In this document: piece after piece, positions 1-64,000 of the stretch
How the letters are laid out: every line of letters starts with the position of its first letter
Position numbering within the stretch: the stretch's first letter is position 1
Assembly: GCA_021325025.1 (NCBI GenBank)
Contig: JAJPHZ010000022.1
Span: forward strand, 74,646-138,645
Direction: 5' to 3'
Length of the DNA: 64,000 nt
Source of the DNA: Pseudomonadota bacterium
Lineage (GTDB): Bacteria > Desulfobacterota > Binatia > Binatales > Binataceae
Made by a program: the position numbers and the translations under genes
The notes under the pieces: model-generated
The model's database searches: none
Told to the model about the DNA's origin: nothing
Seen by the model: only the letters and a program-made list of their open reading frames with translations

Positions 1-9
1 GGTGCCTCG

Positions 10-564
10 ATGACGATCTCGAGCACACCGGGCAAAGGTTCGGTGTTCACCGTCATCTTCCCGCCCTCGATGGAGGTGCATTGGGAACCGCGGCGCGCCG
101 CCCAGGCCGCGGCCTCCGCAGCGCCGCCGGCGCCGCCGGCGGAAGCGGCGGAGCCAATGCGTGCTGGCACGCCGCGCCCGACCGTGCTGGTGGTCGAAGA
201 CCAGCCCGATCAAGCCCTGTTCATGCGCGCGCTGCTGGAAGGTAAGTACCACGTGGAGATCGCGGCCAACGCGCGGGAGGCGATGGCGCTGCTGGAGCAA
301 CTGGATAAAACGAACCTCCTGATCCTGATGGATCTCTCGCTCAGCGGCGGGGAGGACGGACTGAGCCTGACCCGGCGCATCCGGGCTGATGCCCGGCTGC
401 GCCATATCCCGATTGTGGTCGCCACCGCGCATGCCTTCGAACAGGACCGCGAACGCGCGCTCAGCGCCGGATGCAGCGCCTATCTGGTCAAGCCGCTGGA
501 CGCCGGTCAGTTGCTGACCACGCTCCAAGAGCTGGCCGGTCAAGCTCATCAGGTCAGCGGTTAG
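10..564 (+). CDS. 5'-truncated hybrid sensor histidine kinase: C-terminal HATPase end followed by a fused REC receiver domain
   Basis: The ORF runs in from the window edge. It has receiver-domain hallmarks (VLVVEDQPD...LILMDLSLSGGEDGL...IPIVVATAHA...KPLD) preceded by the tail of a kinase ATPase domain (GKGSVFTVIFP). Confidence 0.7.
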   Translation: MTISSTPGKGSVFTVIFPPSMEVHWEPRRAAQAAASAAPPAPPAEAAEPMRAGTPRPTVLVVEDQPDQALFMRALLEGKYHVEIAANAREAMALLEQLDKTNLLILMDLSLSGGEDGLSLTRRIRADARLRHIPIVVATAHAFEQDRERALSAGCSAYLVKPLDAGQLLTTLQELAGQAHQVSG

Positions 565-586
565 CGCGATGCCGGGGAGCAGGACA

Positions 587-1399
587 ATGAGAATGAGCGA
601 AAACTTCGTGGCAGCGTGGGCTGTGGCCGCAGGCCTGATGCTGGCCGGATGCGCGCCGGTTGCCACCAACGAGGGCGCCGAGCAATGGCGGCCGGTCTCC
701 GCCATGGCGGGCACCAGTCCGCAACTGGCGCAAAGCGAAGGCCGCCTGGCAAGGCAATGCGGCGGCGCGAATGGCGCGCGCGAGTACACCAACGCCACGC
801 TCGGCGAAGAGCGCACCGTCTACCGCATCCAGCGCGGCGACAAGCTGCATTTGACTTTCTACCGCAACGGCGAGTTGGACCGTTACGTCGTGGTGCGCCC
901 CGACGGCCGCTTTACGATTGAGCCGTTCGGCGACGTTTTGGCGGCCGGGCTTACGCCGGCGCAACTGGCGCAAAAGCTCGACGCCATCTTCTCCGAGGCG
1001 CTGTATGAGCCGAGCGCGGCAGTCAGCGTCATCGACAGTCCCTTCCGCAAGGTCTTTGTCGGCGGGCAGGTCAATTACCCCGGAGCGGTCAATCTGCGGC
1101 CGGGCATGACCGCCACGCAGGCGATTATCTCTACCGGATGGTTTCGCGATGATGCGCGCTACGACCAGATCGTGCTGATCCGGCGCGACGCCTGCGGAGA
1201 GGCCTACGGCACCTTTATTCAGGTGGCCAAGGCGGTGGCGCAGGCATCGGACAATCACCTGCAGGACGTGGCGCTGCTGCCCAACGACATCATCGTGGTG
1301 CCGCGCACCACGATCGGCAACCTCAACCTGTTCGTCAAGCAATACATCCGGGGCATGCTGCCGATGGAGCCCTATCTGAGCCTGGGGCCGCCGCTGTAA
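587..1399 (+). CDS. Wza-like polysaccharide export outer-membrane lipoprotein (Poly_export + SLBB domains)
   Basis: Lipobox LAGC after a signal peptide. Poly_export-type motifs are present (YRIQRGDKLHLTFY, PDGRFTIEPFGDV) followed by an SLBB-like segment (VFVGGQVNYPGAVNLRPGMTATQAI). A GGGGAG RBS sits 7 nt before ATG 587. Alternative starts are 569 and 593. Confidence 0.8.
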   Translation: MRMSENFVAAWAVAAGLMLAGCAPVATNEGAEQWRPVSAMAGTSPQLAQSEGRLARQCGGANGAREYTNATLGEERTVYRIQRGDKLHLTFYRNGELDRYVVVRPDGRFTIEPFGDVLAAGLTPAQLAQKLDAIFSEALYEPSAAVSVIDSPFRKVFVGGQVNYPGAVNLRPGMTATQAIISTGWFRDDARYDQIVLIRRDACGEAYGTFIQVAKAVAQASDNHLQDVALLPNDIIVVPRTTIGNLNLFVKQYIRGMLPMEPYLSLGPPL

Positions 1400-1423
1400 G
1401 CGCTGCGCTGACAAGGGGGGAAC

Positions 1424-2956
1424 ATGAAACATCACGAGCCCGCGGTTTGGCTGGAGACGATTTGGCGCCGGCGCCGCCCCGCCGCCTGGACGGCGGCGGG
1501 GCTGTTCGCGCTGATCGCGGCCGGCACCTTTGCATATCCGCCGATTTATGAATCCAGCGCGCGGGTTCTGGTCTCGCCCAACCGCGCCCACTATATCGTA
1601 TCGCCCGCCCTGCAATCGGCCAGCGACCCTAACGCGCCGGTGGTCAACGACCGCGAGATCGGCGAGCAGGACCTCAACTCCGAAATGGAGCTGATCACCC
1701 AGCGCCGCCTGATCGAGCAGGCTCTGGCGGATATGGCGGGGCGCGAGCCGGCGCCCAGCCTGCTCGGCCGCGCGCTCAACGCGCTGGCCGGCCTGCCGGT
1801 CGAGCTCAGCGCGATGCTGCACGGCGCGCCGCGGCCGACCGCGCTGCAGCGCCGGGCGCGGGCGGCGGAACGGCGCCTGTCGGCCAGCGTGATTCGCAAG
1901 TCCGATCTGCTGGAAGTCTCCTTCCGCTCGCGCCATCCGCAGTGGAGCCGCGAGTTCCTGTCCGCGCTGCTCAAGCGCTACTTCGAACTGCACGCGCAAA
2001 TCGTGCACGACGCGCGCTCCGAGCGCTTCTTCGAGCAGCAGATCCTGCGCCGCCGCCAGGCCCTGCACGCCGCCGAAGACCATCTGCGCGCCGTGCGCGA
2101 GCAGACCGGCATCCTGAGTCTTGCCGATCAGAGTGAAGCGATTGTCTACCAATTGTCGGGGTTTCAGGCCGAGTATCGCAAAAATCACAGCCGCCTGGAC
2201 GGCGTCAACCGCCAAATCGCGGCGCTGGAGGAAGGACTCAAGCAGTCGCCGATGCGTCTGCTCAAGGAGGTCAAGAGCGCGCCCAACCCGGCTTATGAGG
2301 CGCTCAAACCCAAGGTGCTGGCGCTCCAACTCAATCGCGACGACGTGCTGCGGCGCTATCGCCCCTCCAGCAAGCTGGCGCGCGAGGTAACCCAACAGAC
2401 TGCCAACGCCCAGAGTGTGCTGGAGCAGGAAGATTATCCCAAGGTGATCGAGCGGCTGAGCGACCTCAGTCCGATATGGCTGGGGCTCGCCTCCAATCTG
2501 GCGCAGGCGCGCGTGACCGCGGCGGCGCTGGCGCAAAGCCAGCGCACGCTGGCGGCCGAAATACAGACCTATCAAGCCGAACTGCAGCGTCTGACCAATG
2601 ACGGAGTGGAAGTGGAGCGGGCTGTGCGCGAGGTGGAGGCGGGCAATGAGGCGTATCTCTCCTACCTGCGCAAGGGCGAGCAGGCGCGCGCCGAGCTGCA
2701 ATTGAACGAAAGCCGAATCATGAACGTGGTGTTGGCGATGCCGCCCACCGAACCCATCGAACCGCGGTTTCCCCGTGCCGACCTCAACCTCGCCGCCGGC
2801 CTGGTGTTGGCGCTGTTTGCGGGTCTGGCCGCGGCGTGGTGGGAGGAGCGCCGCGATCCCACCATTTACTCGGCCGCGGCCATTGCAGAATCCGCGCCGG
2901 CGCCGGTTGTCGCGGTGCTGCGCGCGTGCGCGAAACCGGGCGCCGCCGGCGCCTGA
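1424..2956 (+). CDS. Polysaccharide co-polymerase / chain-length determinant (Wzz/GumC-like, PCP family, no kinase domain)
   Basis: N-terminal TM helix, a Wzz-like motif (PPIYESSARVLV), a long coiled-coil periplasmic region and a C-terminal TM helix (LNLAAGLVLALFAGLAAAWWEERRDP). A GGGGGGA RBS precedes the ATG. Confidence 0.75.
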   Translation: MKHHEPAVWLETIWRRRRPAAWTAAGLFALIAAGTFAYPPIYESSARVLVSPNRAHYIVSPALQSASDPNAPVVNDREIGEQDLNSEMELITQRRLIEQALADMAGREPAPSLLGRALNALAGLPVELSAMLHGAPRPTALQRRARAAERRLSASVIRKSDLLEVSFRSRHPQWSREFLSALLKRYFELHAQIVHDARSERFFEQQILRRRQALHAAEDHLRAVREQTGILSLADQSEAIVYQLSGFQAEYRKNHSRLDGVNRQIAALEEGLKQSPMRLLKEVKSAPNPAYEALKPKVLALQLNRDDVLRRYRPSSKLAREVTQQTANAQSVLEQEDYPKVIERLSDLSPIWLGLASNLAQARVTAAALAQSQRTLAAEIQTYQAELQRLTNDGVEVERAVREVEAGNEAYLSYLRKGEQARAELQLNESRIMNVVLAMPPTEPIEPRFPRADLNLAAGLVLALFAGLAAAWWEERRDPTIYSAAAIAESAPAPVVAVLRACAKPGAAGA

Positions 2957-2967
2957 GAAGCAAGGAG

Positions 2968-3687
2968 ATGAAAGTGCCCGACACTGCACAGGTAGCAGGC
3001 GCGCCGCAACCCGCACCGACGGCCGCCGCCATCCAGGGGGCGCCGGTCGCTGAACCGGCAATGCTCATGGTGCGCAGCGCAGGAATCCGGATGCTGACCG
3101 AACCGATCGCGGCGGCGGCCCGCCTGACGGGCCATACACGGGTCCTGATCGCCGCCTGCCGCCCCGGCGACGGCGCATCGACGGTAGCCGGCGCCCTGGC
3201 CCTGGACCTGGCGAGCCGACTCGGCATCGACACGCTGCTGGTTACCGCCGACGGCGCCGGTGCTGAAAGCCCGGCCGCCGGCAATGGCCGTCCGGTGCGG
3301 ACCAACCAAACCGGTGTGCCGCATCTGTGGCTCGCGCGCTGTACCAGATCCGGCGAGCCGGCGCGCGGCGGCGCGGCTGACGGCGAGCGTGCCGAGCGCG
3401 ACGCCGTCGTCGAGGAGCTGCGTGCGATCATCGGGCGTTATCGCGCCGCAATCATCGACCTCGGCGTGGTGCGCCTGGATGCACGCATGCTGGCGCTGGC
3501 GCGTCCCGAAGATCCGGTACTGGTGGTGGCGCGCTACGGATGCACGCAGCGCGAGGAACTGGCCGCCACACTGGCCGTAATCAACGTGGCCAACGCCAAA
3601 AGCGCCGGCGTGATTCTCAACGGCTACGAAAGTCCGGCCGCCGATCGGCTGCCGTGGATTTCGCATCCGGAGCACGAAGGGCGATGA
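2968..3687 (+). CDS. Degenerate BY-kinase/MinD-like P-loop protein (predicted pseudo-kinase partner of the PCP)
   Basis: AAGGAG RBS 2962-2967 then ATG 2968. A Walker-A-like segment (VLIAACRPGDGASTVAGALALDLA) resembles BY-kinase SxxGEGKST but lacks the Lys. The Walker-B-like segment (AAIIDLGVV) lacks the DxPP signature. Confidence 0.55.
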   Translation: MKVPDTAQVAGAPQPAPTAAAIQGAPVAEPAMLMVRSAGIRMLTEPIAAAARLTGHTRVLIAACRPGDGASTVAGALALDLASRLGIDTLLVTADGAGAESPAAGNGRPVRTNQTGVPHLWLARCTRSGEPARGGAADGERAERDAVVEELRAIIGRYRAAIIDLGVVRLDARMLALARPEDPVLVVARYGCTQREELAATLAVINVANAKSAGVILNGYESPAADRLPWISHPEHEGR

Positions 3688-4760
3688 ATCGGTCCGACAT
3701 CGGCGGCGATGGCCCGCCGGTCACAGCGCGCCGGCTGCGCGGAGTAGCAGTGGTGGGACTTGGTTACTGGGGACCCAACTGGGTGCGCAATCTGCAAGCC
3801 AGCGGGGTTTGCGATCGGATCGTAGCCTGCGACCTCGACGCCGCGCGCCGCCGCCACGTGGAACGGCTTTACCCGGGGGTGCGCACCTTCTCCAGTATCG
3901 ATCCGATCCTGGCCGACCCCGAAATCGAAGCGGTTATCATCGCCACTCCGGTGCACACCCATTGGGAGCTGGGGCGCCGATGCCTTGGGGCGGACAAATC
4001 GCTGCTGGTGGAAAAGCCACTGGCCTCCTCGGTCAAGCAGTGTGCGGAGCTGATCGAGATGGCGGCGGCGCGTGGTCTGGTGCTGATGGTCGGCCACACC
4101 TTCGAGTACAGCGCCTCGGTCATCAAGCTGTGCGAAATCGTCAATGCCGGCGAACTGGGCGAGATTTTCTACATCAGCTCCATCCGCACCAACCTGGGTC
4201 TGCTCCAGCAGGACATCAACGTGGTGTGGGACCTGGCGCCGCACGACATCTCGATCATCCTGGCGATTTTGGGCCGCGCCCCCGAATCGGTGAACTGCCA
4301 GGGGCGCAGCCACTACAACCCCGGCATCGAGGACGTCGCGATGCTGACCATGAGCTTTTCGGGCAACGTGATCGCCTTTGTGCATGTCAGTTGGCTGGAT
4401 CCCAACAAGATTCGCCGCATCACCGTGGTCGGTTCGCGCAAGATGCTGATCTACGACGACATCGCCTACCAGGAGCCGATCCGCATTTATGACAAGGGCG
4501 TCAGCGTGCTGCCCTACTACGACACCTTCGGCGAGTTCCGCTTCACCTACCGCTACGGCGACATTCTGGCGCCGCGGGTGGCGGAGGCCGAACCGCTCAA
4601 GGCCGAAACCGAGCACTTTATCGATTGCGTGCTGAACAAGCGCCGGCCGCGCAGCGACGGATTAAGCGGCCTGCGCGTGGTCAGCGTGCTGGAGGGGGCC
4701 GACGCCTCGCTGCGCCGCGACGGCGCGCTGGTGCCGGTCAAATACGCGGTGGCGAAATGA
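3684..4760 (+). CDS. Gfo/Idh/MocA-family NAD-dependent sugar-nucleotide dehydrogenase (WbpB/WlbA-like UDP-GlcNAcA 3-dehydrogenase)
   Basis: Rossmann motif VAVVGLGYWGPNWVRNL and Gfo/Idh/MocA core (EKPLASSVKQCAELIEMAAARGLVLMVGHTFEY). The ATGA start/stop overlaps the upstream gene. Confidence 0.75.
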   Translation: MNRSDIGGDGPPVTARRLRGVAVVGLGYWGPNWVRNLQASGVCDRIVACDLDAARRRHVERLYPGVRTFSSIDPILADPEIEAVIIATPVHTHWELGRRCLGADKSLLVEKPLASSVKQCAELIEMAAARGLVLMVGHTFEYSASVIKLCEIVNAGELGEIFYISSIRTNLGLLQQDINVVWDLAPHDISIILAILGRAPESVNCQGRSHYNPGIEDVAMLTMSFSGNVIAFVHVSWLDPNKIRRITVVGSRKMLIYDDIAYQEPIRIYDKGVSVLPYYDTFGEFRFTYRYGDILAPRVAEAEPLKAETEHFIDCVLNKRRPRSDGLSGLRVVSVLEGADASLRRDGALVPVKYAVAK

Positions 4761-5257
4761 GCAATTCCTCTCTGCCGCCCAATGTCGTGGTGGCGCCCGA
4801 TGTCAAGCTGGGCCGCGGCGTCAGGCTGTCGCCCTTCGTCAACCTCTACGGCTGCTCGATCGGCGAGGAGACCACCATCGGGGCGTTTGTCGAAATCCAG
4901 CGCGGCGCCAGGATCGGGCGGCGCTGCAAGATCTCCAGCCATAGCTTTGTGTGCGACGGCGTGGAAATCGAGGACGAAGTCTTCGTCGGCCACGGCGTGG
5001 TTTTCATCAACGATCGCTATCCGCGCGCCACCAACCCGGACGGCTCGCTCAAAAGCGCGGGGGACTGGGCGATGGAACGGACCGTGGTGCGCCGGCGCGC
5101 GGCGATCGGCAGCGGCGCCGTGATCATGTGCGGAGTTGAAATCGGCGAGGGCGCGTTGGTGGGAGCGGGCGCGCTGGTCACGCGCAACGTCGCGCCCGGA
5201 GCGCTGGTGGCGGGAAATGCCAGCCGTCACTACGCCGGTGTGGCACCCCGGGATTAG
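4757..5257 (+). CDS. Left-handed beta-helix (hexapeptide-repeat) N-acetyltransferase, WbpD-like
   Basis: Repeated hexapeptide [LIV]-G-x-x-x-x units (VKLGRGVRLSPFVNLYGCSIGEETTIGAFVEIQRGARIG...). Its position between the WbpB-like and WbpE-like genes fits. ATGA overlap with the upstream stop. Confidence 0.75.
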   Translation: MSNSSLPPNVVVAPDVKLGRGVRLSPFVNLYGCSIGEETTIGAFVEIQRGARIGRRCKISSHSFVCDGVEIEDEVFVGHGVVFINDRYPRATNPDGSLKSAGDWAMERTVVRRRAAIGSGAVIMCGVEIGEGALVGAGALVTRNVAPGALVAGNASRHYAGVAPRD

Positions 5258-5265
5258 GTCGGCAT

Positions 5266-6396
5266 ATGAGTATCAAATTTCTGGATCTGGCGGCGCAAAA
5301 TCGCGAAATCGCCCAGCGTGCCGCCCGCGAGTTGGAGGCGCTGCACGCCGCGACCAGTTACGTGGGCGGTCCGGCGCTGGCCGCGTTCGAGCGGGAGTTC
5401 GCCGCCTACCTCGGGGTCAAGTACGTCGTCGGCGTCGGCAGCGGCAGCGACGCCCTGCGCCTGGCGCTGCTCGCACTGGGTATCGGCCCGGGCGATGGCG
5501 TGATCACGGTGCCGATGACCTTCATTGCCACCGCGGCGGCCATCGTGCAGGCGGGCGCGGTGCCCGAATTCGTCGACGTCGATCCCTCGACCTGCAACCT
5601 CAGTCCCGACCATCTGTGCCGCTACCTGGAGGCGGGGCGCTTCCGGTCGCCCAACGGACCACGCGCCGTAATCCCGGTGGACCTCTACGGGCTGCCCTGC
5701 GCGATGGACCAGGTCGCCGCGATCGCGCACCAGTATAAACTGCTGGTAGTCGAAGATGCCTGTCAGGCGCATGGTGCGCGGCTGTCAGTAGGGGGCCGAT
5801 GGGTCCGGGCGGGCACGCTCGCCGACGCCGGCTGCTTCAGCTTCTATCCGGCCAAGAACCTGGGCTGCTGGGGCCAGGGCGGTGCGCTTGCCACCAACGA
5901 CGAACGGCTGGCCGCGGTCGCGGCGCGGCTGGCCGACCACGGCCGCACGTCCCATTATGGACACGAGGCTTACGGCTACAACGCCCGGCTCGACACGCTC
6001 CAGGCGGCGGTGCTGCGCGCCAAGCTGGAGCATCTGGAGGACTGGAACCGGCGCCGGCGCGCGATTGCCGCGCGCTACCGCGAACTGCTCAACGGCTGCG
6101 GCGCGCTGCTGCCCGAGGAACCGGCAGGATTGGAATCCTGCTACCATCTGTTCACCATCCGCAGCGCCCGGCGCGACGCCATCCGCGCGGCGCTCAACGC
6201 GGCCGCAATCGGCAACGGCATCCATTATCCGCTCCCGCTCCACCTGCAGCCGGCCTGCGCCGCGCTGGGTTATCGGCCGGGCGATTTTCCCGCCAGCGAA
6301 CGCATCGCCGAAACCACCCTGTCGCTGCCGATGCATCCGCATCTGACCGACGACGAGGTCGCAACCGTCGCCGCAGTGGTACGCGGCGCGTTGTAG
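5266..6396 (+). CDS. DegT/DnrJ/EryC1/StrS-family PLP-dependent sugar aminotransferase (WbpE-like)
   Basis: Family-typical N-terminus (ELEALHAATSYVGGPALAAFEREFAAYLGVKYVVGVGSGSDALRLAL) and length of about 375 aa. Confidence 0.8.
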   Translation: MSIKFLDLAAQNREIAQRAARELEALHAATSYVGGPALAAFEREFAAYLGVKYVVGVGSGSDALRLALLALGIGPGDGVITVPMTFIATAAAIVQAGAVPEFVDVDPSTCNLSPDHLCRYLEAGRFRSPNGPRAVIPVDLYGLPCAMDQVAAIAHQYKLLVVEDACQAHGARLSVGGRWVRAGTLADAGCFSFYPAKNLGCWGQGGALATNDERLAAVAARLADHGRTSHYGHEAYGYNARLDTLQAAVLRAKLEHLEDWNRRRRAIAARYRELLNGCGALLPEEPAGLESCYHLFTIRSARRDAIRAALNAAAIGNGIHYPLPLHLQPACAALGYRPGDFPASERIAETTLSLPMHPHLTDDEVATVAAVVRGAL

Positions 6397-6407
6397 GAGG
6401 GGCGGCG

Positions 6408-7064
6408 ATGGCGGCTAGCGCGACGCGCTCGGACCTGCGCGCCTTTAATCCAGTGCGCAAGCGGGTTCTGGACCTGGTGCTGCTGGTCCCAATCCTGCTG
6501 GTGGCCGGGCCGCTGATGGCGCTGGTGGCGCTGGCGATTTGGCTGTGCGACGGCCGCCCGATTCTGTTTCGCCAGGTGCGCCTGGGAATGGGTGGACGGC
6601 CGTTTGAAATGCTCAAGTTCCGCACCATGCGTCCGGCCAGCGACGCGGCCCATCGCGAGTACGCCGCCCGATGGATCGAACAAGGCCGCCCATTCAGCGA
6701 CGGAGATGGCGCGGTCTACAAAATGGCGGACGATCCGCGCATCACACGCCTGGGCGCCATCCTGCGCCGCTTCAGCCTGGACGAACTGCCCCAGCTCATC
6801 AACGTCGTGCGCGGCGAGATGAGTCTCATCGGGCCGCGGCCGGCGATTCCTTACGAAGTCGAGCATTACCAGCCCTGGCATCGCCGCCGCCTGGAGGCGC
6901 CGCCGGGGCTGACCGGGCTGTGGCAGGTAAGCGGACGCAACCGGCTGTCGTTCGACGAGATGGTACGCCTGGACATCGACTACATCGATCACTGGTCGGT
7001 GGCGCGCGACCTGGCCATCCTGGCGCGAACGCCACGCGCGGTTCTTGCGGGAGAAGGGCGATGA
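6408..7064 (+). CDS. Small bacterial sugar transferase (polyprenyl-phosphate phosphoglycosyltransferase, PglC/EpsL-like)
   Basis: AGGAGGGG RBS then ATG 6408. One N-terminal TM helix followed by the Bac_transf core ([24 protein letters not shown]...[21 protein letters not shown]). Confidence 0.8.
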
Positions 7065-8560
7065 AACGGGAGGCCGCGCATGCTCCTCGCGCCCAGGCCG
7101 ACGACCGCCGGCTGTGGCGGGCATTCGCCCGCAGCGTGCTGTTCAACGTGCAGGCCGAGTTGGTTGCCAACCTGATTCGGGTGGGCGGCGTGATTTTTCT
7201 GGCGCGCGCCCTGGAGCCGCGCGACTTCGGCCTGCTGCGCATCCTGATCGTGCTCGGCGCGATCGCCGCGCTGATCGGCACCGCCGGGTTTCCCGAAGCG
7301 GTCATCCAGCGCAAGGAACTGTCGGGCGAGCATCAGACCACCGCCTGCTACCTGACCGCGGCGTGCGCCGGCGCGGTCGCCGCGATGCTGTTCGCCGCTG
7401 CGCCGCTGATTGAACGGCTGATGGCGATGGGGCATCTGGGTGCGATGATTCGCCTGCTGTGCGTGCCGATCTTTGTCGAAGGCACCTCGGCAATCCCCAA
7501 CGCCATCCTGCAACGCGCGCTTCGCTACGACGCGCTGGCCGCCGCCGACATCATCGCGGAGGGCGGTTTCGTCGCCGCCGCCGTCGCGTTGATTTACCTG
7601 GGGTTGCCCCGCCTCAGCCTGCCCGGCGGTCTGGGTGCACGCGCCCTGCTGCGCGGCGTCGCGATCTGGGCCGCGGCACGATTTGTTCCACGCGGCGCGC
7701 CCAGCCTGGGCGCCGCGCGCGAGCTATGGCCGTTTGCGGTCAGTGTGCTGGGCGGACAGACCCTGGTGATCCTGTCGCAAAACGCGGACTACGTGATGGT
7801 TGGACGGCTGCTGGGCGGCCGCGCGCTGGGCTTCTACGGCATGGCCTGGGACCTGCTGCGTTTCATCCCCGAACGCCTGTACCGGGTGGTAGGCCGCGTC
7901 ACACTGCCCGCCTTCAGCGCCATCTAGGAGCGGCAAAGCGAGCTGGCGCGCAGCTATCGCGCACTGATCGCGATGGTCGGGCGGATGCTGCTGCCGGCGA
8001 TGGCGCTGCTGGCGATCGCGGCTCCCAAACTGATTGTTACGATCTACGGGACAAAGTGGATGCCCGCCGCGCTGCCGCTGCGGCTGCTCACACCCGGACT
8101 GGCGCTGATCGGACTGCGCCTGGCGATCGGCTCCATCTACTATGCGCGCGGCTTTCCCGCCACCGACATTTTCGTCCACGGCCTGCGGTTGATCGCAATC
8201 GTGGCGGCGGTGGGGCTGACGGCGCCGCTGGGATTGGCGGCGGTGTGCGCCGCGATGAGCGCGGTGGAAGGCGCCGTGAGCGTGGCCGGGCAGTGGATCG
8301 TCTGCCGCATGATCAGGCTGGGTGCGTTGACCTTGGCCGCCGCCACCCTGCCGGGATTGTACAGCGCGGTGCTGTGTTCGGTGGTTGCGCTGGCCGGTGC
8401 GGCGCTGGCGGCGTGGCTGGCGGTGGCGGCGTGGCTGGCGCTGCTGGTGATGCTGGCGCCGGCGGGAGCCGCGTGGTGCTGGCGCGAACGCGCCACCGTG
8501 CGCGTGCTGTTGGGCGGCACGGACTTGCTCTCCAGCGCCGCCGAAGCGATGGGAGGATAA
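7061..8560 (+). pseudogene. Wzx-type polysaccharide flippase (MOP superfamily) interrupted by an in-frame TAG at 7925-7927
   Basis: ORFs 7061..7927 and 7973..8560 are in the same frame (both coordinate mod 3 = 2). Together they read as one typical 12-TM Wzx (...LPAFSAI*ERQSELARSYRALIAMVGRMLLPAMALLAIAAPKLIVTIYGTKWMPA...). TAG is used as a genuine stop elsewhere in this window (6394-6396). Confidence 0.55.
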
Positions 8561-8563
8561 CGC

Positions 8564-9427
8564 GTGACGCCACGCTATCTTGCCATCACTCCGGCGCGCG
8601 ATGAGCAACGCTTCCTGCCCGGACTGATCGCCAGCATGCGCGCGCAAACCATCGCACCGCAGCGCTGGATCATCATCGACGACGCCTCCACCGATTGCAC
8701 CGGCGCCATCATCGACGAGGCCGCCCGCACAACGCCGTGGATTGAGCCGCATCATCTGAAATCGGATCGCCCGCGCCAGGCCGGCGGCGAATCGGTAATC
8801 ATGCGCTTTCTTACCCGCGATCGATGGCAGGACATGGACTTCATCTTCCGCCTCGACGCCGACTTGAGTTTCGGTCCCGACCTGGTCGCGTTGCTGCTTG
8901 CCGAATTTGAGCGCGACCCGCGCCTGGGCATCGCCAGCCCGATCCTGGCCGAGCCGGCCGGTGGCGGAAGATGGAAGGATGTTGCGCTGCGTCCGATGCA
9001 CACCCGAGGGGCGGCCAAGATGTACTCGCGCGCGTGCTTTGAAGTGGTGGGAAAGCTCGAACCCGAGCTGGGTTGGGACGTGATTGACGGGGTGCGAGCC
9101 CAGATGGCGGGGTTCAGGACGCGCACCTTTTCTCATATCCGCTGCTTTCACCATCGGCCGCAAGGCTCCGCCGGCGGCCGGCTGCGCGGGCACTACGCGC
9201 TGGGCCGCTCCGCCTGGTACGTGGGCTATTCGCCGCTGTTCCTGCTGGCCGCAGCCCTGCGGCGCATCGCTGAGCCGCCCTTCGCGTTGGGCTCGCTGAT
9301 GATTATCGCCGGATACCTGGAGGGTCTGGTGAAACGCCGTCCGCGCGTGGACGATCCCGACCTGATCAGGTTTGTACGCCGCCAACAGCGCCGGCGCCTG
9401 CTGCTGATGGACTCGCTGTGGAGCTGA
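8564..9427 (+). CDS. Family 2 glycosyltransferase
   Basis: GT-A N-terminus (LAITPARDEQRFLPGLIASMRAQTIAPQRWIIIDDASTD). GGGAGGA RBS then GTG start at 8564. Confidence 0.7.
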   Translation: MTPRYLAITPARDEQRFLPGLIASMRAQTIAPQRWIIIDDASTDCTGAIIDEAARTTPWIEPHHLKSDRPRQAGGESVIMRFLTRDRWQDMDFIFRLDADLSFGPDLVALLLAEFERDPRLGIASPILAEPAGGGRWKDVALRPMHTRGAAKMYSRACFEVVGKLEPELGWDVIDGVRAQMAGFRTRTFSHIRCFHHRPQGSAGGRLRGHYALGRSAWYVGYSPLFLLAAALRRIAEPPFALGSLMIIAGYLEGLVKRRPRVDDPDLIRFVRRQQRRRLLLMDSLWS

Positions 9428-9431
9428 GCTT

Positions 9432-10652
9432 GTGCTGGGGGGACACGAACAGAGCGCCGCACCGGTCAGCGCGCCTCAACCCGTAGCGCGCAGCGCGGCG
9501 ATGCCGGCGCAAAAGCGCGCCATGATGCTGGGGTACCTGACCTACAGCATCGACGCGCGGGTCAAGCGCCAGGTCAAGACGCTGGCCGCGGCCGGCTACG
9601 CCGTGGACGTGATTTGCCTGGCGGACGACATCGGCCAGGCGCGCGACGCCAATCTGATCGGTATCAAGGTGCCGCATTACCGGGGCCTCAGCCGCTGGCG
9701 CTATGTCCGCGCCTACGCAACGTTTTTCATCAAAGCCGCCTGGACCGCGGCGTGCCTGGCGATACGCCATCGCTACGACGTCGCGATCGTCTGCAGCATG
9801 CCCGACTTCATCGTCGCCTGCGCGCTGGGACCCAAGCTGCGCGGCGCGACCATCGTGCTCGACGTGCACGATCCGATGCCGGAACTCTACCGCGTCAAAT
9901 TCGGGCGGCCGGCCGGATGTCTGGGCGAACGGTTGCTGATGCTGGAGGAGCGGGTCAGCGCCTGGATGGCGGACCGGGTCCTGGCCACCCACGACCTGCA
10001 TCTCAGCCGGCTGGTGCAAGCGGGCATTCCGCGCAGCAAGCTGCGCGTCGTGCTCAACGCGCCCAATCCCGAGTTGTTTCCTTACAGCGACCGCCCGCTG
10101 CGGCGCGGCGGCGGTCTGCGCCTGGTCTATCAGGGCACGATGTCGGCGCGGCTGGGGATCGATGTGGCGATCCGCGCAATGCGCCTGCTGCGGGCACGCA
10201 TCCCGGGAATCGAACTGCTGCTGATCGGGAACGGCGAAGCGCTGGAGGATTACAAGCGGCTGGCTGGCGCGCTGGAGGTGGCGGACATCGTGCGCTTCGA
10301 GCCGCCCATCCCCGTGGAGCGCATCGCGCCGGTCCTGCATTCGTGTTCGATTGGCGTGGTCCCCAATCGCGACAATGCCGCCACCCGCCTGATGCTGCCG
10401 GTCAAGCTGATGGAATACGCGATGCTCGGGGTTCCGATCGCGGCGGCGCGGCTTGCGCCAATCCTGCAGTATTTCGACGCGCGTGCGGTGGAATTCTTCG
10501 AGCCGGAGAATCCGGCTGATCTGGCCGCCGCAATCGTGCGGCTTTATGAAAATCCCGACCGCCTTGCGCAAATGGCGGCCGCCGCCAATCGCGTCGCGCT
10601 GCGGCTGAGCTGCGGGTGGAGCGAAAACTACCTGGAGGCGATCGCATCGTGA
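9432..10652 (+). CDS. Family 4 (GT-B) glycosyltransferase
   Basis: C-terminal GT4 core (RLVYQGTMSARLGIDVAIRAMRLL...IELLLIGNGEALEDYKRLAG...LMEYAMLGVPIAAARL). The start is uncertain: GTG 9432 or ATG 9501 / ATG 9522 (MMLGYLTY begins the first beta strand). Confidence 0.7.
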   Translation: MLGGHEQSAAPVSAPQPVARSAAMPAQKRAMMLGYLTYSIDARVKRQVKTLAAAGYAVDVICLADDIGQARDANLIGIKVPHYRGLSRWRYVRAYATFFIKAAWTAACLAIRHRYDVAIVCSMPDFIVACALGPKLRGATIVLDVHDPMPELYRVKFGRPAGCLGERLLMLEERVSAWMADRVLATHDLHLSRLVQAGIPRSKLRVVLNAPNPELFPYSDRPLRRGGGLRLVYQGTMSARLGIDVAIRAMRLLRARIPGIELLLIGNGEALEDYKRLAGALEVADIVRFEPPIPVERIAPVLHSCSIGVVPNRDNAATRLMLPVKLMEYAMLGVPIAAARLAPILQYFDARAVEFFEPENPADLAAAIVRLYENPDRLAQMAAAANRVALRLSCGWSENYLEAIAS

Positions 10653-12574
10653 GCGCACCCACCATTGAGTTCCGCCCCTGGCCGGGCGAGCCGCATTACA
10701 CATCGCTCACCGCTGCCGCGCTCTTCATCGCGGCCCTTTCGATTTGGGCGCTGGCCGTGATGTTGTTCGCACCCGCCGCGATTACGACCCTGGCCCTGTT
10801 CGCCATCGCGCTGCTGTTGGTGTCGGCCGGCCTTGCCTACCAGCGCTCGGACTGGCGCATGCTCGCGTTGCTGCTGGTGGTCGAGGCGCTGCCGTCGGCC
10901 AATCTGCTGCCGATCACCGAAGATCAGCGCCCGCTGGTGCGCTATCCGCTGTACCTGTTCTTCTGCGTTCCAATGCTGCCCAAAGTATGGCGTTCGGGAA
11001 TTCTCTCGCACGGCGGTTTCCGTCTGTATTCGATCTACTTCGCTTGGGCACTGTTGAGCGCTACGTGGTCGCTGGTGCCGATATTCTCCTTCGGCCGCGC
11101 CCTGGCCTCGACCCTGCTGTTCGTGGCGCTGTGCTCGATCGCCCTCGACATCGCCGACAACGACGCGCTGCTGCGCGTCATCCGCTATGTGTTGGCGGCC
11201 TGCGCGATCCTCACCGCAATCATCGCGGTTACCGCCTTCATCCCCGGACTGGAATCCGCCTGGATGTTCGACGCCGAGTTGGGCGCCTATCGCCTGCAAG
11301 GCATCTTCGACTCGCCCAACCAGGTCGGCGAGGTGAACATGATAGCGATCGGCGCGGCGCTGGCCAGTTGGCAGTCCCTGCGTACCCGCACCTACAAGCT
11401 CGGTGCTGCGTTGCTGATCGTGGTCTCGGTGCTGATGATGGTCGCGGCGGACTCGCGCTCGGCGGCGGTTGCGATGATCGTGAGCATGGCGGCGCTGGCG
11501 ATCTGGCGCTTTGGATGGCGCGGCGTGTTCGGGGTGATGGTGGGCGTAGCGGCCGGGGTGTTCGTAGCCGGTCAGTTAAGTCCGCAGGCGCTGCTGTACC
11601 TGACCCGCAGCGACGTCGCAACGCTAACCGGCCGCACCCAGGTGATGCATTTTTCGCTGCATCGAGTGATGGAAAATCCGCTGCTCGGTTATGGTTTCGG
11701 CGCCGAGGGACAAATCTTCCACAACCGCTATTTCCCGTTGTGGGAAGACCTGTGGACGTGGGGACCGCGCATCCCCATCCATAACGGCTATCTCTCGCGT
11801 GCCGTCGGACTGGGCGTGCCCGCCGCGCTGCTGTGGGCGTTTTTGTTTGCGCGCCCGTTCGTGGTGCTGTTCAGCCGGCCCGCGGACCCCTACGGACTGC
11901 GCAAGCCCGTGGTGTTGCTGCTCGTGCTGCCGGTGCTCATTTTGTATCTGAGCGAAACCCTGGGCGGCGATTGCCGCTTCCCGGCCGGAATCGTCAGCAC
12001 GCTGGTGTGGGCGGTGGCAGAAAAGGAACGCCTGCGCGCCACGGGCGCGTTGCCTGCGCGCAATCAGTCGGCCTCAACCCCGGCGCCCGTGGTGCCCCGG
12101 CGCGCAATGTCCCGCCTGTTGTTCCTCGCCGGTTTCATCTTGCCAATAACCATCGCGTCCGCGCGCAGCGCCCACGCCTACCGCCTGCATGTCCCGTGCA
12201 CCAGCAGCCACGATTGCCCGCGCGGCGCGTTTTGCCGCCATAAGACGAATTTCCGCGGCCAGTGCATCGTGCCGCCCCTGATGCCGTTCGGCGTGTTTGA
12301 ACGGCGCCAGATCGAATTTCCCGCCCAGCCCCTTCCTTTCGAGCACGCGCCGGGCTCGATAGCGGTGCTGCGATGCTCGGTCAAAGAGCCCTGTCCGCCC
12401 GGCTTCGTGTGCGCGAAATACGGCACCTCCAGTCTGAAAGAATCGCTGTGTGTGCCTTCCTCCGAACCGTGCTGGTCAACCGCCGACTGCGCTCCGGAGG
12501 ACATCTGTGACAAGGCCAACGATGAATTCAGCCTCACCGGCGTCTGCCGGCCGCGCGAGGAGGTCGGGGAATAG
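10649..12574 (+). CDS. O-antigen polymerase/ligase-family membrane protein (Wzy-like) with a C-terminal Cys-rich extracytoplasmic extension
   Basis: GTG start overlaps the upstream stop (GTGA). Multiple TM helices and a Wzy_C-like loop (VLMMVAADSRSAAVAMIVSMAALAIW...HFSLHRVMENPLLGYGFG). The C-terminal roughly 130 aa carry three Cys-rich units (HDCPRGAFCRH...GQC; EPCPPGFVCAKYG...SLC; EPCWSTADCAPEDICDK...GVC). Confidence 0.7.
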   Translation: MSAPTIEFRPWPGEPHYTSLTAAALFIAALSIWALAVMLFAPAAITTLALFAIALLLVSAGLAYQRSDWRMLALLLVVEALPSANLLPITEDQRPLVRYPLYLFFCVPMLPKVWRSGILSHGGFRLYSIYFAWALLSATWSLVPIFSFGRALASTLLFVALCSIALDIADNDALLRVIRYVLAACAILTAIIAVTAFIPGLESAWMFDAELGAYRLQGIFDSPNQVGEVNMIAIGAALASWQSLRTRTYKLGAALLIVVSVLMMVAADSRSAAVAMIVSMAALAIWRFGWRGVFGVMVGVAAGVFVAGQLSPQALLYLTRSDVATLTGRTQVMHFSLHRVMENPLLGYGFGAEGQIFHNRYFPLWEDLWTWGPRIPIHNGYLSRAVGLGVPAALLWAFLFARPFVVLFSRPADPYGLRKPVVLLLVLPVLILYLSETLGGDCRFPAGIVSTLVWAVAEKERLRATGALPARNQSASTPAPVVPRRAMSRLLFLAGFILPITIASARSAHAYRLHVPCTSSHDCPRGAFCRHKTNFRGQCIVPPLMPFGVFERRQIEFPAQPLPFEHAPGSIAVLRCSVKEPCPPGFVCAKYGTSSLKESLCVPSSEPCWSTADCAPEDICDKANDEFSLTGVCRPREEVGE

Positions 12575-12623
12575 CGGTAACGCGCGCGCCCCGATCTCCA
12601 AACAAGGCGCGCGGAGCGCGGCG

Positions 12624-13487
12624 ATGGGCCTGATTGGCAACACCCCGTTGACCGTGCTGCGCGCCGCCGGCCGGACCTCGCGCTTGATTGCCGGCCTCGG
12701 CGCGCGCTCCGCAGGCGGGCGCTGCCTAATCCTGACCTACCATGACTTCGTCGACCGCGCCGCCGCCGACCTGTTTGCGCGGCAGATGCAATATCTAAGC
12801 GTTGCCGCAAGTGTGGTCACGCTGGACGCGCTGCTTGAGGCGGCGCACCGCGGCGCATCTCACGGCATCCGCTGCGCAATCACCTTCGACGATGGCTACG
12901 AAGCGGTTTACCGCGAGGCCCTCCCGCATCTGCAGGAACATGGCTTTCCGGCGACGCTATACCTCGCGAGCGGTTTCATCCGCGAATCATTGAATTTCGC
13001 CGATTGCAGCGGGCGGTCGGGACTGCGCCCGGGACGCCCGATGCTGTCATGGCGCCAGGTGCGTGAACTGGACCGATGCGGCGTATGCGTCGGCTCGCAC
13101 ATGAGCGAGCATGGCGATCTGTCGGTTTTAGGCAGGCACGAGGCGATGGAGCAGTTGCGCCGCTCGCGCATCGAGATAGAGCAGCGCCTGGGCAAGCGCT
13201 GCGAGCATTTCGCCTATCCCTTCGGCCGCTTCACCGCGCAGGCTGTGCAGTGGGTGCGCGAAGCGGGGTTTCGCACCGCCGCGACCACGGTGCATCGGCC
13301 GCTGCGCGCCAACGACGATCTCTTGAGGCTGCCCAGGGCGGGCATCCAGGAGCGCTATTCGCTGGAGGATTTCAAAAGCATCATCCGCGGCGACTGGGAC
13401 TTCATCGGCCTGCTCCAAACCCTGCGCCGCCCCGCCTTGCGGATGACTTGTGCGCGCGCTACGCGGTCACCTTACCCCGGTTCGTAA
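12624..13487 (+). CDS. Polysaccharide deacetylase (NodB-homology / CE4 family)
   Basis: NodB motifs: TFDDGY (motif 1), H-x4-H-like CVGSHMSEHGDL, and FAYPFG (motif 3-like). Confidence 0.7.
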   Translation: MGLIGNTPLTVLRAAGRTSRLIAGLGARSAGGRCLILTYHDFVDRAAADLFARQMQYLSVAASVVTLDALLEAAHRGASHGIRCAITFDDGYEAVYREALPHLQEHGFPATLYLASGFIRESLNFADCSGRSGLRPGRPMLSWRQVRELDRCGVCVGSHMSEHGDLSVLGRHEAMEQLRRSRIEIEQRLGKRCEHFAYPFGRFTAQAVQWVREAGFRTAATTVHRPLRANDDLLRLPRAGIQERYSLEDFKSIIRGDWDFIGLLQTLRRPALRMTCARATRSPYPGS

Positions 13488-14030
13488 GTAGTGTAGTCTG
13501 ATGTTTTGTCCCTGATTGCGGTAGTCGAGCAAAGGGTTCATCGAAGTTTGGCGCTGTGACTACAGCTGGCCCCGCCCGCGTGCCTTGGAGCGCAAGACTC
13601 TTAGAGCGGCCGTTTCGGCGTATCAGCACGACGGAGGACAGATCCCATCTTGGGACTCGCTGATTCGGCCCACTTTGGCCATGTTCTTACGCGCCCAATT
13701 CGCACCCATCGCCATGCTATAAGAGACTCCCCTCAAGGGGCGAGTTCCAGGCGGGGCGGCGCTCGAATTTCTTTCCGTCCAAGTGCCTATCGAAGGCGAT
13801 AGATATATTTCACTGGCCTTGGTTCATTACACTATCCGTGGCGCGTGACCCTCACGCTGAGAGGATTTTTCGACATGTGTGCCAGATTCGGACCGTGCGC
13901 CGCCGGCGATCCATCGCTTGTCCGCGGTTGGCATCGCCTGCCGGCAGCGCCGCGCACGCGAAAAAAATTTCGGTGGTGGAGCGGGTGTCCGGGGTTATCA
14001 TCTTTGAAGACTTTTGCCTTGGAGCATGCC

Positions 14031-14504
14031 ATGTGCAGACATCTTCTACTTGCCGCCCTGGTGCTGATGCCGGGATGCAGCGCGGTCAACTGGCAGAACT
14101 TCACCAGCTCTGCGCCCCAGCAAACCGTCGAGGCGCACCGCTTTGTGCTGGTTGACGCAAACGGTAAGCCGATCGCGGAATTAGGCGCGGCGCCGGGCGG
14201 TTCGGGACTGGTGCTGATGGATTCCACCGGCAAGCCGCGCGCCGCGCTGGTGCTGACCCGCAGCGGCGAACCGGGCCTGAAACTGTACGATCGCGCCGGC
14301 GTGGTGCGGGCGGCCCTGGTGGTCGCCAATGACGGCCGCTCGGGGGTGGCCCTTTATGATGAGCACAGCCGCAACCGCGCGGCACTAGCTACCAACCCTC
14401 AAGGCGCGGCAGCGCTGATGCTGTTGGACGGCGCCGGCCAACCCACCGCGGTCCTGCCTTCCTCCCCTGCACGCGGCACGCCGGCCAGCGCGCAATCAGG
14501 ATGA
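14031..14504 (+). CDS. Small secreted lipoprotein of unknown function with tandem roughly 17-aa repeats
   Basis: Lipoprotein signal MCRHLLLAALVLMPGC. At least five degenerate repeats of the form [LV]-x-D-x-x-G-K/Q-P-x-A-x-L (VLVDANGKPIAEL, VLMDSTGKPRAAL, KLYDRAGVVRAAL, ALYDEHSRNRAAL, MLLDGAGQPTAVL). Confidence 0.5.
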   Translation: MCRHLLLAALVLMPGCSAVNWQNFTSSAPQQTVEAHRFVLVDANGKPIAELGAAPGGSGLVLMDSTGKPRAALVLTRSGEPGLKLYDRAGVVRAALVVANDGRSGVALYDEHSRNRAALATNPQGAAALMLLDGAGQPTAVLPSSPARGTPASAQSG

Positions 14505-15692
14505 CCAACGCAGATCGGAATGCTTGGCGTGCTGCAAACGCGTGCCGCAGTTGCGGCATCCGGCGCTATGGCGCTCCAACAACGCCGAACACCCCGGGCA
14601 TCGGCGGCTCGTCGCGCGCACGAATCCATAGGCGCTCGCCGCCGACAACATCATCACGATCGCCATCGCCGCCGCGGTTGGAAGCGATGGGTTCGGGATA
14701 TCCGAAAAACTCCCGCTGATGGTCCAGTTCTGAATGTGTTGTCCGGCCGGCCGAATCGCCGGTGGCTCGGGAGCGACCGCGATCGAGGTTAGGAGTGAGT
14801 CGCCGGGATTGACGACCAGCACCGGTGCGGCCTGCTGAATCGCACCGGTCCCGTCGCGGCTGCGCGCCGGCGCCTCGGGCATCCTCTGATCGGGCCGTCT
14901 CACAACAGTTTGATCGGGCCGCTTCACAACAGAGGGAGCACGCGCCGCTTGCGGCATGGCCGGCGGGGCATCAGCAGCCAGAGCAGCGCGCCGTTGGGGC
15001 GGCGGGTCCGAATGCCGCGAACGTACCGGTGCTTCATCGGACTGATCCTGGTCGGTGGAGGTGGAGGGATGGTCCGCTCCGGTGCTGGAGGCGGCATTGG
15101 ATGATACCGACACGGACACGCGCGCGGTCGCATCTACCGCAGCCGTCACGCTGGGCAGCGCGGGCAGGCCGTTGACCGCCGAACTCAAGGCGGCGTCGGC
15201 GGAAGCAGCCACGGCGGCGGCCGCCGCCGCCGTGTAGCCCAACGCCTGCGCCATCCCTCGATCCGGCTGGAATGGCCCGACGCCCATTTGCAGGGCCGCT
15301 CTTTGCGCCGCCAGCGCTGCGCCGTCGGTGGTGCCGCTGACCGAATCCGTCGTTGACAGCGATGCCGTGGTACCACTGCCGCTGACATCGGCGCCGCCGC
15401 CGGCAGAGGTGCTGGCGCCGGCCGCAGCACCGCCGCTGCCAATCGCGGCGCCGCCGCTCGCTCCAACGCTGCCGCCGCCAACCGACAGGCCCGTGCTCGC
15501 ACCTACGCCGCCGCTGCCGCCAGGGGCCACGCCCGCCCCGATTGCAACCCCGGGCGCGCCGACACCCACCGACACGCCGCCCACCGCGACGCTCACGCCG
15601 CCAAATCCCAGGCAGGGCCAAGCGCCGAAGAACAACCCGGCCACACCGAACGACACCGCGGCAACCACCCTGATTATGCGCGCAAAGCTCAT
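14496..15692 (-). CDS. Gly/Ala/Ser-rich low-complexity membrane protein with a C-terminal CxxC-x10-CxxC zinc ribbon (unknown function)
   Basis: GAGGAG RBS 9 nt upstream of the ATG on the minus strand. An N-terminal hydrophobic segment is followed by a long GASV-rich region, a second TM helix (LPTAAAMAIVMMLSAASAYGFV), then CPGCSALLERHSAGCRNC. Only short ORFs lie on the opposite strand. High GC inflates ORF lengths, so confidence is moderate. Confidence 0.4.
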   Translation of the reverse strand: MSFARIIRVVAAVSFGVAGLFFGAWPCLGFGGVSVAVGGVSVGVGAPGVAIGAGVAPGGSGGVGASTGLSVGGGSVGASGGAAIGSGGAAAGASTSAGGGADVSGSGTTASLSTTDSVSGTTDGAALAAQRAALQMGVGPFQPDRGMAQALGYTAAAAAAVAASADAALSSAVNGLPALPSVTAAVDATARVSVSVSSNAASSTGADHPSTSTDQDQSDEAPVRSRHSDPPPQRRAALAADAPPAMPQAARAPSVVKRPDQTVVRRPDQRMPEAPARSRDGTGAIQQAAPVLVVNPGDSLLTSIAVAPEPPAIRPAGQHIQNWTISGSFSDIPNPSLPTAAAMAIVMMLSAASAYGFVRATSRRCPGCSALLERHSAGCRNCGTRLQHAKHSDLRWSS

Positions 15693-15874
15693 CGCCCGTA
15701 GCTCCTCAAAGACGAAAAGAAAGCCATCGCTAAGAGTCTAACCCGCAACGCCACGCAAAGGCGATGAAATTGTTGGGCGTCGAACTGGGCCGATTGCCCC
15801 CTGGCCAATCGCCATGCACGCCGGACAAATGATTGAAGGACAAGCCAAAAAGCTTGACAGCATGCCTTCCAACC

Positions 15875-15889
15875 AATAGATGAGTTAGG
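15875..15889 (+). promoter_or_regulatory. Conserved 15-nt motif TTAGGCAATAGGGTA abutting the rrf2 start, repeated upstream of yezD (16381..16395, TAAGTCAATAGGGTA)
   Basis: The two copies share 13 of 15 positions and both are preceded by short tandem repeats (CCAATAGATGAG / TAAGTCtagTAAGTC). This may be an Rrf2 operator and/or a shared SD context. Confidence 0.35.
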
Positions 15890-15898
15890 CAATAGGGT

Positions 15899-16357
15899 AT
15901 GTTATCAAACAAGACCAAATATGCTCTCAAGGCGCTTCAGGTTTTGGCCAAGGAGTACGGTCAGGGGCCGGTGCTGATTTCGGAAATTGCGCGGCGCGAG
16001 AACATCCCCGCCAAGTTTCTCGAGCTGATCCTGTTGGAGTTGAAAAACCAGGGCATTCTGCAGAGCAAAAAGGGCAAGGGCGGCGGCTATTTTCTTGCTC
16101 GTCCGCCCCAGTCGGTGAGCGTCGGCCAAGTGGTGCGGGTGATGGAGGGGCCACTGGCACCGCTGCCCTGCGTCAGCCGCACCTCGTACATGCGCTGCCG
16201 CGAATGCCGCGATGAACGCAGCTGCGGTATCCGTCTGGTCATGAAAGACGTGCGCGACGCGACCGCGAAAATCCTGGATTCCACCACCTTGGCCGACGTC
16301 TTGAAGCGCGTCGAAGCGGTGGTGGCGGGCCGGGAGGGGCTGCACTACTCGATCTGA
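15899..16357 (+). CDS. Rrf2-family transcriptional regulator (IscR/NsrR/CymR class) with three C-terminal Cys cluster ligands
   Basis: Typical Rrf2 N-terminus (KTKYALKALQVLAKEYGQGPVLISEIARRENIPAKFLELILLELKNQGIL) and Cys ligands in PLPCVSRTSYMRCRECRDERSC. Confidence 0.85.
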   Translation: MLSNKTKYALKALQVLAKEYGQGPVLISEIARRENIPAKFLELILLELKNQGILQSKKGKGGGYFLARPPQSVSVGQVVRVMEGPLAPLPCVSRTSYMRCRECRDERSCGIRLVMKDVRDATAKILDSTTLADVLKRVEAVVAGREGLHYSI

Positions 16358-16401
16358 AATTTTTTTGGCTATAAGTCTAGTAAGTCAATAGGGTAAATCG
16401 T

Positions 16402-16608
16402 ATGCGAGAAGAAGACAGCACCCGGACCGGCAACCAGTTGCCCGACCCCGATCAGAGGCTGGAGGCGGCGATCGCTGAAATCCGCCGCGCGATCAAAAAT
16501 GTCCGCTTCGGCTCAGTGGAGATCACCATCCACGATTCCCGCGTGGTGCAGATCGAGCGCAAGGAGAAGGTCCGCCTGGAGCCGCCCGCGCGGCTCAGAA
16601 CGCAATGA
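16402..16608 (+). CDS. YezD/DUF2292-family small protein
   Basis: The core FGSVEITIHDSRVVQIERKEKVRL fits the DUF2292 pattern (a ...GS[VI]E[IV]..HD.K[IV]VQIE..EK.R motif, recalled from memory). Length about 68 aa. Confidence 0.6.
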   Translation: MREEDSTRTGNQLPDPDQRLEAAIAEIRRAIKNVRFGSVEITIHDSRVVQIERKEKVRLEPPARLRTQ

Positions 16609-16755
16609 AGGGCGAGCCGTAGCCCGGCGAAGGCTCTACTTTTTGTAGATCAAGCATGTCCACCAGGCCGCTGGAGACGCGATGCGCATGGGGTTTGAGG
16701 AATCTGACCGGATCACCGGAAGCCTCCTCGTTGGAAACGAAAGGCAAACGAGGCG

Positions 16756-18204
16756 ATGGCGAGCAATCGGTGGTCATGGCCGCATCTGGCGGCGGCCGCG
16801 TGGCTGTTGGCGGCGGTTTCGCCGGCGTCGGCCCAGTCCACGGCCGCGACGGTGCGCGAACTGCAAAGGCGCATCGAGCAACTGGAGCGGCAGGTCCAGG
16901 CCCTGCAAGCGGCCAACCAGCGCAAGGAGCGCAGTCTTCAGGCGGTCGATCGGCGGGTTGAGGTGCTGGACCGCAAGGTCGAGGTCCAACAGCAGGCCCA
17001 GCGGCACATCACCCAGTCGCTGCCCAAGGTCGATTTCGACTACAAGGACCAGGGCGGTCTAACACTTAAGAGCGCGGACGGCGCCAATCGCTTCACGGTC
17101 GGCGGATGGTTTCAGGCCGACGGCCGCTATTACACGACCCAGTCGCCCGGCGCGGCAAGTACCTTTCTGATCCGCCGCGCGCGCCCCTTTTTGGAGGGGA
17201 CGGTTGACAACTACTACGACTTCCGGATGATGCCGGACTTTGGCCAGGGCACGGTCACGCTGCAGGACGCCTACGCCGACGTCCATTATTTTCCGCAGTT
17301 GCGCCTGCGCGCGGGCAAGTTCAAAGAGCCGGTGGGGCTGGAGCGCTGGCAGGACGACCGCTGGAACGAGTTCGCCGAACGCGCGCTGACCAATCAACTG
17401 GTGCCCGACCGCGACATTGGCCTGCAGTTCCACGGCAAGCTGTGGGACGATCTGCTCGAGTACCATCTGGGCGTGTTCAACGGGTCGACCGACGCGGTGG
17501 TCACGCCCGATTTCGACTTCAACAACGCCAAGGACCTCTTGGGCCGCATCTTCGTGCGTCCCTTTGCCCGCGTCCACAGCGAGGCGCTGTCGGGCCTGGG
17601 GGTCGGATTTGCCGCGACCTACGGCACCTCGGAGAAGAACATCCCGCTGGATACCTACCGGACCGCGGCGCAAAACGTTTTCTTTCAGTACAACAAGAAC
17701 GCGTTCGCGGCCGGCAACCGTTACCGATACTCGCCGCAATTCTATTACTATGCCGGCCCCTTCGGTGTGCTGGGCGAGTTTGTCTACAATTCGCAGGAGG
17801 TCGGGGTGTTCGATCCTGTCCTCGGCGTGCGCACCCGCCAGATTTCCAATTACGCCTGGAACCTTACCGGCAGTTACGTGCTGACCGGCGAACGGGCGTC
17901 CTTTGAGGGGATCAACCCGCGCCACAACTTCGATCCGCGCGCCGGCTATTGGGGCGCGTTCGAGATTGTCGCACGCATCGATCAATTGGTGGTCGACGAG
18001 GACGCCTTCAACGGCGGCTTCGCCAATCCGTCCACCTCGGCGGGATGGGCCCTGGAGTGGGGCGTGGGAGTCAATTGGTGGCTGTCGCGCCGGCTCAAGC
18101 TGCAAACCGACTACGTGCGCACCACCTTCCATAAGGGCGCGCCCAATGGCGGCAGCCGCACGCCAGAGAGCGCCTTTTTGCAGGAACTGCAGATCCTGTT
18201 CTGA
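16756..18204 (+). CDS. OprO/OprP-family anion (phosphate)-selective outer-membrane porin
   Basis: Signal peptide ending ASAQS, an N-terminal coiled-coil (ELQRRIEQLERQVQALQAANQ), then a beta-barrel region with family-like motifs (RFTVGGWFQADGRYY, FLIRRARPFLEG, FRMMPDFG). Confidence 0.7.
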   Translation: MASNRWSWPHLAAAAWLLAAVSPASAQSTAATVRELQRRIEQLERQVQALQAANQRKERSLQAVDRRVEVLDRKVEVQQQAQRHITQSLPKVDFDYKDQGGLTLKSADGANRFTVGGWFQADGRYYTTQSPGAASTFLIRRARPFLEGTVDNYYDFRMMPDFGQGTVTLQDAYADVHYFPQLRLRAGKFKEPVGLERWQDDRWNEFAERALTNQLVPDRDIGLQFHGKLWDDLLEYHLGVFNGSTDAVVTPDFDFNNAKDLLGRIFVRPFARVHSEALSGLGVGFAATYGTSEKNIPLDTYRTAAQNVFFQYNKNAFAAGNRYRYSPQFYYYAGPFGVLGEFVYNSQEVGVFDPVLGVRTRQISNYAWNLTGSYVLTGERASFEGINPRHNFDPRAGYWGAFEIVARIDQLVVDEDAFNGGFANPSTSAGWALEWGVGVNWWLSRRLKLQTDYVRTTFHKGAPNGGSRTPESAFLQELQILF

Positions 18205-18267
18205 GCCTTGGCGACCGGATTATCGCGCCCGAGCCGGCCTGTTTGAATCGCAAGGAGATAAAACCTC

Positions 18268-19161
18268 ATGTTGCACACCGAACCCGGTTTGATGGTCTTG
18301 TTCGCAATCGCGCTGGTAGCCGCTGCGGTCAACGGCGCGCTCGGTTACGGCTTTTCGTCGATCACCGTGCCGGTTGCGTTGTTGTTCTTCTCCAACCGGC
18401 TGCTCTCTCCCGCGCTGGTGTTGATCGAACTGGCGGTCAATTCGTGGATCGTGTACCTCAATCGTGCCAGCCTTTCGGGCGCGCTGCGCCGGGCAATGCC
18501 GATTGTGCTCGGCCTGGTGCCCGGAGTTGTACTGGGCAGCGCGCTGCTCAGCGGGGTCGATCCGGGATGGCTGAAATTGTGCACCTACGCGGTCTTGCTG
18601 CCGTTCATACTGCTTCAGGCGGCAGGGTTTCGCCGGCCGATTCGATCCGAAGCGTTGGTCGCCGTCCCACTGGGCGTCGGGGTCGGAACGCTGTACGCGA
18701 CCACCACCATCTCGGGGCCGCCGCTGGCCTTGATGTTCAACAATCAAGGGCTGGACAAGGACCACTTTCGGGGCGCGCTTGGGATCGTGCGGGTCGCCGA
18801 AACGATGCTGACCGCGGCGGCCTATGGATGGTTGGGACTGTATAGTTCCGCCAGCCTCCGTTTGCTGATCTGGATTGTGCCGGCGGTGCTGATGGGGCTG
18901 CCGCTGGGCGCCTTCATCGTCGGGTACGTGCGGGTCGAAACCTTCCGGCGGGTCTGCATGAGTTTTGACGCGTGGATCGTCGGCTTCGGACTTGCGCGAA
19001 CCATCATCGAACTCAGGCTGCTCGCGCCCCATGCGGCATTCACTGTTTGGTACGCCGCGATCGGGCTCGATCTGTATCTGCTCTATCGCTACTTCCTTGT
19101 TGAGCGCGCGCTGAGCCGGCAGGCGAGGGATAATGAATACTGGCGAATCGCCAATTATTAG
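18268..19161 (+). CDS. TauE/SafE-family (DUF81) sulfite/sulfonate exporter-like membrane protein
   Basis: AGGAGA RBS. An internally duplicated 4+4 TM architecture with family-typical G-rich segments (GALGYGFSSITVPVALLFF ... ISGPPLALMF). Confidence 0.7.
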   Translation: MLHTEPGLMVLFAIALVAAAVNGALGYGFSSITVPVALLFFSNRLLSPALVLIELAVNSWIVYLNRASLSGALRRAMPIVLGLVPGVVLGSALLSGVDPGWLKLCTYAVLLPFILLQAAGFRRPIRSEALVAVPLGVGVGTLYATTTISGPPLALMFNNQGLDKDHFRGALGIVRVAETMLTAAAYGWLGLYSSASLRLLIWIVPAVLMGLPLGAFIVGYVRVETFRRVCMSFDAWIVGFGLARTIIELRLLAPHAAFTVWYAAIGLDLYLLYRYFLVERALSRQARDNEYWRIANY

Positions 19162-19259
19162 CTTGGTTTGCAATTCCCATTGCTGGGAACGATCCGAACC
19201 CGACGTTCTCTGATTTGAGAAAAGGCTTCTTGGTTTGAAGTGTTGCCAGCTTGCGCGCG

Positions 19260-19275
19260 AGGCATCCCATTTGCA
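19260..19275 (+). promoter_or_regulatory. Candidate sigma-54 (-24/-12) promoter upstream of the MMPL transporter
   Basis: aGGCATcccatTTGCA versus the consensus TGGCACG-N4-TTGCA. GG (19261-62) and GC (19273-74) are spaced exactly 12 nt apart, about 140 nt upstream of ATG 19415. An NtrC-type activator is encoded 4 kb downstream. Confidence 0.4.
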
Positions 19276-19414
19276 AGCCGCTGAGCGCTAGCACTCGCGA
19301 AGTTTTTCGATACTCCGCTTGGCTCGGCAAACCGGCAGCGCGCTTTTTCGCCCGGCCAGCCGGATGCTCGGTGTTTTGGTCCGAATCAGAATCTCACGGG
19401 AAGGCAGCGATCAG

Positions 19415-21856
19415 ATGGCGAGCAGAAAAAGGCTGGACATCGGACATATCGTGTTGCGCTACCGGCTGGCGATTGGGCTGATACTTGTACTGGCCACGGC
19501 CTTTATGGCGTACGAGGCCTCGCGGGTCAAAATCGGCACGCGCTTCGTCGATTTCTTTCCGCAAAGCGCGCACAACGTGGAACTCTACCGCCGCTTCCAC
19601 CGCTACGGCGGAGCACAGACGCTGGCGGTGATGGTCCACGTCAAGCGCGGCGACATCTTCAACTACGCGACCCTGAAAAAAATTCAGGACATCAACTCCG
19701 CGGTCGACCGGCTGCCCGGGGTCAACCATCAGGAAGTCTTTTCGCTGGCCTCCTATCGGGTTGCGTATGCTGAGGCGGTGGCGGGCGGGCTGGATACCAA
19801 GCCTTACATGTATCCCAACGTTCCGGACACGCCGGCCGGCATCAACGCCCTGAAAGTCCATGTTTTCGCCCATCGCGATCAGCTCGCCAACCTGATCAGT
19901 CCGGATTACAAGAGCACGCTGGTCACCGCGTCGTTTAACGAGGAAGGGCTGGACTACAAGACGCTGTTCGATGGTATCGAAGACATCGTACACAACTACC
20001 AAGATCCCAACACGGTGATTTACGTGGCGGGCGAACCGGTGGTGCGGGGCTACGGCTACCATTACTTCCCCGTGATCGTAGCCATCTTCTTCGCCGCGAT
20101 CTTTCTCATGATCATCACCCTGTACTGGAATTTGGGTGATTACAGTTCGTGGTGGGCGCCGATTGTCACCGGCACCTGCTCGGCGCTGTGGGGCCTGGGG
20201 TTCGTCGGCCTGATGGGTTACAACTTCGACCCGCTGATGCTGGTGGTGCCCTTCATCCTGACCGCGCGCGACATGAGCCACGGCATCCAGTGGCAGCGCC
20301 GCTACTACTACATGCTCGGCCGGACCCACCATCGGCGCATCGCCTGCATTGCCACCACCAACTTCATGCTGCCCGCCGGGCTGTTGGCGATCCTGGCCGA
20401 TATCGCCGGCATCGTCTTCATCTCCTTCTCCGGCATCACCGTGCTGGACGACATCGCGCGCGCCGGCACGGTATGGCTGGCCGCCAGCCTGCTGATGGTA
20501 TTCATCTTCCAGCCCATCATGATGAGTTACCTGCCGCGGCCCAAGCAGAAGGTTCGCGCCGAGGGCCAGGGGCTGTTCGCGCGCGTACTGTGGCCGGCGG
20601 CGCAGTGGCTGTGCCGGATGCCGGTTACGCCCGGACCGGCCCGGACCGGACTGCTGCTGGGCTCGCTGGTCTTCCTGCTGGCCGGGGTCTTTTCAGGCGT
20701 GCACGCCCAGGTCGGTTACACCCATCCCGGCACGCCCCTGTATCGGCCGGGGTCCAAGGTCAATCGCGACATAGCGGCCATTTCAAAATATTTTCCCACC
20801 GACGAGGGATGGGTGGTTGTGAGCACGCCGGCCTATCCCGATGCGCAGTCGGTGCTGGGTCCGGCCACGCTGCGGATGGCGGATGACATGCGCGCTTACC
20901 TGTTGCGCGATCCGCGGGTGCGCCAGGTCGTCACTTTTGCCTCCAACGTGATTCGCCCCTTCAACCAGATGTTTCACTACGGCCATCCCAAACTGTACGC
21001 AATTCCGCAAAACACCCAGATTGCCGGCAACCTGTGGTATCTGTTTTTGGGCGGCACCGCGCCGGGCGAGATGGAGCATTACATTTCCAGCACCGCCGCC
21101 AATGACACCTGCATCCGCGTGCTGCTCTCCAACCATACCTATCGCACGCTGGACGACATCCAGGCCAAGCTGGCCGACTTCGTCAAAACTCATGTGGCAG
21201 CCAATCCCGGACTTTCCAAGGTCCACGTGCTCTACATGGGCGGCATCGCCGGCCTGTATGCGGCCGCCAACCAGGTGCTGTTCAACCTCGATTTCTACAA
21301 CATCAGCTTCGTGCTGGCGTGCGTTTTTATCTTTTGCGTGGTTGCGTTTCGGTCGCTGGTCGGCGGCATCCTGTTCGTCTTCGCCTGTGTGCTGGCCAAC
21401 TTCGGCGCCTTCATCTACCTGCGTTTGCGCCAGATCGGACTTACGATCGACACGGTGCCGGTGATTTGGCTGGGCATCGGCCTGGGTGTCGACTACGGAA
21501 TATATACCGTTTCGCGAATCTGGGATGAGGTGAAGGGCGGGATGAAGCTTGAGGAAGCGATACCACTGGCGATCTCGAGCACCGGCGGCGCGGTATTCAT
21601 GGTGATGTGCGTAATGATCGGCGGCATCATCCCCTGGGCGTTTTCGCCCGCCCTCTTCCATAACAACATGAGTGTGCTACTCGCCGTGCTGATGTTCCTC
21701 AACGCGGTGGCCGGCGTATTCGTGCTGCCCTCGTTCATCGCCTGGTCGAGGTCCGGATTTATCACCCGCTTTGAACGCGCGGCCGCGCCCGGACCGGTGC
21801 AGGGGGCGGAAGCGCAAGCGCTGGGCGCCCTGGGCCGCGCACATCGCGCAGGCTGA
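19415..21856 (+). CDS. MMPL/RND-superfamily (HAE3/HpnN-like) transporter
   Basis: About 810 aa with two TM bundles (each an N-terminal TM helix then a large periplasmic loop then five TM helices). The MMPL-like conserved region is GYNFDPLMLVVPFILTARDMSHGI. Confidence 0.7.
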   Translation: MASRKRLDIGHIVLRYRLAIGLILVLATAFMAYEASRVKIGTRFVDFFPQSAHNVELYRRFHRYGGAQTLAVMVHVKRGDIFNYATLKKIQDINSAVDRLPGVNHQEVFSLASYRVAYAEAVAGGLDTKPYMYPNVPDTPAGINALKVHVFAHRDQLANLISPDYKSTLVTASFNEEGLDYKTLFDGIEDIVHNYQDPNTVIYVAGEPVVRGYGYHYFPVIVAIFFAAIFLMIITLYWNLGDYSSWWAPIVTGTCSALWGLGFVGLMGYNFDPLMLVVPFILTARDMSHGIQWQRRYYYMLGRTHHRRIACIATTNFMLPAGLLAILADIAGIVFISFSGITVLDDIARAGTVWLAASLLMVFIFQPIMMSYLPRPKQKVRAEGQGLFARVLWPAAQWLCRMPVTPGPARTGLLLGSLVFLLAGVFSGVHAQVGYTHPGTPLYRPGSKVNRDIAAISKYFPTDEGWVVVSTPAYPDAQSVLGPATLRMADDMRAYLLRDPRVRQVVTFASNVIRPFNQMFHYGHPKLYAIPQNTQIAGNLWYLFLGGTAPGEMEHYISSTAANDTCIRVLLSNHTYRTLDDIQAKLADFVKTHVAANPGLSKVHVLYMGGIAGLYAAANQVLFNLDFYNISFVLACVFIFCVVAFRSLVGGILFVFACVLANFGAFIYLRLRQIGLTIDTVPVIWLGIGLGVDYGIYTVSRIWDEVKGGMKLEEAIPLAISSTGGAVFMVMCVMIGGIIPWAFSPALFHNNMSVLLAVLMFLNAVAGVFVLPSFIAWSRSGFITRFERAAAPGPVQGAEAQALGALGRAHRAG

Positions 21857-22243
21857 CACGATGCGCGCAACCGCCGCGAATCCCAACTGTGCCGCAGTCA
21901 GGCCGGCGTGCGACCGCGGCGTGCGATCGATATAGTGTAAGAAGGGCGTCCTCGGCTGGTGGCGGACCAACGGATTTCGTTGGCTGATAATTAGCGCCAC
22001 TGCCTGAACAACAGCCGCCTCTCTCGACCTTCCCTGCTTGAGGTGGCGAAATGAGGGAGCCGGCGGCGGCGTAGACATTGCTTAAGCGGCCGGTTGTGGC
22101 CGACGGCGCCTTGGCCAGGGGTGAAGACGACGTCTAATGGAAATCGGCGCGGCGCGGGGAAGATCGAACCCGGGCCGTCACACGGGCGCAACACCCGCAG
22201 CGCCCGAGCGCCCGAGTTGGACCGCGATTTCGCGCGGCTGCTG

Positions 22244-23347
22244 ATGAGCACCGCGCAGGTCATCATCAAGATCCTGGATCCGCACGGCAGGATCCTGCGC
22301 TTCAATCCCTTCACCGAAGAGCTCTCCGGCTACCGGCTGGAGGAGATGCGCGGGCGTGACTGGTTTACCGCATTTCTGCCCGCTCACGAGCGCGAGCGCA
22401 TGCAGCAGTTGTTCGCGCGCTGCCTCAGAGGACAGGCGGTGGGGGCGTTCACGGGCACGATGCTGACCCGCACTGGTGTGGCGCGCGCAATCGACTGGCG
22501 CGCCACCGCCGTGGCGGACCGCGGCGGCGTGGCGGCGGGTGTGCTGCTCATCGGCAAGGATATCACGCAGCGCGTGCAGGCCGAGCGCGAACTGTACGAA
22601 CTCAACAAGATTGCCCAGCAGCGCGAGCGGCTGGCCGACGTCGGCGCCATCGCGGCCCAGATCGTGCACGACGTCGGCAACCCGCTGGCGGCCTTGTCGA
22701 TGCAGGCTCAGCTCATCCGCCGCCGCGCCCGCGAACATCCTGAGCAGCCGGTGGGGGCGGTGCTCAAGTCGGCGGAGCAGATGGTGTTGGAGCTGCGCCG
22801 CCTGGAGTCGCTGATTCGGGAGTTCATGAATTTCGCCCGCGAGCAGCGCCTGCATTTGCGCACCATCGACCTGGCGCGCTTTTTAACCGAAGTTGCCGCG
22901 TTGTGGCAGCAGGTCGCCTTCGCGCGGCGTATCGATCTGACCTTTGACAGCCCCGGACTGGCGCTGAGCGTGCGCGCCGACGAGGAGAAAATCCATCGCG
23001 TGCTGGACAACCTGATCAAGAACGCGGTGGAGGCGATCGGCGAGGGGCCGGGCCGCATCGGTATCAGCGCTCGCCCCTGTTCCGGGGGCCGGATCAGAAT
23101 TTCCGTGACCGACAGCGGTCCCGGCATCCCCAAGGATGTCGAGGTATTCCGCCTGTTTGAAAGCACCAAGGCGGACGGCTCGGGCCTGGGGTTGGCGGTT
23201 GCCCGACAGATTGTATTGGCCCACGGCGGTTCGATCTTCTTTGAGCCGGCCAGCCCTTGCGGCACCGTCTTCCATATCGAGCTGCCGATGGAGGGGCCCG
23301 CCGCGGCCAACGCCGCTGCGCCATTGCCTGCGGTGACCAACTCATGA
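22244..23347 (+). CDS. PAS-domain sensor histidine kinase
   Basis: PAS-like N-terminus. An H-box-like segment with the candidate phospho-His lies in IAAQIVHDVGNPLAAL. HATPase_c N/G boxes are present (DNLIKNAVEA; DSGPGIP; GSGLGLAV). Confidence 0.8.
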   Translation: MSTAQVIIKILDPHGRILRFNPFTEELSGYRLEEMRGRDWFTAFLPAHERERMQQLFARCLRGQAVGAFTGTMLTRTGVARAIDWRATAVADRGGVAAGVLLIGKDITQRVQAERELYELNKIAQQRERLADVGAIAAQIVHDVGNPLAALSMQAQLIRRRAREHPEQPVGAVLKSAEQMVLELRRLESLIREFMNFAREQRLHLRTIDLARFLTEVAALWQQVAFARRIDLTFDSPGLALSVRADEEKIHRVLDNLIKNAVEAIGEGPGRIGISARPCSGGRIRISVTDSGPGIPKDVEVFRLFESTKADGSGLGLAVARQIVLAHGGSIFFEPASPCGTVFHIELPMEGPAAANAAAPLPAVTNS

Positions 23348-24720
23348 ACCAGCCTCACGGCGTTTCCGGACGCATCCTGATCGCGGACGATGAGGCGTCG
23401 ATCCGCGACGGTCTGGTCGACGTGCTTACCGACGAGGGCTACGACGTGGCCGGCGCCGCCGACGGCGCGGCGGCGATCGCGGCCATCGAGCAATGCAGCT
23501 ACGACGTCGTGGTCACGGACCTGCGCATGCCCGGGGTCGACGGGCTGGAGGTGTTGCGCCGGGTACGCGAGCTGTCACCGCAGACCCTGGTGCTGCTGAT
23601 CACCGCCTATGCGTCGGTGGAAACCGCGGTCGAGGCGCTGCGCAACGGCGCCCACGACTACATCCTCAAGCCGCTGATCGTCGAGGACGTGCTCAGCAAA
23701 ATCCATCGCCTGCTCGAATACCGGCGCCTGGCGTGGGAAACCCAGATGCTGCGCCGCGAGATCGCCTCGCGCTACGACCTGGAGCAGATGGTGATCCGGT
23801 CGCCCGCGATGCGCGAGATCTTCGCGGTGATTCAAAAGGTCGGTCCGACCAACAGTACCGTGCTGATCACCGGTGAAAGCGGGGTGGGCAAGGAGGTGGT
23901 GGCGCGCGCGCTGCACGCCTTCAGCAGCCGGCGCGACAAGCTGTTTCTGCCGGTCAACTGCGGTGCGATCCCGGAAAATCTGCTGGAGAGCGAACTCTTC
24001 GGCCATGCTCGCGGCGCGTTCACCGGCGCCGCCGCGTCGCACGAGGGGCTGTTTCAACGCGCCCGCGGCGGCACCATCTTCCTCGACGAAATCGGCGATC
24101 TGCCCGCCACCGTGCAGGTCAAACTGTTGCGGGCAATCGAGACCCGGGAAATCCTGGCGCTCGGCACCAACACGCCGGTGATGACCGACGTGCGGATTAT
24201 CGACGCCACCAATCGCAATCTGCAGCAGGCCGTCAGCGAGGGGAAATTTCGCGAGGATCTGTTCTACCGTCTCAACGTGGTCGGCATCGAGGTGCCACCC
24301 TTGCGCCATCAGCGCGAGGCGATTCCCGCCCTGGTCGAATATTTAATCCGGCGTCACAACGCGGAACTGAAGAAGAGCTACCGGGGCGTCGACAATGCCA
24401 CGATGCGCATCCTGATCGCGCACTCATGGCCGGGAAATATTCGCGAGCTGGACAACGTCATCGAGCGCGCGATGATTCTGGGCAACGGCGAGTGGATCAC
24501 GCCCGCCGACCTGCCGCCCGCAATCCGCCAGGATGCCGAAAGCCTGCCGGTGGTGGCCGACAATCTCAAGGAAGCGATCCACGCCTACGAGAAAATCCAT
24601 ATCGAGAATGTCCTGCGCCGCGTCAGCGGGGACAAGCGCAAGGCCGCCGCGCTGCTTGGCCTGGGACTTTCTTCGCTCTACCGCAAGATCGAAGAACTCG
24701 AAATCAAGAACAGTTCCTGA
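23344..24720 (+). CDS. Sigma-54-dependent response regulator (NtrC family: REC + AAA+ sigma-54 activator + HTH)
   Basis: REC domain (ILIADDEASIRD...DVVVTDLRMPG), Walker A GESGVGKE, the GAFTGA motif (sigma-54 contact) and a C-terminal Fis-type HTH. The start is ATG 23344 (MNQPH...); the ATGA start/stop overlaps the kinase gene. Confidence 0.9.
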   Translation: MNQPHGVSGRILIADDEASIRDGLVDVLTDEGYDVAGAADGAAAIAAIEQCSYDVVVTDLRMPGVDGLEVLRRVRELSPQTLVLLITAYASVETAVEALRNGAHDYILKPLIVEDVLSKIHRLLEYRRLAWETQMLRREIASRYDLEQMVIRSPAMREIFAVIQKVGPTNSTVLITGESGVGKEVVARALHAFSSRRDKLFLPVNCGAIPENLLESELFGHARGAFTGAAASHEGLFQRARGGTIFLDEIGDLPATVQVKLLRAIETREILALGTNTPVMTDVRIIDATNRNLQQAVSEGKFREDLFYRLNVVGIEVPPLRHQREAIPALVEYLIRRHNAELKKSYRGVDNATMRILIAHSWPGNIRELDNVIERAMILGNGEWITPADLPPAIRQDAESLPVVADNLKEAIHAYEKIHIENVLRRVSGDKRKAAALLGLGLSSLYRKIEELEIKNSS

Positions 24721-24914
24721 CCGTCAATTCCTTTCGCACGAAGACCGTCGTGAATGAGGGCGGCTCCCCGTTTCCCGCCGCCAGTGGCAGTCGGCTCGGC
24801 TCCGACCCATGCCGACTTCTTGATGCTGCGCATCGATTAGGTGGCGCGAGCCAAAAAACGTTCGCGCGTCATGGCCGGCACGCTGGCCCGCCCACTCATC
24901 TTCTTATTCGGAAC

Positions 24915-25943
24915 TTAATAGCAGTGGGTGCGGTCGATCTGATTGATCAATTCGCGGCCCTCCAGCAAACGGCGCAGATTCTCCGCAATCAGTTCACAGC
25001 CCACGTCGTAATACGTCTTGCGCGCACCCGAGCAGTGCGGGGTCAGGATTACGTTTTCCATGTCCCACAGCTCGCTTTCGGGGTTGAGCGGCTCAGGATC
25101 GGTTACATCGAGACCCGCGCCACAAAGCCGCCCGTCCTTGAGCGCCTCGATCATCGCTTCCTGATCGATAATCGGACCGCGTCCGACATTGACCAGGTAT
25201 GCGCCGCGCTTGACCGCCTCGAACTCGCGCCGGCCCAAAAAGTGATGCGTGTCGGGAGTCAGCGGCAGGCTGACCACCACATAGTCGCTTTGCGCCAGCA
25301 GTTCGGCGCGGCTTTCCGGACCGTACCATCGGCTCGGGATAACGCCTTGCGGGTCGCCGATGCCGGGACGGATCCAACTCGTATCGGCGCGATGGCTTGG
25401 ATTGCGCTTGAGCGCCAGCACCTCCATGTTGTGTGCCTGGCATAGCCGTGCGGTCTCCCGCCCGATCGATCCGTAGCCAAGGATTCCCACGGTCTTGCCG
25501 CGCAATCCATCGACTCCCATCATGAACTGACCGAAGCCGAGCCATTCGCGGCGCCGCTGCGCCGCCATCGTGACGTGAAACCGATGGGTGAACAGCAGCA
25601 TCGAGGCAAGCACATACTCCGCGATCCAGGTTGCGGAAACGTCGCTGGCGTTGGTCAGGATGATGCGGTCCTGCGCGAGCAGGTCGGTGAGTTTCAAATG
25701 GTCGATGCCGGCGCCCATAAACTGAATCCACCTGAGCCGGGGCGCGAACTCGAGCAGGCCCGCACGCGCGCGATGCCCAATCAGCACGTCGGCGTCCTTG
25801 ACCAGCGGGTCGAGCACGTCGTGGTCCCACACCACGGGGCTGCGTGGGCGTTGCCCAGGACAGACAATCTCCGCGTCCGGACACGCCGCCTTGATCAGGG
25901 CTTTCTGGTGTTCGCTAAGCATCAAAGCCGAGGCGATTTTCAT
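24915..25943 (-). CDS. D-isomer-specific 2-hydroxyacid dehydrogenase family NAD-binding oxidoreductase
   Basis: NAD-binding fold GKTVGILGYGSIGRETARL. The catalytic region has RGPIIDQEAMIEAL and LDVTDPEP...HCSG. Confidence 0.8.
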   Translation of the reverse strand: MKIASALMLSEHQKALIKAACPDAEIVCPGQRPRSPVVWDHDVLDPLVKDADVLIGHRARAGLLEFAPRLRWIQFMGAGIDHLKLTDLLAQDRIILTNASDVSATWIAEYVLASMLLFTHRFHVTMAAQRRREWLGFGQFMMGVDGLRGKTVGILGYGSIGRETARLCQAHNMEVLALKRNPSHRADTSWIRPGIGDPQGVIPSRWYGPESRAELLAQSDYVVVSLPLTPDTHHFLGRREFEAVKRGAYLVNVGRGPIIDQEAMIEALKDGRLCGAGLDVTDPEPLNPESELWDMENVILTPHCSGARKTYYDVGCELIAENLRRLLEGRELINQIDRTHCY

Positions 25944-26069
25944 AGGGACTACCAATATCCAAAAGCGCAGCGGGCTGAAAAGCCTGGTTTGAGGACAGCC
26001 CACTGGCCGTAAATGCTGCGGCGGTGATACAAGATAAACTTCGCACTAATCCCACCGGGGAGGACAAGG

Positions 26070-26780
26070 GTGGCGGAAACTTTCGTACTGGTTCATGGAG
26101 GGAGCCTGGGCGCATGGAGCTGGGCCGCGGTTGTTGCGCAACTGCAAAAGCTCGGGCATCGGGCGATGGCGGTGGACCTGCCCGGGCGCGGCGAAAATCC
26201 CTACGACCTGGACAAGCTTACGCTGGCGGTGCACGTCGATTGTGTTGCCCGCTACATCGAGGAGCGCGACCTGCGCGAGGTGGTGATGGTCGGGCACAGC
26301 ATGGCCGGGATCATCATGCCCGGCGTGGCGGTGCGCATGCCGCATCGCATCAAGCGCTTGATCTTTGTCTCGGCGCTGATCATGCGCGACGGCGAATCGC
26401 CGATGGAAGTGTTCCGCCGCGGCGGGCTGCGCCAGGGCGAGGTGCGCTCGCGCGAGTCGATGGCCGAGCGCTTTCGCCGCCATCAGCTCAACGACGCCTC
26501 GCGCGACTTGCAGGATTTCGTGATGGCCGCGATCGTGCCCGACCAGATGGCAGTGCTGTCCGAGCCCGTCCCGATGAAGGACTTTTACGCGCTCGACCTG
26601 CCCACCAGCGTTATCGTCCTGGAAGACGACATCGCGATCCATCCGCTGCGCTTCCATCCGATGTTCACCGAGCGGCTGCGCAACCCGACCATCCGCTCGA
26701 TCAAAAGCGGCCACGGGGTGATGTTCACCAAACCGGTGGAATGTGCCCGCGCGATCGTGGAACTGACCGCGCAATCGTGA
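26070..26780 (+). CDS. Alpha/beta-hydrolase fold esterase (methylesterase/SABP2-like)
   Basis: GGGGAGGA RBS then GTG start. Opens FVLVHGGSLGAWSW, with a nucleophile elbow GHSMAG. Confidence 0.65.
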   Translation: MAETFVLVHGGSLGAWSWAAVVAQLQKLGHRAMAVDLPGRGENPYDLDKLTLAVHVDCVARYIEERDLREVVMVGHSMAGIIMPGVAVRMPHRIKRLIFVSALIMRDGESPMEVFRRGGLRQGEVRSRESMAERFRRHQLNDASRDLQDFVMAAIVPDQMAVLSEPVPMKDFYALDLPTSVIVLEDDIAIHPLRFHPMFTERLRNPTIRSIKSGHGVMFTKPVECARAIVELTAQS

Positions 26781-26914
26781 GCAAGGCGCGGCCGCCGGCC
26801 GCAGGCACCGGTCGCCGTGGCCAAAAGAAGGTATCGATTTCCGTGTTCCGGCTCTAGCCATCCGCTCGCTGCCGCTTCAGACGTGCTACAACCGGACCAC
26901 GCAGGAGCAGCATC

Positions 26915-28030
26915 ATGGTTCACTACAGGAAGGGGCGCGTGCCCAGGCAGGCCCATGTGGCGATTCCCGAGGGACTGTTCGAGGAGGAGCATGGCCGGCG
27001 CGGCTTTCACGGCAACGTCAGCCAGCTCTACCATCTGCATCCGCCCACCGAATGGCTTCGTATCGAGGGGCCGATCAGGCCGCGCACCGTCCGCACGCAT
27101 CAACTGGAGCCCGATGACCTGACCGACGCGCGAGGCCTGCCGATGCCGGTCTTTCACAACGACGACCTAGTCATCTCGGTGTCGCGCCGCGGCGCGCCGA
27201 TGCCGTTTTGTTTTCGCAATGGCGACGGCGACGAACTGCATTTCATCCACAAGGGCAGGGGACTCATCCGCACCGATTACGGCCCGCTGCGCTACGAAGA
27301 GGGTGACTACCTGCTGATTCCCAAGGGCACGACCTACCAGCTCATCCCCGACGGCGCCGACAACCTGAGTCTCGTCGTTCAGGCGCGCGGCGAAATCGGT
27401 TTTCCCGAGCGCGGCAACATCGGCCATTATGCGCCGTTTGACTACGGCGTGATCGAAACACCGGAGCCGGAAGCGGTCGCCGGGGACGGCCGCGAATGGG
27501 AACTGTGCATCAAGCGCCGCGGTCAGCTAAGCTCGGTATTCTACGCCTTCTGTCCGTTGGACGTGGTCGGATGGAAGGGCAACCTGACCGTGCTCAAGCT
27601 CAACCTCCGCGACATCCGGCCGCTGATGAGCGAGGGCGTGCATCTGCCGCCCAGTGCCCATTGCAACTTCCAGGCGCCGGGCTTTGCGGTGTGCACGTTC
27701 CTGCCGCGTCCGCTGGAAGGCGATCCAAAGGCGGAGCGCGTACCGTGGTACCATCGCAACATCGATTACGATGAGGTGTTCTTCATCCACGCCGGTCACT
27801 TCTCCTTCACCGGCGAGCCGTCGGGCCCGACGCCCGGAATGATGTTTCTCAATCCGCAGGGGTTGCATCACGGACCCAGCCGCAAGGAGTTGGAGACGGC
27901 GCGCGCCAACTGGCGCAAGGACGCACGGCTTGAACTGAGCGCGGTAAACATCGATTGCGAAAAACCGCTGGAGATGTCGCCCCAGGCGCAAGCCGCACTG
28001 GCGCGGGCGCGCAGGGTGCGCGAGCAATGA
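26915..28030 (+). CDS. Homogentisate 1,2-dioxygenase-like cupin-family protein (short bacterial type)
   Basis: 371 aa. The segments WYHRNIDYDEVFFIH and GDYLLIPKGTTYQL look HGD-like. Assigned by family resemblance only. Confidence 0.4.
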   Translation: MVHYRKGRVPRQAHVAIPEGLFEEEHGRRGFHGNVSQLYHLHPPTEWLRIEGPIRPRTVRTHQLEPDDLTDARGLPMPVFHNDDLVISVSRRGAPMPFCFRNGDGDELHFIHKGRGLIRTDYGPLRYEEGDYLLIPKGTTYQLIPDGADNLSLVVQARGEIGFPERGNIGHYAPFDYGVIETPEPEAVAGDGREWELCIKRRGQLSSVFYAFCPLDVVGWKGNLTVLKLNLRDIRPLMSEGVHLPPSAHCNFQAPGFAVCTFLPRPLEGDPKAERVPWYHRNIDYDEVFFIHAGHFSFTGEPSGPTPGMMFLNPQGLHHGPSRKELETARANWRKDARLELSAVNIDCEKPLEMSPQAQAALARARRVREQ

Positions 28031-28042
28031 GAGGAGCGGACG

Positions 28043-28813
28043 ATGGATCTTCGCCTTCACGGCAAAGTTGCGATCGTAACCGGCGGTAGCAAAGGGATCG
28101 GACGGGCGGTGGCGCTCGGCCTGCTCGCCGAAGGCGCGCGCGTGCTGATCTGTGCGCGGGGGCAGGAGGCGCTCGATGAGACCGTCGCGGCGGCGGGCCC
28201 CGACGGCGCGGCAAGCATCCTTGCCGCAGCCGCCGACCTGACCCGGTCCGAGGCGATCGAAGCGGTCGTCGAGCGCTGCCAAAGCCATTTCGGCGGAGTC
28301 GATATCCTGGTCAACAACGCCGGCAGCACCCGCCCGGGCGAGTTTCTCGAGCTCAGCGACCAGGCCTGGACGGAGGACTTTGCGCTGAAGTTTTTCGGCT
28401 ACGTGCGGATGGCACGCGCGGTCATCCCGATCATGGAGCAGCGCGGCGGAGGCGTGATCGTCAATGTAATTGGCACCGGCGCGCTGCGCCCGGCGGCGGG
28501 CTTCATGATCGGCGGCGCGGTCAATGCGGCGCTCAACCATTTCACCAAGGCGCTGGCCGACGAGGGCGCCAGGCGCGGGGTGCGCGTGGTGGGCGTCAAT
28601 CCGGGCCCAATTATGACCGAGCGCCTGCTGCGCTTCCTGCCGGCCGGCGAGCAACGTAATAGGGCGATGCGGCGCGCGACTCCGCTGGGCCGCGCGGGCC
28701 GGCCCGAAGAAGTCGCCGACCTGGTCGCCTTCCTCGTCTCCGAGCGCGCCTCTTTCATCCACGGCGCCAACATCACCATCGACGGCGGCGCCAACCCCGG
28801 GCTGATGGGTTGA
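28043..28813 (+). CDS. SDR-family oxidoreductase
   Basis: TGGSKGIGRAV Rossmann motif; the NNAG motif is present. Confidence 0.8.
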   Translation: MDLRLHGKVAIVTGGSKGIGRAVALGLLAEGARVLICARGQEALDETVAAAGPDGAASILAAAADLTRSEAIEAVVERCQSHFGGVDILVNNAGSTRPGEFLELSDQAWTEDFALKFFGYVRMARAVIPIMEQRGGGVIVNVIGTGALRPAAGFMIGGAVNAALNHFTKALADEGARRGVRVVGVNPGPIMTERLLRFLPAGEQRNRAMRRATPLGRAGRPEEVADLVAFLVSERASFIHGANITIDGGANPGLMG

Positions 28814-29634
28814 TGGACTCGATACTGGGGCTTGCGCCTCTTATCCAGTTTTTTCTCGTCTTCAGCGTGTTCGGTCTGATCGGCGTGCTGGGTCCCGCCC
28901 TGGTGCGGCGGCGCGCCAAGGGCCTGGCGGCCAAGGAGCATCACGACGTCCTTGGCATCATGTTCTCCGTGGCGGCGGCATTCTATGGCGTCGTGCTCGC
29001 CTTTGTGATCGTCGCCGCCTGGCAGAATTTCCAGGAGGCCACCGCGCGCGAGCGGGCCGAAGCGCTGGCGCTGACCGAGATTTACGTCATCAGCACGCGG
29101 CTACCGCCGCCGATGCAACAGCGGATGTTGGCGGCGCTGCGCGGCTACATTACCGACGCCTTGAACTACGAGTGGTCGGGCAAGCCGAACTTAAGGGCGG
29201 GGCGCCAGGAACTGGTCACCATGTTCAACGAATTGCTGGCGCTGGAGCCGCAAACCACCAAGCAGGCCATCCTTTATGGCAAGGCGATGGATCAGATCTC
29301 GCGCCTGTTCGAGGCACGCCAGGAGCGCCTGTTGTACACGCAAAACAATATTCCGCAGATCGTGTGGACGGTGATCATCTTCGGCGCGGTAGTAACGATC
29401 GCGCTGAGCTTTTTCTTCTTCACGCAGCATCGCGTGCTCCAGGCGGTGATTTCGATGCTGTTCGCGATGCTGGTGGGATTGACGATTATCGCGATTTACG
29501 ACCTCTCCCATCCCTACCAGGGCTTTTCGCGCATCCATCCGGCCGGGTTCAAGGAACTTTTGCGCGAGATCGATCGTCGCACCGCCGCGTTAGCGGGCAG
29601 CCAAGCGCCATCCGTGTTTGCACCGGTGCGCTGA
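28813..29634 (+). CDS. DUF4239-like integral membrane protein (unknown function)
   Basis: The start overlaps the upstream stop (TGATG). Two hydrophobic helices flank a coiled-coil region. Family assignment is tentative. Confidence 0.45.
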   Translation: MDSILGLAPLIQFFLVFSVFGLIGVLGPALVRRRAKGLAAKEHHDVLGIMFSVAAAFYGVVLAFVIVAAWQNFQEATARERAEALALTEIYVISTRLPPPMQQRMLAALRGYITDALNYEWSGKPNLRAGRQELVTMFNELLALEPQTTKQAILYGKAMDQISRLFEARQERLLYTQNNIPQIVWTVIIFGAVVTIALSFFFFTQHRVLQAVISMLFAMLVGLTIIAIYDLSHPYQGFSRIHPAGFKELLREIDRRTAALAGSQAPSVFAPVR

Positions 29635-29648
29635 GGAAAGCCGCGGGT

Positions 29649-30083
29649 TTATTCGGGGCGCAGCGTCAGGACCGGGCAGGGCGACTCGCGCACGACGCGC
29701 TCGGCGACGCTGCCCAAAAAGAAATGGCTGATTCCGGTGCGTCCGTGCGTCGCCATCACGATTAGATCGGCGCCGATTTCCGCCTGGGCCATCAGGATCC
29801 CCGCGGCGGGCTCGCCGCTGCGCGTGATCAGCTCATAATCGTCGATTTTGCCGACCAGCTTTTCCTCCGCCATCAACTCCAGCCGCTTTTTCGCCGTGAC
29901 TTCCCAAAACGGCTCCTTGTCCGCGGTCGAAGTCAGTTCGGCCGCGCCGATCGGGATGGCCGCCACGTACAGGACATACAGCCGCGCGCCGTTTTGCCGC
30001 GCCAGCCTGATGGCGAAATCAAGCGCCTTGAGGGAATGCTCAAGATCAATCGGACAGAGGATCTTGCTGAAGATGCCGGCCAT
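29649..30083 (-). CDS. Universal stress protein (UspA family)
   Basis: Opens [11 protein letters not shown]; the ATP-binding segment is [35 protein letters not shown]. Confidence 0.8.
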
Positions 30084-30180
30084 CGGGGTTGCCAAACGCT
30101 GAACCTCCTGCCGCCTGGACGGTGCGAGAGGGGCGGCGGCCGCCGGCGCGCGGGTCCGGCACCGGCGGCCGCCGTCACTT

Positions 30181-30375
30181 CTAATCCTCGACGATCGAGA
30201 TGGCCTGTTTGGGGCAGACCCGTACCGCTTTCTCGACCTTGGCGCGCAGCGATTCCGGCGGATTTTCATTCAGGATATACAGCCGGTCGTCGGAGCGCAC
30301 CTGGAACACCTCCGGCGCCACTTCCATGCACCGTGCGTTGCTTTCGCACAAATCGTAATTGACCACTACTTTCAT
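30181..30375 (-). CDS. Small single-cluster ferredoxin ([3Fe-4S]/[4Fe-4S] type, P450-redox-partner-like)
   Basis: 64 aa. Cys ligands lie in CESNARC...CP. Confidence 0.75.
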   Translation of the reverse strand: MKVVVNYDLCESNARCMEVAPEVFQVRSDDRLYILNENPPESLRAKVEKAVRVCPKQAISIVED

Positions 30376-30551
30376 CGCTCTCTCCAGTTTCGCCGAAATC
30401 GCTGCCCGGAGGGTAACCGCCCCCGTTTTGTTGTCGCGCGTTCAAGCGTTCGTTTCCGATTTATCTTACAGATTGCAGCCGCTGGCAAGGGCGCCGCACG
30501 TGGCAAGCGTCCGGACCAAGCCTACGCCTTCTTCTGCCGCCCCAAAAGCGG

Positions 30552-30565
30552 CGCTTGCACAAGCG
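30552..30565 (+). promoter_or_regulatory. Perfect 6-2-6 palindrome CGCTTGcaCAAGCG about 60 bp upstream of the epoxide hydrolase gene (candidate operator)
   Basis: A perfect inverted repeat read directly from the sequence. It sits in the divergent ferredoxin/epoxide-hydrolase intergenic region. Confidence 0.25.
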
Positions 30566-30623
30566 ATCGATTGCGGCCTAAACCTGGGTTGGCGGGGCGG
30601 GGCGCCCAGACGGAGAAAAATCG

Positions 30624-31790
30624 ATGGCTCACAAAGAACCGTTCAAGATTGCGATTCCATCCGCGGTGCTGACCGACCTGCGCGCGCGGCTTAAGAAAAC
30701 CCGGTGGGCCGAGGATTTCGGCAATCAGCAATGGGCCTACGGCACCAATTTCGACGCGCTCAGGGAATTGGTCGATTACTGGCAGAAAGGCTTCGATTGG
30801 CGCCGCCAGGAGCGCGAAATCAACCGCTTCGCCCATTACCGGACCACCATCGAAGGTATTCCCATTCACTTCATCCACGAACCCGGCAAGGGCCCGCGTC
30901 CCATCCCGCTGATCCTGAGCCACGGATGGCCCTGGACGTTCTGGGACCTGCACAAAGTGATTCGGCCGCTGGCCGACCCTGCCTCCTTCGGCGGTTCGCC
31001 CGAGGACGCCTTCGACGTGGTGGTGCCGTCGCTGCCCGGCTACGGCTTTTCCACCCCGCTGACCACCACCGGTATCAATTACTGGCGCACCGCCGACCTG
31101 TGGGTCCAACTGATGCGCGACGTGCTCGGCTACGAACGCTTTGCCGCGCAGGGTGGGGATTGGGGCGCGCTCATCACTGCGCAGCTGGGGCACAAGTACG
31201 CCGATCGGATGATCGGTATCCTGGTCACAATGGTGGGCGGCCTGTCTTTGACCGGGGGCAACGGGCCCAAGCCCGAGGACTATGCGCCGGAGGAAGCCGG
31301 CTGGGGCGAGCGCACCGCCAGCTTCTTCCACGGTGAGAGCGGCTACTTCCATCTGCAAACCACCAAGCCCCAGACGCTGGCCTTTGCGCTTAATGACTCG
31401 CCCGTGGGACTATGCTCCTGGATCCTGGAAAAGCGCCGCACCTGGAGCGACTGCGGCGGCCAGGTCGAGCGGCGCTTTACGAAGGACGAACTCCTGACCA
31501 CGATCATGATCTACTGGGCAACGCAGAGTTTCGGCACGTCGGCGCGATACTACTACGAAGCGATACATAACCCGTGGCGTCCGTCGCACGAAGGCGGCTG
31601 CCTGGTCGAGGCGCCCACCGCGGTGTCGGTGTTCCCCAAGGAGGTCGTCCTGATGCCGAGGCGATGGGTGGAGCGCCACTACAATCTACAGCGCTGGACG
31701 GTGCATCAAAGCGGCGGCCATTTCGCCCCGATGGAAGAGCCCGAGGCACTGGTCGAAGATATCCGCGCGTTCTTCCGCACGCTGCGATAA
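30624..31790 (+). CDS. Epoxide hydrolase (microsomal-EH-like N-terminal domain + alpha/beta-hydrolase)
   Basis: EHN-domain opening (FKIAIPSAVLTDLRARLKKTRW). The HGWP oxyanion motif and the nucleophile elbow GGDWG are present. Confidence 0.8.
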   Translation: MAHKEPFKIAIPSAVLTDLRARLKKTRWAEDFGNQQWAYGTNFDALRELVDYWQKGFDWRRQEREINRFAHYRTTIEGIPIHFIHEPGKGPRPIPLILSHGWPWTFWDLHKVIRPLADPASFGGSPEDAFDVVVPSLPGYGFSTPLTTTGINYWRTADLWVQLMRDVLGYERFAAQGGDWGALITAQLGHKYADRMIGILVTMVGGLSLTGGNGPKPEDYAPEEAGWGERTASFFHGESGYFHLQTTKPQTLAFALNDSPVGLCSWILEKRRTWSDCGGQVERRFTKDELLTTIMIYWATQSFGTSARYYYEAIHNPWRPSHEGGCLVEAPTAVSVFPKEVVLMPRRWVERHYNLQRWTVHQSGGHFAPMEEPEALVEDIRAFFRTLR

Positions 31791-31807
31791 ATCATCGAGC
31801 AGCGCGG

Positions 31808-32467
31808 ATGACGATCGGCCAATTGCGAACAGGAGGACTGGCAGTGGCGTCGGCTGACTATCGAATTACAAGCATCGAGCAGTTGCGCGGGCTTGTCGGC
31901 GAGCCCTATCCGATTGTGAAACACAAGCTGCTGACCGCGCTGGACGAGATGGCGATCGATTTTATCCGGCACGCGCCGTTTTTGGTTCTCGGCACCGCGG
32001 ACGCCGACGGCAACCTGGACGTATCGCCCAAGGGCGACGCACCGGGTTTTGTTGCGGTGGAAAACGAAACCACCCTGCTGGTTCCCGATCGCCCCGGCAA
32101 CAAGCTGATCTTCAGTTTGCAGAACATCCTGGCCAATCCGCAGGTCGGGATGATCTTCATGGTGCCGGGCACCGACGAAACCCTGCGTGTCAACGGCACC
32201 GCCCAATTGACCACCGATCCCGCCGTCCTGAACCGGCTGGCCGCGCGGGGCAAAACGCCGCTGCTGGCGATCCGTGTGTCGGTGCGCGAATGCTTTTTCC
32301 ATTGCGCCAAGGCCTTTCGCCGCTCCCAGCTTTGGCATCACGAGAACTGGCCGCCGCCGGTGCGGGTGTCCTTCGGCAAGCTGCTCGCCGCCAAAATGGG
32401 CGGCAACGAAGAGCTGGCCCGGCAAATCGATTTGCAATGCGAAGTGGATTACAAAGACAACCTGTAG
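31808..32467 (+). CDS. Pyridoxamine 5'-phosphate oxidase-family FMN/F420-binding flavoprotein (MSMEG_1061-like)
   Basis: Family-like segments FLVLGTADADGNLDVSPKGD and LRVNGTA. Confidence 0.65.
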   Translation: MTIGQLRTGGLAVASADYRITSIEQLRGLVGEPYPIVKHKLLTALDEMAIDFIRHAPFLVLGTADADGNLDVSPKGDAPGFVAVENETTLLVPDRPGNKLIFSLQNILANPQVGMIFMVPGTDETLRVNGTAQLTTDPAVLNRLAARGKTPLLAIRVSVRECFFHCAKAFRRSQLWHHENWPPPVRVSFGKLLAAKMGGNEELARQIDLQCEVDYKDNL

Positions 32468-32739
32468 CCGAAAAGGTTGGGCCTTTGTCTCAGATTGCGC
32501 GTTCCGAACCCTGGATAGAGGGCTGCTTTCCTGAACTTCTCTCCCTCCGGGAGCGATTAGAGTGAGGGGAGCAGGTTGCGGAAAATCCCTTTTTTCGCAA
32601 GCTGTTAGTTAGCGTTCTGACCGCAACGCAGCGGCGCCGGACCGCCGGATTGCGCCGCAACAACGCCAATCCTATCGGCTCACCGGCGGCGAGAACGACG
32701 TCTTCGGCTCCGCGACGTACTTCTATTGCGCCGACTCCC

Positions 32740-33609
32740 TCAAATCTCGAGCATCTGGCGGGCGTCTTGTGGGGTGGCCACCTCGTGGCCCATCGCCTTT
32801 ACGATCTGCACCGCGCGCTCGACGATTTGCGGATTGCTGAGCTTGCCCTCCCTGCGGTACTGATAGTCCTCCAGCCCCAGCCGGATATGCCCGCCCATCG
32901 CGACCGCCACCGGCGCGATTTGCAGTACGTCGCCGCCAAAGCATGAGGCGAACCAGTAGGCGCGCACGCCTTTGAGCATCTGGTTGTAGGCCTGGATGCT
33001 CTCGACGGTCGGGGGCAGGCCGAAGGGCTGCTCGGGTCCGCCGAAGTAGTATTTCAGCAGCAGCGGTTCTTCCAACAGCCCCTGCTCCAGAAAGATCAGG
33101 CAGGTGCGCAGGAAGGTGGCGTCGAAGATTTGCAGGGTGGGGCGCTTGAGCCCGCATTCCTTCATCAGCTTCAGTGTATCGCGCAGCACGTCAAAGGAGT
33201 TTTGATAGGTGCCGCCGCGCAGGGTTTTGGTCTGCGCGTCCCACACCGCCAGGTTGACCGAGCCCATGTCGGCGGCGCCCAGGTCGGGCCGGGTGGCGGG
33301 GTCCTTGGAAAGCTCCACGAAATGGCTGTAGCGCACGGCGGCGTCCTTGCCGCCGGGGAAGGTCGGCCACAGCAGCGGCGCGCCGGCGCCCATCGCGGAG
33401 CGGACCCGTTTGTAGACCTCCGCATAGTAGGGCACGTCTTGGCACCATTCGCCGTCGGGCTTGCGGACGTGGAAGTGGATCAGCGCGGCGCCCGCCTTGC
33501 AGGTCGCGATCGCGTCGGCGGCGATTTCCTCCGGCGTGTAGCCGATATGGGGATTGGCCTCCTTCATCGCGATGCCGTTGATCGCCGACTCGATCATTAC
33601 TTTCGCCAT
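32740..33609 (-). CDS. 3-keto-5-aminohexanoate cleavage enzyme-like (BKACE/DUF849 family)
   Basis: The opening AINGIAMKEANPHIGYTPEEIAADAIATCKAGAALIHFHVR matches BKACE. Length 289 aa. Confidence 0.75.
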   Translation of the reverse strand: MAKVMIESAINGIAMKEANPHIGYTPEEIAADAIATCKAGAALIHFHVRKPDGEWCQDVPYYAEVYKRVRSAMGAGAPLLWPTFPGGKDAAVRYSHFVELSKDPATRPDLGAADMGSVNLAVWDAQTKTLRGGTYQNSFDVLRDTLKLMKECGLKRPTLQIFDATFLRTCLIFLEQGLLEEPLLLKYYFGGPEQPFGLPPTVESIQAYNQMLKGVRAYWFASCFGGDVLQIAPVAVAMGGHIRLGLEDYQYRREGKLSNPQIVERAVQIVKAMGHEVATPQDARQMLEI

Positions 33610-33830
33610 GGCATCCTCCGCTTGGATGGTTACGTGGGTTGGCTAGCAAAGCGTCGCACGAACATCAAGGCGCCGGAACGTGCGCGCCTTGATTATTGGC
33701 ATCCGAAGGGTTACGCCATGCGTTCGTGGATCGCCGCCGGCGCGCCGCCGTATCAGATCCGGACCGAGCGGCGCAGTTTGCGGCGCACGACAAGAGGATT
33801 TGCATAAGGGGCACTGCCGTGGGGATCACG

Positions 33831-35069
33831 ATGTCGCGACAGATGCGCGGATGGGCGATCGTTGGGGCGTTCTTTCTGGCCGCCGCCTTCATCCAGGGCT
33901 CGGGCTTCGACACCACCGGCGTCTTCATCGCGCCGCTGGTCAAGCATTTCGGATGGAGCCGCACGCAGGTCTCCACGCTGCCCTCCATGATCGCGATCTT
34001 CATCGGCGCCTCCGGTCCGCTGATCGGATGGCTGCTCGACCGGCTTCAGGCGCGATGGATCGCGGCGGCGGGCAGCCTGCTGGCGGCGGCGGCCTTCGTG
34101 ATCGCCGGGTCCGCCAACAGCTTCACCGCGATGGCGCTGGCCTACTGCACGCTGGGCGTGGGCATGGCCGCGGGCGCCGTACTGCCCTGCTATTTCGTGG
34201 TGAGCAACTGGTTCAGCGACCGGCGCGGCCTGGCGCTTAGTGTATCGCAGGTCGGGATCGAAGTCGGGGGCACCGCGATGGCGCTGCTGACCGCCTACCT
34301 CATCCAGGCTCACGGATGGCGTTTGGCCTACTTCGCCCTCGCGGTTCCGATCGTACTTTTGGTCACGCCGCCATTGGCGCTGCTGGTGCGCAACCGCCCG
34401 CCCGATGAGCGGCCGGACGCGGCCGATGGCGCCCAAGCGCAAAACGCCGCCGGACTGGATGTCCGCGCGGCGCTTTGTTCGCGTTCGTTCTGGCTGATCG
34501 CGATGTTCGATTTCTGTGCGGTCGCGGTGGGCACTGGCCTGGTCGTGCACCTGGTGCCCTATCTGATCGGGCTGGGCTTCAGCTCCACGCACGCGACCAC
34601 CGCGTTCAGCATCATGCTGGCCTTTCAACTGCCCGGTAAGCCGGTGCTCGGATGGCTCGCCGACCGCATCGGGATTCGGCTGACGATGACGCTGGACGCG
34701 GTGGCCATCGCCGCCGGCTGCGTGCTGCTGCTGGGCGCCCGCCACATGCTGCCGCTGGCATTGTTCGTGGCGCTTTATGGTTTTACCTTCGGCGCCCCGG
34801 TGCCGCTCATCCCGATGCTGCTGGCCGACGCGGTGGGGCTTAGGCGGTTCGGGTCGCTGATGGGGCTGTTGTCGATTCCGGCGGTGATCGGCAGCGCCCT
34901 GGGACCGATTGTGGCGGGTGCGATCTTCGATCGGACCGGCAGCTATGTCTGGTCGATCGAGCTGTTTGCGGCGATCGTGGCTGCCGCCGCGCTGCTGCCG
35001 CTGCTGTGTGTGCCGTTTGCGGCGGGCGGCGCCAGTCAGGCGCCGCGTCGGGCTGCGGCCGCATCCTGA
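33831..35069 (+). CDS. MFS transporter
   Basis: 12 predicted TM helices. MFS loop motif WLLDRLQARW after TM2. Confidence 0.75.
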   Translation: MSRQMRGWAIVGAFFLAAAFIQGSGFDTTGVFIAPLVKHFGWSRTQVSTLPSMIAIFIGASGPLIGWLLDRLQARWIAAAGSLLAAAAFVIAGSANSFTAMALAYCTLGVGMAAGAVLPCYFVVSNWFSDRRGLALSVSQVGIEVGGTAMALLTAYLIQAHGWRLAYFALAVPIVLLVTPPLALLVRNRPPDERPDAADGAQAQNAAGLDVRAALCSRSFWLIAMFDFCAVAVGTGLVVHLVPYLIGLGFSSTHATTAFSIMLAFQLPGKPVLGWLADRIGIRLTMTLDAVAIAAGCVLLLGARHMLPLALFVALYGFTFGAPVPLIPMLLADAVGLRRFGSLMGLLSIPAVIGSALGPIVAGAIFDRTGSYVWSIELFAAIVAAAALLPLLCVPFAAGGASQAPRRAAAAS

Positions 35070-35134
35070 AACCGCAATCATGTCAATTTTGAGTAGTTTT
35101 CAAAACCGATCAATCAACGCAGGGAGAGTTGGCA

Positions 35135-35887
35135 ATGGCAGGTCGACTGTCGGGCAAGGTGGCATTGATTACGGGCGCCGCCGCGGGAATGGGCGCGGCC
35201 TTTGTGCGCGTATTCGCGGCGGAGGGCGCCCGGGTGGCCGCCGCCGACATCCAGGACGAACTGGGCCGCACGGTGGCCGATGAGGTCAATCGCGCCGGCG
35301 GAGAAGCGATTTATGTGCATCTGGATACCAGCCGGGAATCGGACTGGGCCGAAGCCGTGGCGCACACCGTCAAACGCTTCGGCAGGCTGACCACGCTGTG
35401 CAACGTGGCCGGCATTTACCGCACCGAGGGGGTGGAGGCCGAAACGATGGAAGGCTGGCAGCGGCTGATCGCGGTCGATCAGACCGGTGTATGGCTGGGC
35501 ATGAAGGCGGCGGTGCCGCACATGAAGCAGGCCGGCGGCGGCGCAATCGTCAACATCTCATCGGTGGCGGGGCTGTCCGCCCGCCCGATGGCGATTGCCT
35601 ATCACGCCGCCAAGGCCGCCGTTCACCTGATGAGCAAGGTGGCCGCGCTGGAGTACGCCGAACACAACATCCGCGTCAACTCCATTCATCCCGGCTTTAC
35701 CATGACCTCGACCGCCTCTGTGCTGCCCGAGGAGGTCAAAAAGGCGCTGGCCGATCCGGTGCCGATGCGCCGCGCGGCGACGCCCGAAGAGATCGCCTAT
35801 GGCGCCCTATACCTGTGCTCGGACGAAGCTGCCATCGTCACCGGCACCGAGCTGGTAATCGACGGTGGCCTGTCGGCGCGGCATTGA
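35135..35887 (+). CDS. SDR-family oxidoreductase (3-oxoacyl-ACP reductase-like)
   Basis: AGGGAGAG RBS. TGAAAGMG Rossmann motif, NVAG, and the catalytic S...YHAAK. Confidence 0.85.
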   Translation: MAGRLSGKVALITGAAAGMGAAFVRVFAAEGARVAAADIQDELGRTVADEVNRAGGEAIYVHLDTSRESDWAEAVAHTVKRFGRLTTLCNVAGIYRTEGVEAETMEGWQRLIAVDQTGVWLGMKAAVPHMKQAGGGAIVNISSVAGLSARPMAIAYHAAKAAVHLMSKVAALEYAEHNIRVNSIHPGFTMTSTASVLPEEVKKALADPVPMRRAATPEEIAYGALYLCSDEAAIVTGTELVIDGGLSARH

Positions 35888-36015
35888 GCGGCGTCCTTGC
35901 ATCAGATCAACGCCCCAGCGCGGTCTTGCGAAAGACCGCGCGCGGCGGGTAGGTCCCGAGAGTTGTCCGGTTGCGTGGGGCGGGAGGCGGTGATGGATGA
36001 TCCGGCGAAGAAGCT

Positions 36016-36189
36016 TCAGGACAACTCGACAGTCTGATCGGGTTGCGGTCCCGGAACCATGCCCTCGAGGTCGGGGTCTTTGCCGTCTTCACGCACGCGT
36101 TTCTGACGTTCAGCCGCACGCTCGACGCGCCGTTGTTCCTTTTGTTGTTGCTTCTGTCTGCGCGCACGTTCTCGCTGGCGTTTATCCAT
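36016..36189 (-). CDS. Small highly basic protein of unknown function (57 aa), possibly co-transcribed downstream of the RRM gene
   Basis: On the minus strand a GGAGG RBS sits 6 nt before the ATG. The product (MDKRQRERARRQKQQQKEQRRVERAAERQKRV...) is Arg/Lys/Gln-rich. No homology was recognised. Confidence 0.3.
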   Translation of the reverse strand: MDKRQRERARRQKQQQKEQRRVERAAERQKRVREDGKDPDLEGMVPGPQPDQTVELS

Positions 36190-36335
36190 GCATTTTGCCT
36201 CCGTCAACGGCATTTTCGAGGCTGATGAGAACCGGGCCGTCCGAATTGACGGCCCGGTCCGGCGCTGCTCAAGCGGCGCGCCGGAACCGGCCATCGCGCC
36301 TCAGGGCAAAATACGATCGCGCGCTGGCATCACTT

Positions 36336-36656
36336 TTACCAGCGGTTGCGGCCGCGGCCGGCACCGCCGCCGCTGTTGCGACCACGGTTGCCGGCGCCGA
36401 AGCCCGACTCGCGCGGCTTGGCCTCGTTTACCTTGATGTTGCGGCCCTTGAGTTCGCAATCGTTGAACTGACGAATCGCATCGGCGACTTCTTGCGCGGT
36501 CGCCATTTCGACAAAGCCAAAGCCCTTGGATTGTCCGGAAAACTTATCCGTGATGACCGTGGCGCTTTGCACTTGACCAACTTGCGAGAACAGTTCGTGA
36601 AGGTCGTCGTTGGTGACTGAGTAGGCCAGATTGCCTACGTATAACTTGCTGGGCAT
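36336..36656 (-). CDS. RRM-type glycine-rich RNA-binding protein
   Basis: RNP-2 (LYVGNL) and RNP-1 (KGFGFVEM) motifs. The C-terminal tail is Gly/Arg-rich (GFGAGNRGRNSGGGAGRGRNRW). Confidence 0.9.
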   Translation of the reverse strand: MPSKLYVGNLAYSVTNDDLHELFSQVGQVQSATVITDKFSGQSKGFGFVEMATAQEVADAIRQFNDCELKGRNIKVNEAKPRESGFGAGNRGRNSGGGAGRGRNRW

Positions 36657-37092
36657 TTTGCCCTCCGAGAGTTTGTGCCGGGGCAGCTCCGAACAGAGAA
36701 CCCGAGCTCATTCCCGGGTAGATGTGAAAGGAACGTCCGAACGTTGAGCCTTAACTCTACACCTGCCCGGCTCCTAAAGATACCCCCGTCCTGACCTGAT
36801 CGCTGATTTTTTCGAGCGGGCCGCGATTTTTGTTCGTCCCCTGGATGTACTTCTGCCGCCGCAAAGAATAAGGTGGAGGCTGCTCGACGTCGGATGCGGT
36901 CCTTCCCCGACCACCACGCGTCGCCTGCTGGGGACAATCCGAACCGCTTGAGGCAAGGAGTTCGGTAATGCCCCGCGAGCGCGTTGGAAATCTCGCCAAT
37001 CACAAGCGCCACCTGCGCATTGCTCGCATGCCATTACCAGAAAACATCAACGCAGCGTTCGATCGGTATAATCGATAAAGGCTTGTAAAAGC

Positions 37093-37875
37093 GTGATAGA
37101 AAGCATTCGCAACCAGATGTATCGCGTGTACCTCGATTTCCTTGAGACCGCCGAGAAGAAGCGCCACTGGAACATTTTCAACGATGTGCCGTGGGAGCGG
37201 CTTGAAACCTCAAAAGCGACCGAAAACTGCGCGCAGTGCGTGGAGATCTTCTGTGCCGAGGAGCTTTATGTCCCCGATTACAGCTCCAATGGGCTGGAGC
37301 TGGTACGTTCGCGATTCGGCATGGCCTGGTTCCAGACCTGCTGGGCCTTCGAGGAGTCCAGGCATGGACTGGTTTTCCGCGAGTACCTGACCCGCTCGGG
37401 CCTGCGGTCGGAAGCCCACGTCGAGGCCCTGGAGGCGAGCGTATGTGCCAAGGCCTGGAAGCTGCCGTTCCAAACGCCGCGCCAGATGGCGTGCTACGGA
37501 GCCTTGCAGGAGGGCGCGACCTATGTTGCCTACAGGCGTCAGCGCGACCAGGCGCGCAGCGCGAACGACCGTGTGCTAGAAGCCATCTTCCATCTGGTGG
37601 GCCGGGATGAAGCGGCGCACGGCGGATTTTACCGGGCCATCATCGAGCTGGAACTCGCGCAGGACCGCGCGGCGACAATCGCTGACCTGGCCGAGGTAAT
37701 TTCGAACTTCAAAATGCCCGGCGACGGCCTAATCGCGAACTACCAGCAAAGACTGCGGGCTTGCGGTGCAGGCATAAGTGCTCGCGCATTTGTCGAGCAT
37801 GTGGTGTGGCCGCTTCTGGTCACCCTGCAAATCAGCCGCCAGGAACTCAAAGCAGCCATCAACGCGCGCAGATAA
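37093..37875 (+). CDS. Soluble acyl-ACP desaturase-family di-iron protein (fatty acid desaturase type 2, DesA-like)
   Basis: Two EExxH di-iron motifs (EESRHG and DEAAHG) in a ferritin-like fold. GTG start at 37093 (alternative ATG 37117). Confidence 0.7.
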   Translation: MIESIRNQMYRVYLDFLETAEKKRHWNIFNDVPWERLETSKATENCAQCVEIFCAEELYVPDYSSNGLELVRSRFGMAWFQTCWAFEESRHGLVFREYLTRSGLRSEAHVEALEASVCAKAWKLPFQTPRQMACYGALQEGATYVAYRRQRDQARSANDRVLEAIFHLVGRDEAAHGGFYRAIIELELAQDRAATIADLAEVISNFKMPGDGLIANYQQRLRACGAGISARAFVEHVVWPLLVTLQISRQELKAAINARR

Positions 37876-37988
37876 AAGGCGCGACATGGGCGTGGAGCGC
37901 CGGCACCGATGGAGCCCCCCCTTGATGCGCCCGCCGCCGTTGGTGCGGCATCAGGCCGCGCGCTGCAACACCTTGCCTGGCCGCAAGC

Positions 37989-38873
37989 TCACTTGGCGAT
38001 GTCCAGTTTGAAGACCTCGATCGCGTTGTCCCGCAGGTAGCGGCGCTTGACTTCGTCCTTGAGCGGCACCGCCCATCCTTCCTGCGAGCAGCGCTGCATC
38101 GGCAGAATCGGATAGTCGCTGGACCACAGGATTTTGTTCGCGCCGCGCGTGTTGGCCAGATTCCACAGCTCCTGCGGCACGTGCTTGGGGGCCCAGCCCG
38201 AGGTGATCATGTAGAAGTTGGGAAACTTCTGCAGCAGCGCGACAGTTTCCAGATGCCAGGGGTGGCCGACGTGGGTGCCGACCACGGTCAATTCCGGAAA
38301 GGCCAGCAGCACCTCGTCCAGGTTCATCGGCTGCTGCAATCTGGCCTGGCGCAGCGGACCCGGCACCCCGCAATTGATCTTGACCGTCATGCCGAGCTCC
38401 ACGCACTTGGCATAAACCGGGAAGTAGCAGGCGTGATTGGCGGGCAGGCCAACCAGCGCCGGCATCATCCAAATCGACCGGAAACCATACTCCTTGTAGG
38501 CACGCTCGACCTGCCGCACGGCACGCATCATCCCGGTCGGATCGATCGCGGCGCATCCGTAAAGCCGCCCCGGATAGCGCTTGATGATGTCGGCCACTTC
38601 CTTGCAGGCGGCGTTGAAGGTCTCGTCGGTGATGCGCTGGCCGACGGCATAGGGACCGGCGGGCAGCTCGGGTTGCCCGGTCGCGGTCAGAATCGCGGCC
38701 TCGATCGAGCATTCATCCATGTCGGCCACCATCTGTTCGACCGTCGCCCCTTCCATCAGCGCCTTGGAATTGCGGAACCAGCGCGCGATGTTAGGGTCCT
38801 GTGAAGGATTGGGCGCCTTGGGCGGAAGTCCGATGAAGGGGTCGATCAGTTTGAATTGCTGCGCCATTGCCAA
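37989..38873 (-). CDS. Amidohydrolase-2 family metal-dependent hydrolase/decarboxylase (ACMSD-like)
   Basis: TIM-barrel amidohydrolase-2 features (SIWMMP...HACYFP...VVGTHVGHPW...WSSDYP). Confidence 0.7.
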   Translation of the reverse strand: MAMAQQFKLIDPFIGLPPKAPNPSQDPNIARWFRNSKALMEGATVEQMVADMDECSIEAAILTATGQPELPAGPYAVGQRITDETFNAACKEVADIIKRYPGRLYGCAAIDPTGMMRAVRQVERAYKEYGFRSIWMMPALVGLPANHACYFPVYAKCVELGMTVKINCGVPGPLRQARLQQPMNLDEVLLAFPELTVVGTHVGHPWHLETVALLQKFPNFYMITSGWAPKHVPQELWNLANTRGANKILWSSDYPILPMQRCSQEGWAVPLKDEVKRRYLRDNAIEVFKLDIAK

Positions 38874-38909
38874 CCTCCTGCGGGTTTCAAATCAAAGCGT
38901 TACTCGCGC

Positions 38910-40625
38910 CTAGCGGCCCTTGGCCGGAATCACCGGCAGCACGACGTGAGAAGGATGCTGCGGATCGTGGAAAACGCTCTGCACGGCGGGCCGCGTATGC
39001 CGCGCCAGGGCGGCCGGCTCGCCGGTGTTGGGGTTGCGATCGAACTTGGGGAAATTGCTGCTGGCGATCTCCAGCCGGATCTGATGGCCGGGCAGGAAGA
39101 CGTTTCCGGTGCCGTGCAGATCGATGGTGAATTCGTAGACCTCGCCCGGCGCCATCAGCTCCGCACGCGCCGGCGAGTTGCGGTAACGCGCCCGAATCAG
39201 CCCGTCGCACAGGTTGGCGGCGTAGCCGTTTGGGGCGACGTCGACCAGCTTGGCGCTGAAGTCGGTATCCGGCGCGGAACTGGAGGCATACAGCACCACC
39301 TTGACCGGACCGGTGACTTCGAGCGCTTCGCCCAGCGGCGGCGTCGAGTAGACCAGCACGTCGGAGCGGCCTTCCACGGAGCGCTGATCGTAGATGCCGC
39401 CGGCGCCGACGGTGGGGGTTGGATTCAATGGGTTGTATAAAAACACGTCAGGCGGTTGCGACGACGGTGTGTCGCGGCTCAGCCGGCCGTCGCCGCCGGC
39501 CGAATTGGCGCGTCCGCCGCTGTGCAGGTAAAAGCGCGTCCACTGCGTGCCCTCCAGCGGCCACTCCCGCTCCCGGCGCCATCCCTTGTTCATCACGTAC
39601 ACGCGCACCGGCGCCTCGGAAACGACCCAGTTGTCGGCGTCGCGCAGCCAATGGTCGAACCATCCCAGCTTGGTTTCGCTCAGCGGCACCAGCGAACGCC
39701 ATCCGTAATCGCGCTCTCCGATCGGCGAAAGCTGCGATTGCAGCGAGCCGTGCACCCACGGCCCGAAGATCAGACGCTGGCCGGCGCGGGCGCGCTCGGT
39801 CGCCGCGTGCCGGCGCAGGCCGGTGAAATTGTGCAGCGCGCCGGCCACGAACAGGTCGTACCATCCGCCCATGTGCAGGGCTGGCACGGCGACGCGGTCG
39901 TGATGGGCGATAATGTTGAAGCGCCGCCAGTACTCGCCGTCATCGGGATGCATCAGCCAGTCATAGAAGTAGGGCGCCAGGCCCTCCAGCTTCAGCAGCG
40001 GCAACTCCGCCAGCGGCAAATGCGACAGCGTGCGGCGCAGCCGCTCAAGGCCGTCGAGCAGGCGCTCGCGCTCGGCTTGACGCTGCGTGGGCGAGAGCGG
40101 CAGGCGATCCAGATGCGGGACGGCCAGGAACTGCGCGGCCCAGGCGGCGACGAAGCCGAGCCGGAAGGCGCCGCCCTCGTAGATCCAGCCGTTGTGGAAA
40201 TCGGCGGCGCTGACCACCGGGCAGATCGCCGACAGATGGGGCGGGGCGGCAGTCGCCGCCAGCAACTGGGTAGCGCCCACGTAGGACGTGCCAAACATCC
40301 CGATTCGGGCGTTTGACCACGGCTGGGCGGCGCACCATTCCACGGTGTCATAGCCGTCGTCGATGTCGCACAAAAACGGCACGAATTCGCCCTCGGAGGC
40401 GAAGCGGCCCCGGCAGTCCTGGATCACCACCGCGTAGCCCGCTTCAACCGCGTTGAGCACGTGCACCGTATCCAGCACCATGCGCGGCAGGGTCTTGCCG
40501 TACGGCGTGCGCTCCAGCAGCACCGGGTAGCGGCCGGGTGCGCCGGGCCGATAAAGGTCGGCGCGCAGCACTACGCCGTCGCGCATCGGCACCGGAACGT
40601 TCTTTTCAATCACTATGTCAGCCAC
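38910..40625 (-). CDS. CocE/NonD-family (X-Pro dipeptidyl-peptidase S15) hydrolase
   Basis: N-terminal segments PVPMRDGVVLRADLYRP, RTPYGK, and GMFGTSYVG. Length 571 aa with a C-terminal beta-sandwich. Confidence 0.8.
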   Translation of the reverse strand: MADIVIEKNVPVPMRDGVVLRADLYRPGAPGRYPVLLERTPYGKTLPRMVLDTVHVLNAVEAGYAVVIQDCRGRFASEGEFVPFLCDIDDGYDTVEWCAAQPWSNARIGMFGTSYVGATQLLAATAAPPHLSAICPVVSAADFHNGWIYEGGAFRLGFVAAWAAQFLAVPHLDRLPLSPTQRQAERERLLDGLERLRRTLSHLPLAELPLLKLEGLAPYFYDWLMHPDDGEYWRRFNIIAHHDRVAVPALHMGGWYDLFVAGALHNFTGLRRHAATERARAGQRLIFGPWVHGSLQSQLSPIGERDYGWRSLVPLSETKLGWFDHWLRDADNWVVSEAPVRVYVMNKGWRREREWPLEGTQWTRFYLHSGGRANSAGGDGRLSRDTPSSQPPDVFLYNPLNPTPTVGAGGIYDQRSVEGRSDVLVYSTPPLGEALEVTGPVKVVLYASSSAPDTDFSAKLVDVAPNGYAANLCDGLIRARYRNSPARAELMAPGEVYEFTIDLHGTGNVFLPGHQIRLEIASSNFPKFDRNPNTGEPAALARHTRPAVQSVFHDPQHPSHVVLPVIPAKGR

Positions 40626-40707
40626 CTGCAGTCATCCCTCGTGTCGATAGCCTGCCTGGAAACGGCCTGGCGCAATGGAAGCGGGCACCGGTGGGGGGCA
40701 CGCGGTG

Positions 40708-41826
40708 TCAGAGGCCCAAAGCTCTGGCCACCCGCTCCAAGTGGTCTTCGTTGGTGCCCATCATGACCTCTTCAGAGCGAGCGCGGCGGTAGTAGAACTG
40801 AAGGTCATACTCCTCCATGTAGCCAATGCCGCCATGGAGTTGGACGGCATTGGAAACCGCGAAGGTATAAGCCTGGCCGGCGAAGGCCTTGGCCGCGCCG
40901 ACCTCGAAATTACCTCCCAGCCCGCGGTCCATCGCCCACACCGCCTGGCGCGCGGCCAGTTCCGCGCCGTCGGCCATAATCGCCATGTCCGCGCAGATAT
41001 GCTGGACCGCCTGGAAGGTCGCCAGCGCGCGCCCGAACTGCACGCGCATCTTGGTGTATTCCACCGTCATTTCCAGCACCTGGCGCGTGCCGCCGGCCAT
41101 CTCGGCGGCGCGCAGAGCACAGAGCCGATTGAAGGTTCGCTCCATGATCGGCCATCCGCGGTCGCGCTCCCCGACCAGGTCGCCGGCAGCCGCGAGGACG
41201 CTCTCAAAGCCGAGTTCGGCCGCCGGGTCGCCGCCGGTTGTGGCCAGGCGTCGCCGCGCCAATCCCGGGGCGTCGCCGGCAACCAGCATCAGCGTCACCG
41301 CGTCATCGGAACCGGCCTGGCCGGCGCGGCCCGAGCAGAGCAGCAGATGGGCCGCATCCCCATATTCGACGAAACGTTTGAGGCCGCTCAGCCGGTACCC
41401 GTCGCTCACGGGCGTCATCGCGAGCTTGACCGCCGACGGTATCGGACGCGGGTCGGCTTCGCTGAAAGCGGGCACGACAATCAGGTCGCCGGCGATGATC
41501 TTGGCGACCAGGTCGGTGCGTCCCGCTTCCAGCAGCGTCAAGCCCGCCGCCACCGTATGGATGTAAGGGCTGGGCAGACAGGCGCGCCCCAGTTCCTCCG
41601 CCAGCAAGCCCGCGTCAATCAGGCTGCCGCCCACGCCGCCAACGCTTTCAGGAAAAGGCATGGCCAGCCATCCGAGCGCTGCCATCTGGCGCCACAGCGC
41701 GGGCGAATAACCCAGCGGGTCGGATTCGATCCGCCGAATCACGCTCTTGGGCGCTTCCTTGGCCAAAAAGCCGCGCGCGCTGTCGCGCAACATGGTCTGC
41801 GCTTCACTCCATCCCAGGTCAATCAC
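40708..41826 (-). CDS. Acyl-CoA dehydrogenase-family protein
   Basis: ACAD C-terminal region (QFGRALATFQAVQHICADMA...LHGGIGYMEEY). Confidence 0.8.
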   Translation of the reverse strand: MIDLGWSEAQTMLRDSARGFLAKEAPKSVIRRIESDPLGYSPALWRQMAALGWLAMPFPESVGGVGGSLIDAGLLAEELGRACLPSPYIHTVAAGLTLLEAGRTDLVAKIIAGDLIVVPAFSEADPRPIPSAVKLAMTPVSDGYRLSGLKRFVEYGDAAHLLLCSGRAGQAGSDDAVTLMLVAGDAPGLARRRLATTGGDPAAELGFESVLAAAGDLVGERDRGWPIMERTFNRLCALRAAEMAGGTRQVLEMTVEYTKMRVQFGRALATFQAVQHICADMAIMADGAELAARQAVWAMDRGLGGNFEVGAAKAFAGQAYTFAVSNAVQLHGGIGYMEEYDLQFYYRRARSEEVMMGTNEDHLERVARALGL

Positions 41827-41855
41827 ATCGCTCTCCGAAAATTCGGTCTATCGCC

Positions 41856-43019
41856 CTAGCCCCGCGGCATCCCCAGACCGCGTTGGGCGATGATGTTGCG
41901 CATCACCTCGTTGGTGCCGCCCGCGAACTTGTACAGCGGGAAACTGCGATACAGCTTCTCCAGGCGTCCTTCAATGGGCGCCGCCGGGTCTTCGGCGCGC
42001 AGCGTGGCATAGGGGCCCATGATGTCCTGCGCGGCGACTGCGATACGCTGGTTGAGTTCGCTCATGAAGATCTTGAAGACCGAGGCCTCCACATTGGGCA
42101 CCTGGCCGCACTCGATCATCCAGGCGCTGCGCAGCGAGAACAGGCGCAAGACTTCGACCTCGACCGCCAGCCGGGCCAGTGCGATGCGCACGCGCGGATG
42201 GCGGCTGAGCGGACACCCGTCGACCACCGTGCTTCTGGCGTAATCCATCAGATGCTCCAGGTAGCGGCGAGTCCGGTTGTGGGCCATCAGCCGCTCGAAG
42301 TCCAGTGCCATCGTCACGTAATACCATCCGCGGTTCTCCTCGCCGACCAGGTTGCCGGCAGGGATGCGGACGTCTTCGAAGAACACCTCGTTGCTGCGCT
42401 CGCTGCCCATCGTGGCCAGCGGGCGGACGGTCACGCCGGGCGCGTCGATCGGAACGATGAAGATGGACAGCCCCCGATGCTTGGCCGCCTTGGGATCGGT
42501 GCGTGCCAGCAGCCAGATGTGGGTCGAATGATGGGCGGCGGAGGTGTAGATCTTCTGCCCGTTGATAACGTAGCTGTCACCCTCGCGCACGGCGCGGGTC
42601 TGCAGCGAGGCCAAATCGGAGCCGGCGTTGGGCTCGGTGTAGCCGATTGCGAATTCGATCTCGCCGGTCAGGATGCGCGGCAGATACTCCTGCTTCTGCC
42701 GTTCCGAGCCGACTCGCATCAGGGTCGGCCCGGCGGAGTTGAGCGTCAGTCCGCCGGTGGGCAGGTTCTCCAGCGCCATCTCCTCCAAAAACAGCCATTG
42801 ATCGATGGCGCCGCGCCCCTGCCCGCCGTACTCGCGCGGCCAACCGATGCCGAGCCAGCCCTGCTGGCCCATCAGGCGGACGAATTGTTTCCCCAGCGGT
42901 CCGATTGCGTATTGCTCGCGCTCGACCTCCGCGCGCAGTTCCGGAGTCAGATGTTCGTGGATGAACTGCCTGACCTGCTTTTGAAACGATTCCTGCTCCG
43001 GGGTGAGGGAGAAATCCAC
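41856..43019 (-). CDS. Acyl-CoA dehydrogenase
   Basis: N-terminus MDFSLTPEQESFQKQVRQF. Middle region YTEPNAGSDLASL...YVINGQKIYTS. C-terminus FAGGTNEVMRNIIA. Confidence 0.85.
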   Translation of the reverse strand: MDFSLTPEQESFQKQVRQFIHEHLTPELRAEVEREQYAIGPLGKQFVRLMGQQGWLGIGWPREYGGQGRGAIDQWLFLEEMALENLPTGGLTLNSAGPTLMRVGSERQKQEYLPRILTGEIEFAIGYTEPNAGSDLASLQTRAVREGDSYVINGQKIYTSAAHHSTHIWLLARTDPKAAKHRGLSIFIVPIDAPGVTVRPLATMGSERSNEVFFEDVRIPAGNLVGEENRGWYYVTMALDFERLMAHNRTRRYLEHLMDYARSTVVDGCPLSRHPRVRIALARLAVEVEVLRLFSLRSAWMIECGQVPNVEASVFKIFMSELNQRIAVAAQDIMGPYATLRAEDPAAPIEGRLEKLYRSFPLYKFAGGTNEVMRNIIAQRGLGMPRG

Positions 43020-43040
43020 CGACGCCTCCGTACTCTCGCT

Positions 43041-43895
43041 CTACCAGTTCCAGTAGCGTCCCGAAAAACGCCGGTTGCGCTCTTCGATGCCGCCGCGCAA
43101 TCCCTTTTTGCGCACCTCTTCGCGGAAGTCGAATTCGTCGGGCTTGCGCTTTATCTGCAGGGCCAGCGGATGGATGGTGTAATGGGGCAGGAAGAAGCTC
43201 GGGATGCCCAGCGTGCCGTAGATTTCGTGCTGGAAAGATTTGGCGAAAGCCAGGCTGTCGCGCGGCAGACTGCACAGCGCGTGGATCAACTCGTTGACTT
43301 CGTCGTCGAGCTTTTCCATCGGCACCGCGTGGTTGATGAAGTTAAAGCGCTCGGCTTCCTCGGCGGTGAATTTGCGCCCGGTCATAAGCAATTCGCGCGC
43401 GCGCTTAAGTCCGCATTGCATCACTACGAAGGGAAAACACCAAACCCCTCCCGCGTCGCCGTAGCGCGATTCGGGAAAGCCGAACACGGTGTTGTCCGAA
43501 GCGATGGCAAAGTCGGCGACCAGGGTCAGGAACAGCCCCGCGCCGATACAGTGGCGATGGACGCGGGCGATGGTGGGCTTGAGCACGAACATCATGTCGC
43601 GCATGACTTCGGTGCGAAAGCGCAGGGCGTAGATGCCGTCGCGGACGTTGTTTTCGCCCACATCCGCGCCTTCATAGAAGAGGTCGGGGTCGCGCAGGTC
43701 GAAACCGACGCAAAAGGTGTCGCCCTTGCCCATCAGCTCGATCACCTTGACATCGTCGTCCTGCTCGGCACGGTGGTAGGCCTCGACGATTTGGGTGAAC
43801 ATCGGGTCGGTCAGGGCATTGCGCCGTTCCGGGCGGTTGAGAATCACCTTCGCTACCGGGCCGTCCTTTTCGTATAAAATCGCGTCGTCGCTCAT
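43041..43895 (-). CDS. Enoyl-CoA hydratase/isomerase (crotonase) family protein
   Basis: Crotonase-fold opening ILYEKDGPVAKVILNRPERRNAL, then GKGDTFCVGFDL...HCIGAGL. Confidence 0.8.
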   Translation of the reverse strand: MSDDAILYEKDGPVAKVILNRPERRNALTDPMFTQIVEAYHRAEQDDDVKVIELMGKGDTFCVGFDLRDPDLFYEGADVGENNVRDGIYALRFRTEVMRDMMFVLKPTIARVHRHCIGAGLFLTLVADFAIASDNTVFGFPESRYGDAGGVWCFPFVVMQCGLKRARELLMTGRKFTAEEAERFNFINHAVPMEKLDDEVNELIHALCSLPRDSLAFAKSFQHEIYGTLGIPSFFLPHYTIHPLALQIKRKPDEFDFREEVRKKGLRGGIEERNRRFSGRYWNW

Positions 43896-44434
43896 GGTTT
43901 CCTCCCTGGCCGTTGGCCAATCCGAAAACAGTAGGTACTACGAGCGCGGCCCGCGTGCCAACCAGCAGAGCGCGGCCTGAACCGCGCTGTCGTTCGTAGT
44001 ACCGCGCAAGAATCCCAAGCCGGACGAACAAGTTTCCGCGACCCAAACCGGCTGGTAATAGCTGAGCACCGGAAGAAAAACGCGGTGCTGCACAAAGCTC
44101 TTGGTCCGCAGGCCCCCAAAAGGAGTTGAACGAGAGCTCCGTGGGGTTGCATTTTTTCTGCGGTCAAGGCAAATCTTAGAGTCGCATTGGAAGTCGATGG
44201 CAAGATTGGCGGCATAAAAAAAACGCGCGGCGGAACAGACCCCATTTTCTGCAAATTAACGATGTCCAAGTTTAGCTATTGATTTCAGAATTTACGTCTG
44301 ATAGTTGTTTTGCCGCAAGACGCTGAAACGATGGCGGAGCAGGTTTTTCTCCTTCATTTCTTTTGATGACCCCGTCATCTATGTATCATTGGCGAGGTTA
44401 AGGCAGATTGGAAAAGCGTGACGAGCTTCCGAAC

Positions 44435-44474
44435 GGTTCCTTCGTTTTAAGGAACCCTTGGTCATTTTCCGATC
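44435..44474 (+). other. Strong stem-loop (8-bp stem GGTTCCTT/AAGGAACC, 6-nt loop) followed by a T-rich tract, inside the 1.15-kb intergenic region
   Basis: Perfect complementarity is seen directly in the sequence, followed by cttggtcattttcc. It is terminator-like but has no upstream protein gene on this strand. Confidence 0.3.
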
Positions 44475-45043
44475 TTACTGACGAGGCCAGCATAATGCTG
44501 AAGCCAGAGTGTTCAATTCGCTAGCTTCTTGGGCTCTGGCTGCAGTTGTGGGGGCTCCGGAGTTGCTGACTTGTGGGAAATCCCGAAAGTTTGCGCCAGT
44601 TTGCGGAAAGCTGACCGCAAATCTGTGTGGCTAGCGGCTCCAAGATGCTAGCGGACGGCTCCGGAGGCTGTGGACATCCTCTGGACCGAAAACGGGTTGC
44701 CGATCGAAGGAACGGCCGACCCGGTGGGCTGCATTGACGCGTTAAAGGGGGTTATCGTTAAAAGCAGCACGTTTTTACTGCTGCGCAACAACCGTGTGGG
44801 CTTCCCAGCACGGGATGGCGGACGCGTGTTCAAAAGGCCAAGACCGCCAATCCGAAGGATTTTCGGATCAGATCTTACCTTTTATAACTTGAAAGCTGCT
44901 ATTTGTCCTCTCACCTTTGCGGAATCGGGAGCGAGGCCCGTGATTTGCCCATCCCGGCGAAACGGCTGGTTTCGCCTCGCTCCAACTCCGCCTGTCGGAC
45001 CTAAAGGCTCAATGCGTTTTTGGAGGCCGGAGGGTAGGCTCTG

Positions 45044-48000
45044 ATGGCTCAACATCACACCGTTAAATTTGGCTGGCTCGCGACAGGCGCCATCGCGGCG
45101 GCCGCGATTGCCGCTTTGTCCCTGGCCGCACAGGCACAGGTCAGCGGTGGGGGCGGATTTCCGTACCCGACCGGGGTAACGAATGGGGCACCCGTCGCGC
45201 CTGCATATGGTGCAGGCACAGCCCCACCCTCGACGAACCCGTACGCCAATCCCGCCTATGGAAGTGCGCCGTATGGAACTGCGCCCTCCGCAGCAAACCC
45301 AGGGACTAACCCGTACACGACGCCCCCTTTCGGCAGTATCCCGCCCGGAAATCCGGCCTACGGGAGTTCTGCTTACGGACAAACCGCTCCAGGCTGGCAG
45401 GGTAGCTATTCCGCAACGCAATCCTACCTGTACTGGCGCGCTGCCGCCTGTGCCCGGGACCCTCGTAACTGTAGCAACGCGCCGTACAACGGCTACCTCG
45501 GTCCGAACGATTCCTCGTCGTTGTCGAAGTTCAATCCACCGATAACCGTGCCATACGGATCGGCGCCGATGCTGGGCCCGTATGGTTCGCCCGCGATCAC
45601 AGGGCCTTACGTGCCGCCCCCGGGGGGGACCTACGCTCCTCCGGCGCTTGCCAATACTCCGTATGGGCAGCCCGCTCCCTACGCTCAGCCCGGGGGATTC
45701 GGCGCCAATGGTGTGCCCGCCAACAACTCCTTTGCTCCCACGATGAGCAACCCACCCACGGGTGCACTGACCGGCGGGGCCGCATTCGGGCCTTATGGCC
45801 AACCCCCGATGGGCTATGTGGGACCGTCCTCACCGGGCCTGGCGGCCGGATCAGCCAACCTGGCAAACACCCAGATGCCCTCGCTTAACGGTCCTCCGCC
45901 CGCAGGTGGTTTTCCCTCCTCCGGCGGCTTTCCCAACTCAGGAACCATTGGATCATCGACGTCGGCCGCGAATGGCGGTCTGAACAATGCGTCGGGCGGC
46001 AACGGTGCGGCGGGTGGGTCAGGGATTTCCAACCTGCTCGGTGGAATCGACCAGAACACCCTCAACACCGTAGCCGCACAGCTTGGCGTTTCCACCGACC
46101 AACTCAACAAGCTCAAGACGGATGTCGCGAGCGGCGCGATTGGCTCCGACCAGCTACAGCAACTGAGCGCGCGCTTTGGTGCCCTGAACTTGAGCGACAA
46201 CCAGATGAACGCGATTGGCCGAACCTTGGGATTGAGCGACGCACAGATGGGCATGATCAAGCAGACGCTTGCGTCGGCCAGAGGTTCTCAACCCGGTATG
46301 CCAAACCCGGGCTTTGGCCCACCGCCCGCCGGGATAGCGCCGATGATGCCAGCGGTAAACGCAATGCCGCTACAGGTTCCGCCCTCGCCGATCGAGGTCA
46401 AGTTCCAACAAATCGACAATCCTTTGGACCTGCCCCAACCGCCGACAACCGACAATCTGACCCAGTTTGGCTACAACTTTTTTGTCTCAGGGGTTTCAAC
46501 CTTCGCGCCGGTGGCCAATGTGCCGGTGGGCAATGACTACGTCATCGGTCCGGGCGACGAAATCGATATCCTGCTGTGGGGGCGCGTCAACACCGTCTTG
46601 AACCCGGTCGTTGATCGCCAGGGAATGATCCAGGTGACGGAAATCGGACCGTTACAGGTCGCCGGCCTCACCTTTCAGCAAGCCAAAAAGCTGATCGAAG
46701 CCAAAGCCTCCAAAATGACCGGGGTTCAGGTCGACGTGACGATGGGCCAGTTGCGCACCATCAACGTGACCGTGGCCGGCGACGTCGTTCAGCCCGGCAG
46801 CTACCAGATCAGCGCTCTGTCGCGGGTTTCCAATGCGCTGGTGGCGGCGGGCGGGGTCAGCAAGGTCGGCAGCCTGCGCAACATCGAGGTGCGTCATGGC
46901 AATCAACTGGTCGATGTGATTGACATGTACGACATCCTGTTGCACGGCAACAATTCCGCCGACCGGCGCCTGGAAGAGGGCGACGTAATCTTCGTGCCGG
47001 TGATCGGTAGCGTGGTCGGGATTGCCGGCGACGTCAAGCGTCCGGCCATCTACGAGCTCAAGAAGGACCATCCCGAGACGCTGGATGCGGCATTAAGATT
47101 GGCAGGCGGAATTACCGGCTTCGGATTCGGCGACCATCTGCAGGTCGAGCGTATCCAGGACCACAAACGCATGGTGGCGATCAACGTCAGTCTCAGACGC
47201 CTGACCAATCAGAATTTCACGATTCGCGACGGCGATGTCATCAAGGTCTACCCGGTCATGATCGGGCCGGTCAACATGGTGATGCTGTCCGGAAACGTGC
47301 GCCGGCCGGGAAATTATCCGTGGTACAAAGGCATGCGTCTGTCTGACCTGATCAAAAAGGGCGACGGTGTATTGCCTAATACCTATTTGAAATACGCACT
47401 TGTTCGGCGGCTTTCCGGTCCGGGAAAGACCACTCATTTCCTCCAGGCCGATCTGGGCGATGCCCTGGCCAACCCCAGGATCGGGCAGGGTGACATTGCC
47501 CTGCAGCCCAAGGATGAAGTCGATATCTACAACGTTGAGGACGTCCGCGACCTGCCCTCCGTCGCGGTCAATGGAGAAGTGCGCCAGCCGGGCCGTTACG
47601 TCTTCAGCCCCGATATGAAGGTCAGCGACCTGGTCTTCATGGCCGGGGGATTGAAGGATGACGCCTACCAGGATCGCGTCGTGCTGGTGCGAACCGAAGT
47701 CGGCCCCGGTGGCAAGGCACAACGCAAACATTTCGATATCGATCTGCGCTCCATCATGCAGGGCAACTACAGTCTCGACACGCCGCTTAAGGCCAATGAC
47801 GAGTTATTCATAAGGTCGGTCGTGGACTGGCAGCGTCCGCCCCAGTTCGTTGAGATCACCGGCGAAGTCCGCATACCGGGTATCTATGACTACTATCCCG
47901 GCATGCGGGTCGGTGATCTGGTAGCTCTTGCCGGGGGAACACAGGATGATGCCTTTTTGAAGCGCGCGGAGCTGGCCCGCACTGAAGTTGTAAACGGTTC

Positions 48001-48949
48001 GCTGACGCGTCATACCTACATCGACATCGACCTGCGTCCGCAAGCCCAGGGCCCCAACGACAAGGCAACTCTGCTCAAACCCAATGACGAACTGTTGGTG
48101 AAGGCCGCGTCCAATTATCATCTGCCCTTTACCGTTACAGTCAGCGGCAAGGTGATGCGTCCGGGGGTTTACACAATCCGGGAAGGCGAACGGCTGCATT
48201 CGGTGCTTGAGCGATGCGGCGGCTTTTTGCCCGACGCCTTCGTGCAGGGCATCGTCTTCCGGCGGGTGTCAGTCCAGCAGATGGAGCAGGAGCGGCTCAA
48301 TGAAGCCCGCGAGCGGCTGAGCAAGGAAGCGGCGAACGTCGCGTTGACGCAGGCGCAGTTGGCGTCCTTCAACACCACCCCGGGCTCCGGGGCAAGCTCA
48401 GGCAACGCCACCGCCGCCATGATGGTATTGCAAAACGTGCTGTCGGCCTCCACCCGGCAGGCCGAAGGCCGCATGGTTATCCACGTCAATGCCGCGCTCG
48501 ACGGCAAGCCGGGTCCCGATGATGTCGTGCTGGAAGACGGCGACGAGATCGATGTCCCGGTCGTGCCGTCGTCAGTGATGGTGATGGGCGAGGTCAATCA
48601 TCCCAGTTCCTTCCTGAGACTGGGTTCCAAGACCGTGCGCGATTACATCAACGACGCCGGCGGTTTCACCCGTTATGCCGACAAAAAACAGGTCATCGTC
48701 ATCAAGGCGGACGGCTCGGTCCTGACCGCTGACGGCTACGATCAGAGCCGGCGCTCCAGGCTGTTTCCGGCCCTGCCGCTTATCTCGGGCGGCTTGATGG
48801 AGTCCAAACTGGAGGTCGGAGATACCGTTTTCGTTCCTGAAGATCTGTCCGGTTTCCAGAACATACAGATGACCAAGGATATAACGCAGATTGTAGCCAA
48901 CAGCGCCCAGAGCATAGCGATGATGGCGCTGCTCGCGACGCAACTGTAG
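45044..48949 (+). CDS. Giant multi-SLBB Wza/KpsD-like polysaccharide export protein fused to a roughly 450-aa Pro/Tyr/Gly/Ala-rich low-complexity N-terminal region
   Basis: GGAGG-rich RBS then ATG 45044. Signal peptide; residues roughly 30-460 are low-complexity (NPYANPAYGSAPYGTAP..., Gly/Ser-rich, LSDxQM helical repeats). A Poly_export-like domain follows (VIGPGDEIDILLWGR), then at least four beta-grasp SLBB repeats (each ...GEV..PG.Y......V.DL...AGG...). Confidence 0.8.
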   Translation: MAQHHTVKFGWLATGAIAAAAIAALSLAAQAQVSGGGGFPYPTGVTNGAPVAPAYGAGTAPPSTNPYANPAYGSAPYGTAPSAANPGTNPYTTPPFGSIPPGNPAYGSSAYGQTAPGWQGSYSATQSYLYWRAAACARDPRNCSNAPYNGYLGPNDSSSLSKFNPPITVPYGSAPMLGPYGSPAITGPYVPPPGGTYAPPALANTPYGQPAPYAQPGGFGANGVPANNSFAPTMSNPPTGALTGGAAFGPYGQPPMGYVGPSSPGLAAGSANLANTQMPSLNGPPPAGGFPSSGGFPNSGTIGSSTSAANGGLNNASGGNGAAGGSGISNLLGGIDQNTLNTVAAQLGVSTDQLNKLKTDVASGAIGSDQLQQLSARFGALNLSDNQMNAIGRTLGLSDAQMGMIKQTLASARGSQPGMPNPGFGPPPAGIAPMMPAVNAMPLQVPPSPIEVKFQQIDNPLDLPQPPTTDNLTQFGYNFFVSGVSTFAPVANVPVGNDYVIGPGDEIDILLWGRVNTVLNPVVDRQGMIQVTEIGPLQVAGLTFQQAKKLIEAKASKMTGVQVDVTMGQLRTINVTVAGDVVQPGSYQISALSRVSNALVAAGGVSKVGSLRNIEVRHGNQLVDVIDMYDILLHGNNSADRRLEEGDVIFVPVIGSVVGIAGDVKRPAIYELKKDHPETLDAALRLAGGITGFGFGDHLQVERIQDHKRMVAINVSLRRLTNQNFTIRDGDVIKVYPVMIGPVNMVMLSGNVRRPGNYPWYKGMRLSDLIKKGDGVLPNTYLKYALVRRLSGPGKTTHFLQADLGDALANPRIGQGDIALQPKDEVDIYNVEDVRDLPSVAVNGEVRQPGRYVFSPDMKVSDLVFMAGGLKDDAYQDRVVLVRTEVGPGGKAQRKHFDIDLRSIMQGNYSLDTPLKANDELFIRSVVDWQRPPQFVEITGEVRIPGIYDYYPGMRVGDLVALAGGTQDDAFLKRAELARTEVVNGSLTRHTYIDIDLRPQAQGPNDKATLLKPNDELLVKAASNYHLPFTVTVSGKVMRPGVYTIREGERLHSVLERCGGFLPDAFVQGIVFRRVSVQQMEQERLNEARERLSKEAANVALTQAQLASFNTTPGSGASSGNATAAMMVLQNVLSASTRQAEGRMVIHVNAALDGKPGPDDVVLEDGDEIDVPVVPSSVMVMGEVNHPSSFLRLGSKTVRDYINDAGGFTRYADKKQVIVIKADGSVLTADGYDQSRRSRLFPALPLISGGLMESKLEVGDTVFVPEDLSGFQNIQMTKDITQIVANSAQSIAMMALLATQL

Positions 48950-49176
48950 ACGGGCAGGATGACGCGGCTGCGACCTTTCAGACCGCTTGCAGCACGCGCT
49001 CGGCTGATATGCGTGCGGGCTGCACAGCGATCGCCGGCGTCACGTCCTTGCGCCTGGGCCGGGGACGCGAATCTAAAGGGCCGGCCAGGCAACGCGACTG
49101 GGACGTGGACAAGCGTGTGTTCATCACGATTCTCCCGTCACTGTGGTCTTCGGGATGCTGCAGGGAGAAGTAGACA

Positions 49177-51012
49177 ATGCAAGCCAAGCTTACCCTGCTT
49201 CCGGATCGGCAAACCGTTGTGAGCGCGAAAGCTGCGCACCCTGCGCCGGCCCATTATCTACTTGCGTGGACTGGCGCCGTGATCGCGGCTGTAGCCGCGC
49301 TCCTGACTGCATGCTGTGCCGTGCGCGCCTCAACCTATGTGGTGTATATCGCACTGGATGACCCGGCTTACGACGAACTCGACAAACTAAACGGGATGGG
49401 CCTGCTCGACGACTATCTGTCCGAAATCAGGCCCATCGCCCGCGTCGAGGCGGCACGTCTGACCCTGGAGGCGCAGCGCAATCTGGACGAAGCCGAACAG
49501 CCCGATGCGCTGGCGGGCGTGCTAATCCGGTCGCTGCGCGAGGAGTTCCACGAAGAAATCCAGTGGCTGGAAAACGATCACGAAGACAATCCGCCCACCA
49601 TGATTCATCCGCTGGAACGGGTGGAAGCGCAATACATTTATTCAAGCGGCACGCGCCGGCGGTTTGCGCTCTTTAGCTCCAATCCGCTTGAGTATCAGGC
49701 CCAGGAAGCCACTCCGCTGCTGGCCAACAACGATGGTTTACCCACTTCGCCGGGCAGCAACGAGATCTTGCGCATTTCGAACTGGGCAGGCGTGGGCGGC
49801 TTTCTGACTGCGTACGGCGAAACCTCGGTCGCCGGCCCAATCGTTCACAGCCCTGCGCTCTTTGAGCAGGCTTGGCCGCCTGGCGCGCTCTACAACGGCT
49901 CTCCCGCCGTCACCCAAACCTCGGATACCAACCGGCTGCGTCTGCTGCGCGGGGGCGTGGTGGCAAGCATCGGCAATCAGGCGCTGGCCTTTGGCTACCA
50001 GGAAATGGGCTGGGGCACAGGGTACTTCGCTCCGCTATCGCAGGGCAACAATGCGCGTGCGTTTCCGGCCTTGACCTTTCAAAGCGTTCATCCCAGGCTG
50101 CTGCCGGGCTTCTTGCGCTACCTGGGACCGTTTCGGCATCAGATCTTCGTCGGGCGCCTTAATAACGGCCGCTATGCGGAAGATCTGCGGTTAACCCCCC
50201 CGTTGCTCAAGAACTACAATTACCCCTGGATTTCGGGGCAGGTCATCGCGTTCAAACCGCTGCCGACCTTCGAGTTCGGCCTGGATCACGTAATCATGTT
50301 CGGCGGGGCCGGCAACTCAAATTACGGATGGACCGGATGGCTGGGACGCGCCACCGGCCTGAACACCGGAAATACCAGTCAGGGAAATACCAACTCACGC
50401 GGCGGCGTGTTCCTGAAGATATATCTCCCGAGCCTGCGTAACACGGAGATTTACCAGGAGATCCTCGGCGAAGATAATCTGAGCACCGAATTCCGGCCGG
50501 TGGGAGGAGCGCTGCCGTTCCTGTCCGTTTCCTACCAGGGGGGAGTATATATCCCGCGCGTGACCGCCGACGGTTTGACCGATGCCCGCTTCGAATATGC
50601 GCTCATCGAACCGAACTATTCCAGGCACGACGACTCGCTGTACTGGGCCTATTACGGTCAGTTGATGGCGGATCCGATCGGTCCTGACGCCACCGAAATC
50701 GATTTGAGTGTCGGCCGCTGGTTCAATTACCGTTACCGGGGAGACGCCGACGTCTTCTATACCGAACGCGCCCCGAACTTCGAGATTGCCGGGCTCAGCA
50801 AGGAGCGCAGCGGCGGTATCGCGATCGATGTGATGCAGATCCCGGGCAGATTCGACGTCCAAAACTTCTCCCTTCTCGGTTCGCTCAGAGTACGGGCCGC
50901 ATGTGAGTATGTGCATGACATCAACTGGATGCGCGGAACCGACTCGGTGCGGACGATGGTGCTGATATCGGGATCCCTGTGGCCGGCTTGGGGAAGCTGG
51001 ATCTGGCACTAA
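49177..51012 (+). CDS. Putative outer-membrane beta-barrel protein, possibly capsule-assembly Wzi-family
   Basis: After an N-terminal signal/TM, a helical segment (DDPAYDELDKLNGMGLLDDYLSEIRPIARVEAARL) resembles the Wzi N-domain pattern Y..L..L...G......RP..R.E.A.L. The remainder is aromatic/Gly-rich and the protein ends in an aromatic-rich tail (WGSWIWH). Position next to wza fits. Family assignment is from memory only. Confidence 0.45.
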   Translation: MQAKLTLLPDRQTVVSAKAAHPAPAHYLLAWTGAVIAAVAALLTACCAVRASTYVVYIALDDPAYDELDKLNGMGLLDDYLSEIRPIARVEAARLTLEAQRNLDEAEQPDALAGVLIRSLREEFHEEIQWLENDHEDNPPTMIHPLERVEAQYIYSSGTRRRFALFSSNPLEYQAQEATPLLANNDGLPTSPGSNEILRISNWAGVGGFLTAYGETSVAGPIVHSPALFEQAWPPGALYNGSPAVTQTSDTNRLRLLRGGVVASIGNQALAFGYQEMGWGTGYFAPLSQGNNARAFPALTFQSVHPRLLPGFLRYLGPFRHQIFVGRLNNGRYAEDLRLTPPLLKNYNYPWISGQVIAFKPLPTFEFGLDHVIMFGGAGNSNYGWTGWLGRATGLNTGNTSQGNTNSRGGVFLKIYLPSLRNTEIYQEILGEDNLSTEFRPVGGALPFLSVSYQGGVYIPRVTADGLTDARFEYALIEPNYSRHDDSLYWAYYGQLMADPIGPDATEIDLSVGRWFNYRYRGDADVFYTERAPNFEIAGLSKERSGGIAIDVMQIPGRFDVQNFSLLGSLRVRAACEYVHDINWMRGTDSVRTMVLISGSLWPAWGSWIWH

Positions 51013-51027
51013 GGAGGCCGTTGGCGC

Positions 51028-52098
51028 ATGGCGAATAACGAAGAGTTCAACGGGTCCAGGCAGACCCCTGCACAAAGCGGCAATGGCATCTTCGAGCTCG
51101 ACGGTGCGGCCGGAGAGGAAAGCAGCGGCATTCTGCGTTCCTACCTGGCGCTGGTCGCCCTGCGTCACCGCCGTCTGCTGATTGCCGCCACGGTGTCTTC
51201 AATGGTCCTGGTCTTCTGTCTGACCAAGTTCGTGATGAATCCCAAGTACCTGTCGACCGCGATCATCCGGCCGATCGGCCAAAGCACCAGCGGCATCGGC
51301 GGCCTGCTGCAGAGTACCGGGTTGTCCAACATGGCCAACATGAGCGGCACCGGAATTGACAGCGACATCGGCACCAATGTGCACGATCCGGAGGAATTGG
51401 TAGCCATCTTGAAAAGCTACACCTTCACCTCCAACCTCATCGAGAGCGAAAAACTCGGCCCCAGGCTTGGTGGAGGACACAGCATCTGGTCGCTGGTGCC
51501 CGCTTTTTTACGTCCCAAAGGCGGCGGCGGGTCGCCGCTGTGGGACTACTATCAGACGGTGAGTTCGCGTTTTGATTGTGAAAACAGCATGCGCACCGGC
51601 AATATCACCTTAACCTACATCGACAAGGATCCTGAACTGGCCAACTACGTCCTGCGCCTTTATATCGACCACCTGCGCGACCAGCTTCGCGCCCACGATG
51701 TAGCTTATGACAAGGCGGCGGCCAGATCGCTACAGCAGCAGGCGGCCACGGTCAGCGATCCGATGCTGCGCGACGACCTCTACGATCTCGCCGCCCGGCA
51801 AATAAAAAAGATTGGAACCGCGCAGGCCAACGCCGACTTCGCCTTCACCGTCCTGGAGAGACCCTACACCCCGCCTTATCCCGACCGGCCCTGGGTGGTG
51901 CTCGATACGCTGGCCGCCGGCATCGTGGTGCCGCTGTTTGTTTTTCTGGGCTTGGTGGTGCGCGACTGGGCGCCGCGTGTGAAGCACGATCTCGCTGAGG
52001 CTGCCTATGTGTCGGAGCGCACTCCCGACAGCATTGCGCTGTCGAGGAGACCTCGGCGTGCTCCGAGCCCCGAACAGGACCGGCCGTACACCGGATGA
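51028..52098 (+). CDS. Wzz-like polysaccharide co-polymerase (PCP-1 type, two TM helices)
   Basis: An N-terminal TM (LLIAATVSSMVLVFCLTKFV) directly precedes a Wzz-like motif (NPKYLSTAIIRP). A periplasmic coiled-coil follows, then a C-terminal TM (VVLDTLAAGIVVPLFVFLGLVV). Confidence 0.65.
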   Translation: MANNEEFNGSRQTPAQSGNGIFELDGAAGEESSGILRSYLALVALRHRRLLIAATVSSMVLVFCLTKFVMNPKYLSTAIIRPIGQSTSGIGGLLQSTGLSNMANMSGTGIDSDIGTNVHDPEELVAILKSYTFTSNLIESEKLGPRLGGGHSIWSLVPAFLRPKGGGGSPLWDYYQTVSSRFDCENSMRTGNITLTYIDKDPELANYVLRLYIDHLRDQLRAHDVAYDKAAARSLQQQAATVSDPMLRDDLYDLAARQIKKIGTAQANADFAFTVLERPYTPPYPDRPWVVLDTLAAGIVVPLFVFLGLVVRDWAPRVKHDLAEAAYVSERTPDSIALSRRPRRAPSPEQDRPYTG

Positions 52099-52143
52099 AG
52101 GTAAGTTCCGCGGTTGGCGTGCCGGTATAGTTCCCTGATTCTC

Positions 52144-52818
52144 ATGACGCTCGACCCATATCTGATCAAAAGGGTACCGAAATGGCATTGGAAACGCTTG
52201 ACCTTTACTGCGTGGGCAAAACTGTCGGACCTGCATAGCCGGCTCTTCTTCCAGGAATACGAGATTCCCATGATCGATCGCGTCGGTGAACCCGGCGCCG
52301 CGCCCGATGCCTGTTGGGATGAAACTCAGGTCACACCGCAGCAAGCGGCCTACTTGTTAAAGGCCCTCGCCTTGGCTGACAATTGCGGGGAGTGCGTCGT
52401 CGAGGTCGGCGCCTGGCGCGGGGTCACGACGGAATATCTCGCCGCGGCCACCGACTCTCCCGTAGTTGCGATCGACCCGTTTATCGGTTCGGCAAACGAG
52501 ACCAACTTGCGCCGCTTCATGGAGCGGACCGCCGCCCTGGGGAATGTCACGTTGAGGCGCGAGACTTTTGGCCAGGCAGTGCGCAACTGGAATCTTGGTC
52601 CGGCGCGATTCATTTTCATCGACGCCGCTCATGACTACGTCAACGTGAGCCATGATCTTGCCGCGGCGATGCGTATCACGAAGCCGGGAGCGATTTTGGC
52701 ACTACACGATGTTGACGATCGGCGCTATGCTGGATGCCGAAGGGCGGTCTACGAGCGGTTAGAACGGTTCGAGCTTATCGCGCACATTCCGAACCTCGTC
52801 ATAGTGCGGCGATCTTAA
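52144..52818 (+). CDS. Class I SAM-dependent methyltransferase (Methyltransf_24/TylF-related O-methyltransferase)
   Basis: Motif I VVEVGAWRG and post-I IFIDAAHDY...ILALHDV. The start is uncertain (ATG 52144 preferred; TTG 52114 and ATG 52270 are alternatives). Confidence 0.6.
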   Translation: MTLDPYLIKRVPKWHWKRLTFTAWAKLSDLHSRLFFQEYEIPMIDRVGEPGAAPDACWDETQVTPQQAAYLLKALALADNCGECVVEVGAWRGVTTEYLAAATDSPVVAIDPFIGSANETNLRRFMERTAALGNVTLRRETFGQAVRNWNLGPARFIFIDAAHDYVNVSHDLAAAMRITKPGAILALHDVDDRRYAGCRRAVYERLERFELIAHIPNLVIVRRS

Positions 52819-52828
52819 GTAATCGGCG

Positions 52829-53623
52829 GTGAAGAATATACTTAAATCCTTTCTGCGTAGCTATCTTCTGGAAAGAGGATGGCGGCCGGCGGCTGCGATA
52901 CCGATCGAGGCCGCATGCCTTAACACCACGTTTCATTACGATGAAGAGCAAGATATAAGGCGTGCCATAGCAATTGTTCGCGGTCATACAATGATGTCTT
53001 TCGAGCGAGCTGCGACGCTTTGGCAACAGATGCGCTATCTTGACCGCCATCAGATCGAGGGTGCCATGGTGGAATGTGGTGTTTGGAAAGGCGGTGCCGT
53101 GGGACTGAGCGCCCTGGCGCACCTGGCGTCAGCAGCTCCTCCCCGCCGCCACCTCCATCTGTTCGACAGTTTCAACGGTCTTCCGGAGCCCGATGAGGAA
53201 CTGGACGGTCACAAAGCCGTACAGCTGAGCAATGGCAGGGCTTCGGGACGTCTCCAATCAACAAATGTGCTGGTGGCCGGAATCGAGGATAGCAAGACTC
53301 TTCTTGAGAGCATCATCGGCTATCCAAAAGAGCTGATTCATTACCATCGGGGCTGGTTTCAAGATACCATACCGCGTGATGCCAATACGATTGGTGCAAT
53401 CGCACTCCTCAGAATGGACGGCGACTGGTACGAGTCAACCGCGATCTGCATCAAGTATCTGTATCCGAAGGTCGCAAAGAACGGTATTGTCGTGATCGAC
53501 GACTATGGTCACTTCGAAGGGTGCCGCCGTGCGATAGACGAGTTTCTAGCCAAAGAAGCGTGTCCCATATTCTTAAACCATGTCGATTATGCCTGCCGGT
53601 ACTTTATCAAGCCTGAACGATGA
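52829..53623 (+). CDS. TylF/MycF-family macrocin-type sugar O-methyltransferase
   Basis: Family motifs ECGVWKGGA, LFDSFNGLP, and MDGDWYEST...VIDDYGHFEGCRRAIDEF. Confidence 0.8.
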   Translation: MKNILKSFLRSYLLERGWRPAAAIPIEAACLNTTFHYDEEQDIRRAIAIVRGHTMMSFERAATLWQQMRYLDRHQIEGAMVECGVWKGGAVGLSALAHLASAAPPRRHLHLFDSFNGLPEPDEELDGHKAVQLSNGRASGRLQSTNVLVAGIEDSKTLLESIIGYPKELIHYHRGWFQDTIPRDANTIGAIALLRMDGDWYESTAICIKYLYPKVAKNGIVVIDDYGHFEGCRRAIDEFLAKEACPIFLNHVDYACRYFIKPER

Positions 53624-53718
53624 CTAGACTATTAGCGCGCGAGCTGCCCAGCGCCTGGAACGTGGACGGGTGCTGAGAGAGTCGCTAATCCCAGGCTGGC
53701 CAGCAAACAGAGGAGGAG

Positions 53719-54843
53719 GTGCGGTCGATCGGACCAAGCAAGGCCCATCCCACGGTTGCAGTGTTTTTTCCGTTGCTCGCCGGAGGCGGATTGGAGCGGG
53801 TAATGTTGAACCTGGCCCGCGGTTTGGCGCTGAAGGGCACGCGTGTCGACCTGGTACTTGCGTGCGCGCAGGGGCCTTACCTCCAGGCCGTGCCTCCGGG
53901 CGTCAATCTGGTCGATTTCCGTTCGCTCAGGGTAAGCAGGTCGATCCTGCGCCTGGCGAGTTATCTCCGGCACAGGCGGCCCGATGCGGTTATTTCGGCT
54001 TCCACCCACGCCAATGTGGCCACCATTTGCGCCAGAGCGATTGCGCGCGGCGCCACGCGCGTGATCGTCACCGAACATAACCCGCCGACCACGGTTGCTG
54101 AGTACAACCAGGACTGGCGTACGTGGTTGCTGCATAGGACCATGAAGTCGGCCTACCGCTTCGCCGACTCAGTGGTGGCCGTGTCCCGGGGTCTGGCCGA
54201 CGATATGGCACGCCGCCTTCAGTTTGACCGCGACAGCATAAATGTCATCTACAATCCGGTGGTGACACCTGCGCTTCTTGCCAACGCCGCCGAACCCCTG
54301 GACCATCCATGGTTCGGACCGGGGCAACCCCCAGTTGTTCTAGCCGTGGGCCGGCTTGAGCCGCGTAAGGACTTTTCCACCCTGCTGAGAGCGTTCACCC
54401 GGCTCAGGCGCGCGCGGCCGGCGCGTATTATGATTCTGGGCGAAGGCCCGGACCGACCGCGGCTGGAATCAATTGTCCGAGAGCTGAGGATTGAGGAAAA
54501 CGCAGCACTTCCCGGCTTTGTGGATAATCCCTACAAATATATGAAGCGGGCAAAGGTTCTGGTTCTTTCTTCCCGATCGGAAGGACTGCCGACGGTTCTG
54601 ATCGAGGCGATGGCTCTGGGAACGCAAGTGGTGAGCACGGATTGCCTGAGCGGACCAGACGAGATTCTCGAATGGGGAAAATGGGGAAAATTGGTGCCGG
54701 TTGGTGATGACCTTCAAATGGCCTCCGCCATCTGCGATATTCTCGACGGTCGAGCTCGCTACAACGTCGAAGACCGAGCATCGGCTTTCTCACTGGATAA
54801 TATCGTTGATTCCTACCTCGATGTGGTATTGGCCGGCAGTTGA
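53719..54843 (+). CDS. Family 4 (GT-B) glycosyltransferase
   Basis: AGGAGGAGG RBS then GTG 53719. N-terminus FFPLLAGGGLERVMLNLARGL. C-terminal GT4 core PVVLAVGRLEPRKDFSTLLRAF...SRSEGLPTVLIEAMALGTQVVSTD. Confidence 0.85.
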   Translation: MRSIGPSKAHPTVAVFFPLLAGGGLERVMLNLARGLALKGTRVDLVLACAQGPYLQAVPPGVNLVDFRSLRVSRSILRLASYLRHRRPDAVISASTHANVATICARAIARGATRVIVTEHNPPTTVAEYNQDWRTWLLHRTMKSAYRFADSVVAVSRGLADDMARRLQFDRDSINVIYNPVVTPALLANAAEPLDHPWFGPGQPPVVLAVGRLEPRKDFSTLLRAFTRLRRARPARIMILGEGPDRPRLESIVRELRIEENAALPGFVDNPYKYMKRAKVLVLSSRSEGLPTVLIEAMALGTQVVSTDCLSGPDEILEWGKWGKLVPVGDDLQMASAICDILDGRARYNVEDRASAFSLDNIVDSYLDVVLAGS

Positions 54844-55050
54844 TGCGTTCCTGCAGGATCGAGTAGCAGCGCTCCGGAGAAGTAGACTTGCGGAACCTAC
54901 GCGTAACGCCTGCAAGCAAGCATCTACGGCCGGGCTGGTCTCAATTGCCCTGTATCAGTCCGGACGGAGGCCGATGCGCTTTTCTATGAAAGGGTCCGCG
55001 TTACCTTTGGGACAGCAAGCCGCGCGAGTTGCGAAAGACGCTTTTGACCG

Positions 55051-56412
55051 ATGAACCCGGCTGGCATCTGGCTGTCACTGCAAAAACGCAGCGCCTTCGG
55101 AGCTAATGTTGCTCTGACGGCTGCGACTAACCTTGCCATCGGAGTGCTTGGTCTGGTCACCGGAGTTCTCGCGGCGCGCCTTTTGGGCCCGCGCGGGCGA
55201 GGGGAGCTGGCGGCCATCCAAACCTACCCGATGCTACTCGCAAACCTGGCTATGCTGGGAACCGGTCCGTCGGTGGTCTATTTTTCGGCGCGTGATCCCG
55301 AACGCGCCGGGCGCTACCTTGGCTGCGCGGCTGTGATCGCGCTGCTTGCCTCCGCGCCTTTGATAACCGGCGGCTACCTGGCGATGCCGCTGTTGCTATC
55401 GGCCCAGTCGCCCCAAATCGTGACTGCGGCATGCTGGTACCTGATCAACGTACCCGTAGTCGCGATCATGTCGCTGTGGCTCTTTGTGCTGCGCGGCCGC
55501 AGTGATTTCCTGCCCTGGAACGCACTGCGGATTTTGCCGACCCTGGCTTGGCTGGCGGTGCTGGCTTCGGCCTGGTTGTGCGGAATCAGAGACCCGCGTC
55601 GCGTCGCGGCGGTTTACCTTGCCGCTCTATTCGCACTGTTAATCCCGTTCGAATTGATAGTCAAAAGGAACGTGCCGGGACGATTCACGCCCGAGGCGCG
55701 TCAATTCAGGCCGATGCTCGCCTATGGATTGCCTTGCGTGGCTTCCAGCTTGCCAGTGGTACTCAACCTGCGTCTGGATCAGATGTTGATGGCAGGCCTG
55801 CTGGCGCCCAGCGAACTCGGCCTGTACGTAGCGGCCGTTGCTTGGAGCGGCGCGATTAATCCTCTGATGAACGCCTTAAGTTCGGTGTTGTTTCCGAAGA
55901 TTGCTGCGCACAGGGCGGAAGCGGACCGCTTCCGCAGTTTCTTGCACGGCAGCCGCCTCGCGGTTGTGGTCGCCTTGATCACGGCGCCAATACTGGCTGC
56001 AGCCACTCCATGGGGCGTGGTTCTATTGTTCGGGGCCAAATTCCGCGGCGCGATCAAGGCGGCGCTGATACTGGTCCCGGCCGGGGCGGTGTCGGCACTC
56101 AACAGCGTGATCGAAGAGGGTTTTCGCGGCCTCGGCAAGCCGGCCGCGGTATTGTACGCCGAACTGGCCGGGCTGTTGATGACGATTGTCAGCTTGTATC
56201 TGCTGCTGCGCCCCATGGGGATCATCGGCGCGTCGATCGCTTCTTTGGCGGGTTATTCGACCGTAATGATGTCGCTGCTGCTTCAGGCCCGCTGGCTGAC
56301 GCACAAGTCGCCGGCTGAATTGCTGCTTCCGAGTCCGGAGGATGTTGTCGAAGGGCTTAAGCGCTTAGCCACATTGGCGCGGAGCATGGTTTTGGTGATA
56401 TCGCGCGCCTGA
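55051..56412 (+). CDS. Wzx-type polysaccharide flippase (MOP superfamily), second copy in the window
   Basis: 453 aa, about 12-14 TM helices, with Wzx-typical loop motifs (LGPRGRGELAAIQTY; LPCVASSLPVVLNLRLDQMLMAGL). Confidence 0.8.
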   Translation: MNPAGIWLSLQKRSAFGANVALTAATNLAIGVLGLVTGVLAARLLGPRGRGELAAIQTYPMLLANLAMLGTGPSVVYFSARDPERAGRYLGCAAVIALLASAPLITGGYLAMPLLLSAQSPQIVTAACWYLINVPVVAIMSLWLFVLRGRSDFLPWNALRILPTLAWLAVLASAWLCGIRDPRRVAAVYLAALFALLIPFELIVKRNVPGRFTPEARQFRPMLAYGLPCVASSLPVVLNLRLDQMLMAGLLAPSELGLYVAAVAWSGAINPLMNALSSVLFPKIAAHRAEADRFRSFLHGSRLAVVVALITAPILAAATPWGVVLLFGAKFRGAIKAALILVPAGAVSALNSVIEEGFRGLGKPAAVLYAELAGLLMTIVSLYLLLRPMGIIGASIASLAGYSTVMMSLLLQARWLTHKSPAELLLPSPEDVVEGLKRLATLARSMVLVISRA

Positions 56413-56512
56413 AAGAGGTTGCAGCGATTTGCTGCCTGGCACGCCGCAACAAGCGCCTGGCCTGCTTGCGGCATTACGTCGGCGCGGATGACTTGTTGCT
56501 TTTACGAAATCG

Positions 56513-57400
56513 ATGGCGCGTAAACCGAATTTCTTCATAATTGGCGCTCCCAAGTGCGGCACGACTTCTCTGGCTACCTATCTCCGTGAACACCCAAAAA
56601 TATTCTTCCCGGCTCGAAAGGAACTGCTCTTTTTCAACACCGATATGGCGTCCCGGGCGGTCCGGTCCGAGGCCGATTACTATGGATATTTCAGTGATGC
56701 CCAGCCGCAGCATATTGCAGTCGGTGAAGGCTCAGTAACGTATCTATATTCCGACGCAGCGGTACCCAATATCCTGAAAGCAATTCCCGACGCCAAGTTT
56801 ATCGTGATGGCGCGCAATCCGATCGACATGGCGGTCTCCTTGCACGCGCAGCTTCACCGCCAGGGAGACGAAAATTTGAAAGACTTCGCGACCGCCTGGC
56901 ATGTGCAGGAAAAGAGAAAAAAGGGAAAGCGGATTCCGCCGCTTTGCACCGATCCGAGCCTTTTACTGTATGGCAATGTCTGCAGCGTCGGATGGCAGTT
57001 GAAGCGGCTTTACACTAGAGTTGCCCGGCACCGTGTGCTCGTCCTCTTCCAAGACGACCTCAAGCGCGACACCAGGTCGGTGTATCTGCAGACACTGGAG
57101 TTTCTTGGCGTGCCGGACGACGGCCGAACGGCCTTCGGCGTCCACAATACTCGCCAGCCCCGGCTCCGCTCGCAACTTTTTCAGGCCGTACTCCGCTCCA
57201 TCGGCGTTCTAAAACTGAGACTGGGTGTGAAACGTTCATTCCGCATCCTGCCTCTGATCGAGCGACTCAATGTTACGTCCGTCCGAGAGAGCGTGATCGA
57301 CCGGGAATTCAAGGTGGAGTTGGCGCAATACTTCCGCAACGACGTGGAAGAGATGTCCACCCTTGTAGACCGTGATCTGTCAGCGTGGCTGCGAGTCTGA
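56513..57400 (+). CDS. PAPS-dependent sulfotransferase (carbohydrate sulfotransferase-like)
   Basis: 5'-PSB motif FFIIGAPKCGTTSL at the N-terminus. A 3'-PB-like region (RNPIDMAVSLHAQ). Confidence 0.8.
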   Translation: MARKPNFFIIGAPKCGTTSLATYLREHPKIFFPARKELLFFNTDMASRAVRSEADYYGYFSDAQPQHIAVGEGSVTYLYSDAAVPNILKAIPDAKFIVMARNPIDMAVSLHAQLHRQGDENLKDFATAWHVQEKRKKGKRIPPLCTDPSLLLYGNVCSVGWQLKRLYTRVARHRVLVLFQDDLKRDTRSVYLQTLEFLGVPDDGRTAFGVHNTRQPRLRSQLFQAVLRSIGVLKLRLGVKRSFRILPLIERLNVTSVRESVIDREFKVELAQYFRNDVEEMSTLVDRDLSAWLRV

Positions 57401-57526
57401 CGCGGACGGTTGCACGGGTCGAAATGCCGCCGGAATCGGGCGGCGTGTACGCGGGCGCCAATAGCGGGCACGCCGCGCAAGTCCATGCGCAATGCCGCGT
57501 TTGTGCACTGAAGCGTGGGGCGTTAG

Positions 57527-58945
57527 ATGAGTGTCCAATTCGTTATTTATGGCGCAATCGTGCTGGTCGCCTCGCTGATCGCCTTGATCGTGGTCAAGCC
57601 GCGCAATGCGTTCGACCTCAGCCGCTGCGTGGGCTGGTACATCCTGCTCTTTGCGACGACCTATGTGGTGCGGCCGGCATTGTCGGAGTTGGTCGGCGAC
57701 TATTCGATGTACCAGTGGTTGCAAGCCGGCTATCTCGAGGATCACTGGGAACTAATGGCGGTCGCCGGCTCGCTGGCGATTGTCTGCTTCGGAATCGGCT
57801 ATGCATCAGGGCGCCCATCGCGCCGGCTCGCGGCCGTCGCCGAAAATCCGGCGCCAGAGCCGACAGTAAATCCGCGTCTGGTCCGAAGACTTATTGTTTG
57901 TCTTCTCTTCATTGGCTACCTGTCCGCATTGTTTGTTCTAAAATACGGCGGCGGGGACGAAACGCTTCACGCCAGGACTGCCACGATGGGGACCTACGAG
58001 CACGGCACGGCCTGGTTCTCGCAGGATGATCTGCTTATTTCGTGCGCCACGGTCCTTTACTATATAGCGACCGGACGTCTTGGCATAAGTCTCTTGCTAG
58101 CCGGTCCATGGCTTGGGTTAAGAGTACTAAGCGGGTGGGGCAGGACGAACCTGATTGGGCACTTTTTTGCGCTGATGTCCGTGTATTTTCTCAAGCGCCG
58201 CAAGAGGGAACGTGTTGCCGGGAAAACTCGTCAGGCTCTTGTCATCGGTTGCGGGGTTGTGTCGGTGCTTGTTCTGTTTCCGTTGATGGGGATGCTGCGG
58301 GGTTTGAGAAGTGAGTTGGGTGGCAGCGCAAAGGATGCCATCATGATGGTACGATCGACCACCGATCCGGGAGACGTGGCGCAGACCTATTTCGGCACCA
58401 ACAGCCCGGTCTCCGGATTTGAACTGACGCTGTCGCATCTGGTTAACGACAAACGTTCCGAACTGGGTACACAGTATCTATACTATTTTTTCTTCCAGCC
58501 AATCCCGCGCATTATCTGGCCTGGCAAAGGCAGCCCATACAGTTGGCCGGAAAAGCTGCGGGGCATCGAGGTCGACCCCTTATTGGGAATAATCGGTGCT
58601 GCTCCGGGCTCGATCGGGATGGCATTCGAGCAATGGGGCTGGCTCGGGATTCCGCTGGAATTCATCCTTACCGGGCTGATAATTCGCAGGTGGGAGGAAG
58701 CCGCACGCCGGCGCCCGAAGGCGCTTCATGTGCAGTTAAGTTATGCAGGACTTTGCAGCCTCGTGCCGCAGCTCGGTCGAGACAGTTTATTTTATATGAT
58801 CTCGCAGTTCTGGCTGTTTAAGTTCGGCATCGCAGTTTTCATCCTGTGGATTATGTACCGAAGTGAGCTCGCACGAAGCGGATTGCGAACGACTTCAGCA
58901 CGTGTGTTTCCGGTGCCGCCGGCCCCAGCCGCTGCCAAGGCGTAG
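57527..58945 (+). CDS. Wzy-type oligosaccharide repeat-unit polymerase (membrane protein), second copy
   Basis: 472 aa, about 10-12 TM helices with a large central loop. No conserved enzymatic motif; it sits between the wzx and GT genes. Confidence 0.6.
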   Translation: MSVQFVIYGAIVLVASLIALIVVKPRNAFDLSRCVGWYILLFATTYVVRPALSELVGDYSMYQWLQAGYLEDHWELMAVAGSLAIVCFGIGYASGRPSRRLAAVAENPAPEPTVNPRLVRRLIVCLLFIGYLSALFVLKYGGGDETLHARTATMGTYEHGTAWFSQDDLLISCATVLYYIATGRLGISLLLAGPWLGLRVLSGWGRTNLIGHFFALMSVYFLKRRKRERVAGKTRQALVIGCGVVSVLVLFPLMGMLRGLRSELGGSAKDAIMMVRSTTDPGDVAQTYFGTNSPVSGFELTLSHLVNDKRSELGTQYLYYFFFQPIPRIIWPGKGSPYSWPEKLRGIEVDPLLGIIGAAPGSIGMAFEQWGWLGIPLEFILTGLIIRRWEEAARRRPKALHVQLSYAGLCSLVPQLGRDSLFYMISQFWLFKFGIAVFILWIMYRSELARSGLRTTSARVFPVPPAPAAAKA

Positions 58946-59117
58946 TGCTCAAGGCTCGAGCTGGTGACGCAAAACCAACGCCAGGCCCTCGAAGTGCGCA
59001 AAAATAGCAGTTTTTGCACCGAACCTCGACGGTGGTGCTGCGGGTCGCATCGCCGCCCGATTGGATACGCTACGGGGCAGTCCGGGCTTGCTGTGCGGTG
59101 CAAAGCTTCGGCTTTAG

Positions 59118-60356
59118 ATGATCCGTGCAAGGTCTGTGGGGGCGACAAAAGATAATAGTATTCGCACCGATATAGCTCCGGAAGCCCGGCCGGTGCCGCT
59201 GCGCGTAGCGCTGCTCGTTGCCAATTATGGAAACTACCATCTGGCAAGAGCGCGGGCGCTGACCCACATCGGGGACATCGAACCCAGCTTCATCGAGTTG
59301 GCGGCGGGAGTGAAAAGATCGCCGTGGTGGACCGGGGAGCGGGAGTTCGATCGCCGCATTATCAGGTTGAGCGATTCATCGTACGAGGAAGCGCCGATGC
59401 GGCAGTTGAGCCGCCAAGTGCTGGCAGTGCTGTCGCAGCTTGAGCCAGCCGTGGTCGTTATCGCGGGATACAGCGACCCGCCGATGCGTAGCGCGGCGCG
59501 CTGGGCGCGGCGCAACTCGCGCGGCGTGGTGCTGATGGGAGAAACCACCGAGTGGGATCTCAGGCGGCACTGGTGGAAGGAATTCCTCAAGCGGGCATGG
59601 ATAAGACGCTATGTTGACGCGGCGGTCGTCGGCGGCCAGCCCCACCGTAGCTACATCGTCAAGCTCGGCATCGATCCCAAACGCGTCTGGGATCGTTACG
59701 ACGTCGTCGATAATGAGTATTTCTCTTCGCACGCCGATGCACTACGGGCCGCGGGTTCCAAGGCGCGGATCGAGGCGGGATTGCCTGAAGATTACTTTCT
59801 GTTTGTGGGCCGCTTCGCGCCGGAAAAGGGCCTGCAGACGCTGCTGCGCGCCTATCGCCGCTATCGTCAACAGGATGTGCGCCCCTGGAGTCTGGTTCTG
59901 GTGGGCGATGGACCGCTGCGCGCCGCTCTGATGAAAGTCGAGCGCGAAGAGGGGATTGAGGGCGTGGTCTGGGCCGGCCCAAAGCTGGGAGAGGAATTGC
60001 CGCGCTTTTACGGTTTCGCGGGATGTTTCATCCTGCCCAGCATCCTCGAGCCGTGGGGCCTGGTGGTAAACGAAGCGATGGCCAGTGGACTGCCGGTAAT
60101 CGTGTCTAATCGATGCGGCAGCGCGGCGGACCTTGTCGTCCCCGGAGTTAACGGGTTTGTGTTTGATGCCGCCGACGTCGATCAACTCGGCGCGCTGATG
60201 TCGCAGATGGCGGCGAAATCACGGGAACAGCGGCACGCGATGGGCATGGCGTCCAGAAAAATCATCGCCTCATGGTCGCCGGAACGATGGGCTGCTCAGG
60301 TGGCATGTGCGGTGCGGGTCGCGGCCCGATGGGCGCCGGCCGGGCGCAACTCCTGA
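59118..60356 (+). CDS. Family 4 glycosyltransferase
   Basis: N-terminus RVALLVANYGNYH. GT4 core FLFVGRFAPEKGLQTLLRAY...LPSILEPWGLVVNEAMASGLPVIVSN...NGFVFD. Confidence 0.8.
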   Translation: MIRARSVGATKDNSIRTDIAPEARPVPLRVALLVANYGNYHLARARALTHIGDIEPSFIELAAGVKRSPWWTGEREFDRRIIRLSDSSYEEAPMRQLSRQVLAVLSQLEPAVVVIAGYSDPPMRSAARWARRNSRGVVLMGETTEWDLRRHWWKEFLKRAWIRRYVDAAVVGGQPHRSYIVKLGIDPKRVWDRYDVVDNEYFSSHADALRAAGSKARIEAGLPEDYFLFVGRFAPEKGLQTLLRAYRRYRQQDVRPWSLVLVGDGPLRAALMKVEREEGIEGVVWAGPKLGEELPRFYGFAGCFILPSILEPWGLVVNEAMASGLPVIVSNRCGSAADLVVPGVNGFVFDAADVDQLGALMSQMAAKSREQRHAMGMASRKIIASWSPERWAAQVACAVRVAARWAPAGRNS

Positions 60357-60370
60357 ACCGCCGGCGACCA

Positions 60371-61561
60371 ATGCGTGTGCTCGCGATTAGCCATTACGCG
60401 ACCTGGGGCGGCCCGATCAATCGTGCCTCTTGTCTGGCGCCGCTTCTGCGCGAACGTGGGATCGAGACTATGGTGCTCGTGCCCGCCGAGAAGGGCGATG
60501 CCCCTGAACGGTTGAACGAGGCCGGCGTAAAAACGATTCAGATGCCGCTGCATAGGATGCGCCGCACCATCCATCCCGTCGAGCATGCAAGGTATTTTAG
60601 AGCGTTCCCCGGCGAAATTCGTTCGCTGCGCAAGGTGCTGCGTGAGCACAGCGTCGACCTGGTGCAGATTTACGGGCTTAACCTGCAAGGCGGAATCGCG
60701 GGAAAACTGGAAGGGATACCGGTTGTCTGGCAACTGGTCGATGTTGGCAACCCGTTTCTGCTGCGCCGGCTGACGATGCCAATTGTGCTGCGGCTTGCCG
60801 ATGTGCTGATGACCACCGGTCGAGCGGTTGCTCAAGCGCATCCGGGCGCAACCAGTTTCAACGATCGTCTGTTCGTTTTCTTTCCACCGGTGGATCTCAA
60901 CCGTTTCAGGTCCGACGCCGCGTTGCGAGCGGCGGCGCGCCTGGAGCTCGGCGTCAGACCCGGGGAGTTGGTGATCGGAACCGTGGGCAATATCAGTCCC
61001 CAGAAAGACCATTTTACATTTGTAGAGGCGGCTGCGGCGCTGAAGAAAAGATTTGCCGCGCTGCGCTTTGTCATCCTGGGCACCACGCTGGCGACCCGGC
61101 GCGAGTTCGCCGCGCACCTTTTGCAACGCGCGCAAGAGCTGGGCTTGAGCCCGGAGCGCGATATCACGATCAGAAACCCGGGAACCAGGGTGCCTCAACT
61201 GGCCCAAGCGTTCGATATTTTCTGGCTGACGTCGCTATGGGAAGGACTTCCAACCGCTGTGGAAGAGGCAATGGCGTTGCAAATTCCCGTTGTTGCCACC
61301 GACGTTGGTTCCGTGCGCGAAGCCATCCACGACGGCGTAAATGGATGCCTCGTGCCCGCCCGCGACCCCGACGCCCTGGTTCACGCGACTCTGCCTCTAC
61401 TGCACAGTGAGCAACTCCGCAAGCGCATCGGAGCCGAAGCGTATTCATTTGCAGCCAAGCATTTTGACTCCCGAATTTGCGCGGAGGTGCATGCGCTGGC
61501 GTTCGAGCGGGCCGTCGCCAACCATAATGCCGCACATCACAACGGCTGGACGCATCCATAG
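60371..61561 (+). CDS. Family 4 glycosyltransferase
   Basis: N-terminus MRVLAISHYATWGGP. GT4 core LVIGTVGNISPQKDHFTFVEAA...LWEGLPTAVEEAMALQIPVVATDVGSVRE. Confidence 0.8.
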   Translation: MRVLAISHYATWGGPINRASCLAPLLRERGIETMVLVPAEKGDAPERLNEAGVKTIQMPLHRMRRTIHPVEHARYFRAFPGEIRSLRKVLREHSVDLVQIYGLNLQGGIAGKLEGIPVVWQLVDVGNPFLLRRLTMPIVLRLADVLMTTGRAVAQAHPGATSFNDRLFVFFPPVDLNRFRSDAALRAAARLELGVRPGELVIGTVGNISPQKDHFTFVEAAAALKKRFAALRFVILGTTLATRREFAAHLLQRAQELGLSPERDITIRNPGTRVPQLAQAFDIFWLTSLWEGLPTAVEEAMALQIPVVATDVGSVREAIHDGVNGCLVPARDPDALVHATLPLLHSEQLRKRIGAEAYSFAAKHFDSRICAEVHALAFERAVANHNAAHHNGWTHP

Positions 61562-61767
61562 CAGGGTGTTGAGAAAGTATATCTCTCCCAGAGGGACAGA
61601 AGATTAAGGAAGGAAGCCATTTTTTATGCAGGTATTGTGCACAACCTGCTTGGTGAACTCCACAATCCCGAAGTCGCATTCATTGAGCTTTCCTTTACGC
61701 GAAATTGAAGTGGCGGTGAGAGCGAGCCGCGGGAATACCTCGGGTCGCCGCCAGAGCTAGCGTTACG

Positions 61768-63678
61768 ATGTGCGGTATAGCTGGCTATCTGGGGCCGCGT
61801 CACGAGGCTTTGGGCGGCATGGCCGCCCGGATGGCACAGTGCTTGTACCATCGCGGACCTGACGACGGCGGAGAGGTAATCCTAAACGCTCGATCCGATC
61901 GGATGCTCATGTTGGTACATCGCCGCCTGGCCATAGTCGACCTGTCTGTTTTGGGGCGTCAACCGATGCACGACCCCCAGAGCGGCAACTGGCTGGTGTT
62001 CAACGGCGAAATCTACAACTTCAGGGAACTGAGGCGAGTGCTGGAGCAGCACGGCGTCGCTTTTCGTTCTCACAGCGATACGGAAGTTCTGCTCAAGGGA
62101 CTCGCCACCCGCGGTCGAGCCCTGCTGGACGAGCTGTGCGGTATGTTCGCTTTTGCCAACTGGGATGCCGCGCGCCATGAACTGATGCTCGCCGTTGATC
62201 CGTTGGGAATCAAGCCTTTGTATTACTGGCAGGGGCCTGGCGGGGAGTTCGTTTTCGCTTCGGAGCTGAGGACCATTCTTTCTACCGGCCTGATTCCGCG
62301 CCGCATCGATCCGGTTGGCCTGGAGACTTATTTGACTTTCGGCGCGGTGCAAGGACCGGGCACCATAATTGAAGGTGTGCGTGTACTTCTGCCCGGTACG
62401 TTTATGGTGATATCGGCAGACGGCGCGACCGGCACTCCTCAAGCATATTGGACGCCGCCCTTTCCCACCGCGCAATCCGAACCGGTAAGGAAGGATTTTG
62501 ACGATCAGCTGCGCGCGGTGCTGGATGAAGTGATCCAACAGCATTTGATTAGCGACGTGCCACTGGGTGCTTTTCTAAGCGGCGGAATCGACTCGAGTGC
62601 GATCGTCGCGCTGGCCAGCCCGTGCGCTTCGAGCCTGCGCACCTTTTCAGTAACCTTTGATGAGAAGGAGTTTTCCGAAGCGCCATACTCACGCCAGGTG
62701 GCGGCCGCTTTCGGCACCCAACACACGGAGCTGCGCCTGACCGAGAGCGACATGCTGAATATGCTGCCCGGCGCACTTGAGGCGCTGGATCAACCGAGCT
62801 TCGACGGCACCAACGTATACGTGATATCCAAAGCGGTACGCGAAGCGGGATTGACGGTTGCTTTGTCGGGACAAGGCGGCGACGAGGTTTTCGGTGGCTA
62901 CTCGACATTCCGCCGGGGCCCTGCTCTGCGCGCGTGGTGCAACCGGCTGAGCATGGTTCCGCGGTCTATTCGCCGTGGCGCTGCCGCGTTGTGCGCTTGT
63001 GTCCCGGTGCGAAGTGCAGCCGCCGAAAAATTGGCCGAGTCGTTCAGTGGCGAACCGAACCTGTTTGCCGCCTATTCGGTCCTGCGGCAGAACTTTCTGC
63101 CGCGCACCCGCCGCGCCCTGTTTCCCGCCGGCGCCGGATTGACCAGCGCCGAAGGATTGCCCAATGAACTGGCCGCAGAGCTGCATCAGTGCGCGGACGG
63201 ACTGGATGAGATCAATCAGGTGTCGCTGCTCGAATTACGCACCTATCTGGCCAACATGCTGTTGCGCGACGGCGACGTGATGAGCATGGCCCACGCGCTG
63301 GAAATTCGAGTGCCATTCCTCGACCGAAGGGTTGTCGAGATGGTGGCTCGGCTTTGCGGCACAGCCAAGATGAATCCCAGGCTGCCCAAGCCCTTGCTGC
63401 TCGGTGCGCTGAAGGGCGCGCTTCCGCCGGCAATCTACCGCAGACCCAAGCAGGGCTTTCATCTGCCCTGGTTCCACTGGCTGCGCAATCAGTTGCGGCC
63501 GATGGCTGAGGAAGCGCTGCATGACACTGGCACGTTCGCTTACATGGGTATCGATCCGCTGACGGTCAAACGGCTGTGGAACGATTTTCTGAGCGGACGC
63601 CCGCGGATTGGATGGGCCCGTATCTGGTCGCTGATTGTATTGCGAGAGTGGTCGCGGCGAAACCTGCTAGCTAACTGA
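61768..63678 (+). CDS. Asparagine synthetase B-type glutamine amidotransferase (WbpS-like polysaccharide amidotransferase candidate)
   Basis: MCGIAGY N-terminal nucleophile Cys, a GAT-II domain, and a PP-loop SGGIDSS. Length 636 aa. Confidence 0.85.
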   Translation: MCGIAGYLGPRHEALGGMAARMAQCLYHRGPDDGGEVILNARSDRMLMLVHRRLAIVDLSVLGRQPMHDPQSGNWLVFNGEIYNFRELRRVLEQHGVAFRSHSDTEVLLKGLATRGRALLDELCGMFAFANWDAARHELMLAVDPLGIKPLYYWQGPGGEFVFASELRTILSTGLIPRRIDPVGLETYLTFGAVQGPGTIIEGVRVLLPGTFMVISADGATGTPQAYWTPPFPTAQSEPVRKDFDDQLRAVLDEVIQQHLISDVPLGAFLSGGIDSSAIVALASPCASSLRTFSVTFDEKEFSEAPYSRQVAAAFGTQHTELRLTESDMLNMLPGALEALDQPSFDGTNVYVISKAVREAGLTVALSGQGGDEVFGGYSTFRRGPALRAWCNRLSMVPRSIRRGAAALCACVPVRSAAAEKLAESFSGEPNLFAAYSVLRQNFLPRTRRALFPAGAGLTSAEGLPNELAAELHQCADGLDEINQVSLLELRTYLANMLLRDGDVMSMAHALEIRVPFLDRRVVEMVARLCGTAKMNPRLPKPLLLGALKGALPPAIYRRPKQGFHLPWFHWLRNQLRPMAEEALHDTGTFAYMGIDPLTVKRLWNDFLSGRPRIGWARIWSLIVLREWSRRNLLAN

Positions 63679-63700
63679 AGGATTGTGCATTTACAGGAGT

Positions 63701-64000
63701 ATGCAGTCAAAGCCGCAGATGATTGTTGAATCCGCGCAGCCGGATCGCTGCGAAGACCCGAGCAGCAAAGTGAGAGGCGGCAAGACGCAGGTTGCCAGTT
63801 TCTGGAGCTCCAATCCGTGCGGGTCAGGCCTCGCCGGCGGCCTTGAGCCGGGAACGCCGGAGTTTTTCGAAGTGACAGAGGCGATACGTTATCGCCGCGA
63901 ACCGTTTGTCAGGGATTTTGCACAGTTTGAAAAGTGGAAAGGCCAATGGGTACTCGAGGTCGGCTGCGGGATGGGGGCCGACCTTTCGATGTTTGCACGT
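63701..64000 (+). CDS. Class I SAM-dependent methyltransferase, 3'-truncated at the window edge
   Basis: Motif I VLEVGCGMG appears just before the window ends. ATG at 63701. Confidence 0.5.
   Translation, partial: MQSKPQMIVESAQPDRCEDPSSKVRGGKTQVASFWSSNPCGSGLAGGLEPGTPEFFEVTEAIRYRREPFVRDFAQFEKWKGQWVLEVGCGMGADLSMFAR

Follow-up and report, generated by a model that had tools for sequence, protein, structure and literature searches.

The 5' UTR of Escherichia coli cspA carries a cold box and serves as an mRNA thermosensor, and Csp proteins mediate antitermination. In Anabaena, the 5' UTR of an rbp gene matters for cold regulation, and a gene for a small basic protein (S21) follows the rbp gene in the rbpA1-rpsU cluster. 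The cold-induced desaturases of cyanobacteria are membrane acyl-lipid enzymes and not of the soluble acyl-ACP type. In cyanobacteria, a glycine-rich RRM protein (rbpA1/rbp1), a DEAD-box helicase (crhR) and a membrane desaturase (desB) make up a cold-inducible set, and in Synechocystis an RNA helicase, an RRM protein and a desaturase are cold-induced (PMC3264485). An acyl-ACP desaturase gene of Mycobacterium smegmatis is also induced by cold (PMC10454040). Bacterial RRM proteins have recently been recognised as RNA chaperones of the cold-shock type, with the role of their long 5' UTRs still open; the RRM genes of Bacteroides are cold-induced and feedback-regulated via 5' UTRs of 122-155 nt (PMC13370968).

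The locus considered here lies in a 64-kb stretch of DNA, referred to as the window, from an uncultured soil bacterium of the family Binataceae. Binatia form a soil-abundant, uncultured phylum. Searches of the literature for desaturases or RNA-binding proteins in Binatia or Binatota gave no results, and no regulatory RNA of Binatia emerged from them either. Open reading frames and their translations confirm three genes: RRM-A (36336-36656, minus strand), SMALL (36016-36189, minus strand) and DES (37093-37875, plus strand, GTG start). A preliminary description of this DNA had recognised the RRM gene by its RNP-1 motif KGFGFVEM, a desaturase-like gene with the motifs EESRHG and DEAAHG, a long divergent gap between them and a 57-residue basic open reading frame downstream of the RRM gene, all of which are borne out. 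The gap measures 436 bp (36657-37092). As judged from related sequences, it appears to consist of two back-to-back promoter and leader modules separated by a non-conserved spacer, and not of a single leader. The locus as a whole is probably a reduced version of a gene cluster conserved in Binataceae, that is, the remnant of a stress operon with a truncated RRM-desaturase arrangement.

RRM-A encodes a 106-residue, single-RRM RNA-binding protein with a C-terminus rich in glycine and arginine. Residues 5-10 (LYVGNL) and 44-51 form its RNP-2 and RNP-1 motifs, respectively. The protein matches the Pfam family RRM_1 (PF00076) with 76.5 bits (E = 1.5e-21; cut-off 20.7) and passes the NCBIfam model NF058537 (Rbp_regulator) narrowly, with 104.2 bits against a cut-off of 100. 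Its orthologues in Binataceae loci are 72-91% identical. SMALL follows downstream, with a GGAGG ribosome-binding site 8 nt before its ATG, and is probably co-transcribed with RRM-A. The encoded protein (57 aa, MDKRQRER...VPGPQP...) is highly basic and has about 105 homologues, each of about 57 residues and all labelled 'hypothetical'; the few with a named organism belong to Binataceae. Wherever SMALL was seen in related loci (L003, L004, L007, L008, L014, L021, L022, L034, L043 and L161-L163), it lies downstream of RRM-A, and the two share a strand except in L043. The protein has no match in Pfam or NCBIfam, which led to the rejection of an analogy with ribosomal protein S21, the small protein of the Anabaena cluster. 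Two GC-rich stem-loops separate RRM-A from SMALL (36232-36257 and 36257-36286, minus strand). The former holds UUCGGA within its loop, and the arms of the latter (GGCGC...GCGCCGGA) are invariant in an alignment of seven loci. Direct reading of the sequence reveals no proper U-tract after either.

DES encodes a soluble di-iron protein of 260 residues with an acyl-ACP desaturase fold. It scores 72.7 bits against the Pfam family FA_desaturase_2 (PF03405; gathering threshold 22.7), in a match confined to profile positions 100-236 of 325; only the core is represented, and the full-length architecture of about 325 positions is not. All six di-iron ligands (E56/E57, E88, H91, E140, E173 and H176) are invariant among 22 homologues; in PDB entry 2uw1 they correspond, by alignment, to the motifs EENRHG, QERAT and DEKRH. 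Searches with PDB sequence profiles relate DES to the plant acyl-ACP desaturases (E = 1.6e-8) and to M. tuberculosis DesA2 (E = 2.3e-7). In a fold search with an AlphaFold2 model (pLDDT 88.4), the top 20 PDB matches were all acyl-ACP desaturases with query-normalised TM-scores of 0.67-0.79, the best of them (TM 0.72-0.79) being only 16-19% identical in sequence. The soluble acyl-ACP desaturases (plant delta-9, -6 and -4 enzymes, M. tuberculosis DesA1/DesA2; PF03405) share with DES the di-iron four-helix-bundle fold and all six metal ligands. However, the plant enzymes comprise 325-363 residues, whereas DesA2, with 275, is similar in size to DES; we know of no proven activity for DesA2. The modelled fold and the profile matches indicate that DES is a short, uncharacterised branch, or a distant member, of the acyl-ACP desaturase family, and it is called desaturase-like here. 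In being of the soluble type, it differs from the acyl-lipid desaturase of cyanobacteria.

Alignment of related loci indicates that, in the relatives, two RRM genes diverge from back-to-back predicted promoters, each followed by a conserved 5' UTR of about 90 nt. The minus-strand unit consists of RRM-A and then the gene for the 57-residue basic protein. The plus-strand unit begins with a second RRM gene, RRM-B, and always ends with DES. Its content in between varies, the optional genes being, in order, those for a 92-residue Cys protein, a DEAD-box helicase and a membrane fatty-acid desaturase (PF00487). This ancestral layout is kept in the two closest relatives (L161 and L163), in which DES is 82-83% identical. 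Among 80 species-level DES loci, whose phylogenetic relatedness means that the counts are not independent events, 22 have an RRM gene in the flank of DES and 17 have RRM-B upstream on the same strand. RRM genes are the commonest neighbours of DES, every other neighbour family occurring in at most 16 loci. The helicase, the membrane desaturase and DES are also found together beside a divergent RRM gene. The pairing of RRM and desaturase genes proposed earlier therefore exists as a conserved association, but the partner of DES is RRM-B and not the divergent RRM-A. Response regulator, histidine kinase, carboxypeptidase and methyltransferase genes are clade-specific neighbours of DES. Neighbours other than the RRM genes were discarded as clues to function because their clusters are clade-specific or consist of spurious high-GC reading frames.

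The operon resembles the cyanobacterial set rbpA1/rbp1, crhR and desB in its gene classes, namely a glycine-rich RRM protein, a DEAD-box helicase and a membrane desaturase (PMC3264485). The cyanobacterial genes are dispersed, whereas their Binataceae counterparts stand in one operon. The proposed cold-adaptation module of the preliminary description gains comparative support because its genes belong to the classic cold-inducible classes; a long thermosensing leader and a TATAAT promoter for DES are not supported, as described below. The clustering might instead be inherited synteny without shared regulation or a cold function, with leaders that serve ordinary autoregulation unrelated to temperature. 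The RRM proteins would then be general RNA chaperones or regulators, and DES a housekeeping lipid oxidase or another di-iron oxidase. Such a history would suit the 58 of 80 DES loci that have no RRM gene in the flank examined (up to 6 kb on each side), the second DES copies found elsewhere in several genomes, the distance of DES from better-known family members and a predicted ribosome-binding-site accessibility that hardly changes with temperature. However, RRM-B, where it accompanies DES, is always upstream on the same strand despite the varying genes in between, the inserted helicase and membrane desaturase form a non-random functional set, no family neighbours DES more often than RRM genes do, and experimental precedent ties each gene class to cold. 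Synteny without shared regulation, and the housekeeping roles that would go with it, are both judged quite unlikely.

The plus-strand half of the gap retains what appears to be the promoter and leader of RRM-B. A profile built solely from the non-coding DNA upstream of RRM-B at 15 other loci matches the window at 36843-36955 (nhmmer, E = 4.3e-20, 67 bits), and the relic promoter and 5' UTR extend over 36843-36967 (plus strand; alignment A6). The region contains a putative -35 element TGTACT (36846-36851) and -10 element TAAGGT (36869-36874), the stem arms UCGGAU (36890-36895) and AUCCGA (36937-36942), and the ribosome-binding site AAGGAG (36955-36960). The UTR is 77-86% identical to those of relatives, compared with 53-66% at third codon positions. 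Elsewhere the profile always matches 1-9 nt ahead of an RRM-B coding sequence; among about 170 loci, the leader stands without that coding sequence only here, a pseudogene in L014 aside. What follows is a relic open reading frame of 36 codons (36968-37078, plus strand) with a TAA stop 14 nt before the DES start. Its beginning, MPRERVGNLAN, can be compared with the RRM-B consensus MPKVYVGNLAS, and it consists of the first 11 or so codons of RRM-B joined to a read-through of the former stop region of the 92-residue protein gene. Because a profile of the RRM-B coding sequence is not significant by itself (E about 1 at 36982-37026 of the window), the case for a relic is carried by the non-coding profile and synteny.

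In this genome, 125 nt separate the RRM-B ATG from the DES start, compared with 653 nt in L161 and 715 nt in L163, and positions 37045-37092 align with the spacer between the stop of the 92-residue protein gene and DES in L161. These alignments point to a deletion that took RRM-B beyond approximately codon 11 together with the 92-residue protein gene, a net shortening by about 530-590 bp. The junction is approximate, as spliced alignment with cheap gaps gives spurious small blocks within 37000-37045. The deleted arrangement recurs in five other assemblies (two from ENA, two from NCBI and one from Logan) and is therefore not an assembly artefact. Since the RRM-B coding sequence was lost by deletion, the RRM-B leader now stands directly before DES.

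Close to the deletion junction lies a perfect TATAAT hexamer (37067-37072, plus strand), which had been put forward as the DES promoter, about 28 nt upstream of the GTG and flanked by an inverted repeat. The hexamer is present but ends 20 nt before the GTG, and the repeat has arms of merely 5 bp. No -35 partner is found at 16-18 nt, and the hexamer is not conserved, the same position reading CATGAC, CATACC or CGCGAC in the relatives L161, L163 and L003, of which L161 and L163 are the closest. From this comparison, TATAAT appears to be lineage-specific. A sigma-70 scan of 35800-38100 found no promoter-like site, which is weak evidence against a promoter because the conserved promoters of this lineage fit the E. 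coli consensus poorly.

These features allow for another account of the relic, in which the promoter and leader of RRM-B are defunct sequence that has yet to decay and DES is driven by a new TATAAT promoter near the junction, uncoupled from the RRM genes. The hexamer arose by substitution from CATGAC or CATACC in this lineage only, which is how compensation for lost upstream signals might look, and codons 3-5 of the relic reading frame are heavily substituted. The conservation of the leader could also reflect a recent deletion instead of continued use. However, the -35 and -10 elements, UTR stem, ribosome-binding site and ATG of the relic are all intact, and its UTR is better conserved than synonymous sites by the margin given above. 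Moreover, transcription starting after TATAAT would leave DES with no more than about 14 nt of leader, in which AAGG would be a weak ribosome-binding site. A leader that no longer works is considered unlikely, and the truncated but functional RRM-desaturase arrangement is preferred.

The minus-strand half of the gap has a comparable organisation. The promoter of RRM-A is placed at 36754-36782, with a -35 hexamer TATCTT (36782-36777), a 17-nt spacer and a -10 hexamer TAGAGT (36759-36754). Although this site falls below the threshold of an E. coli consensus promoter scan, its TAnnnT and T-rich hexamers are kept at fixed spacing in 15 aligned loci. The transcription start deduced from these elements gives a 5' UTR of about 90 nt (36657-36747, minus strand), which is 84-95% identical to those of relatives, compared with 53-66% at third codon positions; conservation ends upstream of the start.

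This placement bears directly on the earlier view of the gap, according to which the RRM gene would have a thermosensing 5' UTR spanning all 435 bp, and the desaturase gene, sharing this region, would be driven by a TATAAT promoter of its own flanked by an operator-like inverted repeat. The divergent genes, the long gap and the perfect hexamer gave that view its appeal. The conserved -35 and -10 elements, however, leave only about 90 nt between the RRM-A start site and the ATG, and the remainder of the presumed leader contains, beyond the spacer, the plus-strand promoter and leader of another gene at 36843-36967. When 344 nt of the antisense region are folded, the structure is no stabler than that of shuffled sequence (z = +0.35). 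Together with the lack of conservation and of a -35 partner for TATAAT and the short repeat arms, promoter placement, relic leader and fold largely refute a shared long leader, which is now regarded as highly improbable.

The short RRM-A leader is a candidate RNA element in its own right. In order, it contains a 5' box (ACGUUCGGACG), a pyrimidine tract (GUUCCUUUCAC), a hairpin termed P2, the block GUUCGGAGCU, CCCGGCA and the ribosome-binding site GGAGGG, and its predicted fold has z = -2.3. A covariance model of the leader (R1), which covers 12 coding nucleotides besides the leader, has 30 instances, each immediately before an RRM-A-type gene in a Binataceae-like locus; the search found none beside the RRM genes of L095-L160, loci that apparently belong to other lineages. 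P2 (36700-36719, minus strand) pairs ACCCGGG with CUCGGGU around the loop AAUGAG and is followed by the U-rich tract UUCUCUGUU. This succession of a GC-rich hairpin and a U-tract within the 5' UTR resembles an intrinsic terminator or leader attenuator, and a terminator scan flagged P2 as 36719-36700 plus UCUCUGUU; the consensus of the tail is UUUUCUGUU. Compensatory changes occur in seven of the eight P2 pairs, with 90% of cells paired in 30 sequences. In the RRM-B leader, one pair of the closing helix covaries (UA in eight sequences, CG in seven), so that covariation supports a single helix in each leader.

Other predicted structures of the RRM-A leader are not claimed. RNAalifold predicts that the ribosome-binding site and AUG pair with the nearly invariant UUCCUUU and CGYUCGG, but these long-range helices, which would mask the ribosome-binding site, are predicted on thermodynamic grounds without compensatory changes. 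The same holds for an extended three-tier stem around P2 and for another extended pairing, GUUCC...GGAGC, which at least 18 of 26 sequences are predicted to form as an alternative. With simple folding, the unpaired probability of the ribosome-binding site is nearly flat between 5 and 45 °C, and no clear temperature switch appears across this range. Curated Rfam models, including those of cspA, ROSE and fourU, have no match at gathering scores in the 64-kb window. At a permissive E-value, a search of 35850-37250 returned five weak matches far below the gathering score; all of them lie in 36230-36408, outside the gap (36657-37092).

The conserved non-coding blocks could alternatively be DNA operators for a transcription factor acting on both divergent promoters. 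A similar box lies a few nucleotides after each deduced start (GCUCAACGUUCGGACG in RRM-A and GCUCGACGUCGGAUG in RRM-B), TTCGGA is locally enriched, with four minus-strand copies within 36240-36943, and most of the conserved sequence shows no covariation. Operators alone, however, would not explain why compensatory changes preserve the pairing of P2 and of the RRM-B closing stem, or why conservation extends to the ribosome-binding site, as it does in mRNA leaders. A purely DNA-level role is accordingly thought very unlikely, and the blocks are treated as parts of mRNA leaders.

If the leaders are read in this way, the RRM-A promoter would drive RRM-A and SMALL by way of a leader with a terminator-like hairpin supported by covariation, and the pyrimidine-rich boxes of this leader could pair with the ribosome-binding site. 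DES would still be transcribed from the RRM-B promoter, via the RRM-B leader, and ribosomes may translate it in a manner coupled to the relic reading frame. The whole operon would serve to adapt RNA structure and membrane fluidity. The precedents of Bacteroides rbp and E. coli cspA suggest that feedback and stress control most likely act post-transcriptionally at both leaders, probably in response to low temperature. The Binataceae leaders resemble that of cspA in being long and conserved on an RNA-chaperone gene and in having a 5'-end box common to paralogues; the RRM-A leader also has a hairpin and U-tract that an RNA chaperone could melt. However, Csp proteins have an OB fold unrelated to the RRM, and the leader RNA sequences are unrelated. 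Bacteroides RbpA, RbpB and RbpC are likewise small single-RRM proteins with several paralogues and 5' UTRs of roughly 100-150 nt (PMC13370968). They belong to another phylum, no sequence or Rfam relationship was found between the leaders, and, unlike RRM-B of Binataceae, the Bacteroides rbp genes have no reported operon with a helicase or desaturases.

A more far-reaching proposal, advanced only tentatively and rated as possible more than probable, is that the RRM-A and RRM-B leaders represent an undescribed class of cis-regulatory mRNA leaders through which RRM chaperones detect cold or RNA-structure stress and act back on their own genes. In Binataceae, this control would extend over a compact operon that brings an RNA chaperone together with a DEAD-box helicase, a membrane desaturase and a soluble desaturase-like enzyme. 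Since the RRM-B leader is kept here without its RRM gene, it would, under this proposal, control DES directly. If true, the locus would be a natural deletion experiment in which a leader acts in cis without depending on the coding sequence beside it.

Two conserved leader motifs absent from Rfam are each strictly tied to one RRM paralogue, and the operon physically joins RRM, helicase and desaturase genes that model organisms link only by co-regulation. In the present genome, a natural truncation has set one of these leaders directly before a desaturase-like gene. The locus and its relatives would also place a short, uncharacterised branch of the acyl-ACP desaturases in a physiological setting. 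The leaders, the operon and its truncation offer testable targets for the study of post-transcriptional stress control in Binatia.

The features listed in the preliminary description are all found in the window. RRM-A (36336-36656, minus strand) encodes a 106-aa glycine-rich RRM protein that matches Pfam RRM_1 (76.5 bits) and NCBIfam Rbp_regulator (104.2 bits; cut-off 100). SMALL, a 57-aa basic ORF with the ribosome-binding site GGAGG, lies 3' of it (36016-36189, minus strand), and a 436-bp gap, which includes a TATAAT hexamer at 37067-37072, separates RRM-A from DES (37093-37875, plus strand), whose 260-aa product is FA_desaturase_2-like (72.7 bits). The window belongs to a metagenome-assembled genome of the Binataceae (Binatia); records carrying the label Candidatus Binataceae contain both the exact DES protein and its closest homologues. 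Its six di-iron ligands are invariant across 22 homologues, its sequence profile has matches to plant acyl-ACP desaturases at E = 1.6e-8 and to M. tuberculosis DesA2 at E = 2.3e-7, and the best fold matches of its AlphaFold2 model (pLDDT 88.4) are acyl-ACP desaturases (TM 0.72-0.79, 16-19% identity). These results make DES a short and distant relative within the acyl-ACP desaturase family.

The organization of this locus becomes clear from its relatives, for which 80 species-level loci encoding DES relatives were fetched and their neighbours located by tblastn. In the recurrent layout, SMALL and RRM-A on the minus strand face a second paralogue, RRM-B, which lies on the plus strand 5' of DES. 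RRM-B is ~92 aa long, starts with MPKVYVGNLASSVTS, carries the RNP-1 CRGFGFVEM and lacks the glycine-rich tail. An RRM gene is found near DES in 22 of the 80 loci, with RRM-B 5' on the same strand in 17; no other neighbour family occurs in more than 16. The proposed link between an RRM gene and the desaturase is thus conserved, with the qualification that the partner of DES is RRM-B, deleted here, and not the divergent RRM-A. Many of the DES loci devoid of an RRM gene are explained by an additional DES copy at another site in several of the genomes. Two DES paralogues are present in many Binataceae genomes (L016/L072, L024/L066, L015/L069, L018/L074, L054/L070, L013/L022, L023/L036 and L002/L055). 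For at least the three pairs named last, a single copy resides in the RRM/helicase/desaturase operon, and the two copies may have diverged functionally.

In relatives, RRM-B is invariably the first gene of the operon and DES the last, with zero to three genes between them: a 92-aa Cys-containing protein, a DEAD-box RNA helicase (PF00270 and PF00271) and a membrane fatty-acid desaturase (PF00487). The full five-gene operon is present in L001, L002, L014 and L034, intermediate forms in L005, L007, L022, L053, L004, L031, L043 and L161-L163, and RRM-B followed directly by DES in L003, L011, L021, L030 and L068. This series of reductions ends with the window, where the leader is followed by DES. 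The two closest relatives (DES 82-83% identical) retain the full set of SMALL, RRM-A, RRM-B, a 92-93-aa protein without a Pfam match, and DES. This ~92-aa protein, missing from the window, is encoded directly 3' of RRM-B in 14 of the examined loci (for example, L001 3286-3564, L004 2566-2835, L161 3677-3955 and L163 1362-1643). Its consensus, …THDF.VKMLDWS..RGSRLAY.CR.CGR.F…W..D..GR.L…RWL…CPR…DDEDRKRLS, has a CxxC…C…C pattern that suggests a small zinc-ribbon-like protein.

What remains of RRM-B in the window lies within the gap. The promoter, 5' UTR and first codons of RRM-B loci match the plus strand column by column from 36843 to ~37000, including a -35 (TGTACT), a 17-nt spacer, a -10 (TAAGGT), the ribosome-binding site AAGGAG and the first codons MPRERVGNLAN (RRM-B consensus MPKVYVGNLAS). 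A profile built solely from 135 nt of non-coding DNA 5' of RRM-B in 15 other loci matches 36843-36955 (E = 4.3e-20); its matches each lie 1-9 nt before an RRM-B coding sequence, the exceptions being the window and the L014 pseudogene. The coding remnant by itself gives no significant match in the window (E ~1); it opens a relic ORF of 36 codons (36968-37078) whose TAA stop is 14 nt 5' of the DES GTG. On the DES side, 37045-37092 is homologous to the L161 spacer between the stop codon of the 92-aa gene and DES. RRM-B and its neighbouring gene have been deleted: the RRM-B ATG and the DES start are 125 nt apart in the window, but 653 nt apart in L161 and 715 nt in L163, indicating a loss of ~530-590 bp. 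Five further assemblies (two from ENA, two from NCBI and one from Logan) show the same leader-then-DES arrangement, which rules out an assembly artefact. Damage to RRM paralogues is also seen in L014 (RRM-B pseudogene, 2790-3059; 38% identity, stops), L080 (RRM-B frameshifted, 5267-5492) and L008 (RRM-A apparently frameshifted, 4706-4965); together with the window deletion, it suggests repeated paralogue loss or MAG sequence errors.

The gap is not the single long thermosensing leader first proposed; it consists of two short leaders and a relic, and the whole 344-nt antisense region, folded as one leader, has z = +0.35. Transcription of DES would start at the retained RRM-B promoter and run through the RRM-B leader. 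In the main rival explanation, the relic leader is DNA in decay, and DES has gained a new promoter in the lineage-specific TATAAT. Relatives have CATGAC or CATACC in place of this hexamer, which lacks a -35 partner; neither it nor the inverted repeat that flanks it is conserved.

Both leaders are conserved, and neither matches an Rfam family; their two motifs are apparently undescribed. Conserved -35 (TATCTT or TTTACT) and -10 (TAnnnT) hexamers place the inferred RRM-A transcription start ~90 nt from the ATG. The RRM-A 5' UTR is 84-95% identical to relatives, versus 53-66% at third codon positions. Its covariance model, which includes 12 coding nt, has 30 instances in ~1.3 Mb of fetched loci, all directly 5' of RRM-A-type genes in Binataceae-like loci, and none at RRM genes of L095-L160, apparently from other lineages. 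Hairpin P2 (36719-36700) is the one well-supported helix: 7 of its 8 pairs show compensatory changes, and 90% of cells are paired. A U-rich tract follows it, and a terminator scan also reports it. Predicted pairings of the pyrimidine tract and the 5' box with the ribosome-binding site and AUG involve nearly invariant sequence, as does an alternative predicted extended stem, GUUCC...GGAGC. Fold stability of the 118-nt leader is z = -2.3. In the RRM-B leader, UCGGAU and AUCCGA form a conserved closing stem, in which one pair covaries (UA in 8 sequences, CG in 7).

Similar starting boxes, GCUCAACGUUCGGACG and GCUCGACGUCGGAUG, are present in both leaders. TTCGGA has four minus-strand copies (36240, 36688, 36736 and 36938) within ~700 nt around the RRM genes, where window-wide frequency gives a back-of-envelope expectation of ~0.2; UCGGAU also occurs on the plus strand (36890-36895). 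The copies occupy conserved positions in the RRM-A 5' box, the RRM-A mid-leader, the 3' hairpin loop and the RRM-B leader stem, and TTCGGA or the shared box could be a common protein-binding element. Metagenomic contig L083 carries the divergent leader pair in two tandem copies (2189-2556 and 3713-4012), with two RRM-A and two RRM-B leaders, indicating duplication of the whole bidirectional module.

The stretch that separates the RRM-A stop from the SMALL start contains a GC-rich stem-loop, CCGGCGC…GCGCCGG (36257-36286, minus strand), which is conserved in seven aligned loci. Because it lacks a U-tract, it may serve not as a terminator but as an intercistronic stabilizer or processing element. 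The SMALL start codon is overlapped out of frame by a mini-ORF of three codons (AUG CAU GGA UAA; 36190-36197, minus strand) within AAAAUGCAUGGAUAAAC, where AUGCAUGGAUAAAC is conserved in most orthologues.

The idea of a cold module draws comparative support from the operon content of relatives. Bacteroides RRM proteins, whose 5' UTRs are 122-155 nt long and which regulate themselves and one another negatively, belong to a cold-induced class (PMC13370968), and Synechocystis crhR, rbp1 and desB (PMC3264485) and an M. smegmatis acyl-ACP desaturase gene (PMC10454040) are cold-induced. Simple thermodynamic folding reveals no obvious temperature switch. Cold-shock-type RNA-chaperone genes with regulatory leaders are known; what is unusual here is that such genes are physically linked to genes for a helicase and for desaturases. 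Both leaders may mediate post-transcriptional feedback or stress control, and, by association with these experimentally cold-induced gene classes, the whole module would serve low-temperature adaptation.

Follow-up and report, generated by a model that had tools for sequence, protein, structure and literature searches.

The intergenic gap at positions 43896-45043 (1148 nt) of the 64-kb stretch of DNA analyzed here, referred to as the window, probably holds a promoter and a long leader carrying a new variant of the ops element, which would recruit a specialised NusG paralogue for a 12-gene operon of more than 18 kb. Judged from its sequence, the 1.15-kb gap is probably a divergent control region, in which the left ~110 nt belong to an acyl-CoA operon on the minus strand and the part from 44249 onward belongs to a polysaccharide operon.

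The intergenic gap and its flanking operons

The gap is situated between an enoyl-CoA hydratase gene (43041-43895, minus strand) and the gene of a 1301-aa exporter, whose ATG lies at 45044 on the plus strand, in agreement with the boundaries given in the first-pass annotation. The same annotation described the gap as AT-richer and non-coding, and both descriptions hold. GC content is 54.0% vs. 63.0% for the window, with 45% at 44150-44500; a Pfam search of the ORFs of the gap gave no match, and no gene is called within it in the JGI annotation. tblastx of the gap against the orthologous loci returned equal similarity in all frames, which indicates nucleotide conservation and not a conserved protein. 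A tRNA/tmRNA scan found none. One 124-aa ORF (44670-45044) was considered as a gene and rejected, having no Pfam match, an arginine-rich, out-of-frame composition and no frame-specific conservation; its stop codon overlaps the exporter ATG (TGATG), an arrangement that resembled translational coupling. The other gaps seen in the window are shorter than 500 nt.

The segment adjoining the enoyl-CoA hydratase gene (43896-44005, minus strand) contains an imperfect inverted repeat that had been noticed earlier and is indeed present at 43934-44003, with arms at 43934-43946 and 43991-44003. The segment shows 72-82% identity to locus L003, where an enoyl-CoA hydratase gene is likewise adjacent, and is missing at loci with a different upstream gene. 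Within L003, only GGTAC...GTACC is retained from the repeat, i.e., it is not kept as an inverted repeat. This segment probably serves the divergent acyl-CoA operon, as its 5′ region or promoter-operator, and not the exporter leader.

The operon on the other side of the gap (45044-63678) comprises 12 genes, all on the plus strand, and extends over more than 18.6 kb. It opens with the 1301-aa Wza-like exporter, composed of Poly_export and seven SLBB domains, and further encodes Wzi, a Wzz-like protein, two methyltransferases, a GT4 glycosyltransferase, a Wzx flippase, a sulfotransferase, Wzy, two GT1 glycosyltransferases and an AsnB-like amidotransferase. The operon is of the Wzx/Wzy polysaccharide type.

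Conserved blocks and a putative promoter

The layout and length of the gap are conserved in eight orthologous loci despite different upstream neighbours. The eight leaders are strongly diverged and align only in short islands, with four blocks, A-D, in common; the exporters are 62-80% identical to that of the window (L003-L005) or 72-78% identical over the C-terminal 849 aa (L006-L009). Measured to the ops-like core of block C, the spacing is 477-530 nt for block A and 434-456 nt for block B.

Block A (44249-44312, plus strand) is a putative sigma-70-like promoter of the form TTGATT-N14-TGA-TAGTTG (44279-44307), located ~765 nt 5′ of the exporter ATG. Set against the sigma-70 consensus (TTGACA, 16-18 nt, TATAAT), its −35 hexamer TTGATT (44279-44284) matches at 4/6 positions, the 17-nt spacer ends in TGA and supplies the extended −10 TG (44299-44300), and the −10 hexamer TAGTTG (44302-44307) matches at 2/6 positions and lacks the final T. 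A promoter consensus scan of the gap found none, block A being missed because of its weak −10. Two parts of the block, CTATTGA(C/T) and TGnTA, are nevertheless conserved in all eight orthologous loci, and CTGCAAATTAA at 44249-44259, on the 5′ side of block A, is conserved in L003 and L004. The same promoter architecture is found 5′ of the block C motif at unrelated loci, some with a near-consensus −10 (TTGACG-N15-TGT-TATAAC in L081 and L045, and likewise TATAAC in L076), others with TTGACG-N14-TGA-TAGCTG (L042) or TTGACC..TGn-TA(A/G)GCA (L103 and L105). The predicted transcription start of the window operon lies near 44313-44316.

Block B (44375-44398, plus strand; GTGTATCAT; consensus (G)TGTATCAT(T/A)G) is conserved in six of the eight orthologues, with 92% identity to L004 over 24 nt, and was not found in the wider motif family, i.e., at loci beyond the orthologues. 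It could belong to a second promoter, with TATCAT as its −10, or serve as a protein or RNA site, and it could even be the true promoter of the operon. Block D (45014-45043, plus strand; TTTTGGAGGCCGGAGGGTAGGCTCTG) is the translation-initiation region, with a Shine-Dalgarno sequence GGAGG at 45029-45033, 10 nt ahead of the ATG; TTTTGA(A/n)GGCCGGAGG within it is conserved in 7/8 orthologues.

A predicted long and structured leader

The predicted 5′ leader of the polysaccharide operon (44313-45043, plus strand) is ~730 nt long, structure-rich and free of conserved ORFs. The MFE z-score of 44310-45043 is −3.6 for the plus strand and −2.9 for the minus strand, and the segments from block B to the core fold better than shuffled sequences in all eight orthologues (z −1.7 to −4.3). 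Perfect hairpins of at least 6 bp number 14 in the gap (seven distinct) vs. 3.0 ± 2.2 in 500 dinucleotide shuffles, none of which reached 14, and equal-length coding stretches gave 2-4. The richness in hairpins proposed in the first-pass annotation is therefore above chance. Of the explanations offered there, the long structured 5′ leader fits the promoter-like block A, the conserved leader length and the folding of the orthologues; the riboswitch-like or sRNA options and the insertion remnant did not find support, as detailed below.

Three short hairpins had been singled out, and all are present: 44435-44456 (8 bp), 44600-44621 (7 bp; previously placed one base off, at 44599-44620) and 44764-44784 (6 bp). 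Their conservation differs, in that the third is matched by a hairpin in 8/8 orthologues and the first two are not recognisably conserved. The perfect 8-bp hairpin at 44435-44456 (plus strand; GGTTCCTT-cgtttt-AAGGAACC) was negative in a terminator scan, and in L004 the corresponding place allows a different hairpin, one that ends in AGGAATCC. The 7-bp hairpin is enclosed by a long imperfect hairpin at 44519-44653 (plus strand), of which the repeated words gctagcgg and ggctccgga, also noticed earlier, prove to be the arms. Its outer arms (44519-44532 and 44640-44653) are 93% complementary and it appears in both the MFE and the centroid structures; it is unique in the window and 108 fetched loci, and its sequence is not conserved.

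The third hairpin, H1 (44764-44784, plus strand; GCAGCA-cgtttttac-TGCTGC), has a counterpart ~30-50 nt before the core in each of the eight orthologues when these are folded singly, with stems that are mostly GC(A/G)GC/GCTGC. Between core and ribosome-binding site, the plus strand has two more strong stem-loops, one of 7 bp (44850-44868), the other at 44929-44986, where an outer stem GGAGCGAGGC/GCCTCGCTCC surrounds an 8-bp hairpin (44956-44976). As neither is trailed by a T-run, they are not intrinsic terminators; a scan of the whole gap for such terminators (GC-rich stem plus T-run) gave 0 sites vs. 2.3 expected.

A hairpin followed by an ops-like core

Block C (44792-44828, plus strand) consists of an inverted repeat followed by an invariant TGGCGGACGCnTG; this pair of features was absent from the list in the first-pass annotation. 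The TGGCGGACGCnTG sequence (44816-44828) is identical in 8/8 otherwise highly diverged orthologous leaders, where it lies 156-330 nt before the ATG, whatever the gene upstream. In the window, this ops-like core (plus strand) reads T-GGCGGACGCGTG, with the 12-mer GGCGGACGCGTG at 44817-44828, 228 nt 5′ of the first operon gene. Compared with E. coli ops, whose consensus is quoted as GGCGGTAGnnTG (PMC11213015, PMC5995543), the 12-mer matches at 10/12 positions, T6A7 being replaced by A6C7, and the one variable core position coincides with variable position 10 of ops. The pause determinants GG-N8-TG are retained, as G44817, G44818, T44827 and G44828 are invariant in all eight orthologues; read as an elemental pause signal, they place G at −11 and −10, T at −1 and G at +1. 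The core also keeps the potential for a GCG..CGC mini-hairpin in the non-template strand. It can also be written as GGCGGACGC or as the tag GGCGGACGCnTG.

The core occurs once in the window, and as 13/100 shuffles contain at least one copy, a single copy is not significant by itself. Canonical ops (GGCGGTAGnnTG) is absent from the window, with copies at ≤1 mismatch no more numerous than chance predicts and confined to the minus strand beyond the gap. The 12-mer is asymmetric and is found only in sense orientation, ahead of long polysaccharide operons on the same strand. A literature search with the motif string returned only unrelated primers, and a description of the variant was not found. 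A palindromic operator CACG...CGTG was also tried as a description of the site and rejected, since its 3′ half varies (C[G/T/A]TG) without compensation.

The inverted repeat in front of the core forms hairpin H2 (44792-44813, plus strand; CCGTGTGGG-ctt-CCCA(g)CACGG), whose 3′ arm contributes the GCACGG part of block C. We consider H2 a candidate pause hairpin. The predicted pause base T44827 lies 14-15 nt beyond its 3′ end, further than the 11-12 nt that is typical of hairpin-stabilised pauses. Two outlier opsX sites in Bacteroides have the hairpin extending to −12 or −16 (PMC11213015). RNAalifold on the eight leaders recovers H2, with short helices only and a covariation term of −0.5 kcal/mol. 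The H2 pairing is found in 84% of cells vs. 27-53% with slid partners, and covariation is not above that of shuffles. Among copies of the motif, the YACGn segment is paired more in non-coding than in coding ones (median 0.70 vs. 0.47; Mann-Whitney p = 0.003), and L106, from the wider motif family, has GCCGTCC-AG-GACGGC at the H2 position. MAFFT combined with RNAalifold over 90 nt at the core did not recover the hairpins, as their loops differ in length.

Recurrence of the motif and linkage to RfaH-like paralogues

To look beyond the orthologues, metagenomes were scanned with a 20-mer, which yielded ~30 non-coding copies of the motif. In at least 11 new loci, polysaccharide genes were identified by Pfam on the same strand 3′ of the motif; these are of non-orthologous kinds and include large and small Poly_export proteins, GT4, a Wzc-like kinase, Wzz and Acyl_transf_3. 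Relatives of the host, an uncultured soil lineage, are labelled Binataceae or 'Proteobacteria bacterium'.

In five of the new loci (L081, L076, L063, L042 and L045), the same strand carries, 210-810 nt upstream, the gene of an RfaH-like NusG paralogue. Locus L010 has the same paralogue-motif arrangement, but with a degenerate core AGCGGACGCGCC without the TG. A reciprocal test was started from paralogues that had not been chosen by the motif (P0126, P0134 and P0161), and in 3/3 cases an SLBB exporter was located 400-1200 nt downstream, with (G/A)GCGGACGCTTG between paralogue and exporter at every locus. Neither a NusG paralogue nor RfaH (TIGR01955) was found within the 64 kb of the window or the flanking sequence fetched for L003-L009.

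The best NCBIfam match of the paralogues is RfaH (TIGR01955), at 90-96 bits vs. 38-42 for NusG; the RfaH score is below the curated cut-off of 144.5. They score 61-68 bits with the UpxY model NF033644 (cut-off 100) and 36-44 bits with the LoaP model. Among PDB entries, E. coli RfaH ranks first (E 4e-12), and they are ~27-32% identical to it. AlphaFold2 modeling of P0126 gave a confident N-terminal NGN domain and a helical C-terminal domain with pLDDT <50, a value from which nothing firm follows on RfaH-like autoinhibition.

Proposed mechanism and alternative readings

Considering the invariant core and its linkage to these genes, we propose that the polymerase pauses at block C and that an RfaH-like NusG paralogue is recruited there. 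RNA polymerase would start at block A, with its good −35, extended −10 TG and weak −10. We infer that it then transcribes the highly folded, untranslated leader of ~730 nt, whose non-coding nature and excess of structure are documented above. About 510 nt into this leader, it would meet the composite element, i.e., the hairpin at 44792-44813 and then GGCGGACGCGTG at 44817-44828, and pause at T44827. A specialised RfaH-like paralogue could bind the non-template strand exposed at the pause, possibly aided by the upstream hairpin, and would remain on the polymerase, excluding NusG and Rho and suppressing pausing, such that the operon is transcribed to its end. In the lineage of the window, the factor would act in trans, like E. 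coli RfaH, and in related lineages its gene appears directly 5′ of the same promoter-motif-exporter arrangement. Recognition of the AC-variant core by an RfaH-like factor is an extrapolation, as the two bases that RfaH reads in ops are those at which the core differs.

A bolder generalization, which we put forward tentatively, is that the hairpin plus GGCGGACGCnTG is an undescribed class of ops site that defines the regulon of an uncharacterised family of RfaH-like NusG paralogues, widespread in uncultured Binataceae-type soil bacteria and used both in cis and in trans, and that the structured leader of 430-530 nt before the site, conserved in length, is itself a functional module. If so, this leader module might bar Rho from the transcript up to the loading of the factor, or might sense a signal.

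The strongest competitor, which we nonetheless regard as unlikely, is that block C is a regulatory pause or RNA element working without a specialised NusG paralogue. The hairpin and consensus pause could synchronise transcription with translation, Rho or NusA, or another protein could bind the hairpin, as could the paralogue by way of RNA in a LoaP-like manner. Such a pause would suit the lack of a linked paralogue in the window and its closest relatives, the fit of the motif to the elemental pause consensus, the conserved inverted repeat ahead of it and the structured leader of all orthologues. However, the invariant 12-mer extends well past the three pause determinants, searches in both directions repeatedly tie the motif to RfaH-like genes, and we know of no pause element that is conserved base for base across leaders so diverged.

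Less probable still is a double-stranded DNA site, in which block C would be an operator or a promoter (e.g., for sigma-54, with GGCACG as the −24 element) and the operon would start there. A distance of 156-330 nt to the ATG would suit a promoter, and (T)GGCACG does precede the core in 5/8 orthologues, but the window itself has AGCACG, L007 and L008 have GGTACG, and GGCACG is missing from the wider family (L103, L105, L106 and L010). The spacing is N9 and not the GG-N10-GC of the consensus TGGCAC-N5-TTGC; on spacing and lack of conservation, a sigma-54 promoter GGCACG-N-TGGCGG was rejected. The constant sense orientation of the asymmetric, non-palindromic 12-mer also speaks against a double-stranded site of either kind.

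We give similarly little credence to the suggestion, made in the first-pass annotation, of a riboswitch-like sensor, or of one or more encoded sRNAs, in all or part of the leader. The excess of plus-strand structure and the conserved leader length would agree with it, and block B, otherwise unexplained, might find a place there. Against it, an Rfam search with permissive E-values gave no family at threshold, the best E-value being 0.76 for a match outside the gap; the best-scoring matches reached 22 bits vs. a threshold of 42.5 and were outside the gap or implausible. Moreover, there is no terminator-like site to end an sRNA or to serve as an expression platform, RNAalifold gave only short helices, with the covariation term of −0.5 kcal/mol, and most hairpins of the leader are not conserved.

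A decayed insertion, MITE or other mobile-element remnant, likewise suggested before, has very little to recommend it beyond the lower GC content and the resemblance of the unique 135-nt imperfect hairpin (44519-44653) to a palindromic element, given that the layout and length of the gap are the same in eight orthologous loci with different upstream neighbours, that no transposase fragment was found in the gap, and that no part of it has a second copy in the window or the 108 fetched loci.

With recruitment of a paralogue at block C as the preferred reading, an unexplained 1.15-kb gap gains a putative promoter, leader and antitermination site, and GGCGGACGCnTG in a leader could serve as a simple sequence tag when uncultured soil bacteria are searched for exopolysaccharide operons and the regions controlling them.

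Comparison with known systems

The closest parallel is the RfaH/ops system of E. coli and other enterobacteria (JUMPStart; rfb, rfa, kps, hly, tra), where long operons of polysaccharide synthesis, secretion or conjugation carry a 12-nt element in their untranslated leaders; in the window, this position is assigned from the predicted promoter. Long leaders are known in RfaH-controlled operons, that of kps region 3 being roughly 740 nt. Shared features are the core GGCGG..G(c)nTG, the pause determinants and the GCG...GC mini-hairpin potential; the linked paralogues are most similar to RfaH, and the factor of the window lineage is apparently unlinked and trans-acting. In contrast to ops, the window core has AC and not TA at positions 6-7, bases read by RfaH, and is directly preceded by a conserved hairpin. 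The paralogues, at ~27-32% identity, also do not reach the TIGR01955 cut-off, the host belongs to an uncultured lineage from soil and not to the enterobacteria, and in many relatives the factor gene adjoins its target. As the core differs from ops at both specificity-determining bases and nowhere else, it may offer a natural experiment in the co-evolution of paralogue and DNA site.

In its putative composite build, the site resembles that of Bacteroides fragilis UpxY, where opsX is made up of a pause hairpin and a non-template hairpin of the form GCG..AGC (PMC11213015). The site in the window would likewise join an RNA pause hairpin to a non-template DNA hairpin, the stem being GCG..(A/C)GC, both sites lie in the leader of a capsule or exopolysaccharide operon, and a NusG paralogue is linked to the locus, here in relatives. 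Whereas UpxY is the first gene of its operon, 3′ of opsX, the exporter comes first here, and the paralogue of the relatives lies 5′ of the promoter or elsewhere. In addition, neither an UpxZ-like inhibitor nor an invertible promoter was seen here, the core sequence differs, and the paralogues score lower with the UpxY than with the RfaH model (61-68 vs. 90-96 bits).

LoaP of Bacillota and TaA of Myxococcota are likewise specialised NusG paralogues that provide read-through of long biosynthetic operons from a leader element; unlike the factor proposed here, LoaP reads an RNA hairpin and controls polyketide clusters, and no shared sequence element is known. As of a 2020 survey, a detailed understanding of recruitment existed for E. 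coli RfaH alone among the family members (PMC7593976), and Bacteroides UpxY has since been added (PMC11213015). The window and its related loci would provide a candidate recruitment sequence, open to testing, for a third group, one that is abundant in the environment.

Genomic context of the putative leader region

The gap at 43896-45043, which the first-pass annotation had singled out as AT-richer, hairpin-rich and non-coding, is best read as a promoter with, behind it, a long leader that is rich in structure and carries a novel ops variant; this variant would recruit an RfaH-like NusG paralogue to a polysaccharide operon. The reading draws on observed sequence features, on how well these are conserved and which genes they accompany, and on the family that the linked proteins most resemble; where transcription starts, and that polymerase pauses, takes up a factor and escapes termination, is what we infer. 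The searchable literature yielded no account of the motif, nor any of ops sites from this lineage.

On its left the gap is bounded by a minus-strand enoyl-CoA hydratase gene (43041-43895), which two acyl-CoA dehydrogenase genes follow, and on its right by the plus-strand gene of a 1301-aa outer-membrane polysaccharide exporter (45044-48949) with Poly_export and seven SLBB domains. The exporter gene is the first of 12, all on the plus strand, in an operon that extends at least to 63678 and continues with Wzi, Wzz-like, two methyltransferase, GT4, Wzx, sulfotransferase, Wzy, two GT1 and AsnB-like genes. The two methyltransferases (one TylF-like) and the sulfotransferase, encoded beside Wzx and Wzy (52114-57400), suggest a methylated and sulfated exopolysaccharide. 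Poly_export is preceded by a low-complexity, Pro/Gly/Ala/Tyr/Asn-rich extension of ~480 aa (45044-46480) with a signal-peptide-like start, common to close orthologues; in the assemblies with long contigs (L005, L007-L010) apparent frameshifts interrupt the extension, and these are probably errors made in sequencing a repetitive stretch. About 30 kb upstream, a second envelope-related gene set (10616-13487), judged by eye only, includes an apparent membrane protein of O-antigen ligase or Wzy type, large and multi-pass, and an ORF that seems to resemble polysaccharide deacetylases, with no copy of the ops-like motif nearby. A 398-aa Gly/Ala/Ser-rich low-complexity ORF (14496-15692, minus strand), lacking a Pfam match and lying within a stretch of up to 76% GC, is uncertain as a real gene.

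Every test applied finds the gap to be non-coding: none of its ORFs matches Pfam, its tblastx likeness to orthologous loci is equal in all frames, and the JGI annotation of a soil-metagenome contig identical to the window calls no gene in it. A 124-aa GTG ORF (44670-45044) closes with TGATG, where its stop and the start codon of the exporter overlap, and so mimics translational coupling; having no family match and no frame-specific conservation, it is probably not a gene. The lower GC first noticed by eye was borne out (54% versus 63% for the window, dropping to 45% at 44150-44500), as were the hairpins: perfect ones are ~5 times commoner than in dinucleotide shuffles, 0 of 500 of which reach the observed count, and for the putative leader the folding z-score is -3.6 relative to shuffles. 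The riboswitch or sRNA proposed earlier found no match in an Rfam scan of the region, and tRNA, terminator and promoter consensus scans there were all negative.

Conserved blocks in orthologous leaders

Seven orthologous loci (L003-L009) were fetched via the exporter protein and their leaders aligned with E-INS-i. The leaders are strongly diverged, with blastn yielding islands only, and the upstream gene varies (enoyl-CoA hydratase in L003 and L005, amidohydrolase in L007-L009). Four plus-strand blocks stand out in the alignment. Block A, with the pattern GCTATTGA(C/T)-N14-TGnTAnnnn, comprises TTGATT at 44279-84 and TGA-TAGTTG at 44299-44307; block B (GTGTATCAT, near 44382) occurs in 6 of 8 loci and is a candidate second promoter; block C, G(C/T)A(C/T)Gnnn-TGGCGGACGCnTG, has a core (44816-44828) that is invariant in all eight and lies 156-330 nt ahead of the ATG; block D (TTTTGAnGGCCGGAGG) is the Shine-Dalgarno region. 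Inter-block distances are conserved, at 477-530 nt from block A to the core (all eight loci) and 434-456 nt from block B to the core (the five loci with a block B match), and every one of the eight block B-to-core segments is more stably folded than its shuffles (z -1.7 to -4.3).

The segment 43896-44005 is conserved with L003 only, where the enoyl-CoA hydratase gene also adjoins, and appears to be part of that divergent operon. It holds a long inverted repeat reported in the first-pass annotation, which L003 does not retain in inverted-repeat form. On the hydratase (minus) strand the repeat region reads TTGGCACGCGGGCCGCGC at 43944-43963, with the sigma-54 GG-N10-GC spacing; since L003 does not preserve that spacing, it may be chance.

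Distribution of the motif

Scanning 241 million metagenome records for the 20-mer YACGNGATGGCGGACGCNTG gave 89 loci. The majority are chance coding matches (peptide ..HAMADA..) with strong codon periodicity, including L046, L049, L059, L074, L084, L085, L087, L090, L092, L099 and others; one conserved gene family among them ends ...AEAEYHAMADA-stop, and another has ...MYEMADACNNG... As these matches show, a GC-rich 20-mer can recur through protein conservation, and they were used as a natural control set. Some 30 copies lie in sequence without codon periodicity, and there the downstream same-strand gene, where identifiable, is nearly always a polysaccharide gene, of non-orthologous kinds: a large SLBB exporter (L029, L043/L081, L082), a small Wza-like protein (L080/L083, L054, L035), a GT4 glycosyltransferase (L076/L063, L069), a Wzc-like kinase (L028), Wzz (L058) or Acyltransferase 3 (L017). 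JUMPStart was so named for such behaviour, one motif standing ahead of polysaccharide genes of different kinds.

Association with an RfaH-like NusG paralogue

In L010, an exporter orthologue (55% identity) on a 3.66-Mb contig, a 171-aa PF02357 protein is encoded ~2.1 kb upstream. Searching with it by tblastn revealed a homologous gene on the same strand, 210-810 nt upstream of the motif, in five loci to which the motif alone had led (L081, L076, L063, L042 and L045). In the reverse test, three paralogues were drawn from a protein search with the motif disregarded; all three loci carry an SLBB exporter 400-1200 nt downstream, with (G/A)GCGGACGCTTG between. Of the NusG-type families compared, the linked proteins come closest to RfaH: they score 90-96 bits with RfaH TIGR01955, 61-68 with UpxY, 38-42 with NusG and 36-44 with LoaP, all under curated cut-offs. 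In the PDB they match E. coli RfaH best (E 4e-12), and RfaH is the JGI product name of many. An AlphaFold2 model of one paralogue has a confident NGN domain and a helical C-terminal domain whose confidence is too low to be informative. For the window's own organism, no NusG paralogue was found in the available sequence, and there was none in the fetched flanks of L003-L009 either.

Paralogue-linked loci carry a block-A-type promoter ~130-450 nt upstream of the motif (TTGACG-N15-TGT-TATAAC in L081 and L045, TTGACG-N14-TGA-TAGCTG in L042, TTGACC-N14-TGA-TAAGCA in L103). Because the same architecture precedes the motif there, block A is read as the putative operon promoter; in the window its -10 is weak and does not pass the consensus scan. 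A subfamily-specific box, GGAATCTGGACGGCGATCGCTCAATTTTGG(C/T)GA, is conserved between promoter and motif, 30-70 nt upstream of the latter, in L029, L043/L081, L063/L076, L045, L075 and L069. Several loci also have, downstream of the RfaH-like gene and ahead of the promoter, a conserved ORF of ~150-180 aa (L010 1628-2164; L105 4111-4569; and, oriented with the motif on the plus strand, L081 6518-6943 and L045 338-763). It carries a lipoprotein-type signal (..LLACLLGSCS..) and has no Pfam or NCBIfam match; it resembles UpxZ by position, and as a secreted lipoprotein it is unlikely to act as an anti-factor.

Hairpins and comparison with known ops elements

Two hairpins stand shortly upstream of the core. 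For H1 (44764-44784), already picked out in the initial reading, each of the eight loci, folded singly, has a hairpin at the matching position. The other, H2 (44792-44813, plus strand), takes GCACGG from block C as its 3' arm and was recovered by RNAalifold; 84% of its cells pair versus 27-53% with slid partners, with covariation not above shuffles, and its segment pairs more in non-coding than in coding motif copies (p = 0.003). In the comparison locus L106, a hairpin GCCGTCC-AG-GACGGC directly precedes the core. Two further hairpins from the initial reading (44435-44456 and 44600-44621) are real but not recognisably conserved; nor is a 135-nt imperfect hairpin (44519-44653), and none of the three has another copy in the window or the fetched loci.

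The window has no canonical ops and a single copy of the core variant. The E. coli element is GGCGGTAGnnTG and its window counterpart GGCGGACGCGTG; identical are the 5' GGCGG, G8, T11 and G12, and the elemental pause determinants of ops are G1, G2, T11 and G12 (PMC5995543, PMC11213015). The sole position varying among the eight orthologous cores, position 10, is itself one of the two variable ops positions. A 2020 survey of RfaH-like proteins (PMC7593976) describes E. coli RfaH as the one member whose recruitment was then understood. The core differs from ops in T6A7, replaced by A6C7; in the non-template DNA hairpin read by RfaH these two are loop bases (PMC5995543, PMC11213015). GCG-GA-CGC retains mini-hairpin potential. 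The arrangement of hairpin and core parallels Bacteroides opsX, which joins a pause hairpin to a non-template hairpin (PMC11213015); by analogy, such a composite design may be a feature of the window core.

What the first reader, a model, noticed from the sequence alone, without database searches (positions are those of the whole stretch)
45044..48949. Giant Wza/KpsD-like exporter fused to a 450-aa Pro/Tyr/Gly-rich low-complexity N-terminal region
A 1301-aa ORF in which residues roughly 30-460 are low complexity. This part carries PY/PYG-rich segments (NPYANPAYGSAPYGTAPSAANPGTNPYTTPPFG...GPYGSPAITGPYVPPPGGTYAPP), Gly/Ser/Asn-rich stretches, and four short amphipathic repeats of the form LS-D-x-Q-M/L (VSTDQLNKLK, GSDQLQQLS, LSDNQMNAIG, LSDAQMGMIK). 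A canonical polysaccharide-export domain and at least four SLBB beta-grasp repeats follow. Group-4/KpsD-type multi-SLBB exporters are known, but fusion to such a long proline/tyrosine-rich extension is not something I recognise. It could be a periplasm-spanning or cell-wall-anchoring tether, an intrinsically disordered spacer, or a site for Tyr cross-linking or glycosylation.
Basis: partly seen in the sequence, partly recalled or inferred. Interest (0 to 1): 0.7.

Follow-up and report, generated by a model that had tools for sequence, protein, structure and literature searches.

The report
Giant sugar exporter with disordered tail
This is a real 1301-residue outer-membrane polysaccharide exporter whose first ~460 residues, absent from textbook exporters, consist of a long uncharged tyrosine/proline/glycine-rich disordered tail plus a small, previously unannotated five-helix domain, found only in a small group of uncultured soil bacteria.

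Summary
The ORF (45044-48949, +) is real and intact. The same frame stays open in four independent homologous loci, and two gene callers call the same protein. It is a Wza-type OPX exporter: cleavable signal peptide, Poly_export domain, seven SLBB repeats (not four) and a conserved C-terminal amphipathic helix. No GfcC domain was found, so it is not KpsD-type.

The N-terminal 460 residues are not uniform. Residues 32-328 are an almost uncharged G/P/A/S/Y/N tail (2% charged, 10.6% aromatic, AF2 pLDDT about 30) holding a small conserved Cys-loop motif. Residues about 335-412 are a conserved five-helix domain (pLDDT 72-89). A Pro/Met linker follows.

The domain has no Pfam, NCBIfam or PDB relative. 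It occurs in only 41 of 1.84 billion representative proteins, nearly all N-termini of multi-SLBB exporters. It looks like an elaboration of a short helix-turn-helix motif common after the signal peptide in this family.

The tail sits beyond the domain with a free end, so it is not a tether between anchors. My inferred mechanism is a docking module plus a sticky disordered collar at the inner-membrane-proximal mouth of the channel. This is a new variant of a known kind, of moderate interest.

The parts
44817..44828 (+). Conserved ops-like element GGCGGACGCGTG in the ~1.15-kb leader, 227 nt upstream of the start codon. It is a regulatory accessory, not part of the protein.
   Evidence: Core GCACG.GA.GGCGGACGC(G/T)TG is conserved in otherwise divergent leaders of 5 independent loci. 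It is 10/12 identical to E. coli ops12 GGCGGTAGCGTG (PMC5995543). A NusG-family gene sits next to the homologous locus L010.
45029..45034 (+). Shine-Dalgarno GGAGGG, 9 nt before the ATG
   Evidence: Read directly from the sequence.
45044..48949 (+). Complete ORF, 1301 aa plus stop: multi-SLBB OPX exporter with N-terminal extension
   Evidence: The identical protein is called by NCBI (HLI63605.1) and JGI.
45044..45136 (+). Sec signal peptide, residues 1-31 (K8; hydrophobic 12-28; A29-Q30-A31 | Q32). There is no lipobox Cys.
   Evidence: Sequence. AF2 helix 13-29. An AxA-Q site is seen in most full-length relatives shown. This is rule-based; SignalP was not available.
45137..45397 (+). Low-complexity tail part 1, residues 32-118 (P/G/A/T/Y/S/N; PYG/AYG motifs)
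   Evidence: Entropy 3.12 bits. pLDDT 31-36. No positional conservation among homologues.
45398..45508 (+). Conserved Cys-loop island, residues ~119-155 (YLYWRAAAC136ARDPRNC143SNAPYNGYLGPN). It contains 5 of the tail's 6 charged residues.
   Evidence: WRAA(A/L)CARDPR(N/F)C..GYLGPN is conserved in P0002-P0004 and L004. AF2 predicts a helix at 124-138 with low confidence only (pLDDT 33-43).
45509..46027 (+). Low-complexity tail part 2, residues 156-328 (G/P/A/S/N-rich, GFP/PYG motifs, ending in a Gly/Ser/Asn stretch)
   Evidence: Entropy 3.32 bits. pLDDT 29-36. Length and sequence vary among homologues while composition is kept.
46028..46288 (+). Conserved five-helix module, residues 329-415 (helices 337-347, 351-362, 368-380, 385-395, 399-412).
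   Evidence: 74% mean column identity in 8 homologues. pLDDT 72-86 in context and 75-89 alone, pTM 0.59. Only 41 hits in 1.84e9 representatives. A Cys pair appears and disappears together at the positions of S375 and T408 (19 both, 30 neither, 2 truncated).
46289..46384 (+). Pro/Met-rich linker, residues 416-447
   Evidence: P 29%, M 9% over residues 416-460. pLDDT 35-45. The module-to-FGY spacing ranges from 40 to 165 aa in relatives.
46385..46522 (+). Family-wide pre-domain segment, residues 448-493 (SPIEvKFqqiDnP...LtQFGYNFF)
   Evidence: S448, E451, F454, D458, Q474, G476, Y477 and F480 are invariant or nearly so in 15 sequences. The S.IE..F motif and FGY anchor are also seen in distant family members.
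46523..46744 (+). Poly_export (PES / Wza D1-like) domain, residues 494-567
   Evidence: Pfam PF02563, E 6e-16. phmmer to Wza 2J58, E 4e-11. Foldseek to Wza and WzaB, prob 1.0.
46760..48838 (+). Seven SLBB beta-grasp repeats, residues ~573-1265. The sixth carries an ~70-aa helical insertion at residues ~1075-1145 (nt 48266-48478).
   Evidence: Pfam SLBB 7 stretches E 2e-61, SLBB_2 5 stretches E 8e-42. Repeat starts are at 579, 662, 750, 844, 940, 1035 and 1182.
48851..48946 (+). Conserved C-terminal amphipathic-to-hydrophobic helix candidate, residues 1270-1301 (Wza_C-like)
   Evidence: Conserved to the last residue in 17 relatives. The hydrophobic moment peaks at 1274-1292, then a hydrophobic end. 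It is not detected by Pfam Wza_C.
49177..51012 (+). Syntenic partner: Wzi-like outer-membrane barrel, 611 aa
   Evidence: Pfam Caps_assemb_Wzi, E 1e-50. It lies next to the OPX gene in the window, L006, L010 and L011.
51028..52098 (+). Syntenic partner: short PCP-like protein, 356 aa, two TM segments (~50-70 and ~292-312), no kinase domain
   Evidence: Weak Wzz hit, E 8e-4, below Pfam threshold. Sequence. Wzz-family genes of 265-298 aa lie in the loci of distant relatives.

Best explanation
[quoted passage not shown] It has a Poly_export - 7xSLBB - C-terminal helix body and serves a Wzx/Wzy-dependent polysaccharide locus. That locus holds a Wzi-like barrel, a short PCP, a flippase, a polymerase, glycosyltransferases, methyltransferases and a sulfotransferase.

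In front of the Poly_export domain it carries a lineage-specific appendage, in this order:
1. A ~290-aa uncharged Tyr/Pro/Gly-rich intrinsically disordered tail with a free N-terminus and one embedded disulfide-capable loop.
2. A compact ~80-aa five-helix domain.
3. A ~30-aa Pro/Met linker.

How it most likely works (inferred): in Wza, the Poly_export ring is the inner-membrane-facing end of the octameric channel and is the part that docks onto the co-polymerase (PMC12881504). The appendage therefore hangs at the PCP-OPX junction, deep in the periplasm.
- I propose that the five-helix domain is an adaptor or docking module. It would be an enlarged version of the short 'TPxQLxxLxxLSPxQRxxL' helix-turn-helix that most multi-SLBB exporters carry right after their signal peptide. 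It would couple the base of this very long channel to the short, arm-less PCP or to another inner-membrane-proximal partner.
- I propose that the eight aromatic-rich, charge-free tails per channel act as a multivalent 'sticker-and-spacer' brush. Weak Tyr/Phe-mediated contacts with one another, or with glycan chains by CH-pi stacking, would form a soft collar around the entrance. That collar could retain or guide the nascent polymer, or cluster export machines.

Shown: gene integrity, domain order, disorder versus fold, conservation pattern, restricted distribution and periplasmic signature.
Inferred: octamer, position at the junction, docking, collar.
For: Gene integrity:
- The ORF and a Shine-Dalgarno are present.
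- The same frame is open in 4 independent loci, and NCBI and JGI make the same call.

OPX body:
- Pfam Poly_export plus 7 SLBB.
- NCBIfam EpsE/pepcterm_export sub-threshold hits.
- phmmer to Wza structures, E 3e-11.
- Foldseek of the AF2 model to Wza and WzaB, prob 1.0.
- A conserved terminal amphipathic helix.

Locus: Wzi-like, PCP-like, MTases, GT4, Wzx, sulfotransferase, Wzy, GTs. Synteny is conserved.

Disorder versus fold: pLDDT is about 30 over 32-334 and 72-89 over the module.

The module is a real periplasmic domain:
- 74% column identity across homologues.
- Perfect co-occurrence of a Cys pair at two helices in 19 of 49 complete sequences. This implies 3D contact and an oxidising compartment.

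The module is family-specific:
- 41 hits among 1.84e9 proteins, nearly all at OPX N-termini, and located 40-165 aa before the Poly_export anchor wherever that anchor was found.
- Link to the common N-terminal motif: hhalign prob 79%, E 1.6e-5. The motif follows the signal peptide in dozens of relatives.

Tail composition is conserved while sequence is not:
- Charged fraction is 0-2.2% in 12 of the 14 relatives measured.
- Aromatics are 7-12%, spaced more evenly than random (p<=0.009 in P0002, P0003, P0004, P0008 and P0018; p=0.077 for this protein).
- A second, unrelated OPX (P0015, 33% identity, no module) has independently placed a 270-aa Y/G/P-rich segment next to its Poly_export core.

D1 is the PCP-docking end: PMC12881504 and PMC12819527.
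Against: - No experiment or complex model supports docking or collar formation. Only monomer predictions were possible.
- Tail length before the module varies from ~30 to ~325 aa, and several relatives have no Tyr at all. The aromatic tail therefore cannot be essential to the family's core mechanism.
- Even spacing of aromatics is only marginal for this particular protein (p=0.077).
- Signal-peptide cleavage is rule-based only.
- Whether the C-terminal helix spans the outer membrane is untested. The Pfam Wza_C model does not hit.
- Stoichiometry is assumed from Wza.
Confidence: 0.5

Rival explanations
1. The folded module is functional, but the Tyr/Pro/Gly tail is essentially neutral. It would be low-complexity sequence that expanded by replication slippage in a tolerant, unconstrained N-terminal position and has no specific role.
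For: - Pre-module length ranges from ~30 to ~325 aa, with no positional conservation and many indels.
- Most family members manage with a ~110-aa pre-domain region.
- A small 15-bp tandem repeat lies inside the tail.
- Tyr is absent from the tails of several relatives.
Against: - Composition is held tightly while sequence drifts: charged residues are 0-2% against 22% in the body, and aromatics are 7-12% with spacing more regular than random in five relatives.
- A conserved Cys-loop island is maintained inside the tail.
- An unrelated OPX acquired a similar segment independently.
- There is almost no DNA-level repetitiveness (only 2 short arrays). The tail is therefore not a recent slippage product.
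Confidence: 0.25
2. The tail is primarily a glycan-binding 'fishing line'. Evenly spaced Tyr/Phe/Pro would bind sugar rings by CH-pi stacking. The tail would capture the nascent (probably methylated or sulfated) polysaccharide from Wzy/PCP and feed it into the channel, or hold the machine to peptidoglycan.
For: - Aromatic content of 10.6% with no charges. Aromatic residues are the usual sugar-stacking residues in carbohydrate-binding sites (general knowledge).
- The tail sits next to the Poly_export ring, where the polymer enters.
- A lytic transglycosylase gene lies within a related locus, suggesting that the machine crosses the wall.
- KpsD function depends on Lpp-peptidoglycan linkage in E. 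coli (PMC5442458, title and abstract).
Against: - There is no similarity to any carbohydrate-binding module.
- The polysaccharide-specific genes differ between syntenic loci while the tail type is kept.
- Tails of some relatives lack aromatics.
Confidence: 0.15
3. The N-terminal hydrophobic segment is an uncleaved signal anchor. The protein would then be pinned in the inner membrane at one end and the outer membrane at the other, and the Pro-rich region would be a true periplasm-spanning tether.
For: There is a hydrophobic helix at 12-29. Pro-rich, extended-type composition resembles TonB-like spanning segments (general knowledge).
Against: - A canonical small-x-small site followed by Gln (AQA|Q) is seen in most full-length relatives shown, despite otherwise divergent signal peptides.
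- The h-region is Ala-rich and short, typical of cleaved Sec signals.
- Eight stacked rings already provide a rigid spanning structure.
Confidence: 0.07
4. Assembly or annotation artefact: two genes joined by a frameshift, or the low-complexity part belonging to another frame or strand.
For: Long alternative ORFs overlap the region (for example 44882-45802 on the minus strand, 306 aa), as expected in GC-rich low-complexity DNA.
Against: - Only frame 0 is open throughout in the window, L006, L002 and L004. The alternative frames break at different places.
- The signal peptide, tail, module and exporter are collinear in at least 5 independent full-length homologues.
- The identical protein was recovered from independent NCBI, JGI and SRA assemblies.
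Confidence: 0.01

Closest known systems
Class 1 OPX proteins (Wza of E. coli group 1 capsule / colanic acid; architecture Poly_export-SLBB(1-14)-Wza_C as defined in PMC9603273)
   Same: Both have a Poly_export domain followed by SLBB repeats and a C-terminal helix at the extreme end. The gene sits in a Wzx/Wzy-type locus with a PCP and a Wzi-like gene. Sequence and fold match Wza D1-D2.
   Different: - Seven SLBB repeats instead of two.
- 1301 aa against a class median of 378 aa.
- No lipobox: a Sec/SPI signal rather than the lipoprotein signal of ~78% of Class 1.
- The Pfam Wza_C model does not hit.
- About 460 residues precede Poly_export, whereas the literature treats Poly_export as the N-terminal domain.
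Other multi-SLBB ('giant') OPX proteins of ~600-1100 aa from Proteobacteria, Binatia and other phyla (for example P0009, P0010, Shewanella 'sugar transporter' P0105)
   Same: They share the body plan, the S.IE..F / FGY pre-domain segment and the conserved C-terminal helix. They sit in the same gene trio with a Wzi-like barrel and a short Wzz-like PCP. A short N-terminal helix-turn-helix 'TPxQLxxLxxLSPxQR' aligns to helices 3-4 of the module.
   Different: Their pre-domain region is typically ~107-112 aa (maximum 284 in the 87 sampled), against 474 here. They have one helix-turn-helix rather than a five-helix domain, and no Tyr/Pro/Gly tail.
KpsD / Class 2 OPX (group 2 and group 4 capsule exporters)
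   Same: Both are multi-SLBB exporters with a Sec signal and no lipid anchor.
   Different: Class 2 is defined by a GfcC-like domain after the SLBB repeats (PMC9603273). None was detected here, and the locus is Wzx/Wzy-type rather than ABC-transporter-type.
Aromatic-rich, low-charge disordered regions of the 'sticker-and-spacer' type (FUS-like [G/S]Y[G/S] low-complexity domains, resilin SYGAP repeats, FG-nucleoporins). This comparison rests on my own knowledge, not on a tool.
   Same: All have very low charge, G/S/P/N/Q/A spacers and regularly spaced Tyr/Phe. GYG/PYG/AYG are the dominant Tyr contexts.
   Different: This one is bacterial and periplasmic. It is Pro-rich, is not a regular repeat, and its behaviour (phase separation, elasticity, gating) is entirely untested here. 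It is an analogy only, not homology.

Membership tests
OPX superfamily (Wza-like) | Poly_export (PF02563) domain | tested here: met
   Pfam 58.8 bits against cutoff 28, residues 494-567. phmmer to Wza 2J58, E 4e-11.
OPX superfamily (Wza-like) | At least one SLBB domain following Poly_export | tested here: met
   SLBB 204 bits (7 stretches), SLBB_2 142 bits (5 stretches). Seven repeat starts.
OPX superfamily (Wza-like) | Encoded in a polysaccharide assembly locus with a PCP partner | tested here: met
   Wzi-like, PCP-like (two TM segments, weak Wzz hit), Wzx, Wzy and GT genes lie downstream. Synteny is conserved.
Class 1 OPX (PMC9603273) | C-terminal outer-membrane-spanning Wza_C helix | tested here: inconclusive
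   There is no Pfam Wza_C hit at E<=0.01. The last ~30 residues are nevertheless conserved to the C-terminus in 17 relatives and are amphipathic then hydrophobic. The HHpred-to-2J58 criterion of the defining paper could not be run.
Class 1 OPX (PMC9603273) | N-terminal lipoprotein signal (present in ~78% of the class, so typical rather than strictly defining) | tested here: not met
   There is no Cys before residue 136. An AQA|Q Sec/SPI-type site is present.
Class 1 OPX (PMC9603273) | Octameric channel | not testable with these tools
   Only monomer predictions were available.
Class 2 OPX (KpsD-like) | GfcC-like domain after the SLBB repeats | tested here: not met
   No GfcC-family hit appears in the Pfam scan of the whole protein at E<=0.01.
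Class 2 OPX (KpsD-like) | ABC-transporter-dependent (KpsMT/KpsE) locus | tested here: not met
   The neighbours are a Wzx-type flippase and a Wzy-type polymerase. No ABC-transporter genes were found among the ORFs scanned from 37093 to 63678.
XrtA/PEP-CTERM EpsE-type exporter (NCBIfam TIGR03028/TIGR03027) | Score above the curated equivalog cutoff | tested here: not met
   156.9 bits against cutoff 262.65, and 129 bits against 180. It is related but not a member.
Any annotated domain for residues 1-493 | Significant Pfam, NCBIfam or PDB sequence or fold match | tested here: not met

The most novel reading that the evidence does not exclude
The eight charge-free, evenly Tyr/Phe-studded tails per channel form a cohesive FG-nucleoporin-like or resilin-like phase at the periplasmic mouth of the exporter. 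This would be a soft selective gasket that seals the PCP-OPX junction, admits the growing polysaccharide and excludes periplasmic proteins. The five-helix module would assemble into an extra 'D0' ring beneath the Poly_export ring. If so, this would be a disordered-phase gate on a bacterial polysaccharide secretion channel, something not described for any OPX system.
Probability: 0.1. Interest if true: 0.8.

Novelty: new variant of a known kind. Interest (0 to 1): 0.45.

Why it matters
Work on OPX exporters has centred on Wza, KpsD and the short myxobacterial proteins. In these, the Poly_export domain is treated as the N-terminal, co-polymerase-facing end.

This protein and about 40 related clusters show that a clade of very long exporters places additional machinery in front of that domain. 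One part is a compact, unannotated helical domain that deserves a family definition. In a few lineages a second part is a ~300-residue aromatic-rich disordered tail of a type rarely discussed for the bacterial periplasm.

If the module proves to be the coupling device between giant exporters and their short, arm-less co-polymerases, it would explain how such systems bridge the envelope. If the tail self-associates or binds glycans, it would be a tractable bacterial example of sticker-spacer disorder working outside the cytoplasm.

Practically, the module's profile is a specific marker for this exporter clade in soil metagenomes.

Tried and rejected
- **Whole-protein homologue search.** It was swamped by low-complexity words: only 16 hits were scored. 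I repeated it with residues 326-700.
- **Homologue search with the Cys-loop island.** It returned 'no candidate', although P0002-P0004 clearly share the motif. The result is uninformative and probably reflects a word or low-complexity filter. Whether this motif occurs in other proteins remains unknown.
- **PDB profile search.** The best hits are de novo designed alpha/alpha toroids. I read this as resemblance to idealised capped helix-loop-helix repeats, not homology.
- **Rfam scan of the window.** No hits, so the long leader holds no known RNA family.
- **Promoter/terminator scan of the leader.** Nothing found.
- **tblastn for a NusG paralogue in the window and the L001-L009 loci.** Nothing found.
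- **Literature.** No description of an N-terminal extension or disordered region on OPX proteins. Searches on Binatia polysaccharides were uninformative.
- **The 124-aa ORF 44670-45044 abutting the start codon.** Considered and rejected as a gene. It has no family hit, it is not called by NCBI or JGI, and it lies in a leader that aligns poorly with the homologous locus apart from the regulatory islands.
- **The antisense 306-aa ORF 44882-45802.** Considered and rejected. It is not conserved in homologous loci.

Full report
**1.

The window contains an uninterrupted 1301-codon ORF at 45044-48949 on the + strand. A GGAGGG Shine-Dalgarno lies nine bases before the ATG.

Composition confirms a strongly biased N-terminal region:
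- Residues 32-118 are P/G/A/T/Y-rich, with entropy 3.12 bits.
- Residues 161-328 are G/P/A/S/N-rich, with entropy 3.32 bits.
- Residues 461-1301 have entropy 4.05 bits.

Over residues 32-324 only 2.0% of residues are charged, against 21.9% in the body. Aromatics make up 10.6% (21 Tyr, 8 Phe, 2 Trp), mostly in PYG, AYG and GFP contexts.

Pfam finds Poly_export at 494-567 and multiple SLBB/SLBB_2 matches. It finds nothing in 1-493 even at E<=10.

**2. It is one gene, not an artefact**

- The identical 1301-aa product is called by NCBI (HLI63605.1, labelled Terriglobales bacterium MAG) and by JGI on independent assemblies.
- Homologues of 1256-1343 aa at 52-66% identity (P0002, P0003, P0004, P0008, and the Binataceae locus L004) have the same order of parts: signal peptide, biased tail, conserved helical block, linker, exporter.
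- In the window and in three independent loci, only the exporter's frame stays open across the tail. The other frames, including the 306-aa antisense ORF, break at different places.
- GC by codon position in the tail reflects Pro/Gly/Ala codons (high GC2) and gives no sign of a foreign insert.

**3. Anatomy**

- Residues 1-31 form a Sec-type signal peptide: K8, an Ala-rich hydrophobic core, and AQA|Q. There is no lipobox. The small-x-small-Gln site is seen in most full-length relatives.
- Residues 32-328 form the tail. It is predicted disordered (pLDDT about 30). Its sequence and length are not conserved, but its composition is.
- Inside the tail sits an island at about 119-155, YLYWRAAAC136ARDPRNC143..GYLGPN. 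It is conserved in the closest relatives and contains 5 of the tail's 6 charged residues. AF2 suggests a helix here only at low confidence.
- Residues about 335-412 form five helices with pLDDT 72-86 in context and 75-89 when modelled alone (pTM 0.59).
- Residues 416-447 are a Pro/Met-rich linker.
- Residues 448-493 (SPIE.KF...QFGYNFF) are a family-wide pre-domain segment.
- Then come Poly_export and seven SLBB repeats, starting at 579, 662, 750, 844, 940, 1035 and 1182. The sixth carries a ~70-aa helical insertion.
- The final ~30 residues are conserved to the last residue and are amphipathic then hydrophobic.

The folded part of the 700-aa model matches Wza D1-D2 and M. xanthus WzaB with Foldseek probability 1.0. 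phmmer finds Wza at E 3e-11. No GfcC domain was found.

**4. The helical module is a genuine, rare, periplasmic domain**

- An exhaustive profile search against 1.84 billion representative proteins found only 41 hits at E<=1e-3, 9 of them at E<=1e-10. Nearly all are N-terminal parts of multi-SLBB exporters or fragments of them. The few others (an HTH-repeat protein, a tape-measure-like protein) are weak.
- Wherever the Poly_export 'FGY' anchor was found, the module lies 40-165 residues before it, and it follows a G/A/P/S-rich segment of ~30 to ~325 residues.
- In an alignment of 51 module sequences, 19 have Cys at both of two columns (the positions of S375 in helix 3 and T408 at the end of helix 5). 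Thirty have Cys at neither column. The only two with one Cys are fragments truncated before helix 5.
- That all-or-none pattern is what a disulfide predicts. It argues for a compact fold in an oxidising compartment.

**5. Relation to the wider family**

- Among 87 signal-peptide-bearing relatives recovered with residues 326-700, the distance from the start to the FGY anchor clusters at 107-112 residues, with a maximum of 284. Here it is 474.
- Most of these relatives carry a short motif right after the signal peptide of the form TPxQLxxLxxLSPxQRxxL..G.
- Profile-profile comparison aligns this motif to helices 3-4 of the module (probability 79%, E 1.6e-5).
- I read the module as an elaboration of a family-wide N-terminal helix-turn-helix, and the long aromatic tail as a further addition in a few lineages. 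This is suggestive rather than proven.
- A different exporter (P0015, 33% identity, no module, different locus) has independently acquired a 270-aa Y/G/P/S/Q-rich segment directly before its Poly_export core. It has 10.4% aromatics, evenly spaced (p=0.02).

**6. Context**

- The gene follows a ~1.15-kb leader downstream of divergently transcribed fatty-acid-oxidation genes.
- It is followed by a Wzi-like barrel (611 aa), a 356-aa PCP-like protein with two TM segments and no kinase, two methyltransferases, GT4 enzymes, a Wzx flippase, a sulfotransferase, a Wzy-like polymerase and an AsnB-like amidotransferase.
- The first three genes are syntenic in the homologous locus, while the sugar-specific genes differ.
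- Distant relatives keep the trio of exporter, Wzi-like barrel and short Wzz-like PCP.

**7. Mechanism**

Established knowledge:
- In Wza-Wzc, the Poly_export (D1) ring is the inner-membrane-facing end and the site of contact with the co-polymerase's helical arms. Deleting D1 abolishes co-localisation (PMC12881504).
- WzaB likewise contacts its PCP through the D1 side (PMC12819527).

Inference:
- The appendage, which begins ~45 residues upstream of D1, hangs at the PCP-exporter junction.
- The PCP here is short. I therefore propose that the five-helix module is a docking adaptor supplied by the exporter.
- The tail lies beyond the module and probably has a free N-terminus, so it cannot be a tether between two anchors.
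- Its charge-free, regularly aromatic composition fits multivalent weak binding, either to other tails (eight per channel if octameric) or to glycans.
- I therefore propose a soft collar at the channel mouth.
- I rate the anatomy as secure and the mechanism as a hypothesis. Combined confidence is 0.5.

Rivals:
- A functionally neutral tail (0.25).
- A mainly glycan-binding fishing line (0.15).
- An uncleaved signal anchor making the tail a true tether (0.07).
- An artefact (0.01).

**8. Comparison with known families**

- The body fits Class 1 OPX of PMC9603273 (Poly_export-SLBB(1-14)-Wza_C).
- It departs from Class 1 in three ways. It lacks the usual lipoprotein signal. The C-terminal helix could not be confirmed with the defining HHpred test. 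And ~460 residues precede the domain that the literature treats as N-terminal.
- It is not Class 2/KpsD-like: no GfcC domain was found and the locus is Wzx/Wzy-type.
- It scores below the NCBIfam cutoffs for EpsE and pepcterm_export.

**9. Novelty and score**

- The exporter is ordinary.
- The unannotated five-helix module and the sticker-spacer-like periplasmic tail are, as far as Pfam, NCBIfam, PDB and the searchable literature show, undescribed.
- The features are confined to uncultured bacteria and no function is demonstrated.
- I class it as a new variant of a known kind, with interest 0.45.

**10. Seen in passing**

- The leader contains a 12-mer, GGCGGACGCGTG, at 44817-44828. It is conserved as GGCGGACGC(G/T)TG in five otherwise divergent leaders.
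- It matches E. coli ops12 (GGCGGTAGCGTG; PMC5995543) at 10 of 12 positions, including the C3:G8 pair and the TG pause dinucleotide.
- One related locus encodes a NusG paralogue just upstream.
- This points to RfaH-like antitermination of the operon.

Noticed in passing
window 44817-44828 (core of a conserved block ~44808-44850); also L006 9729-9740, L001 6817-6828, L002 6892-6907, L004 6682-6697, L010 ~7853-7866: An ops-like element GGCGGACGC(G/T)TG is conserved in the otherwise divergent long leaders of five independent exporter loci, 140-350 nt before the start codon. It matches E. coli ops12 GGCGGTAGCGTG at 10/12 positions, including C3, G8 and the terminal TG (PMC5995543). It suggests RfaH/NusG-paralogue antitermination of the polysaccharide operon.
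   Followed up: partly
L010 6076-6591 and 11195-11740: In a distant module-bearing exporter locus, a NusG-family gene (PF02357, 171 aa) lies 1.4 kb upstream of the exporter. An SLT lytic transglycosylase gene lies between the exporter and the Wzi-like gene. tblastn found no NusG paralogue in the 64-kb window or in L001-L009.
   Followed up: partly
window ~44274-44312: A second conserved island in the leader (GCTATTGATTTC..CGTCTG.TA.TT.TTTT) lies within the AT-rich stretch (GC 0.45). It is possibly the promoter region. The sigma-70 consensus scan found nothing.
   Followed up: no
window 44786-44806: An inverted repeat GCAGCAcgtttttacTGCTGC lies just upstream of the ops-like block. I saw it by eye only; it was not folded or compared across loci.
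   Followed up: no
window 49177-51012: A Wzi-like outer-membrane protein of 611 aa (longer than the Pfam core; ~170 extra N-terminal residues) is the invariable neighbour of this exporter family in the window, L006, L010 and L011. If the exporter's C-terminal helix does not span the membrane, this barrel could be part of the translocon.
   Followed up: partly
window 51028-52098: A PCP-like protein of 356 aa has two TM segments, a ~220-aa periplasmic part and no tyrosine-kinase domain. Its Wzz hit is below the Pfam threshold (20.1 against 25.5 bits). It is much shorter than Wzc and may lack the long helical arms that reach Wza.
   Followed up: partly
window 52114-53623 and 56513-57400: Two methyltransferases (one TylF-like O-methyltransferase) and a sulfotransferase lie in the cluster. 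The exported polymer is probably O-methylated and sulfated. The homologous locus L006 has a different set of sugar genes (dTDP-sugar pathway, other methyltransferases).
   Followed up: no
P0002 residues ~400-470, P0003 ~350-490 (homologues, not the window): The linker after the helical module is expanded in relatives into Met/Pro/Asn/Gly repeats such as PNGMPPNGMMPNGM. The window protein has only a short Pro/Met version (416-447). Met-rich periplasmic repeats elsewhere bind Cu(I) (my own knowledge). This was not examined.
   Followed up: no
P0008 residues ~76-125 and ~365-390; P0059, P0062, P0038 tails: Other family members carry different Cys-pair loops in their tails. P0008, for example, has three copies of FTCPNNVQP(Y/F)QGQNGWVCPNT, two before and one after the module. 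Small disulfide loops within the disordered tails appear to be a recurrent feature.
   Followed up: no
P0015 / L012 8001-11300: An unrelated multi-SLBB exporter (33% identity, no helical module) carries a 270-aa Y/G/P/S/Q-rich segment inserted between an FAYDFF motif and its Poly_export core. This is an independent acquisition of the same kind of low-complexity sequence.
   Followed up: partly
window 45253-45285 and 46507-46535: These are the only DNA-level tandem repeats found in the scanned stretch 44900-46600: two 15-bp arrays of ~2 copies. The low complexity is therefore compositional, not a recent repeat expansion.
   Followed up: yes
window 44670-45044: A 124-aa ORF ends one base into the exporter's start codon. 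It has no family hit and no gene caller calls it. It lies in the non-coding leader and is probably spurious.
   Followed up: yes
taxonomic labels of P0001, P0058/P0063/L004, L001/L002: The exact protein is labelled Terriglobales (Acidobacteriota) in NCBI. Its closest relatives are labelled Candidatus Binataceae or 'Proteobacteria bacterium' MAGs. The true lineage of the window is uncertain.
   Followed up: no
L003 and L005: Homologous genes in two long-read MAGs (MFD isolates) are broken into short ORFs around the module. These are most likely sequencing frameshifts rather than pseudogenes.
   Followed up: no
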